Part shown: positions 1-25,046 of the stretch, in pieces
Layout of the letters: the number at the start of each line of letters is the position of its first letter
Numbering within the stretch: the first letter of the stretch is position 1
Source of the DNA: Methanobacteriota archaeon
GTDB lineage: Archaea; Thermoplasmatota; Thermoplasmata; SG8-5; DAIRED01
Assembly: GCA_043799545.1 (NCBI GenBank)
Contig: JAZDNO010000028.1
Coordinates: 1 to 25,046, forward strand
Length of the DNA stretch: 25,046 nucleotides
Direction: 5' to 3'
Program-made: the position numbers and the translations under genes
Notes under the pieces: generated by a model
Seen by the model: the letters and a program-made list of their open reading frames with translations, nothing else
Database searches by the model: none
Told to the model about the DNA's origin: nothing

Positions 1-27
1 CCCACCGCGGCGTTCGGGGGGCAACGG

Positions 28-36
28 TTATATATT
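28..36 (+). promoter_or_regulatory. Archaeal TATA box for the GNAT gene (probably leaderless transcript)
   Basis: TTATATAT ends about 23 nt before ATG 59, the spacing expected if transcription starts at or near the start codon. Confidence 0.55.
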
Positions 37-58
37 CGAACGGCCTGGCCGGCAGGCC

Positions 59-994
59 ATGAGCGTGGTTTACAGGACGTTCGACAGGGCGATGCTGCCC
101 GAGTACATCAGGGTCAAGGACGACTCTGGCAAGGAGATGCCGCAGTACCAGGCAGAGTCGGTTGAGCGGATGGAGGTCTACTTTCTCAAGGACCCGGACT
201 TCGACCCGGAGGGGATATTCCTGGCCTTTCGGGACGGCCGGATGGTGGGATTCTCGGAGGCAGAGATTCAGAAGACGCGCATCGAGGCGGGGATGAGCCA
301 GGGCTTCGTAGGCGTGGAGGTCGTTCCCTCCGAGCGAGGGCAGGGCGTCGAGGAGGTTCTCATGTCAAAAGCGCTGGGCTACCTGCGGACAAATGGCATC
401 CGCGAGGCGATTTACGGATTCCACCCGCATATCCCATGGAGGCTGAAGCTGGCGAACGGCTCGGGATTCGCCTACCTGCGCAGGTTCTACAGGCTCAAGC
501 GGGGGATGGCAGCGCCTGTGCCGGACGTTCCGTTTCCCGGGGGAATCGATGTCGAGCGCGTGCCTGGCCGGAACGCCCCGAAGGATTACGTCCTCGAATG
601 GGCGGAAACGTTCAACAGGGCGTTCGTGGATCACTTCAACTTCGCCCCCTCCGACCCGCAGAACTTCCTGAACTGGACGGAGGTTCCGGGCGAGAACCTG
701 GTCTTCGCGCTGGCCCGCGCGGGAGGAAAACCCGTGGGCGTTTGCCTGTCGGAGATTGAGCACGGCACGGATGGCGGGACCGGATGGGTCGACATCCTCG
801 GGGTCGTGCCTGAGGCCCGCCGCAACGGGCTCGGCAGGGCGCTGCTGGCAGACGGGCTGAGGTGGATATCCTCCCAGCGCGCGAAGGAGGCTCTGCTCGG
901 CGTCGATGCCCAGAACGAGAAAGCCCTAACCTTGTACCGGAGCCTGGGGTTCGAACCGATGACCGAGTCGCACGTCTACAACAGAATATTGTGA
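59..994 (+). CDS. Tandem GNAT N-acetyltransferase (two GNAT domains, MshD-like architecture)
   Basis: 311 aa. C-terminal acetyl-CoA motif A VPEARRNGLGRALL and NEKALTLYRSLGF; degenerate motif A in the N-terminal half (VVPSERGQG). TTATATAT about 25 nt upstream of the ATG. Confidence 0.85.
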   Translation: MSVVYRTFDRAMLPEYIRVKDDSGKEMPQYQAESVERMEVYFLKDPDFDPEGIFLAFRDGRMVGFSEAEIQKTRIEAGMSQGFVGVEVVPSERGQGVEEVLMSKALGYLRTNGIREAIYGFHPHIPWRLKLANGSGFAYLRRFYRLKRGMAAPVPDVPFPGGIDVERVPGRNAPKDYVLEWAETFNRAFVDHFNFAPSDPQNFLNWTEVPGENLVFALARAGGKPVGVCLSEIEHGTDGGTGWVDILGVVPEARRNGLGRALLADGLRWISSQRAKEALLGVDAQNEKALTLYRSLGFEPMTESHVYNRIL

Positions 995-1000
995 GCGGCC

Positions 1001-2302
1001 TCAAGCCCCTTTGGCATGGAGCCATTCGACTATCTTCTCGACTCCGCCGATGGTCATCCTGCAGTGCCTTTCGATGAACGACGCAGGCAGCTCCGAGTCC
1101 AGGGGAACCGCCTCGCTGTCCGAGAGGACGCGCGCGCCGTCGAAGTTCACGTACGCCATCCGCGCCGTCAGGTCCTCAGCCTCCCTGCCAAAGTGCATCC
1201 CCGGCAGTATAGCGACGCTCGCCTCGGCCAGCAAGCGCTCGCAAAGCTCCGGGGCGGTTTTTATCCCGCGCCTCGCAAGCTCGTCCGCGAAAGGGGAGAA
1301 ATCGAGAAAGAGGTAGAACGCCCCCTCGGGCGGGTGCACGCGGATTCCGCCGGTTGCGAGGATGGAGGCGCAGCGGTTGCCAGTGGCCTTGAGCATCCTC
1401 CGGGCGTGGGCCAGGTAGCGTTCGATGGCGATGCCGCCCTTGAAGGCGCTGACGGCGGCGAACTGGATGGGGGCGCTCACCGACGTGTAAGTCTCGCTCG
1501 CGACGCAAGCCATCGCCTCCTGCAGCCAGTCCAGCTCCCTCGGGAATGAGAACGTCCCGAGCCTCCAGCCCCCCGCCCCGCACCACTTTGACAGCCCGGA
1601 GCTGATTATCGTTCCCTCGGGGTAGTAGCGGGCGACGGAGACGTGCGCCCCGGCGTGGTTTATTTGGCCGTAAATCTCGTCCGAGAGGAGAAGTATCTCG
1701 AACTCCTTGGCCACCTTGGCAATCTGCTCGAGCTCTTCCGCAGGGTAAGTCAGCCCGTCGGGGTTGCCGGGGTAATTCAGGACGAGGATGCGCGGGCGAT
1801 AAGTGTCGTGCTCGGACTCGCAGAACTCGCGCAGCTTCGCGGGGGTTATCTGCCAGCGGTCCTCGAAAGAGGTGTGGATGAGCCGGACCTTGCGCCCGAG
1901 GATTTCCGCCTGGGGCACGTACGAGACCCAGCAGGGAGATGGTACGACCAGCTCGCCGTAGTAGGAAAGCTGGAGGAGGAAAAGCAGCTCCTTGGAGCCC
2001 GGTCCGATGAGGACATCGTCGGGCCGGACATTGACCTGGTCCTTTGAGTTGTGGAACTCCGCCACCGCATTCCTGAGCTCGGGCAGGCCCTTCACCGGAA
2101 GGTAGTCCTTCTCGTGCGCGTGGTGCTTGAGCGCGTTCACGACCTCGGTCGGCACCGGAAACGGAGACTGGCCGAGCCCGAGGTTGTAAATCGTCCGCCC
2201 GTCCCGCTGGAGCGCCTTCACCCTTTCGTTGATCGCAAGCGTGGCGGACTGGCCTATCCCGCGCACGTCAAAGTTGAGGTTCACGCGCTTGTGGATGTTC
2301 AT
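1001..2302 (-). CDS. PLP-dependent class I/II aminotransferase (aspartate aminotransferase family)
   Basis: Motifs LGLGQSPFP, LNYPGNPDG, LLSDEIY, SGLSKWCGAGGWRLG (PLP lysine) and PEGAFYLF. ATG at 2302 with TTATAAAA on the minus strand at 2325-2332. Confidence 0.9.
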   Translation of the reverse strand: MNIHKRVNLNFDVRGIGQSATLAINERVKALQRDGRTIYNLGLGQSPFPVPTEVVNALKHHAHEKDYLPVKGLPELRNAVAEFHNSKDQVNVRPDDVLIGPGSKELLFLLQLSYYGELVVPSPCWVSYVPQAEILGRKVRLIHTSFEDRWQITPAKLREFCESEHDTYRPRILVLNYPGNPDGLTYPAEELEQIAKVAKEFEILLLSDEIYGQINHAGAHVSVARYYPEGTIISSGLSKWCGAGGWRLGTFSFPRELDWLQEAMACVASETYTSVSAPIQFAAVSAFKGGIAIERYLAHARRMLKATGNRCASILATGGIRVHPPEGAFYLFLDFSPFADELARRGIKTAPELCERLLAEASVAILPGMHFGREAEDLTARMAYVNFDGARVLSDSEAVPLDSELPASFIERHCRMTIGGVEKIVEWLHAKGA

Positions 2303-2399
2303 CAACTTTCATTATCAAGGCATCTTTTATAACGTTTTCGGAGCCCACGGCTGGGCGCGACGTCAACGCCGCGCCCTCGCCTCGGCTGGTCTTATACTT

Positions 2400-4211
2400 T
2401 TACTTCGCCATCCCCGCCGCCTTCGCGAGCTTCTCGGCCTCCGCGACCATCTCCTCTATCTGCTTCAGGCCGCCGTCCCAGAACTTGGGGTCCGTGATGT
2501 TCAGGCCAGTCTTCGCAACGAGGTCCTTCGTCGGCAGGCTGCCGCCGGCCTCCAGCATCGCCATGAACTTTCCAGCGAAGCTCGGGCCCTCTTTCTTGTA
2601 CCGGTCGTAAAGCGCCAGCACCAGCAGGTTTCCGAACGAGTACGCGTAGGTGTAGAAGTTGTAGTGGATGAAGTGGATGACGTAGGTCCACCACCAGGAA
2701 TAATCCTCGGTCATCTCGACGCTGTCGCCGAACATCCAGACGTTCTCCTCGGTCCAGTATCTGTTGAACTCCTCCACGGTCAGCTCGCCCTTCGCCCTGC
2801 GGTGCTCGTGGAACCTGCGCTCGAACCTGACCATCATTATCTGGCGGAATACAGTCGCGAACGAGTCCTCAATCTTCCCGCAGAGGAGGCCAAGCTTCGC
2901 CTTGGGGTCATTCTCCCTCGACAGGATGTCCTCGAACAGGACCATCTCTCCGAAGACGCTCGCAGTCTCCGCAGCCGTGAGCGGCGTGTCGCTCTGGAGG
3001 AACCCGTTGCCCCTCGAAACGTATGCGTGGATGCCGTGGCCGAGTTCGTGGGCCATGGTCATCGCGTCCCTGACCGTCTCGGTCCAGTTCAGTAGGACGT
3101 ACGGGTGCAGGTACGTCATGGCGGACGAGCAGAACGCGCCGCCCTCCTTCCCCGGGCGTATCTCGGCGTCTATCCAGCTCTTGTCGAAGAACAGTTCCGA
3201 GACCTCCCTCATCTTCGGGGAGAACTTGCCGTAGGCGTCGAGGGTCATATTCTTCCCCTCCTCGTACGTGCACTTCGGAAGGTCGATGCCGACCGGGCAG
3301 TACCGGTCGTAGTCGTAGAGCTTGTCCAGGCCCAGAATCTGGCGCTTCATCTTGTAGTACCTGGCCACCATCGCCCTGTGCCTGCCCACCGCATCGATTA
3401 GCGAGTTGACGACGGCGTCGTCCACCTGGTTGTCCAGGTTCTGCTTGCTCATCATGTCCGGATACTTGCGGAATCCGTCGTCCATGCCGTGGTCCTGGGC
3501 GACGATGTTGAATACGAACGAGAACATCTTGACGTTGGCCTTGAGGGTCTCGGTGACGCCCTTGTGGGCGGCGATCCTCAGCTCCCGGTCGGGGCTGTAA
3601 AGGCTGGACAGGGCCTCCTCCAGGGACATTTCCTCCGTCTTGCCATTGTGGGTCACGGGGTACTTCAGGCTGCCGAGGGTCTCGTCGAAGTAGCGCACGA
3701 ACGCCGCGCGCCCGGTGTTCCGCTTCGCGTCCATTATCTTCTCCTCGGCCTCGCTCAGGAGGTGGGGCTTGAAGCGCCTGGCGGACTTGAGGAAATTGGA
3801 GTAATGCCTGAGCTCCGGCGCGTCGATGAGCTTCTTGGTCTTTGCGTCGTCGAGGGCGCACCACTCGAGCTCGAAGAAGAGGAGGTGCTTGCGCACGTCC
3901 GTCATCTTTTCCCGCGCCTTCGCCAGGAAAGCGCCATGCTCGGTCTTCGACGTGTCGCCGGCGAAGAGCAGGGAGGAAAACCAGGCGGGCTTCATTATCG
4001 TCTCGTATATGGACTCGTATTCCTTTACGGCCGCGAGAAGGTCGGCCGGAGACATCCCGGCTGCCAGCTTGCCGCGGTGCGCCTTCTCGAACGCCTCCGC
4101 GCGGCGCTTCGCGTCCGCGATGTCCTTGTCAATCTGCGGGTCGCCGAGCCCTTTGTAAATGTCGTTCAGGTTCCAACGCACGCCTTCCGCGCTGTTCTTC
4201 GCATCTGCCAT
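2400..4211 (-). CDS. pepF: Oligoendopeptidase F (M3B zinc metallopeptidase)
   Basis: HELGH zinc motif (TMAHELGHGIH), downstream AETASVFGE, RPGKEGGAFC and FYTYAYSFG. Start taken at MADAKN (4211, after an SD-like GAAGTGA); 4217 is an alternative. Confidence 0.9.
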   Translation of the reverse strand: MADAKNSAEGVRWNLNDIYKGLGDPQIDKDIADAKRRAEAFEKAHRGKLAAGMSPADLLAAVKEYESIYETIMKPAWFSSLLFAGDTSKTEHGAFLAKAREKMTDVRKHLLFFELEWCALDDAKTKKLIDAPELRHYSNFLKSARRFKPHLLSEAEEKIMDAKRNTGRAAFVRYFDETLGSLKYPVTHNGKTEEMSLEEALSSLYSPDRELRIAAHKGVTETLKANVKMFSFVFNIVAQDHGMDDGFRKYPDMMSKQNLDNQVDDAVVNSLIDAVGRHRAMVARYYKMKRQILGLDKLYDYDRYCPVGIDLPKCTYEEGKNMTLDAYGKFSPKMREVSELFFDKSWIDAEIRPGKEGGAFCSSAMTYLHPYVLLNWTETVRDAMTMAHELGHGIHAYVSRGNGFLQSDTPLTAAETASVFGEMVLFEDILSRENDPKAKLGLLCGKIEDSFATVFRQIMMVRFERRFHEHRRAKGELTVEEFNRYWTEENVWMFGDSVEMTEDYSWWWTYVIHFIHYNFYTYAYSFGNLLVLALYDRYKKEGPSFAGKFMAMLEAGGSLPTKDLVAKTGLNITDPKFWDGGLKQIEEMVAEAEKLAKAAGMAK

Positions 4212-4314
4212 GTGCATCACTTCGCATAGGGTATGGCGGCAGGGGTAAAAAGCTCTTTTGGTATACCTCAAGCGACATTATAATGACCCCCCGGCCAATC
4301 CAGGGATGGTTGCT

Positions 4315-4662
4315 ATGTCCGAAATCGTCTCGTTTTGCGGACTGGACTGCGCAGATTGCCCGGCGTACAAAGCCTTGAGGAAGGACGACCCAGCCGCGCG
4401 GAAGAAGGTAGCGTCAGAGTGGTCCAAGATCTACAACGCCGACATCAAGTCCAGGGACATTTTCTGCGTCGGGTGCACCACTGGCGACGGGAAGCACTTC
4501 GGCCACTGCGAGAAGTGCGACTACCGCGCCTGCGGAAAGAAGAAGAAGGCGAAGAACTGCGGACAATGCGACGAATACCCTTGCGCTAGCCTGAAGAAAT
4601 TCTTCGAGTGGGTGCCGGAGGCGAAGGGGCGCTTGGACCGCGAGAGGGCCAAGGGGAAGTAG
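4315..4662 (+). CDS. DUF3795-like cysteine-rich small protein (putative metal binding)
   Basis: CGLDCADCP...CVGC...CEKCDYRAC...NCGQCDEYPC pattern. SD-like GGGATGGT before ATG 4315 (4306 alternative) and TTATAA at 4278-4283. Confidence 0.75.
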   Translation: MSEIVSFCGLDCADCPAYKALRKDDPAARKKVASEWSKIYNADIKSRDIFCVGCTTGDGKHFGHCEKCDYRACGKKKKAKNCGQCDEYPCASLKKFFEWVPEAKGRLDRERAKGK

Positions 4663-4714
4663 GCATCCAACGCGTTTTTATACGATGAGATGAATCCTCC
4701 CCCGAGGTTCAACC

Positions 4715-5101
4715 ATGTCCTGGGAGCAGGCCGAAGTCAGGGAACTGAGAGAGGGCAGATACGTCAACATCGATGATGAGCCTTGCAAGATTCTCAGCAT
4801 CACGATGTCCAAGCCAGGGAAGCACGGGGAAGCGAAAGCTCGCCTCGATGTCGTCGGGATGTTCGACGGCCAGAAGCGGAGCATAGTGCACCCCGTCACC
4901 CACAAGGTGAAGGTCCCGATAATAGACAAGCGCTCGGCGCAGATACTGGCGATAACGGACGACGAGATACAGCTCATGGACATGGAAACGTACGAGCAGT
5001 TCTCCTTGCCGAAGGACCCGGAGTTCGAGGGCCAGCTTGAACCGGGCAAGGAAATTCTCTACATGATAGCCATGGACAAGAAGAAAATCACGAGGGCTTG
5101 A
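4715..5101 (+). CDS. eif5a: Archaeal translation factor aIF5A (eIF5A)
   Basis: 128 aa with the hypusine loop [10 protein letters not shown] (Lys36). TTTTTATA at 4675-4682 and GAGGT SD at 4705-4709. Confidence 0.97.
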
Positions 5102-5111
5102 GCGTCCTGGC

Positions 5112-5996
5112 ATGAAGAAAAATTTGGCTCGGACCTATTGCGAAGACGTTCTTTTCGCCGATGCCAACGTGGGTCCGTCCGAGGCCGACTCGGTGCTTTT
5201 CGGCGTGAGGTACGGCGGGACGGTCTCGTTCCGCAAGGGCACGGAGAACGGCCCGTGCGCCATCCGCGAGGAGTCGTGGAACTTCGAGACATTCCACTGG
5301 GAGCACGGGACGGACCTGGAAACGTCCAGGCTCTTCGACGCGGGTGACATCGGCCCGTTCAAGACCCCGGAGGAGATGGCCTCGTCCGTTGGCGCCAGGG
5401 CGAAGGAGCTGGCTCACGGGAATTTCCTGATAATGCTCGGCGGCGAGCACTCGGTGACGTCACCGGTGGTGAAGGCAACTGGCGCCAAGGCCGTCGTAGT
5501 TGTGGATGCGCACCTGGACTTCCGCGATTCGTATCACGATTCAAAATACAATCACGCCTGCGCGACCAGGCGCATCTCGGAGATTGTCGGCGTCGAGGGC
5601 GTATTCCCGATAGGGGTGCGGTCGATATGCGCCGAAGAGCACGAGGATGCCAAGCGGCTCGGGCTCAGATGGGCGACGTCGAACGACGTGCGAACCAAGG
5701 GCATAGACCGGGTAATCGACGATGTGCTGGCGCAGCTCAAAGGCCGGCCTCTGTACTTATCGATTGACATAGACGGCATCGACCCCATGTACGCGCCCGG
5801 TACAGGCACTCCCGAGCCGTGGGGCATCGCGTCGCTGGATGCGAAGCGGATAGTCGAGAGGCTCGCCCCCGAGCTCGTGGGCATGGACGTGGTCGAGGTC
5901 TGCCCGGCGTGCGACAACGGCAACACGGCTAGCCTCGCAGCCAGGCTCGTGAGGGAGGCGCTGGCCGTGAGGATGAAGAGCCCGGCGAAGAAGTAG
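5112..5996 (+). CDS. speB: Agmatinase (ureohydrolase/arginase family)
   Basis: Complete binuclear metal ligand set GGEHS, DAHLD and SIDIDGIDP, plus APGTGTPEP and GMDVVEV. Starts 10 bp after aIF5A. Confidence 0.92.
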   Translation: MKKNLARTYCEDVLFADANVGPSEADSVLFGVRYGGTVSFRKGTENGPCAIREESWNFETFHWEHGTDLETSRLFDAGDIGPFKTPEEMASSVGARAKELAHGNFLIMLGGEHSVTSPVVKATGAKAVVVVDAHLDFRDSYHDSKYNHACATRRISEIVGVEGVFPIGVRSICAEEHEDAKRLGLRWATSNDVRTKGIDRVIDDVLAQLKGRPLYLSIDIDGIDPMYAPGTGTPEPWGIASLDAKRIVERLAPELVGMDVVEVCPACDNGNTASLAARLVREALAVRMKSPAKK

Positions 5997-6035
5997 TCAC
6001 GGAGTGTTCACTTCCTGCTATATAGAAGTCCCCAA

Positions 6036-7676
6036 CTACGGTTTCTTCTTCCAGTACGGACCGCTCAAGTCCTCGAACGCCGACACGGCCGCGGTCGCGC
6101 CGGTTCCCACGGCGGTGACAATCTGGCGCACACCGCCCGAGATGTCCCCCGCCGCATAGACGCGCGGGATGTTCGTGCGCATCGAGCGGTCGGCCTTGAT
6201 GAATCCCGCCTCGTCGACGCCCACGCCGATTTCCCTGGCGAGCTCCGATTTGGGGTCGAAGCCTATCGAGACGAATACGCCCTCTATCGGCAGCGTCGTC
6301 CCCGCCCCGGTCTTGAGGTTCTTCAACCTGACTGCCGTGACGCGGTCGCCGCCCACGATTTCCTCCACGACGGTGTCCCATATCGTGGGCCTTCCCGTGG
6401 CCTTCCACGAATCGACCTGGTGCTTCTCGGCGCGGAACTCGCCCTTCCTGTGGACCAGAGCCACGCGCGCTCCAAGGCTGTGAAGGTAAATCGCATCCGT
6501 CAGCGCGGTGTTGCCGCCGCCGATGACCAACACGTCCCTGTCCTTGTAGAAGAATCCGTCGCAGGTGGCGCAGTATGCGACCCCCTTGCCGGACAGCCTG
6601 TCCTCTCCGGGAGCGCCGAGCTTCTTGTGCTCCGCGCCCATGGCCAGGATGATTCCCCTCGCCTCGTAGCGCATCTTCGGGGTTATGGCCTCGATGTGCC
6701 TCCCTATCTTTATTTCGCGCACTGGCTCATTCTCCCTGACCTGGACGTAGTCCCTGGCCTGCGCCGCCATCATCTCCATGAGCTTCGCCCCTGGGACGCT
6801 CTTGAAGCCTGGCCAATTCTCGACGATGGGGGTGATTGAGACCTGCCCGCCCACGCTCTTCGCTTCGAGGACGACCGTTTCCAGCCCGCTGCGCTTGGCG
6901 TAAATCGCCGCGGTGAGCCCAGCCGGACCCGCCCCAACGACGACCAGGTCGACGGCGACCACCTTGGGCTCTTTCGCCCCTTCGTCGTGAACATGCTGGT
7001 GCCCCGCAGGGGCTTGCGCCGGCTCGACGTACGGCCTCATCGAGAGAAGGCCCTCGACGAACCTGTCCTCGGGCTGCAGCCCCTTGCTGACCGTTGCTCC
7101 GTTGACGATGGTGTGCGGCACCGAGCCCACGCCGAACTGTTTCGCCAGGTCTATGTTCTCCATCGATTCCACGCACTCGGCGGACACGAGGTCAGGACGC
7201 TCCATCGCCGCGCTGAAGGCGTTCAGCACCTCCCCTGGGCAGTAGGGGCACGTCGGAGTCACGAATACCTGGACGTGGCGCTTCTCCTTCAGCTGGGCGA
7301 GCCTGGCCTTGGCCTTCGGCGAAAGCATGCTGTCTGCGAACGAGACTTGCTCGATTATCTGCATGAACGAGCGGCCCTCCTCTCCGGCGGGGGCGCCGGT
7401 GTAGCGGATTCGATACTTTTCAGGCGCTATGAGGATGGTCGGCGTGCGCTCGACCTTCATCTCCTTCGCCCGCGCCTCGCCAATCTTGAAAAACTTCGGG
7501 ACAATCTTCGGGGAAATCTCCGCCAGCTCTCTGACTAGGCCGGCGCTGACGGCGTTGAACTCGTCGTGCTCGCCGTCCTTGGTGAAGACCTCTATGTTCA
7601 CGGGGTCCTTCAACGACTTCAGGCGGTCTGCCACAATCTTGCGGGCGTCGTCGGGGATTAGCTTTTCATTCGTCAT
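6036..7676 (-). CDS. trxB: Thioredoxin reductase with a fused N-terminal double-thioredoxin (PDO/AhpF-NTD-like) domain
   Basis: N-terminal ~220 aa of two Trx folds with CPYC (7239-7250). TrxR part has GAGPAG (FAD), CATC (6561-6572), GGGNTA plus HRKGEFR (nucleotide binding) and TNIPRVYAAGD. ATG 7676 follows an AGGTG SD. Confidence 0.88.
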   Translation of the reverse strand: MTNEKLIPDDARKIVADRLKSLKDPVNIEVFTKDGEHDEFNAVSAGLVRELAEISPKIVPKFFKIGEARAKEMKVERTPTILIAPEKYRIRYTGAPAGEEGRSFMQIIEQVSFADSMLSPKAKARLAQLKEKRHVQVFVTPTCPYCPGEVLNAFSAAMERPDLVSAECVESMENIDLAKQFGVGSVPHTIVNGATVSKGLQPEDRFVEGLLSMRPYVEPAQAPAGHQHVHDEGAKEPKVVAVDLVVVGAGPAGLTAAIYAKRSGLETVVLEAKSVGGQVSITPIVENWPGFKSVPGAKLMEMMAAQARDYVQVRENEPVREIKIGRHIEAITPKMRYEARGIILAMGAEHKKLGAPGEDRLSGKGVAYCATCDGFFYKDRDVLVIGGGNTALTDAIYLHSLGARVALVHRKGEFRAEKHQVDSWKATGRPTIWDTVVEEIVGGDRVTAVRLKNLKTGAGTTLPIEGVFVSIGFDPKSELAREIGVGVDEAGFIKADRSMRTNIPRVYAAGDISGGVRQIVTAVGTGATAAVSAFEDLSGPYWKKKP

Positions 7677-7764
7677 TCCGCACACCTACACAGGAGGTAA
7701 ATACGTGCATCCTGAATATAATTTTAACCATGCTAGGCGCAAGCGTCTTGACCCGAGTTAGGTT

Positions 7765-8550
7765 TCAGACTGCTAGTTCCCCCTCGAAGACGGTCACCGC
7801 CTTCCCTAGAAGGAAAACCCTGCTCCTGCCCACCCTGACCCCGACGGTGCCGCCACGCTCCGACGCCTGGTATCCGACCAGCTCTTTCTTCCCCAGCATC
7901 TCCGACCAGTACGGCCCGAGGCAGCAGTGCGCGGAGCCGGTCACGGGGTCCTCGTTCACGCCGACGCCTGGCGCGAAGTACCGCGAGACGAAGTCGTACC
8001 TGCTGTCGTCCGACCGGGCCGTGGCCATCACGCGGTCCAGGGGCAGCTTCTTCATCAGCTCGAAGTCCGGCGCCAGCGAGCGGACGGCGCTATCGGAATC
8101 GAGCTCCGCCAGATAGCCGAGGCGGTTCTTGGCGACGTTGATTGGCGTTGTGCCGAGCACCTTCACCAGCGATGCGGGGGGCCGCGCTGCGACCGCGCGC
8201 TCGGCCGGGAAGTCCATTTCGATGCGGGCTCCCTTCCTGCTGGCTGTGAGAAGTCCGCTGCGCGTGAGGAATTTGGCCGCATCCCCCCTGCCCAGCAGCC
8301 CCGACTCCCACAGGACGTGGGCGCTCGCCAGGGTCGCGTGCCCGCAGAGGTCCACCTCCTTCCTGGGCGTGAACCAGCGCAGGCCGTAGCCGTCTTCTCG
8401 TTTGAGAAGGAACGCGGTCTCGGACAGGTTCATCTCCATCGCAACATTTTGCATCCAGGCGTCCGGCATCTTCCTGTCGAGGAGGCACACGGCGGCCGGG
8501 TTTCCGACGAATGGCTTGTCCGTGAAGGCGTCGACGTGGTAGAGCTTCAT
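7765..8550 (-). CDS. PhzF family (diaminopimelate epimerase-like) isomerase
   Basis: Real start at MKLYHVDAFT (8550). Motifs GNPAAV, EMNLSETAF, LRWFTP, EVDLCGHATLA and EDPVTGSAHC. Confidence 0.9.
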   Translation of the reverse strand: MKLYHVDAFTDKPFVGNPAAVCLLDRKMPDAWMQNVAMEMNLSETAFLLKREDGYGLRWFTPRKEVDLCGHATLASAHVLWESGLLGRGDAAKFLTRSGLLTASRKGARIEMDFPAERAVAARPPASLVKVLGTTPINVAKNRLGYLAELDSDSAVRSLAPDFELMKKLPLDRVMATARSDDSRYDFVSRYFAPGVGVNEDPVTGSAHCCLGPYWSEMLGKKELVGYQASERGGTVGVRVGRSRVFLLGKAVTVFEGELAV

Positions 8551-8673
8551 GGAGGACGGTAATGCAGGGGAGGGGAAAAGGGTTGCGCGCTTTTCCTCTA
8601 AAATCAATGCGTATTTCATAAAAAACCATGAAAATAAATATGTGGATGCTATACCGATTAATGGAGACATCGG

Positions 8674-9660
8674 TTGACTATTACGATACCACAAGAGTTC
8701 TGCATTCCGGCGATAGGCCTTCTTATAGGGATTTCTATCTTGGTTGAGTGGGTGCTATCAAAATATTTTCCCACAAGACCCCAATCAAAAACAATACGTA
8801 TTTTCATAGTCCATTCTATAACATTTATATTGATTTTTGCATTTGTTTATTTGCCCCCAATATCAACGGAACTTGATATTTCATCTAATATTTTTGTCAG
8901 CCTTAGTTTCTGTACGTGGATAATTATTCTATTTTATCACTTTAAAAAGGTGCTTGAGAAAGAATCGTTCGAGATAAAAAAATGGTTCAATCAAAGCATT
9001 TTTAAAAAGGCTGTATGCATGCTTGTTGTCATGATTGTGGTAGCGTTGGGTTTTAGTTGGTTTTTCTATGAAGGAGTCACAAAGAAAAATTCATCCTTTG
9101 AAACCATTTTTCGATTCGAAGGCCAAAACCAGACAAGTCCTCATAACACAGTTGTTTGTTTTTTCAGCTGTGATGGTCCACTGTGCGCCCAAAGACCATT
9201 TTATTTAGACAAATTTGAATTGTATGTTTCAGAACCTGAAAATGAACAACTAGAGAATTTTATGTTCTATTTATATATGCCAAACGGCCGAGGCTCTGTA
9301 GATGGCGACCCATATCATTATCTTAATTATGAATATGAATTTAAGGCGCCTCAATCTCCTCCTAACGGCTGGCAGTTTCCTACAACCTCCCATCCTAATA
9401 CTTCTTTCTCTTTTTACTTTGAAGGCATATACCTATTAGAGGGTGGGTTGCACTTAAATTTCAATCAATCGTCGTTTTTCGATCGTAACTTATCTGTAAA
9501 TAGCACCCCCTTGCAAGTTGAATCTTATCAAGTATATAACAATTATATATCGACTCGAATAACGATGGCCTCCTTGATTTTCGGCACCATCTTCGTGACA
9601 ATTCCTTCGACTTTTGTGGCATTGGCAAAGCTCTATGGCGATGATTTGAGGAAAAAGTAA
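8674..9660 (+). CDS. AT-rich integral membrane protein of unknown function
   Basis: 328 aa ORF with a TTG start, four N-terminal hydrophobic segments, a ~170 aa polar loop and one C-terminal TM. Sampled 60-nt lines here are 30-37% GC versus 63% in a sampled line of the adjacent PhzF-family gene. Confidence 0.7.
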   Translation: MTITIPQEFCIPAIGLLIGISILVEWVLSKYFPTRPQSKTIRIFIVHSITFILIFAFVYLPPISTELDISSNIFVSLSFCTWIIILFYHFKKVLEKESFEIKKWFNQSIFKKAVCMLVVMIVVALGFSWFFYEGVTKKNSSFETIFRFEGQNQTSPHNTVVCFFSCDGPLCAQRPFYLDKFELYVSEPENEQLENFMFYLYMPNGRGSVDGDPYHYLNYEYEFKAPQSPPNGWQFPTTSHPNTSFSFYFEGIYLLEGGLHLNFNQSSFFDRNLSVNSTPLQVESYQVYNNYISTRITMASLIFGTIFVTIPSTFVALAKLYGDDLRKK

Positions 9661-9669
9661 TTTCGAAGT

Positions 9670-10293
9670 CTACCGGTACCCCGGTATGTCCTTCTTCTTG
9701 CTGTACACCGTGTTCATGTCGAACTTCTGTAGCTCGCTCTCGAAGCGCTTGTCCAGAGTCTCCTTGCGCTTGCGCACCTTGGCCAGCTCGGCGTCCTCCT
9801 TGTCGAGCATGGCCCGTATCTTCCGGATTTCCTCCGGGAGCGAACCGTCGAACTCGAACCCCCCCATACCCAGGAGCGAAAGGGTGTTCCCCATGACCGC
9901 CAGTTCGAGCTTCATCTGGTCGCGCGCCCCCTCCTTGTAGACCCTCTTGTTGAGCTTTATCAGCACCTCGCGGTGGTTCTTCAGCGCCGTCAGGATGCTC
10001 TCGACGCGCTTGTTGGAGCTGAGCAGCAGCTCCTCGTTCTTCAGAAGGATGCGCTGCAGCTCGCCCACGGAGCCTTTCTCCCCGGGCTTGGCTTTCGAAG
10101 GCTCCAACCCTATCGCGTTGAGGATAATCTCCTCCCGCTTGATGCGCGTCTCCAGGCGCCCCTCGAGGCTCTGGATTCTGTTCTGATGGGCCCGGAGGCG
10201 GGCCTGCAGCTCGCGCAGCTTCCGCGCCGTTGACGCGCCCGCAGGTTTCTTGCGGGGCGCCGCCTTCCTCTGAGCCTTCTTCTTCTTTGGCAT
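9670..10293 (-). CDS. Hypothetical coiled-coil protein with Lys/Arg-rich N-terminal tail
   Basis: 207 aa with host-like codon usage, GAGGAG SD and a TTAATTAA TATA-like box 24 nt upstream. Heptad-rich helices; ends KKKDIPGYR. Confidence 0.8.
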   Translation of the reverse strand: MPKKKKAQRKAAPRKKPAGASTARKLRELQARLRAHQNRIQSLEGRLETRIKREEIILNAIGLEPSKAKPGEKGSVGELQRILLKNEELLLSSNKRVESILTALKNHREVLIKLNKRVYKEGARDQMKLELAVMGNTLSLLGMGGFEFDGSLPEEIRKIRAMLDKEDAELAKVRKRKETLDKRFESELQKFDMNTVYSKKKDIPGYR

Positions 10294-10314
10294 CGCTCCT
10301 CAAATGGGGCTCTG

Positions 10315-10326
10315 GCTTAATTAAGC
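10315..10326. promoter_or_regulatory. Perfect 12-bp palindrome GCTTAATTAAGC overlapping the TATA box, in the divergent region before ppsA
   Basis: Seen directly; its role as a promoter or operator is inferred from position. Confidence 0.45.
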
Positions 10327-10444
10327 TTCGCCTGCGGACGCGTGATTGTGTTTGTAAGCCGTTCGCAACAGCCATCATAATAGCGTCCGCGGGAAAAGGC
10401 TTATTAGCGGCAGCGCGATGCCCAAAGCCTGCAGGGACGGTACC

Positions 10445-12952
10445 ATGGAGAAGCATGAACGCAGCGTGCTCTGGTTCAGCGACATAGGCATCGGGGACGT
10501 GGCCATTGTCGGCGGAAAGAACGCGTCGCTGGGGGAGATGTACGCCAGGCTCCAGGAAAAGGGCGTGGCCGTGCCGAACGGCTTCGCAATCACCGCCAAG
10601 GCATACAGGCACTTTCTAAAGAAGGCGGGGATAGAGCACAGGCTCAAGGAGGCCATGACCGGGCTTGACGTGACGGACCTGGAGAACCTACATGCCTGCG
10701 GGGAGAAGGCGCGAGCCGTGGTGATGGGGGCCGAGATACCCGAAGACATCAAGGCGGAAATCGTCCAGGCATACGCCAAGCTTGGCGGTCGCAGGCGCGA
10801 TGTGGACGTGGCGGTGCGCTCGTCCGCAACAGCCGAAGACCTGCCGGACGCCTCGTTCGCGGGCCAGCAGGACACGTACCTGAACGTCCGGGGCGCCGAC
10901 GCGCTGCTTCAAGCCTGCAAGCGCTGCTTCGCGAGCCTCTTCACGGACAGGGCGATTTCGTACCGCCAGGAGAGGGGCTACGGCCATTTCTCGGTTTATC
11001 TGTCAATCGCGGTCCAGAGGATGGTGCGCTCTGATAGGGCCTCGTCCGGTATCATGTTCACCCTCGACCCGGAGTCGGGTTTCAGGGACCTGATAGTCAT
11101 CAACTCCTCGTGGGGCCTCGGCGAGTGCATCGTCGGGGGGAAGGTCATCCCTGACGAGTTCCAAATCTTCAAGCCAGTCCTTCCCAACGGGCGGAGGGCC
11201 ATCGTCGGCCGAAGGTGCGGCTCCAAGGACATCAAGGGGGTGTACAGCGAGGACCCCGAGAACCCCATCAAGACCGTGAAAACCTCAAGGAAGGAGCAGA
11301 ACGCTTACAGCATCACGAACGCCGAGGCCCTGAGGCTGGCGGACTGGGCGTGCATCATCGAGGAGCATTACAGCAACGAGGCGAAGTGGAACGCGAGGAA
11401 GGCGGGGAATCCCCTGCCGGCCAGCTTCCGCAGGTACATGGACATCGAGTGGGCCAAGGACGGCAAGACCGGCGAGCTTTTTATTGTGCAGGCCAGGCCG
11501 GAGACGGTCCAGAGCTCCAGGCAGATACGCAAGAACGAGAACGGCAAGGATTACTTCCTCGTCGAGAGCTACGAGTACGCAGTGCCGGTGGAGGAGGTCC
11601 ATGGCAAGCACCGCAAGCTGGCCGAGGGCATCTCCGTCGGGCGCAAGATTTCCTGCGGGACGGCGAGCGTGATAGACAGCCCGAAAGACATAGCCAAATT
11701 CAAAAAGGGCGACATCCTGGTCACGCGGATGACCGACCCGGACTGGGAGCCGATAATGAAGATGTCGGCCGGCATCATCACGGAGCAGGGCGGGAGGACG
11801 TGCCACACGGCCATATTGTCCAGGGAACTGGGGATTCCGTGCATCGTCGGAACGCAGACAGCGACCACGGCCATCCACAACGGCCAGAGGATAACCCTGT
11901 CGTGCGGCGAGGGGGAGCGGGGGATGGTTTACGAGGGGGACGTCCGCTTCATCGCGAGGAAGGACTGGGTCGAGGTCCCCAAGACCAAGACGAAGATACG
12001 CATGAACGCGGCGATACCGGAGACGGCGTTCGCCTTGGGCACACTGCCGAACGATGGCGTCGGACTCGCCCGCGTCGAGTTCATCATCGCGTCGCACATC
12101 GGAATTCACCCGATGGCGATGATTGATTACCCCAAGCTCAAGGACTCGCACGACCCCAAGGACAGGAAGCTGGCCGGGGAGATAGAGCGCCGGACCAAAG
12201 GCTGGGAAAACAAGTCCGACTTCTACTCAGACACGCTCGCCATGGGCATAGCCAAGATAGGCGCGGCCTTCTACCCCAACGAGGTCGTCGTGAGGATGTC
12301 CGACTTCAAGACGAGCGAGTACGCGAACCTCCTGGGCGGGGAGAAGTACGAGCCAAAGGAGAGGAGCCCGATGATAGGCTGGCGCGGAGCGTCGAGGTAC
12401 TACGACCCGCTGTTCCGGCCAGCCTTCGCGCTCGAATGCAAGGCCCTTAAAAAGGTCAGGGACGAGATGGGGCTCATCAACATCAAGGCTATGATTCCGT
12501 TCTGCCGCACCCCCAGCGAGGGAAGGAAGGTCATCCAGGTGATGAAGGACGAGGGCCTCGTCCAGGGGGAGAACGAGTTCGAGGTCTACGTCATGGCCGA
12601 GATTCCTTCTAACTGCATAGACGCCAACTCCTTCGCGGACATATTCGACGGCTTCAGCATAGGCTCGAACGACCTGACCCAGCTCGCCCTAGGCCTGGAC
12701 CGGGACTCGACCCTCGTCGCGCACATATACAACGAGCGTGAGCCGACGGTCAAGATGCTGATATCGCAGCTCATCAAGGTAGGGAAGGCTCGGGGCAAGA
12801 GGGTGGGCATATGCGGCCAGGCGCCCTCGGACTTCCCCGACTTCGCGGAATTCCTGGTGCAGTGCGGGATAGACAGCATGAGCCTGAACTCCGACACCGT
12901 GGTCAAGACGCGGCTCATAGTGGCCGAGGCGGAAAAGAAGTTCGGCATGTAG
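10445..12952 (+). CDS. ppsA: Phosphoenolpyruvate synthase (pyruvate, water dikinase)
   Basis: VGGKNASLGEM, AVRSSATAEDLPDASFAGQQDT, MDIEWAKDG, catalytic His in GGRTCHTAILSRELG, GFSIGSNDLTQ and GICGQAPS. Start at MEKHE after an SD-like GGGACGGT; 10418 is an alternative. Confidence 0.96.
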   Translation: MEKHERSVLWFSDIGIGDVAIVGGKNASLGEMYARLQEKGVAVPNGFAITAKAYRHFLKKAGIEHRLKEAMTGLDVTDLENLHACGEKARAVVMGAEIPEDIKAEIVQAYAKLGGRRRDVDVAVRSSATAEDLPDASFAGQQDTYLNVRGADALLQACKRCFASLFTDRAISYRQERGYGHFSVYLSIAVQRMVRSDRASSGIMFTLDPESGFRDLIVINSSWGLGECIVGGKVIPDEFQIFKPVLPNGRRAIVGRRCGSKDIKGVYSEDPENPIKTVKTSRKEQNAYSITNAEALRLADWACIIEEHYSNEAKWNARKAGNPLPASFRRYMDIEWAKDGKTGELFIVQARPETVQSSRQIRKNENGKDYFLVESYEYAVPVEEVHGKHRKLAEGISVGRKISCGTASVIDSPKDIAKFKKGDILVTRMTDPDWEPIMKMSAGIITEQGGRTCHTAILSRELGIPCIVGTQTATTAIHNGQRITLSCGEGERGMVYEGDVRFIARKDWVEVPKTKTKIRMNAAIPETAFALGTLPNDGVGLARVEFIIASHIGIHPMAMIDYPKLKDSHDPKDRKLAGEIERRTKGWENKSDFYSDTLAMGIAKIGAAFYPNEVVVRMSDFKTSEYANLLGGEKYEPKERSPMIGWRGASRYYDPLFRPAFALECKALKKVRDEMGLINIKAMIPFCRTPSEGRKVIQVMKDEGLVQGENEFEVYVMAEIPSNCIDANSFADIFDGFSIGSNDLTQLALGLDRDSTLVAHIYNEREPTVKMLISQLIKVGKARGKRVGICGQAPSDFPDFAEFLVQCGIDSMSLNSDTVVKTRLIVAEAEKKFGM

Positions 12953-12995
12953 ATGCGGCCAAAGGATTAAACCCTCCCATGGGCATGACTGCTGC

Positions 12996-15914
12996 ATGTT
13001 CGCGAAGGCCGTCGCGCTGACGCTTGCGATATTCCTAGGCTTTCCAGCTCTTATCGGCGTGGCGTCTCCGTCGGACACAGGCGCTCCAGCATCCGTCGAG
13101 TGCGCGCCCGTCCAGGCCGCGGCGGCGAACTTCTCCGCCGAGGCCGAGATACGGACTATACTGTCAGTGATTGACCAGCCATTCCTGTCTGGCTACGTCC
13201 AGACGCTTCAGGACTTCGGCACACGATACGCCTATACGCCGTTTTGCATGGATGCCGCGAAGTACATCGAAGGGGAGTTCATCGGGTGCGGTCTCGAGAC
13301 GAGCGTCCAGGACATGGAATACATGGGCCATAGGATAAGGAACGTCGTGGGGGTGCTGCCGGGAACTGGCTCCGCTGCCGGCGAAACCGTGATAGTTTGC
13401 GCCCATTACGACTCTTACTCCGAGATGTTATATTGGTCCGCGCCAGGAGCCGACGACGACGCCTCCGGACCCGCGGGGGTCCTTGCTGCCGCAAGGCTTC
13501 TGGTGGGCATGCAGTTCAACCGCACCATCAAATTCATAGCGTTCGGAGGGGAGGAGCTGGGCCTGGTCGGGAGCGATTATTACTCCGAGCTGGCGTGGTC
13601 TTCGGGCGAATCCATCGCCGGAGTCCTGAACATGGATATGATTTCACACAACCACGATCTCCACACGATAGACGTTTACACGGATGACAATTCGGCCGCG
13701 CTCGCCTCGCGCTACCACGACATCTGGGACAAGTACAAGGACATCATCGGCGACCCAGAGCCGGCGGTCATCAACGAACCGAATGCGGGATGGAGCGACC
13801 ACGCGCCCTTCTGGCAGCGGGGCTTCCAGGCACTATGCATCATCGAAACTGATTTCAGCGACCACTACCACACGACGGACGATACGATTGCCACGATAAA
13901 CATGACGTACATGCAGGGGGCGTTCAGGAACGCTGTTGCTGCGGCTTGTGAGATTGCCGAGATGAGCGCCGGGGATTCCACGCCGCCCGCGGTCTCCGCG
14001 CCGTCGCCAGCGCCGGATTCTGCCGGCAACTCCACCCCGGTGATTTCCGTTGGATTCTTCGACGCTTCGGGCGTCAACGCCAGCTCGTGCAAGCTCTACG
14101 TGAACGGCTACAGGGTGATGTGCGATTTGGCTCCCGCGCCCCTGGGGTACACCCTGTCTTACTGGCACGACGGCGGCTTCCAGAGCGGGTCCACGGTCAG
14201 GTGCAAGGCGATGGCATCCGATGCTGGCGGGCACGGGGCTGTCTTCTGGTGGAACTTCACGGTGGACACGACCCCGCCTCTCCCCCCGGAGACTGCCAAC
14301 GCGAGGTTCCTGGCCGTCGAGCCCGACAAGGCCGACGCCGTCTTGACAGCGGGGCCGGGATTCGAGGATTCGACCGGCGTGGCTTCGCCTTCCGTGCTTT
14401 ACGCCGGCGGTGAGTTCAGGCTGTGGTACACCGGCCTTCAGGAAGGGGTATTCAGGCGGATAATGGCTGCGAGCTCCTGCGACGGCTTTTCATGGCAGAA
14501 ACAGGGCGTGGTCTTAGACGTCGGGACGGCGGGGGAGCCTGACTACAGAGGCGCCACCGATTGCTCGGTCATCCTCGACGGAACATACAAGATGTGGTAC
14601 ACGGGGCACGACGTGGATGTCACTCGGGTTCTGTACGCAGAATCGCCCGACGGAGTTGTGTGGACGAAGCTTGGAATCGCAATCGCCAATGGCACGGGCC
14701 GCGAGCCAGATTCGTGGGGGGCCTCCTCTCCCACGGTGCTCGCCCGGAACGGAAGCTACGTCATGTGGTACACGGGATGGGACGGCGTCGAGTGGCGCGT
14801 GATGAGGGCGACGTCGGCGGACGGGCTGACCTGGGTCAAAGATGGCGTGGCGCTCTCCCGAGGCGGTTTCAATGACAGGGACAGGATGGGGGCTTCGGAC
14901 CCCGACGTTTCGATAATCGACGGCGAGTACGTCATGAGGTACACGGCCACCGAGGACATGTCGGTCAAGAGCATTCTGGAGGCCCGTTCAGTCGATGGAA
15001 TCTCTTGGATGCGCACTGGCGCGCACATCATGCCCGGGATGCCGTGGGAAGCCGATTCGAAGTACGTCCGCGCCTCCAGCGCGGTAGTGGTCGACGGCAT
15101 CGAATACACGTTTTACACGGGCAAGGGCGATCCCTACGAGGAGGTCATTTTCATTGCGTTGAGGGAGATGCAGACCCTGAAAAACGAGCTTGTTCTAGAA
15201 TGGTGCCCGTCCGCCTCATCCGACGTAACTGGCTATTCGGTCCGCTTGGCGGAGGATTGGGCGGAACTCCAAAGCGGTTCGGGAACGGTCTACAGGGCGC
15301 CGGGAACATATCTCGTGCTGCCGTATGCCGGCGTCGCCAACCTTTCCGGGGCATTCGCCAAAATAACTGTCTGGGACGTCGCCGGCAACTCGGCGGAGAC
15401 TTGGTACGCCATCGGCAAGACGTCGATGATGATGGAATTCGAGTGGGAGCTCGTGTCATGCCCGTACGCGGCGGAAGGCACAGGCATCGCGCAGGCGCTG
15501 GATACCCTGGTGTGGGATTACGCAATGGCGTATTCCGGTAACCCTGGCGACACCTGGCAAACAAACCATTATTTGCGCGCCGACGACCTGGACGACCTGA
15601 AAGTCATCGGGCCCGGGATGGGGCTGTGGCTTCAGGCGCAGACGGGCCAGTATCTGGCGACGTGCGGAATCGTGCAGAACATGACAATCCAGCTGCGGAC
15701 GGGCTGGAACCTTGTCTCGTACCCTCATCCATACGATATGACCGCGGCAGCTGTCGCGGCGGAAATCGGGCCGGCCTGCCAGGCCATCGAGGCCTTCGAT
15801 TATGCATTGGAATACATGACAGATGTTCTGGAGCCGTACGAGGCGATGGCCCCCGGCAGGGGGTACTGGGTGAAGGTCAGTGCGGACACCGCCTGGACGG
15901 CTGTGAATTACTAG
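12996..15914 (+). CDS. Secreted multidomain M28 metallopeptidase with Ig-like, five-bladed beta-propeller and C-terminal repeat domains
   Basis: Signal peptide (MFAKAVALTLAIFLG). Full M28 ligand set AHYDS, GADDDASG, GEELGL, NMDMI and SDHAPF. Five P-x-V...Y-x-MWYTG...S-x-DG-x-x-W repeats. Paired C-terminal W-x-LVS-x-P and PG-x-G-x-W motifs. Confidence 0.85.
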   Translation: MFAKAVALTLAIFLGFPALIGVASPSDTGAPASVECAPVQAAAANFSAEAEIRTILSVIDQPFLSGYVQTLQDFGTRYAYTPFCMDAAKYIEGEFIGCGLETSVQDMEYMGHRIRNVVGVLPGTGSAAGETVIVCAHYDSYSEMLYWSAPGADDDASGPAGVLAAARLLVGMQFNRTIKFIAFGGEELGLVGSDYYSELAWSSGESIAGVLNMDMISHNHDLHTIDVYTDDNSAALASRYHDIWDKYKDIIGDPEPAVINEPNAGWSDHAPFWQRGFQALCIIETDFSDHYHTTDDTIATINMTYMQGAFRNAVAAACEIAEMSAGDSTPPAVSAPSPAPDSAGNSTPVISVGFFDASGVNASSCKLYVNGYRVMCDLAPAPLGYTLSYWHDGGFQSGSTVRCKAMASDAGGHGAVFWWNFTVDTTPPLPPETANARFLAVEPDKADAVLTAGPGFEDSTGVASPSVLYAGGEFRLWYTGLQEGVFRRIMAASSCDGFSWQKQGVVLDVGTAGEPDYRGATDCSVILDGTYKMWYTGHDVDVTRVLYAESPDGVVWTKLGIAIANGTGREPDSWGASSPTVLARNGSYVMWYTGWDGVEWRVMRATSADGLTWVKDGVALSRGGFNDRDRMGASDPDVSIIDGEYVMRYTATEDMSVKSILEARSVDGISWMRTGAHIMPGMPWEADSKYVRASSAVVVDGIEYTFYTGKGDPYEEVIFIALREMQTLKNELVLEWCPSASSDVTGYSVRLAEDWAELQSGSGTVYRAPGTYLVLPYAGVANLSGAFAKITVWDVAGNSAETWYAIGKTSMMMEFEWELVSCPYAAEGTGIAQALDTLVWDYAMAYSGNPGDTWQTNHYLRADDLDDLKVIGPGMGLWLQAQTGQYLATCGIVQNMTIQLRTGWNLVSYPHPYDMTAAAVAAEIGPACQAIEAFDYALEYMTDVLEPYEAMAPGRGYWVKVSADTAWTAVNY

Positions 15915-15968
15915 AGGGGAACCATTTCGCTTGTTTTCGGGTATCAAGATCCGGTCCACGAGCCCTAC

Positions 15969-15980
15969 AAAACTATATTA
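15969..15980 (+). promoter_or_regulatory. Putative BRE/TATA promoter for the structured leader plus tRNA-Gly transcript
   Basis: AAAAC-TATATTA predicts a start near 16000. No well-spaced TATA is visible directly upstream of the tRNA, where -25 to -30 is GC-rich. Confidence 0.5.
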
Positions 15981-16002
15981 TCGTGATGGCAAATGCGGTG
16001 TA

Positions 16003-16172
16003 AAAGCATTGACATGCAGAGGCGGGTGTAACGAGGGTATGAAAGCCAACCAGGAAGCCTACCCGAGCGAACCCGCGCGCAGCCTGATGCCCTGGCACAG
16101 GAGCGGATGTAGTGAGGGAAAGAAAGCCTCATTGGTGTCTTTCCCGAGCGAACCCGCGCGCATAAACGCTTT
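16003..16172 (+). ncRNA. Candidate uncharacterised structured RNA or tRNA leader
   Basis: Predicted by hand: closing helices AAAGC/GCTTT and ATGC/GCAT enclose two k-turn arms and a middle hairpin (16083-16101). Lies between a TATA box and tRNA-Gly. Confidence 0.5.
16022..16162 (+). repeat. Two tandem 60-nt structured units (16022-16081 and 16103-16162, period 81 bp), each a hairpin with a predicted kink-turn
   Basis: Ungapped alignment 45/60 identical; terminal 20-mer CCCGAGCGAACCCGCGCGCA identical. Conserved stems with one compensatory pair (T-A versus A-T). Confidence 0.8.
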
Positions 16173-16184
16173 AATTAGCAAAGC

Positions 16185-16256
16185 GCGGGTGTAATCTAGT
16201 GGTTAGGATTTCAGCCTTCCAAGCTGAACACTCGGGTTCGAATCCCGACACCCGCA
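16185..16256 (+). tRNA. tRNA-Gly (anticodon TCC), intronless, CCA not encoded
   Basis: Cloverleaf: acceptor GCGGGTG/CACCCGC, D arm ATCT/GGAT, anticodon arm TCAGC-CTTCCAA-GCTGA, 4-nt variable loop, T arm TCGGG-TTCGAAT-CCCGA, discriminator A. Confidence 0.97.
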
Positions 16257-16323
16257 TGGAATTGTTTTCTCAGCAGAGGGTGGAGGAACAAGGACCTTCA
16301 CAAACGTTCGACGCTGGTCCGGG

Positions 16324-16414
16324 TCCCGACACCCGCATTTTAGCACATTTAGCTACGACAAATTTATACGCCGCGCTTCGCGCGGCTGGCCCGCCTTCGG
16401 CGGTCCCGACACCC
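16324..16414 (+). repeat. Two downstream copies of the tRNA-Gly 3' end (att-like scars)
   Basis: TCCCGACACCCGCAT at 16243-16257 is repeated exactly at 16324-16338; TCCCGACACCC recurs at 16404-16414. Spacing 81 and 80 bp. Confidence 0.8.
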
Positions 16415-16561
16415 CTATGCTAGAGCATCTCTCAAAGGGATTTAGTACCCAGGCTGGGAGTCGAGCCGTATCTGGCTTGGAATCAGTTTTAATAGTTCTT
16501 TTCAAGCCAATGGAAGCAAATTTGTTGGAAGTGGGGAATCCCTCGTGCAGCCAACGCTACA

Positions 16562-16569
16562 TATTTATA
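16562..16569 (+). promoter_or_regulatory. TATA box of the SRP RNA gene
   Basis: TATTTATA about 20-25 nt upstream of the predicted SRP 5' end. Confidence 0.65.
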
Positions 16570-16587
16570 CCGCCAACCGTTAGTCGA

Positions 16588-16899
16588 GGCGCTAGGCTCG
16601 ACCGGGGGGTTCGGCGTCCCCTTTTACACCAAAATCGTCGTCAGTGGGGGTGACAGCTGGATGCGGCGCGCCAGTCCCGTGCGGGTCCTGCGCATGACCG
16701 TGAGGCCTTGTCCTGCGGGGCGGGTGGCGGCATCGCGGCGCAGCCGGAGGGCGGCGCTCTTTGCCATGGTCGCGGGGAACGGGTCAGGCCCTGAAGGGAG
16801 CAGCCTAACCGCGGATTACCCACGCTCGCGGGGTAGCGGGACCGAGAAGTGCGCAGACCAATCCGTGCGAAGGCTGGTCGACAAGTTCAGCGGCCTAGT
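16588..16899 (+). ncRNA. ffs: Archaeal signal recognition particle (7S) RNA
   Basis: 5' GCTAGGC...CCGGGGGGTTCGGCGTCCCC Alu-domain signature; helix 6 CC-GGAG-GG tetraloop; helix 8 CAGG-CCC-TGAA-GGG-AGCAG; helix 1 GCTAGGC/GCCTAGT; helix 2 TCGACC/GGTCGA; about 312 nt. Ends approximate. Confidence 0.9.
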
Positions 16900-16900
16900 A

Positions 16901-16916
16901 TTTCCTCTTTATTTTC
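16901..16916 (+). terminator. Pyrimidine/oligo-T tract after the SRP RNA
   Basis: TTTCCTCTTTATTTTC immediately after helix 1; archaeal intrinsic terminators are oligo-T tracts. Confidence 0.5.
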
Positions 16917-17027
16917 AGGCCGCTGAAAGGCCTAGCGGTCTCCGTCATTTTCCGAACAAGGAGCTAGGCCGGCTCCACGGCAAGGACTACATGCACTCAG
17001 TCTTGCCGTGGCCGAAGCAACACGGAA

Positions 17028-17765
17028 TCACTTCTTCAACCTCTTCGCCCCGAACCACGCCACGTCGCCCCTCTCCTCGAACCCCGCCCCCTTGCACATC
17101 TCATAGCTGGCTTCGTTTGTCTTGAACACGTAGCAGTAGGGGGTTAGGTCCATGCCGTACAGCCTGTGCGTGAGGTCGATGGTTATTCTGTTGCCGAACC
17201 CCATGCGCCTGTATTTCCTGAGCGTGTGGGCGAATCCCAGCTCCGCCACCTTGTCCGTGACGAAATGGTTACCTCCCCATGATGCCAGCTCGCCGTCCAC
17301 TCGGATGCAGGCGCTCGGATATTTTTTGATGCATTCGCGTATGTGCGGCAGCGGGTGGTCGTGCAGGCTCCACAGCCTCGCCACCGTGGGCGCATCCTTC
17401 TGGCGCAGTGGCATGAGGTTCTCCCACCCTCCATTCGGGCGCTTGGGCATCGGAGCCACAAGGGTCCAGCAGGGGGATTTCCAATCCATGACGTACCTGC
17501 GGCGGACCTGCTCGTAAGCCCCGAAGGGAGCGCCCGAGGACCAGAACGGGGCCTTGGGTAAGAGATGGAACGGCACCTCCGCCCCGTTCCAATCGCCACA
17601 GAACATCGCATGCCTTCCCCTGACGGCGACGACGCTGTTACCGTCCGTCCAGACTTTGTATTTCTCCCCTTCGCTGAAAATCTTGTGTATAAGGATTCCG
17701 TTCATCACCGGGTCCTTGTCCAGGAGCCTCCTCAAACCGGCCATGCCCTCGAATGGCTCAAACAA
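17028..17765 (-). CDS. GNAT acetyltransferase (C-terminal FR47-like domain)
   Basis: AELGFAHTLRKYRRMGFG (motif A) and NEASYEMCKGAGF. TTG start overlaps the mptE stop by 8 bp; a slightly later ATG is possible. Confidence 0.75.
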   Translation of the reverse strand: MFEPFEGMAGLRRLLDKDPVMNGILIHKIFSEGEKYKVWTDGNSVVAVRGRHAMFCGDWNGAEVPFHLLPKAPFWSSGAPFGAYEQVRRRYVMDWKSPCWTLVAPMPKRPNGGWENLMPLRQKDAPTVARLWSLHDHPLPHIRECIKKYPSACIRVDGELASWGGNHFVTDKVAELGFAHTLRKYRRMGFGNRITIDLTHRLYGMDLTPYCYVFKTNEASYEMCKGAGFEERGDVAWFGAKRLKK

Positions 17766-18414
17766 GCGGCTCGCCTCCCATTGTCACGGGGATTTTTACG
17801 AGGCGCAGCAATTTCTTGGCCCACGCCAGCTTGCGGCGCTTGATATCGGAATACACGCCGCCCTTGCGCGCCGGGTTCTCGAAATCGAAGCCGACCAGGT
17901 CGATCGAGGAAGCGCCGAAGGCTTCAGCCAGGAACGCCGACCTGTCGCCGTCAGTGAATCCGCCAAAGTTCCTAAGGTTTCCCATCGGCGCGCACTGGCA
18001 CGTGCCGAGGGCCGGCCCCTTGAATTTCCTCACCGCGTCCAGCCTGTCCTGGTTATCACCATGGGCGTGGACCACGATGACGGAACCGGCAGCGGAGAGC
18101 CTAGCGATGATTTCGACGTCGCCGTCGAGGTCCGTGACGACGGCGAGCGGGACGACGCCATCTTCCAGCAGCGAGACGGCGGAATCGGCGACGACCAGCG
18201 GCCCGGCGAGGGAGCGAGGATGGAAACCGGTCAGGGCCGGTCCCAGGACGGTGACGCGTGCGCCTTTCATCCTACCAAGGCTGTCCTCGGCCAGCTCTCG
18301 CCCGGTCGGCAGGAGCGCATCCAGCATGCGCGCCGATTCCTCGTCCCGGCTCTCCATATGGCCAAAGTCCCTGAGAATCCGTTGGTACAGGGGCTTCCAG
18401 TCCCGGTCGTTCAT
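17758..18414 (-). CDS. mptE: Archaeal 6-hydroxymethyl-7,8-dihydropterin pyrophosphokinase (DUF115 family)
   Basis: VVTDLDG, VHAHGDN, NFGGFTDGDR, LVGFDF and KRRKLAWA match the MptE family pattern. Confidence 0.85.
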   Translation of the reverse strand: MNDRDWKPLYQRILRDFGHMESRDEESARMLDALLPTGRELAEDSLGRMKGARVTVLGPALTGFHPRSLAGPLVVADSAVSLLEDGVVPLAVVTDLDGDVEIIARLSAAGSVIVVHAHGDNQDRLDAVRKFKGPALGTCQCAPMGNLRNFGGFTDGDRSAFLAEAFGASSIDLVGFDFENPARKGGVYSDIKRRKLAWAKKLLRLVKIPVTMGGEPLV

Positions 18415-18439
18415 CGCCGTCTGCCATGCCGTTCGCGGA

Positions 18440-21400
18440 TTAATCCTTTTCTTCCGATATCACGACTAGGCAGTTCTTCTCCCCGTCCGCCATGCTCTTT
18501 TTGAGCTGAACGTCGAACGGCTTTTTCGCGCGGGACGCGAATCTCCAGGCAATCCCCCTGCAGAGGACGCAGAGGAGGATGTTGCGGCTCTTCTGGTTGT
18601 CCCACGGGCATCCGCTGATGCTCACCGAGCATGTCGCCGGGCAGGGACGCTTGTTTGCCTTGCACGCCTCCTCGTCGGGGCACACGAGCATAGATTTGCC
18701 GCCCAGGTCGGCCAGCACGCTGATGTATGCGCCGGCGACTTCCTGGGCCGTCTGAGATGACATTTCCACTGGGTACTTGGCCAGCAGGACGGTGTCGAGG
18801 CGCTCCGACAGCTTATCAACCAGGTCGGCCCGCCCCCCCTTGTCCATGGAGCCGAGCATTACGGGAACGATGTCGGTTATGACCGACATCAGCTTGAACT
18901 GGGCTTCTAGGACTTGGCGCTGGACATCCTCCGATTGGCGCTTCTTGACCTCGGTGATGTCCTTGACGATTCCGACGATGAAGAGGTCGTGGCCGAGCAT
19001 GTACTCTGAAATCGATATCTCCGCGTCGAAAGTGCTGCCGTCCTTGCGCAACGCCTTGAACTGGTACCTGTTCGGGGCGTGCTCGCCGGACTCCCTGGCT
19101 TGCGCGTAGGTCGCCATGCGCTCCCTGTCTTCAGGAGCGATTGTGTCCCCGGCGCACTTGCCCACGATCTCCTCGACGGTCCTGAACCCGTACATGCTAG
19201 CGAAGGAAGGGTTGACGTATGCGAACCGGCCCTTGCTCTCGACACCGATGCCGTCGATGGACGCATGGAACAGCGCCTTCAATCTCTCCTCGGAGCTCCG
19301 GACATTCTCCTCTGCCGCCTTCCTTTCCGTCACCTCGCGCACGACGGCCACCGCACCCCGGTAACGGCCGCTTTCCATGGTCGGCGAGAGCTTGGCCACG
19401 TACCATCTTCTTGTTTCGCCGAAATCGAGCCAGTATTCATACTCCGAAACCGAGCCGCTCCTGGCTCTTTCAAGGGCGTCCGCGGTCAGTTTCGAAGCCT
19501 GGGGCGGCAGTATGTCCGAGTACAGCTTTCCGTTGAAATAATCTGGCTCGGCGTACAGGTCATCTCTGTTCGAAGCGTGGTAGAAATTGAATCTCCCCTC
19601 CGTGTCGAAGCCGAAGACCAGATCGTCCATCGAGCTCATTATGTTGTGGAGTTTCGTCTCGGAGGCGACGAGTTCGCTCTCTGTCTTCTTGCGCTTGGTG
19701 ATGTCCCTCACCATCGCCAGGAGGTATTCCTTTGCGTTGAACCTTACCAGATTGAGGCTGACCTCGGCGTCGAAAAGCGAGCCGTCGGGGCAGACATGCA
19801 TCCATTCGAAGAACTGCGGCTTTCCAGAGAACGCAGTCTGAATGAGCTCTTTGGCTTTCTCGTCTGAAGCCCTCCCGTCCGGCTGCCTGGGCGGCGAGAA
19901 GTTGTAGGGCTGCTGGCCGATAATCTGCTCCCGTGTACACTTGAACATAGCGAGCGTCTTGAGGTTGCAGTCCACGAATGTGTTTCCGTCCATGAGGAAG
20001 ATGGCGTCGTGCGCCATGTCGAAGAGGGTCTTGTACTTCGTCTCGCTCTCGTAAAGCATCGCCTCGGCGTCTTTGCGCTCGCTGAGGTTTCTGATAATCA
20101 GCATGTCCGCCGGCTTTCCAAGGTACTGGATGACTCCGGCGTTTACCTCCACTGGCAATATCGATCCGTCCGGGCGCTTGAGCTTGGTCTCGTATATCGA
20201 TGGGGCCGGCTCCCCCCTCATCCTGCGGGCGTACATATCCGCAATCTTGGGCTTTTCCTCGTCCGAGATTGCCTCAAGGATGCTCGTGTTGTATGCGTCT
20301 TCGCCTTTGTATCCAGTCATGCGCAAGGCGCTCTCGTTGAAGAATACGGGTTTTTCGTTCTGGACGATTACGATTCCATCCCTCGCCCTCTCGACCAGAT
20401 TGCGGTATTTTTCCTCACCCTCGCGCAGCGCCTCCTCGACCTTTTTACTCTCGGTCACATCCCTTACTATGCCCAGTATGGCGCGCACCTTGCCATCGGC
20501 GCCTTTCAACAGAGCGCTGCTGACCTCGCCATCGTAGCGGGTCCCGTCCTTTCGCAGGAGCGTGTAATAAGTGACGAGATGGGTCTCTGACTTCAGCAGC
20601 CTTGACAAATCCTCGAAGGCCCGTTCGTTGTCCTCTGGCGCTATCAGCTCCATGAAGTTTTTCCCGGCGACCTCATCCATCGATTCGTAGCCGCTGATTT
20701 CCAGCGCCCTATGGGAAGCATACGTCAGCCTGCCGTTCAGGTCGCTGATGACGACCGCCTCCGGCATCATCCTCAGTATGTTTCTCTGGAGGTCCTCCGC
20801 CTGCGAAAGCTCCGCGCTCACGCGCTTGAGCTGGCTGATGTCGGTGATTATGCCGAGGATGGCGGGTTCGCCCTCGTATCTGATGGGCTTCGAGTTGATG
20901 AGAACCTCGAACCTGCGCTTGTCTTTTGTGAGCAGCGTGTACTCATAAGGGGCGCTCTCAATGCCATCGAAGCGTTTCTGCGCGTTCTCACGGACCCTTT
21001 TCCGGTCCTCCGGCGCTACGAGGCTCAGGAAGTCGAAACCTTCTGCGTAGAATTCGTCGGGCGCGTAGCCCATGGTCTCGGCGCACTTCCTGTTGGCGTA
21101 GACGACCTTCCCCAAGCGGTTGATGAAAATCATGTTTGGCGAGTTGTCGGCCAGCTCGCGGAACTTTGCCTCGCTCTCCTCCAGCGCCTTCTGGGACTTC
21201 TTCCGCTGCGTTACGTCGATGTTGAACTCGGCGACGACCCACTCGCCGTCATCGCCCCTGAACGGAATTGTGTGCACCTCGATGTGCCTGTCCTCTTTTA
21301 TCAGGTACTCCTCGGAAATGGTTGTCTTCTTGGTATCGAGGGCGGTCTTGATTGCGCAGGTATCGCATGGAGCGAATGTGCCCATGAAGTAGTCGTGGCA

Positions 21401-22525
21401 CTTCTTGCCCCTGTAATCCCCGAGGGTATTGGCCCACGCCGGGTCGACGTAGATCACGTTGTAATCGGCATCGACGATGTCGAACCCCGTGTGCGTGGCG
21501 CCCAGGATGTACTCCAGCCGGTCCTTTACAACCTTCAGCTCTTCGTTCACCCGCTGGCGTTCCGCCATCTCTTCCTTCAGCTTGGCCGTCCGCTTCTCGA
21601 CCAGCTCCTCCAGATGCTCGCGGTACTTCGAGATTTCTGCCTCGCTCGCCTTGAGGTCCGCGATGTCGTTCGCGACGCAAAGAATCGAAACGACCTTGCC
21701 GTTCTTGTCGTGGATGGGCGTCGCGCTGAGCAGCACCGGTACGTAGGCTCCGCATTTGGTCAGCACCCTGTACTCGATGTTGTGCATCCCCTTGCCCCGG
21801 GAGACGCTCGAGACCTGGCGGTGCGCCCTGTCGACGTCGTCCTCGTGGATGACGGTGAAGAAGTTTATGCTGTGCGCCTCCTGCATCGAGTATCCGAACA
21901 CGTTCTGGAACGTGCTGTTCGCGAAGATGAGGCTCCCCTTGAGGTCGAGCGTGAACATGGCGATGGAAGGGGTGTCCGCGAGCTGCCTGTACTTCTCCTC
22001 GGAAGCCTTCAGGTCGTCCTCGATTTTCTTCCTCTGGGTGATATCCTCGACGAGGCCTAATACGTAGAACGTCTCCCCCACAACGATTAGGGAATAGTGC
22101 ATCTCGAGGTTCCGGTACTTTCCATCGGAGCCCATGATGCGGACATCGCAGCTCGAGTTTTCCCCCTGGATGGTCCTCATCACAGTCTCGTGGGACTTCA
22201 CCCTGTCGTCTGGGTGGACGTAGCCTCCGGCCCTCTTGCCGACCCATTGCTTCGGGTCGTGGGAGAGTATCCTTCCAGAGGCTGGGTTTATAAGCACGTA
22301 CTTGAAGTCCTCGTCGATGAGGAACAGCCCCTCGTTCATGTTCTCCAGTATCGCATCCAGAATCTTCAGGCGCTCCGCGTCGCCTATCGGCATGGATGAG
22401 CCCGCCGTACCGTTCGCGTGCTCAGCCGGGCGCTCGCCGCTGAAGCTGGCATCGCGCTTGCCCGCCGCATCTGCGCTGGCCGCCTTCCCCCGTTTGACCA
22501 CAGCTTCCCCCTCGCTCCGGCTCAC
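18440..22525 (-). CDS. Cytoplasmic sensor with nine PAS domains and a C-terminal Cys-rich MetOD1/V4R-like domain; no kinase
   Basis: Nine PAS/PAC repeats ending in DIT/DVT-like motifs, with a coiled coil after PAS2. C-terminus GCPW...LCVLCRGI...GEKNCLVVI. No TM, H-box or HATPase motifs. GTG start overlaps the kaiC TGA (GTGA). Confidence 0.88.
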   Translation of the reverse strand: MSRSEGEAVVKRGKAASADAAGKRDASFSGERPAEHANGTAGSSMPIGDAERLKILDAILENMNEGLFLIDEDFKYVLINPASGRILSHDPKQWVGKRAGGYVHPDDRVKSHETVMRTIQGENSSCDVRIMGSDGKYRNLEMHYSLIVVGETFYVLGLVEDITQRKKIEDDLKASEEKYRQLADTPSIAMFTLDLKGSLIFANSTFQNVFGYSMQEAHSINFFTVIHEDDVDRAHRQVSSVSRGKGMHNIEYRVLTKCGAYVPVLLSATPIHDKNGKVVSILCVANDIADLKASEAEISKYREHLEELVEKRTAKLKEEMAERQRVNEELKVVKDRLEYILGATHTGFDIVDADYNVIYVDPAWANTLGDYRGKKCHDYFMGTFAPCDTCAIKTALDTKKTTISEEYLIKEDRHIEVHTIPFRGDDGEWVVAEFNIDVTQRKKSQKALEESEAKFRELADNSPNMIFINRLGKVVYANRKCAETMGYAPDEFYAEGFDFLSLVAPEDRKRVRENAQKRFDGIESAPYEYTLLTKDKRRFEVLINSKPIRYEGEPAILGIITDISQLKRVSAELSQAEDLQRNILRMMPEAVVISDLNGRLTYASHRALEISGYESMDEVAGKNFMELIAPEDNERAFEDLSRLLKSETHLVTYYTLLRKDGTRYDGEVSSALLKGADGKVRAILGIVRDVTESKKVEEALREGEEKYRNLVERARDGIVIVQNEKPVFFNESALRMTGYKGEDAYNTSILEAISDEEKPKIADMYARRMRGEPAPSIYETKLKRPDGSILPVEVNAGVIQYLGKPADMLIIRNLSERKDAEAMLYESETKYKTLFDMAHDAIFLMDGNTFVDCNLKTLAMFKCTREQIIGQQPYNFSPPRQPDGRASDEKAKELIQTAFSGKPQFFEWMHVCPDGSLFDAEVSLNLVRFNAKEYLLAMVRDITKRKKTESELVASETKLHNIMSSMDDLVFGFDTEGRFNFYHASNRDDLYAEPDYFNGKLYSDILPPQASKLTADALERARSGSVSEYEYWLDFGETRRWYVAKLSPTMESGRYRGAVAVVREVTERKAAEENVRSSEERLKALFHASIDGIGVESKGRFAYVNPSFASMYGFRTVEEIVGKCAGDTIAPEDRERMATYAQARESGEHAPNRYQFKALRKDGSTFDAEISISEYMLGHDLFIVGIVKDITEVKKRQSEDVQRQVLEAQFKLMSVITDIVPVMLGSMDKGGRADLVDKLSERLDTVLLAKYPVEMSSQTAQEVAGAYISVLADLGGKSMLVCPDEEACKANKRPCPATCSVSISGCPWDNQKSRNILLCVLCRGIAWRFASRAKKPFDVQLKKSMADGEKNCLVVISEEKD

Positions 22526-23991
22526 TTCTCGAAGAAACCCTCCACCTCGTCCGCAATGGCTTTGCGGGGGGTTCCAGACATCAGCCCGACCACGCCCTCG
22601 AACTTCTTGCCGATGGTTATTCCGCGCTCGGATATCGAATACTCGCGAATCTCCCTGACGTGCTTGCTGCCGCGCACCTTGAGGACGTTTAGCGCCTTCT
22701 TCATCTCCGAGCCAATCTCCACGAACCTGAGCATGACGACTGCGTCCACAATGAACGACGTGCCGGTGTTGGTTATCTTGCCAGCTCCAATCAGCTCCGG
22801 CGCCTCCGACGTGAGGATTGTGGTGATGCCCCTGCTCCTGAACTCGGACGTGAGGGTCGAGAGCAGTGCGCGAAGCATGCCCTCGCTCATTGCGGGCTCG
22901 TAGTCCGTTATGGAGTCAATCAGAACCCTGGAAACGCCGTCAAGGCTGGCGACAATCTCGTTCATGTGGCGGCTGGCCTCGATGTTGCGCGGGTGGGTGT
23001 AGATGATTTTGACGAGCCTTTTGGCCTCGTGTCCGGCGATGTCTATGCCCACGTTCATCGCGTTGCGCCTGAGCTGCTCCGGAGGCTCCTCGAACGAGAC
23101 GACGAGGCACTTCTCGCCCTTCTTCGCTCCCTCGTCGACGAACTGCAGGCCGAAGATGGTCTTACCTGTCCCAGCTGAGCCGGTGACGAGTATCGAATCT
23201 CCGGCGAGCGCGCCCCCGCCTAGCATCTCGTCCAGGCCCGGCAGGCCGGTGTTCACCCGCTCCTGCTTGGACTTCGAGCCCTCGGGGGGCGGCATCATCG
23301 GATAGACCGCCAGACCAGCGTTGGAAATCCCGAATCCGTGTTCTCCGGCCGAGTAGGACGAGCCGCGCATCTTGCGGATGTCCAAAGTCCTCCTGCCAGC
23401 GCGGTTCGAGAGGAGCACGATGCTGTCCGCCACGAACTCCTCGACGCCGTTGCGCGACAGCTTCCCCTCCTCGTTCACCTCGGTCGTGATGATTGACGTC
23501 AAACCCAATGTCTTCATTGCGCTAGTGAGCCGGAAGAGCGCCCCCCTGTAATCGTTGTCGCAGCCGTAGCGGATTCCGAGCGATGCTATGCCATCGAGCA
23601 CGACCCGCTTGATTCCCTTGTCCCGGACCCAGCTCTCGATAATCTCAATGACCACGTCCGCGTCGAGGACCGAGTGGGCTCCGCCGCGCTCGTCTGGAAT
23701 TGTGGACATCCTGCGTATCACGGAGAGGTCGAAGAACCACGCCTTCTCCGACAACGCGTCGAGGTCCTTCCGCATCGCCTCCGGGATGTTGTCGAGGATG
23801 TTCTGCCGGCTCTCCTCGAATGTGATGAAGAGCCCTGGCTCCCCAGATTTGGCTCCGTTGAGCAGGAACCCGACCGTGAAGATGGTCTTGCCGGTCCCGC
23901 TGCCTCCCGAAACAAGGTTGACGGAGCCGTTGTTGAAACCCCCGTTCGATATCTTGTCGAAACCCGAGACACCAGTAGCTATCTTTTTCAT
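22522..23991 (-). CDS. kaiC: Double-domain KaiC-like ATPase (489 aa)
   Basis: Real start MKKIATG at 23991. CI: GGSGTGKT, FEES, KMRGS. CII: GSAGTGKT, FEEP, KVRGS. ITNTGTSF aligns with the KaiC phosphorylation loop. Confidence 0.92.
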   Translation of the reverse strand: MKKIATGVSGFDKISNGGFNNGSVNLVSGGSGTGKTIFTVGFLLNGAKSGEPGLFITFEESRQNILDNIPEAMRKDLDALSEKAWFFDLSVIRRMSTIPDERGGAHSVLDADVVIEIIESWVRDKGIKRVVLDGIASLGIRYGCDNDYRGALFRLTSAMKTLGLTSIITTEVNEEGKLSRNGVEEFVADSIVLLSNRAGRRTLDIRKMRGSSYSAGEHGFGISNAGLAVYPMMPPPEGSKSKQERVNTGLPGLDEMLGGGALAGDSILVTGSAGTGKTIFGLQFVDEGAKKGEKCLVVSFEEPPEQLRRNAMNVGIDIAGHEAKRLVKIIYTHPRNIEASRHMNEIVASLDGVSRVLIDSITDYEPAMSEGMLRALLSTLTSEFRSRGITTILTSEAPELIGAGKITNTGTSFIVDAVVMLRFVEIGSEMKKALNVLKVRGSKHVREIREYSISERGITIGKKFEGVVGLMSGTPRKAIADEVEGFFEK

Positions 23992-24431
23992 TTTACTCCC
24001 CCCCCGGCGAGCGCAGCCCCGTTGCCGCGTGCCATCCTCTGCGTGACGAGCTTGGCCACGGTCGGCCCGAATATTTCCGAGAGCGCGCCGTTCACCGCCT
24101 CGACGTATTTCTCTGGCTCGGCCGCGGCGTCTATTCCGCGCGTCCTTTGTCCCAGAATGGATTCGAACTCCTTGGCGTATCCCTCGCCGAGCGTCTCCTC
24201 GAGGACTCCTTCGACCCTCGCGGGCATCTCGCGCACGGCCGCGCCCTTGAGCGCGTCCTGCTGGTGCACGTACTCCATGTACCTGCGCGTGGCGTCGCGG
24301 ATGAAGTCGTTCGGAGTGCTCCACGCGTATTCGGGATGCGCGGCGATGATTTCCTCGACCTGGTGCATCATCGCCTTGGAAATCCTGACGCCCACCCACT
24401 TGCGCGTGTCGTCCTGCTCCTCGGTCGCCAT
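23988..24431 (-). CDS. Ribbon-helix-helix (CopG/MetJ-like) regulator with a C-terminal helical domain
   Basis: KWVGVRISKAMMHQVEEII...STPNDFIRDATRRYME is a beta-strand plus two helices. C-terminal ALSEIFGPTVAKLV resembles DUF3227-type modules. Stop overlaps the kaiC ATG. ATG 24431 (TTG 24440 alternative). Confidence 0.75.
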   Translation of the reverse strand: MATEEQDDTRKWVGVRISKAMMHQVEEIIAAHPEYAWSTPNDFIRDATRRYMEYVHQQDALKGAAVREMPARVEGVLEETLGEGYAKEFESILGQRTRGIDAAAEPEKYVEAVNGALSEIFGPTVAKLVTQRMARGNGAALAGGGVK

Positions 24432-24461
24432 CGTTCTCAACCATGGATAATATAATACATA

Positions 24462-24479
24462 TAGGTTTCCAATGACCTA
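24462..24479. promoter_or_regulatory. Inverted repeat TAGGT-N8-ACCTA beside the AT-rich promoter of the RHH operon (candidate operator)
   Basis: Seen directly; the arms are short, so chance occurrence is possible. Confidence 0.3.
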
Positions 24480-24722
24480 CTTTTTGTTGGGTTTCTATCA
24501 GTTTGGCTTATACGACAGAGCATGGAAGCACTCCTTGGGCTGTTCTAACGGATGGGAACCGTCACTTGGGGATGAGCGGTTCCGCTACAGGTTGTGGGCT
24601 CGTTTCGAAGAAGCGTAGCCGGGGGGTGTTTGGCGTAAATCCTTTAGAAAATGAGAACTCTCGTGATATGATTAAATAGAAGCAAAATATTACATCATAT
24701 GATAATATGAGGAGAAAATAAA

Positions 24723-25046
24723 ATGAGCGAGCGTAGAATGACTACGGTTGCGAGCATTTTCGTGTTAATATCACTAGTCCTGAGCGTGTTGACCCCTTTC
24801 GAAGTGGAATCAGAAACTGCGGTAATAAATAGCGGAACCGTGACGACGACTAGACAAAGCAACGAAACGAACTATACCCAGATGTGTTTGGATTTCATTC
24901 AAGAAAATTACCCTGGTAAGAATATCACATATATCGGTTCATACGATAGAATTGACCCAGAGATTGGTCTAAATTACACTATTGTAGACGCAGACGTATT
25001 TCCAGGTTCCGTTCCTGGTTTGACGGATACCGTAGAGGTTTCGATT
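24723..25046 (+). CDS. 5' part of a secreted or surface glycoprotein (runs off the window)
   Basis: Not in the ORF track. Open from ATG 24723 to the window end (108 codons, MSERRMTTVASIFVLISLVLSVL...), GAGGAG SD at 24709-24714, hydrophobic signal segment, sequons NET, NYT, NIT and NYT. Confidence 0.75.
   Translation, partial: MSERRMTTVASIFVLISLVLSVLTPFEVESETAVINSGTVTTTRQSNETNYTQMCLDFIQENYPGKNITYIGSYDRIDPEIGLNYTIVDADVFPGSVPGLTDTVEVSI

Follow-up and report, generated by a model that had tools for sequence, protein, structure and literature searches.

The window considered here, the whole 25,046-nt stretch of thermoplasmatotal DNA that was analysed, carries a tRNA-Gly(UCC) gene with short repeated elements on both of its sides, followed by an archaeal SRP RNA gene (Table 1). 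Directly upstream of tRNA-Gly(UCC) lie two 60-nt units, A (16022-16081) and B (16103-16162), in tandem with a period of 81 nt. This period continues 3' of the tRNA gene in the form of two partial copies of the tRNA 3' end, the first of which is a 15-nt copy at 16324-16338, 81 nt past the original. Further in the same direction, a third piece at 16440-16520 comprises a hairpin pair resembling a cassette seen behind the tRNA-Gln, Arg, Leu, Val, and Gly(GCC) genes elsewhere in the genome, and the sequence just before it (16420-16453) is near-identical in the only sequenced congener. Behind the SRP RNA gene, too, a T-rich stretch gives way to the reverse complement (16917-16927) of the gene's final 11 nt (16886-16896), after which two hairpins form a cassette (about 16928-17012) of the same design as those behind many tRNA genes here. 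The two neighbouring protein genes show no evident link to the units. Coding across the units themselves was considered and rejected, the open reading frames there being mechanical ones within a region of tRNA-derived repeats.

Table 1. Coordinates of the features discussed; positions are those of the window unless a contig (C) of this genome (G000) or a locus (L) of genome G003 is named.
Feature	Position	Strand	Remarks
Neighbour gene	12996-15914	+	972 aa; M28 peptidase domain; weak sub-threshold GH130 match
BRE/TATA-like box	15970-15981 (TATA-like 15974-15981)	+	Likely promoter of a unit A-unit B-tRNA-Gly transcript
AT-rich leader ahead of unit A	16003-16021	+	4-bp hairpin (16006-16017); MFE fold
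AT-rich boxes	16003-16019 and 16163-16182
Unit A hairpin	16022-16076	+	Covariance model 68 bits, E 5e-16
Unit A 5' arm	16022-16031	+	Same as tRNA-Gly(UCC) positions 1-10
Unit A tandem G·A pairs	16033-16034 with 16065-16066	+
Unit A 3' arm	16071-16076	+	Complement of 5' arm
Linker hairpin between units A and B	16083-16101	+	Paired in whole-region MFE fold
Unit B hairpin	16103-16157	+	Covariance model 67 bits
Unit B 5' arm			One mismatch to tRNA (A at 16107); positions 7-12 match tRNA-Gly(GCC)
Unit B tandem G·A pairs	16114-16115 with 16146-16147	+
AT-rich box and small hairpin, unit B to tRNA	16163-16184	+
tRNA-Gly(UCC)	16185-16256	+	ARAGORN; Rfam RF00005, 70 bits
First downstream module	16278-16338	+	Ends in 15-nt direct copy of tRNA 3' end
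Second downstream module	16370-16415	+	Two GC hairpins and 14-nt tRNA 3'-end copy (16402-16415)
Archaeal SRP RNA	16590-16900		Rfam
Neighbour gene	18440-22525	-	1361 aa; at least 7 PAS domains; methanogen output domain 1
Three-copy ~90-nt repeat	C11:6128-6174, C25:22017-22063, C29:8466-8512		Genome G000
Tandem core array	L031 1335-1399, 1501-1567, 1677-1742		Genome G003
Tandem core array	L023 1409-1474, 1501-1566		Genome G003

Tandem units in a probable pre-tRNA leader

The repeat between the two units extends slightly beyond their 5' ends, with a repeat finder delimiting spans of 16017-16081 and 16098-16162 (74% identity over 65 nt, gap-free, 81 nt from start to start). Both units begin with a copy of the tRNA-Gly 5' end (the first 9-12 nt of a tRNA-Gly), which at the start of unit A is an exact 10-nt repeat shared by 16022 and 16185, and in each the 3' arm comprises six bases complementary to this copied end. 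Units A and B are, as predicted from their sequence, hairpins closed by a replica of the tRNA-Gly acceptor stem. When folded alone with ViennaRNA, both form a hairpin with a basal and an apical stem, with minimum free energies (MFE) of -21.5 kcal/mol (z -2.1) for unit A and -26.5 kcal/mol (z -3.75) for unit B. The folds are imperfect in two places: an A·C mismatch in the outer stem of unit B and a broken pair between unit positions 10 and 47 in unit A. Covariance-model matches to the units reach E-values of about 1e-14 to 1e-18, far past chance, although the scores of 68 and 67 bits come from a model (R2) that had units A and B among the ten sequences used to build it.

Much of this agrees with the initial annotation of the locus, which had described two gap-free 60-nt repeats 81 bp apart, each folding into a basal and an apical stem, a compensatory T-A to A-T change in the apical stem, and a hairpin linking the units at 16083-16101; the repeats, the two stems, and the compensatory change are all present, and the linker hairpin appears in the fold of the whole region. 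The long-range closure also proposed there, pairing AAAGC with GCTTT and ATGC with GCAT, goes unused in the MFE fold of the whole leader, where a local GCAU...AUGC hairpin forms instead.

The arrangement of AT-rich sequence around the units suggests where transcription begins. At tRNA genes of this genome that lack modules, an AT box is centred 28-36 nt before the mature 5' end, whereas the box nearest to tRNA-Gly(UCC), as to tRNA-Gly(GCC), is centred at -11.5, a distance too short for it to serve that gene. The TATA-like box at 15974-15981, centred about 46 nt ahead of unit A, is the sole one at promoter distance, and no T5 run occurs between this box and tRNA-Gly. Given that the nearest box is too close, that the next is the one at 15974-15981, and that no T5 run intervenes, the likeliest primary transcript would start near 16003 and span unit A, unit B, and the tRNA, which probably places both units within the pre-tRNA-Gly leader. 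The TATA element at 15974 and the co-transcription with tRNA-Gly suggested in the initial annotation are thus upheld, the former as a box found at promoter distance and the latter as probable.

AT-rich boxes occur ahead of every unit and of the tRNA, and among 28 core-aligned modules from across the family described below, most copies carry an AT-rich BRE/TATA-like stretch 18-32 nt before the first G of the GA, on the module strand. This spacing would be promoter-like for a start inside the module; at ~12 nt before tRNA-Gly, the start would fall inside the tRNA. In the MFE fold of 16000-16260, the 5' arm of unit A pairs with the 3' acceptor strand of the tRNA and displaces the tRNA's own 5' strand, so the mimicry is thermodynamically real, whatever its use, and the units could, as modelled, compete with tRNA folding.

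The tandem G·A motif and curated RNA families

Each unit carries GA on both strands, at unit positions 12-13 and 44-45, beside a G-C helix. These dinucleotides are invariant in an alignment of ten sequences and nearly so in 30 copies, which agrees, judged at the level of sequence only, with the tandem G-A/A-G motif to which the initial annotation had drawn attention. From this motif and a 3-nt bulge, it had read each unit as a genuine kink-turn bound by L7Ae, the two forming a ~170-nt ribonucleoprotein (RNP) in the pre-tRNA leader. A simple kink-turn requires a Watson-Crick C helix, a 3-nt bulge, and tandem G·A pairs opening a second helix, with the opposite strand passing from its GA directly into the C helix. 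The units resemble kink-turns of the Kt-7, box C/D, and U4 type (bound by L7Ae/15.5K) in having tandem GA by a G-C helix and an asymmetric loop nearby, but they are without a 3-nt bulge beside the G·A pairs; their asymmetric loop (3 + 2) lies two base pairs below, with tRNA positions 7-9 forming its 5' side.

Two of the positions assigned to the 3-nt bulge are in fact paired, both in the ViennaRNA folds, which join position 11 (unit A) or positions 10-11 (unit B) across the strands in a continuous-helix register, and in the covariation of the family. In the 30-row model alignment, positions 10 and 47 form CG in 15 rows, UA in 12, GC in two, and another combination in one, while positions 11 and 46 form CG in 28 and UG in two. 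A hand-checked alignment of 11 rows gives UA 5, CG 3, and GC 1 for the former pair and CG 10 and UG 1 for the latter. In these same 11 rows, the C-stem pairs that a kink-turn register would need fail across the family, the first being GC in only two rows and other combinations in nine, and the second UG in six, CG in two, and other combinations in three. As positions 10 and 11 are base-paired family-wide, the tandem G·A pairs lie inside a continuous helix and the kink-turn register fails; read from these alignments, the motif is a symmetric CGAG/CGAG internal loop within one long helix.

It is through this family covariation that a kink-turn is excluded, and not by the sequences of units A and B alone: both have C at position 47, which makes the register (G7-C47, U8·G46) sterically possible there, permitting a two-pair C stem (G-C, U·G) with a 3-nt bulge. 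L7Ae-family genes are present in the genome, as to our knowledge they are in all archaea, and their presence is uninformative for the kink-turn claim. Set against the invariant GA, most members of the family are antisense to their tRNA, where tRNA-sense RNA would have C·U rather than G·A. Taken with the absence of any Rfam match even at an E-value of 10, we regard a kink-turn in each unit as very unlikely, and the idea of a new L7Ae-bound kink-turn RNP should be dropped. The part of the initial interpretation that stands is a conserved, structured element probably co-transcribed with tRNA-Gly; the kink-turn and L7Ae identity does not.

The proposal that the element fits no curated RNA family held in all searches. 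Rfam 15 at gathering score returned only the tRNA and the SRP RNA in the window, leaving the units unmatched, and with E-values of up to 10 over 15900-16600, the units were overlapped solely by a 10-bit chance match on the opposite strand. No covariance-model match to box C/D, H/ACA, or other curated families was found on the units, nor were C/D boxes. A glycine-specific, T-box-like regulator was also considered and rejected, given that tRNA-Gly(CCC) is without a unit and that the core of the units also flanks Pro, Ala, Cys, Glu, Asp, and Phe genes.

A family of modules copying tRNA ends

Searching the organism's own assembly (2.06 Mb, 31 contigs), we found a second locus on contig C26 with two further units immediately ahead of tRNA-Gly(GCC), whose acceptor stem is identical; tRNA-Gly(CCC), which lacks a unit, has a different stem. 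A first covariance model was built from four glycine units and a broader model, R2, from ten copies, the latter being searched in 151 genomes of the class. The four-unit model identified one unit ahead of each of two tRNA-Gly genes in the only sequenced congener and, on the opposite strand, matches behind tRNA-Pro and tRNA-Glu in the congener and behind a tRNA-Gly in another family. With the broader model, 8-10 copies were found in each of genomes G000, G001, and G002, five in G003, and one each in G021 and G014. These six genomes belong to three families of one order; outside them, only four single matches occurred, in other families of the class, three of which were borderline. Core copies independent of the model in other genomes score 25-60 bits. 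The exact Gly-type pattern is rarer still: among 185,579 species genomes, it occurs in only one other, that of the congener (a Thermoplasmatota archaeon MAG), and in JGI metagenomes on two short contigs, one identical to the congener's locus and the other a new stem variant.

The conserved core of a module consists of an inner stem of 7-8 bp with a loop of roughly 15 nt, flanked on each strand by the word CGAG. The outer arms lie outside this core and are copies of whichever end of the neighbouring tRNA gene is nearer. Besides the upstream glycine units, the core lies antisense behind tRNA-Pro(GGG), Ala(GGC), and Cys in this genome. In the congener it follows Pro, Ala, Glu, and Asp genes, and two further families of the order have it behind Gly, Glu, Asp, Ala, and Phe, in nearly all cases on the opposite strand; the non-glycine copies are nearly all downstream of, and antisense to, their tRNA gene. 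In most antisense copies, the 5' arm (on the module strand) is the reverse complement of the last 10-13 nt of the tRNA, of which the 3' arm reproduces 6-9 nt. Upstream and downstream modules are therefore alike in one respect, namely that the arm closer to the tRNA is complementary to the adjacent tRNA end, which the distal arm copies. A sense upstream version built on the tRNA 5' end is made possible by the self-complementarity of the acceptor stem, in which the reverse complement of the 3' strand is the 5' strand. The arms also track differences in the tRNA between genomes, as seen for Asp in G001, G002, and G021 and for Gly in G002.

Units A and B show the CGAG words, the 7-8 bp stem, and tRNA-derived arms with the complementary arm proximal. 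The modules are a lineage-specific family of hairpins that copy tRNA ends, of which units A and B are an unusual upstream sense version, and we are confident that the two units belong to this family and are not kink-turns. The family is small, confined to one order of uncultured Thermoplasmatota, and apparently undescribed; literature searches on archaeal tRNA-linked repeats, archaeal RAYT/REPIN systems, and acceptor-stem mimics in leaders found no description of such modules.

Conservation and covariation in relatives, which the initial annotation had set as a check, were both found, the former with the covariance models and the latter in pair counts; its view of an unannotated, conserved, structured tandem element is borne out by the lack of an Rfam match and by compensatory changes in relatives. 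In the 30-row alignment, which was fitted to the model, 96% of cells in the model structure are standard pairs, compared to 72% in shuffles and 18-54% with the partners slid, and double-sided changes occur in 12 of 15 pairs. Covariation of the outer stem follows automatically from copying the tRNA, and the independent covariation is that of the inner stem and the 10-47 pair. Only five of 432 cells are G·U, and with stems so nearly pure in Watson-Crick pairs, counts of G·U against A·C do not tell which strand folds.

Comparison with the congener shows what has been kept at the locus itself. Unit B, with which the single upstream unit of the congener aligns, the AT-rich box, the tRNA, and the second downstream module are conserved, while the promoter region and the outer flanks are unalignable. 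The box at 16163-16184 is identical at 19 of 23 positions, and an A-to-G change in the congener's tRNA recurs in the 14-nt copy of the 3' end behind it. With one upstream unit compared to two here, the congener is also without the first downstream module and the linker hairpin, and this difference in number indicates that copy number turns over within the genus.

Copies of tRNA ends are common in the flanks of tRNA genes in this genome. Counting 8-mers with at most one mismatch in the flanks of all 40 tRNA genes, copies of a gene's own 5' end occur upstream of 15 (6.2 expected from non-cognate pairings) and copies of its own 3' end downstream of 14 (3.0 expected). Other types of upstream module are present on contigs C6, C10, C26, and C11 of G000. 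The tRNA-Thr(CGU), Thr(UGU), and Asn genes are each preceded by a copy of their own first 21 nt joined to a common conserved body. Ahead of tRNA-Glu(CUC) stand three hairpins, and ahead of Glu(UUC) a single one, in which the Glu acceptor stem closes an unrelated core. A separate repeat of ~90 nt with its own hairpin is present in three copies away from tRNA genes. In G003, the core occurs in tandem arrays with arms not derived from a tRNA, at a period of ~170 nt in locus L031, which lies downstream of tRNA-Gly(GCC), and of ~90 nt in locus L023.

Possible role and origin of the modules

Our best explanation, to which we assign a probability of roughly 0.55, is that a lineage-restricted hairpin module with a tRNA-end mimic role is present here in two tandem copies, units A and B. 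On this reading, a ~180-nt 5' leader containing both units would be transcribed ahead of tRNA-Gly(UCC) and presumably released by an RNase P cut at the tRNA. The tRNA-proximal arm of each module, antisense to the tRNA 5' strand, would be kept occupied by the distal copy, and the module would act within the precursor as a self-neutralised mimic of the tRNA end, serving as an insulating or processing structure. Recombination via short homology with tRNA ends may renew the family. That the role is exerted at the RNA level, in the precursor, is a more tentative part of this proposal, which we hold as possible rather than probable. The core is sense upstream but antisense downstream, with a tRNA-sense mismatch of G·A in the one case and C·U in the other, which would fit poorly with an RNA function exerted in the tRNA sense alone; the near absence of G·U suits a DNA-level palindrome, or copies of recent origin, as well as it suits an RNA; and two upstream units here against one in the congener is as would be expected of a mobile or dispensable element. 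The mismatch in unit B and the broken pair in unit A, which leave both copies imperfect, and the lack of a unit at tRNA-Gly(CCC) also count against the proposal.

A stronger form of the proposal appears doubtful to us, namely a maintained system in which hairpins replicating the terminal helix serve RNase P, tRNase Z, or the CCA enzyme as decoys or as signals for quality control or processing, or else give rise to small RNAs. In the small-RNA variant, RNAs would arise from the AT-rich, promoter-like box before each module, with a 5' arm antisense to the tRNA 3' strand. Were such a system real, it would be a new class of archaeal element controlling the maturation of tRNA, SRP RNA, and similar RNAs.

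The main competitor to a tRNA-end mimic is that the modules are selfish or recombination-driven DNA palindromes, REP- or MITE-like, with no gain to the host RNA. A non-autonomous core would land by stable-RNA genes with a fixed polarity and acquire inverted and direct copies of the target end, the hairpin mattering in single-stranded DNA. The flip of orientation with position, always with the tRNA-complementary arm proximal, would follow from such behaviour, as would the scarcity of G·U pairs, the variation in copy number between congeners, and the G003 arrays whose arms are not tRNA-derived. Y1 (IS200/IS605-type) transposase genes are also found in 16 of 22 genomes of the order (1-3 matches each), among them all seven high-quality ones, although presence across the order does not discriminate between the readings. 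Against this, no module adjoins any Y1 transposase or integrase gene in this genome (best E 0.14 with filters off), and no core lies near its three Y1 genes (within about 1.5 kb) or its four integrase genes. With about eight core copies per genome, the family is far below REP families in number, and its modules persist at the same tRNA genes (Ala, Asp) from one family to another, with arms that follow changes in the tRNA, arms which, at 9-13 nt, would seem too short for easy gene conversion. At the locus itself, unit and spacers have been retained between flanks too diverged to align. On balance, we consider the selfish origin somewhat unlikely. REP/REPIN elements and their RAYT proteins do share with the modules imperfect extragenic palindromes, conserved mismatches, and a Y1 gene in most genomes, but the modules are low in copy, strictly by stable-RNA genes, and have target-derived arms, and none flank Y1 genes.

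Far less probable, in our view, is that the units are decaying scars of tandem tRNA-Gly duplications or of attL/attR sites, with no maintained structure. Fragments of tRNA genes left by integration are common in archaea (PMC9897764, PMC3293823), three tyrosine integrase genes lie beside other tRNA genes in this genome, both ends are common to the units and tRNA-Gly, and the 81-nt period is near the length of a tRNA plus spacer. The interior of the units, however, is the conserved core common to modules at unrelated tRNA genes and not a degraded tRNA, and its stems show compensatory double changes, so that the shared core and covariation largely refute this reading. The copies are moreover only 9-12 nt long and paired with an inverted arm, which is not a product of integration, and no integrase or element lies between the repeats. 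The comparison with the attL/attR sites of tRNA-targeting tyrosine integrases of archaeal viruses and plasmids holds in that direct repeats of a tRNA end flank inserted DNA beside an intact tRNA. It fails in that the repeat here is 9-15 nt against about 40-50 for att, the insert is a gene-less 60-80 nt, no module lacks the inverted copy, and different families have modules at the same site. The 60-80 nt between the repeats contain no ORF family, and the integrases, located at other tRNA genes, have no module near them.

For hairpins that mimic tRNA ends, the nearest analogue appears to be the tRNA-linked repeats (TLRs) of E. coli, units of tRNA and rRNA operons that finish with 18-19 bp identical to the 3' end of the upstream gene (PMC8144298). 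Like the modules, TLRs (the tyrT 178-bp repeats and rtT, as well as rrA/rrB/rrF) are short, gene-less, often in tandem, and bear a copy of the end of the adjacent gene, and the downstream pieces in the window likewise copy a 3' end. In contrast, units A and B are upstream and copy 9-12 nt of the 5' end, with an inverted arm that locks the copy in a hairpin, and their conserved core is found antisense behind other tRNA genes as well; their sequences are unrelated to those of TLRs, and their host is an archaeon. Neither TLRs nor att duplications have an inverted arm, a shared core, or an upstream version. The t-elements of plant mitochondria offer a looser parallel, being acceptor-stem-like hairpins in precursors and, like the modules, possible targets of RNase P or RNase Z; t-elements lie beside mRNAs and resemble tRNAs in general, whereas each module lies beside a tRNA gene and copies that particular tRNA.

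Should the modules prove functional, they would reveal that tRNA and SRP RNA genes in one archaeal lineage are marked by hairpins reproducing the ends of the RNA itself, for which the only precedent so far is the unexplained tRNA-linked repeats of E. coli, and they would provide a handle on how the ends of archaeal precursors are protected, processed, or policed. If selfish, they would represent a rare miniature element that builds its arms from its target. In either case, annotators should expect tRNA-like fragments around the tRNA genes of these MAGs. As a separate observation, one Y1 transposase gene of this genome (C25:29957-30301; L055 1459-1914) lies directly before tRNA-Leu(GAG) (L055 about 2041-2126), with a degenerate partial copy of that tRNA between the two genes.

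Follow-up and report, generated by a model that had tools for sequence, protein, structure and literature searches.

A proposed KaiC-centred signalling operon with an RHH-type protein and a nine-PAS/MetOD1 sensor in a Thermoplasmatota lineage

The cyanobacterial clock is built from KaiA, KaiB, and KaiC, with SasA/CikA-RpaA output through an OmpR-type regulator, and its KaiC carries two adjacent phosphosites, Ser431 and Thr432. For archaea, Makarova, Galperin, and Koonin reportedly proposed in mBio in 2017, as a purely genomic prediction, that KaiC-like ATPases act as signal-transduction hubs; to our knowledge almost no defined, testable pathway has come out of this idea since then. A search of the literature for archaeal KaiC with ribbon-helix-helix (RHH) or CopG proteins found nothing relevant. 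The KaiC-like proteins of Pseudomonas have a role in stress and signalling, not in a clock, and a PAS domain is sufficient for KaiC binding in vitro (Terrettaz et al., bioRxiv 10.1101/2022.01.26.477890). Methanogens have response regulators of REC-PAS-MetOD1 and REC-MetOD1 architecture (Galperin et al., 2018, PMC5847659).

The locus described here lies in a 25,046-nucleotide stretch of archaeal DNA (the window, meaning the whole stretch that was analysed) and consists, on ORF inspection, of three co-oriented genes for a small RHH-type protein, a KaiC-like ATPase, and a nine-PAS sensor (Table 1). We propose, from sequence evidence, that the locus is a signalling operon centred on KaiC and belonging to a Thermoplasmatota lineage. 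Judged by its genes, it is a lineage-specific variant of the proposed archaeal hub: its KaiC stands in a conserved signalling neighbourhood (PAS, MetOD1, REC, and histidine kinase (HK)), in a genome with 36 KaiC-domain matches. Common to both are the expanded KaiC family and a kaiC gene set in a conserved neighbourhood of PAS-type input and DNA-binding-type output, each deduced from genomes alone; the window KaiC differs in being a full-length, two-domain, clock-like protein that is strictly paired with a previously unnamed family of RHH plus helical-domain proteins, in a genome with no detectable histidine kinase.

Table 1. Positions of the operon features in the window.
Feature	Coordinates	Strand	Content or basis
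Promoter-like box	24447..24470	(-)	Purine-rich BRE-like GGAAAC and TATA-like CTATATGTATTATATTAT; by sequence inspection
Small two-domain protein, 147 aa	23988..24431	(-)	RHH N-domain (moderate support) and helical C-domain
Double-domain KaiC-like ATPase, 489 aa	22522..23991	(-)	PF06745 twice
Soluble sensor, 1353 aa (1361 aa from GTG 22525)	18440..22501	(-)	Nine PAS domains and C-terminal MetOD1
Nine PAS domains of the sensor	18944..22360	(-)	Pfam PAS-family gathering scores
MetOD1 domain (PF18546) of the sensor	18458..18883	(-)	Pfam score, alignment, AF2 model, Foldseek
MptE-like gene, 218 aa	17758..18414	(-)	PF01973, 48.3 bits

The promoter-like box lies ~20-35 nt 5' of the small-gene ATG, and nearly all relatives have an AGAAA...TATAT-type box 25-35 nt 5' of the orthologous start; we infer that the small gene is the operon's first gene and that the mRNA has a very short leader or none. 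No operator-like repeats were found in the promoter region 5' of the small gene; the only inverted repeat, at 24666-24700, was rejected as an operator, being part of the AT-rich promoter of the divergent gene. The true KaiC start is ATG 23991 (MKKIATGV...), where ATGA at 23988-23991 forms a 4-bp overlap with the small-gene TGA that is found again in two relatives (L035, at 10441-10444, and L018). A long KaiC from the 640-aa ORF at 22522-24444 was rejected, its first 150 residues being Arg/Gly-rich off-frame sequence over the small gene. The sequence-only reading had joined all three genes by such overlaps, the second being GTGA at 22522-22525, from which a sensor of 1361 aa would start. This GTGA exists, but L031, a locus from the same genus, lacks a start codon at this site; in the start-codon comparison GTG 22501 is conserved (TTG in L031), with GAGGG upstream, and it gives the 1353 aa of the public gene call. 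The sensor thus probably starts at GTG 22501, which makes the gap to kaiC ~20 nt, still operonic; the first overlap stands and the second probably does not.

The KaiC-like ATPase has two PF06745 domains (Pfam, E 8e-102) and was aligned residue by residue with solved KaiC chains (E 4e-93). Its CI half contains Walker A at residues 29-36 (GGSGTGKT) and the catalytic residues E59/E60 (FEE), its CII half Walker A at 271-278 (GSAGTGKT) and E301/E302 (FEE). Ser412 aligns with S431 and Phe413 with T432, and order-level orthologues have S-[FYHN] at these two positions. The protein thus shares with cyanobacterial KaiC the double domain, Walker A and an EE pair in each half, and the serine equivalent to S431. 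It differs in having Phe for T432, so that an ordered two-site phosphorylation cycle is not possible, and in its C-terminus, where a short conserved ...VEKFF end (...VEGFFEK in the window protein) stands in place of the KaiA-binding tail; it also scores below the NCBIfam KaiC equivalog cut-offs (NF006799, 400.9 against 408 bits; TIGR02655, 324.7 against 546.25). When motif conservation was scored in 16 orthologues, the CII EE pair and the serine were kept throughout the order-level clade that has a third gene. Among distant loci with only the small gene and kaiC, both are lost in L042, L027, and L026, and Thr occupies the serine position in L044, which has no CII EE, and in L028, which keeps it. 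We propose from these motifs that the window KaiC is a catalytically competent, hexameric double-domain ATPase with a single conserved serine at the S431 position.

The small protein comprises an N-terminal RHH (residues ~12-55) followed by a helical C-domain specific to the family (residues ~66-135). Neither Pfam nor NCBIfam gives it a match, so the RHH label attached to it in the sequence-only reading was a guess; that label has now gained moderate support. By hhalign its N-domain matches six RHH_1 domains of its own genome (Prob 92.3%, E 5.4e-7, 38 columns), and the small proteins of two relatives score 20.8 and 19.2 bits against RHH_1. In VIA-align, residues 10-68 of the AF2 model (pLDDT 70.8) match RHH chains (6a6x_D, 7ycv_A, 3no7_B, 7b22_A, and 5ceg_A) at low Z of 4.8-5.4; these are antitoxins and RHH ParB, covered over their whole chains, and the strand is unformed in the small-protein monomer model. 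Foldseek with the whole model returned nothing at E <= 0.001, and among solved structures a profile search turned up marginal matches only. The strand and second helix hold conserved basic and polar residues (VRxS and DFxRDAxRR), and the N-domain is matched by hundreds of stand-alone RHH proteins. Among 1.84 billion representatives the full-length family forms only 8 clusters at 50% identity. A DEATH-like C-domain is not claimed, the pyrin/death-fold and SRP54-N matches (Z 5-6.8) being helical-bundle noise, and the match of an LpxK fragment (P0039) to the C-domain profile (1.5e-9) is probably compositional.

The sensor had been described as a protein of nine PAS domains that ends in a MetOD1/V4R-like domain and carries no HisKA/HATPase, receiver, GGDEF, or transmembrane segment, and profile searches bear this out. 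Nine segments each score above a Pfam PAS-family gathering cut-off (PAS1-5 at about residues 56-166, 177-290, 348-442, 453-568, and 580-694; PAS6-9 at about 705-818, 830-944, 965-1069, and 1080-1194), and PAS3 has the cysteine arrangement C376-x10-C387-x2-C390. HisKA, HATPase_c, REC, and GGDEF gave no match in Pfam or NCBIfam, and no TM-like window was found (maximum KD19 1.33). Residues 1215-1356 are MetOD1 (PF18546, 50.9 bits against a cut-off of 23.8), with CPW and LCxLCRG motifs and invariant cysteines at 1306, 1319, and 1352 (C106, C119, and C152 in alignment A4). The AF2 model of this domain (pLDDT 77, pTM 0.72) matches Bet3/TRAPPC3 in Foldseek (E 3e-4, TM 0.56), followed by H-NOX (E ~1e-2) and the V4R protein MJ1460. 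As modelled, MetOD1 is a ligand-binding fold of the V4R/H-NOX/Bet3 type, and such a fold means that it may be a sensor or docking domain instead of an 'output'. The window protein shares its C-terminal MetOD1 and three conserved cysteines with the methanogen regulators, and its orthologues in a sister genus are REC-PASn-MetOD1 proteins; it differs in having no REC, in belonging to a KaiC operon, and in coming from an organism in which neither mcrA nor a histidine kinase is detectable. A search for longer proteins yielded only 6 PASn-MetOD1 proteins and no KaiC-MetOD1 fusion.

The small gene adjoins kaiC in 17/17 loci with enough DNA, from several families of the class. Directly 3' of kaiC lies a PASn-MetOD1 gene in five of these loci, a membrane histidine kinase (HisKA_2) with a REC-PASn-MetOD1 protein in four, all of one genus, a gene for a polytopic membrane protein in three, and nothing related in the remaining five. 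The third gene of L039-L041 (516-521 aa) was rejected as a diverged sensor (BLASTP E 0.86); it encodes a polytopic membrane protein in which one stretch weakly resembles ECF-S. Nine genomes belonging to a single order keep the trio of small gene, kaiC, and PAS-MetOD1 gene; three families are represented, and the genes flanking the trio are otherwise unrelated between them. Eight loci have the small gene and kaiC without a PAS-MetOD1 sensor. The expectation that the three genes are conserved together thus holds within that order, but the conserved unit, as gene order indicates, is the RHH-like protein and KaiC, with the PAS-MetOD1 gene one among several alternative third genes. A fixed pair with a variable third gene is what a constant transmitter/output with exchangeable inputs would show. 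The operon had also been called kinase-free, which is true of the window's form, the older one on the KaiC tree, but the system is not inherently so, since one genus has an operon-borne HisKA_2 kinase and REC in a derived form. In that genus, and not in the window, a histidine kinase and REC protein 3' of kaiC add to the likeness with the cyanobacterial system; HisKA with HATPase_c, or a receiver, is found in none of the three window proteins and only in the sister genus.

Genome-wide searches covered the window's assembly (~2 Mb, 94% complete). The KaiB (PF07689) and KaiA (PF07688) profiles had no match in this assembly, which is short of proven absence, and the window's contig has no REC or HATPase_c match, in agreement with the earlier statement that kaiA, kaiB, and a response regulator are missing from the window; the cyanobacterial system differs accordingly. 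The genome has one receiver (REC) domain, and HATPase_c matches three of its proteins, GyrB, MutL, and Topo VI-B; HisKA_2 found no match in it, and tblastn with the relatives' histidine kinase and REC found nothing. A sensor partnered by a kinase encoded elsewhere had been named as one finding that would overturn the proposal, and it is unlikely, because no histidine kinase was found anywhere in the genome; by these searches the host seems to do entirely without histidine kinases. Three more contexts have a PAS-MetOD1 gene adjoining another KaiC gene: the C18 locus of the window's genome, with counterparts in G001 and G002; a two-gene module of G029 with a single-domain KaiC and abutting ORFs; and L065. 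With ~36 KaiC domains in 2 Mb, chance adjacency is roughly estimated at ~5% per gene within 1.5 kb. The recurrent adjacency points to a possible role for MetOD1, an uncharacterised domain.

Our preferred reading, to which we give a probability of about one half, is that the sensor modulates the KaiC hexamer and that KaiC controls the RHH protein. At its core would be a complex-forming pair of the small RHH-type protein and the KaiC-like hexamer. The nine-PAS/MetOD1 protein would serve as a cytoplasmic multi-signal input; since it has no enzymatic output, it is proposed to act by binding KaiC, via PAS and/or the V4R-like MetOD1, and this would shift the ATPase or autophosphorylation state of KaiC. 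The state of KaiC would then determine if the RHH protein stays bound to KaiC via its C-domain or is free for DNA, and release to DNA would change transcription. We observe the gene order, the domains, the motifs, and their conservation; from gene context we infer that the proteins touch, that phosphorylation and DNA binding take place, and which way the signal runs.

Several observations favour this reading: the pair is fixed in every locus with enough DNA, with a recurrent overlap and a variable third gene; both halves of KaiC retain Walker A and the catalytic EE pair; the genome combines its many KaiC domains with a single REC and no detectable histidine kinase; PAS-MetOD1 genes stand beside other KaiC genes in independent contexts; in the relatives with HK and REC, a phosphorelay that feeds the PAS-MetOD1 protein would put MetOD1 on that protein's output side; and the small protein's N-domain is assigned to the RHH with moderate support. 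An experimental precedent is the binding of Pseudomonas KaiC homologues to the PAS domain of a neighbouring kinase (bioRxiv 10.1101/2022.01.26.477890). Genes for KaiC and a PAS protein stand together in both cases; in Pseudomonas the PAS protein is itself a histidine kinase and has a response regulator, whereas the PAS protein of the window has no kinase and the fixed partner is an RHH protein. Counted against the preferred reading are the moderate support for the RHH (Pfam silent, Prob 92%, Z ~5), the promoter without an operator-like repeat, the ligand-binding fold of MetOD1, which could be another sensor and not a docking surface, the KaiC-HK-REC order of one genus, which also fits the opposite direction, and the share of KaiC adjacencies expected by chance. 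A bolder and more doubtful version is that the ancestral pathway was free of histidine kinases and had the KaiC hexamer as transmitter, a cytoplasmic PAS/V4R-type sensor setting the ATPase/single-Ser state of KaiC and KaiC directly gating a dedicated RHH transcription factor via a novel helical KaiC-binding domain. If true, an archaeon with no histidine kinase at all would have here a functional substitute for two-component signalling, to which one genus later added a phosphorelay. The operon offers a compact, testable pathway of three soluble proteins, including a clock-like KaiC with its catalytic residues and one phosphosite. The RHH protein would be its strictly co-inherited candidate output, in place of the OmpR-type regulator of cyanobacteria, and natural variants swap the input for a soluble PAS sensor, a membrane protein, or a kinase and receiver.

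The flow could also run the other way, with RHH protein and KaiC forming an autonomous switch or hourglass timer, the PAS-MetOD1 protein as downstream effector, and the RHH protein only autoregulating the operon; in one genus the effector would be reached via a KaiC-controlled kinase. The order KaiC, HK, REC-PASn-MetOD1 at four loci mirrors the KaiC-SasA-RpaA wiring of cyanobacteria, and the window KaiC is close to clock-type KaiC, both in its alignment to solved chains and in falling only just below the NF006799 cut-off. MetOD1 was, moreover, named an output domain of response regulators (PMC5847659). We nonetheless hold this to be unlikely: nine PAS domains and a V4R/H-NOX-like ligand-binding fold resemble input, the PAS-MetOD1 protein has neither an enzymatic nor a DNA-binding output, the kinase-bearing form is derived on the KaiC tree, neither KaiB nor KaiA was found in the 94%-complete assembly, and Phe in place of T432 excludes an ordered two-site cycle. 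Next in plausibility, and likewise improbable, is that the small protein is a KaiC co-factor or adaptor, analogous to KaiA or KaiB, whose RHH fold only dimerises, the output lying elsewhere, for example in a KaiC paralogue or the MptE-like enzyme. Strict pairing with overlapping genes, the unique helical C-domain, the missing operator repeat, a conserved ...VEKFF tail on KaiC as a possible docking peptide, and the linkage of the MptE-like gene to the sensor gene in two families would suit this role; the conserved VRxS and DFxRDAxRR residues fit an RHH that reads DNA, however, as do the numerous stand-alone RHH proteins that match the N-domain.

Lower still we place a sensor that is independent of the RHH-KaiC pair and merely co-transcribed with it. 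The eight loci in which the pair occurs without the sensor, and the high frequency of KaiC genes in the window's genome, would be expected if adjacency meant no shared function; retention of the trio in three families despite unrelated flanks, the independent PAS-MetOD1 genes beside other KaiC genes, and a sensor with no output domain of its own argue for a functional link. Very improbable is another kind of RHH-ATPase module, whether ParG/ParF-like DNA segregation, a toxin-antitoxin system, or a defence pair, even though the N-domain finds its structural neighbours in RHH antitoxins and an RHH centromere-binding ParB. The ATPase, a full-length KaiC, is neither a ParA/ParF Walker ATPase nor a toxin fold, and its partners are PAS, REC, and HK proteins; the KaiC paired with the small gene is a single chromosomal copy, inherited vertically, at a locus of normal GC content with no plasmid context and no mobile-element signs found nearby.

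Beyond the preferred sensor-to-KaiC-to-RHH pathway, the MptE-like gene is a possible fourth gene of the operon. It lies 25 nt 3' of the sensor gene, with no T-tract terminator in between, and is single-copy in the window's genome; an MptE-like gene also lies 3' of the PASn-MetOD1 gene in L035, L054, and L056, where the other flanking genes all differ.

The window is a complete 25,046-bp contig of an assembly of 2.06 Mb (94% complete). On its minus strand, three genes follow one another in tandem: a small RHH-type protein gene, a KaiC gene, and a long sensor gene. KaiC begins at the ATG within the ATGA overlap with the small gene (23988-23991), as the sequence-only reading had it; a longer 640-aa frame from an ORF finder is an artefact, its first 150 residues being Arg/Gly-rich nonsense read across the small gene. 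That reading also placed the sensor start in an overlap, GTGA at 22522-22525; the tetranucleotide is present, but L031, a locus of the same genus, has no start codon there. The start common to both loci, preceded by GAGGG, lies 24 nt further on (GTG in the window, TTG in L031) and equals that of the public gene call of 1353 aa; the KaiC-sensor gap is therefore approximately 20 nt, with no overlap, and the operon reading is unchanged. The BRE/TATA-like box just upstream of the small gene has equivalents in nearly all orthologous loci, which marks this gene as the operon's first. A single-copy MptE-like gene 25 nt past the sensor stop is also linked to a gene for several PAS domains plus a C-terminal MetOD1 (PASn-MetOD1) in L035, L054, and L056; the other flanking genes all differ.

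Features of the window and the basis on which each was read
Feature	Position	Strand	Basis or remark
Small gene, 147 aa	23988-24431	-	ORF reading
KaiC gene, 489 aa	22522-23991	-	ORF reading
Sensor gene	stop 18440, start GTG 22501	-	ORF reading and start comparison
BRE/TATA-like box GGAAACCTATATGTATTATATTAT	24447-24470		sequence read
640-aa frame	22522-24444		rejected as KaiC
Sensor PAS3	21200-21484	-	C376-x10-C387-x2-C390
MptE-like gene (PF01973)	17758-18414	-
Archaeal SRP RNA (RF01857, 139 bits)	16590-16900	+	RNA-family match
154-aa ORF	16661-17125		overlaps SRP RNA, probably spurious
tRNA-Gly(TCC)	16185-16256	+
972-aa protein	12996-15914	+	M28 peptidase domain, weak GH130-like stretch
PEP synthase/PPDK-type gene	10418-12952
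ORF	8674-9660	+	no Pfam match
ORF	9461-10612	-	no Pfam match
Low-GC stretch	8001-10000		GC 0.45-0.52, about 0.60 elsewhere

The KaiC protein carries two KaiC domains (PF06745, E 8e-102 in Pfam), and matches solved KaiC chains over its full length (E 4e-93). A Walker A motif and a catalytic Glu pair are present in each of the two halves. At the position of cyanobacterial S431 the protein has Ser412, and in place of T432 it has Phe413. The score falls slightly under the NCBIfam KaiC equivalog cut-off (400.9 vs 408). The lack of kaiA and kaiB noted for the window extends to the whole 94%-complete assembly, in which neither the KaiA nor the KaiB profile has a match; the missing T432, the absence of KaiB and KaiA matches, and the sub-cut-off scores thus place this protein outside the circadian KaiC equivalog. 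The locus likewise falls outside two-component systems.

The assembly contains 36 KaiC-domain matches and one receiver (REC) domain. HATPase_c is matched just three times, by GyrB, MutL, and Topo VI-B, the HisKA_2 profile has no match, and tblastn with the kinase and receiver of relatives finds nothing; with no histidine kinase detected by these searches, a partner kinase encoded elsewhere, which the sequence-only reading had named as refuting it, was not found. McrA also has no match, so MetOD1, the "methanogen output domain", here occurs in an apparently non-methanogenic archaeon.

The sensor architecture proposed earlier holds: nine consecutive segments each exceed a Pfam PAS cut-off, MetOD1 (PF18546) spans residues 1215-1356, and domain and transmembrane scans detect neither a TM segment nor any kinase, receiver, or GGDEF domain. 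Structural matches of the MetOD1 model (pLDDT 77) are to Bet3/TRAPPC3, H-NOX, and a V4R protein; they bear out the V4R-like label and are in line with the resemblance reported by Galperin et al. 2018 (PMC5847659). Three Cys of MetOD1 are invariant among 12 homologues. The cysteine set of PAS3 is a possible metal or cofactor site.

Of 61 related genomes, 15 encode the small protein, as do additional public MAGs, labelled Thermoplasmatota, Thermoplasmata, or Methanomassiliicoccales. A double-domain KaiC directly follows it in all 17 loci with enough DNA, often with the same 4-bp overlap. What comes after KaiC varies: PASn-MetOD1 in five loci (window, L031, L032, L034, L036); a membrane HisKA_2/HATPase_c kinase, then REC-PASn-MetOD1, in four loci of a single genus (L033, L035, L037, L038); a polytopic membrane protein of 516-521 aa in three (L039-L041); and unrelated genes in five distant loci. 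Of the trio, the first two genes form the constant part, and the third varies. The CII Glu pair and Ser of KaiC are retained across the whole order-level clade with a third gene; among distant pair-only loci, both are lost in L042, L027, and L026; Thr takes the place of Ser in L044 and L028, of which L028 alone retains the Glu pair. The C-terminus of every KaiC orthologue is a conserved ...VEKFF tail. The products of the membrane protein genes (L039 11903-13459, L040 4128-5678, L041 11908-13473, from three MAGs) have some 13 TM-like windows, and a stretch in them weakly resembles an ECF-transporter S component (NF045596, E 1e-19, under its cut-off).

The fixed pair, the interchangeable third genes, and the recurrent adjacency of PAS-MetOD1 and KaiC best fit a scheme in which KaiC would be the transmitter, the PAS/MetOD1 protein a cytoplasmic input acting on KaiC through protein contact, and the RHH protein the output, whose unique C-domain would let KaiC hold or release it. 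We give this reading, in which we infer the contacts, phosphorylation, DNA binding, and direction of flow, a probability of about 0.5. A PAS-KaiC contact has precedent in a Pseudomonas KaiC homologue that binds the PAS domain of a neighbouring kinase (bioRxiv 10.1101/2022.01.26.477890). The kinase-bearing variant also allows a reading in which the signal passes from KaiC to the kinase and on to the REC protein, an order that parallels the cyanobacterial output pathway; on the KaiC tree, however, the kinase-bearing clade has a kinase-less member as its sister (support 100/99) and lies nested among trio members, which makes kinase and receiver a later addition.

The small protein might instead serve KaiC as a co-factor and not regulate transcription. 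Pfam and NCBIfam searches give no match, and the RHH label has moderate support: hhalign pairs the N-terminal 50 residues with six bona fide RHH_1 domains from its own genome (Prob 92%, E 5e-7), and the structural matches to model residues 10-68 are whole-chain RHH antitoxins and an RHH ParB (Z 4.8-5.4). Hundreds of short stand-alone proteins, a part of which Pfam assigns to RHH_1, match the N-domain only. The helical domain at the C-terminus (about residues 66-135) is family-specific; among 1.84 billion representatives, just 8 clusters at the 50% identity level are full-length, none of them named. A metagenomic protein of the wider RHH set (P0034, 188 aa) is an RHH-PAS fusion, its N-domain (E 4e-10 to the RHH profile) being joined straight to a PAS domain.

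MetOD1 also occurs beside KaiC elsewhere. The only other MetOD1 protein of the assembly, a PAS4-MetOD1 of 837 aa (L002, G000:C18:54000-66000), follows a CheB-CheR-PAS fusion (999 aa) and faces, in convergent orientation, a cluster of KaiC-like, DUF835, Roadblock, and KaiC-Arf-GTPase genes, an arrangement also found in two related genomes (G001 and G002). One KaiC domain at this C18 locus (C18:59577-60233) has an in-frame TAG. A genome from a different family of the class has a 439-aa PAS-MetOD1 ORF directly adjoining a single-domain KaiC of 231 aa (L055 6287-8302, minus strand, G029:C15); this two-gene module has no RHH gene and is flanked by unrelated metabolic genes (Fe-ADH and glycerate-kinase-like). 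L065 is a further case. In family f3, MetOD1 forms short REC-MetOD1 regulators next to kinases; MetOD1 proteins are thus linked to one of two things, receivers or KaiC genes. KaiC adjacency in four independent contexts of roughly a dozen is, informally, more than the ~5% chance of a KaiC within 1.5 kb of a random gene, a rough estimate without a formal test.

The locus fits the archaeal KaiC class reportedly proposed by Makarova, Galperin and Koonin in 2017. No description of an RHH-KaiC-PAS/MetOD1 operon was found in the literature searched, a body outside which that 2017 paper falls. The window contributes a kinase-less, apparently ancestral form of the operon, a kinase-free genome background, an RHH test of the small protein, and a wider MetOD1-KaiC link. 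Elsewhere in the window, the low-GC stretch could be of foreign origin or non-coding, and the PEP synthase/PPDK-type gene precedes that of the M28 peptidase.
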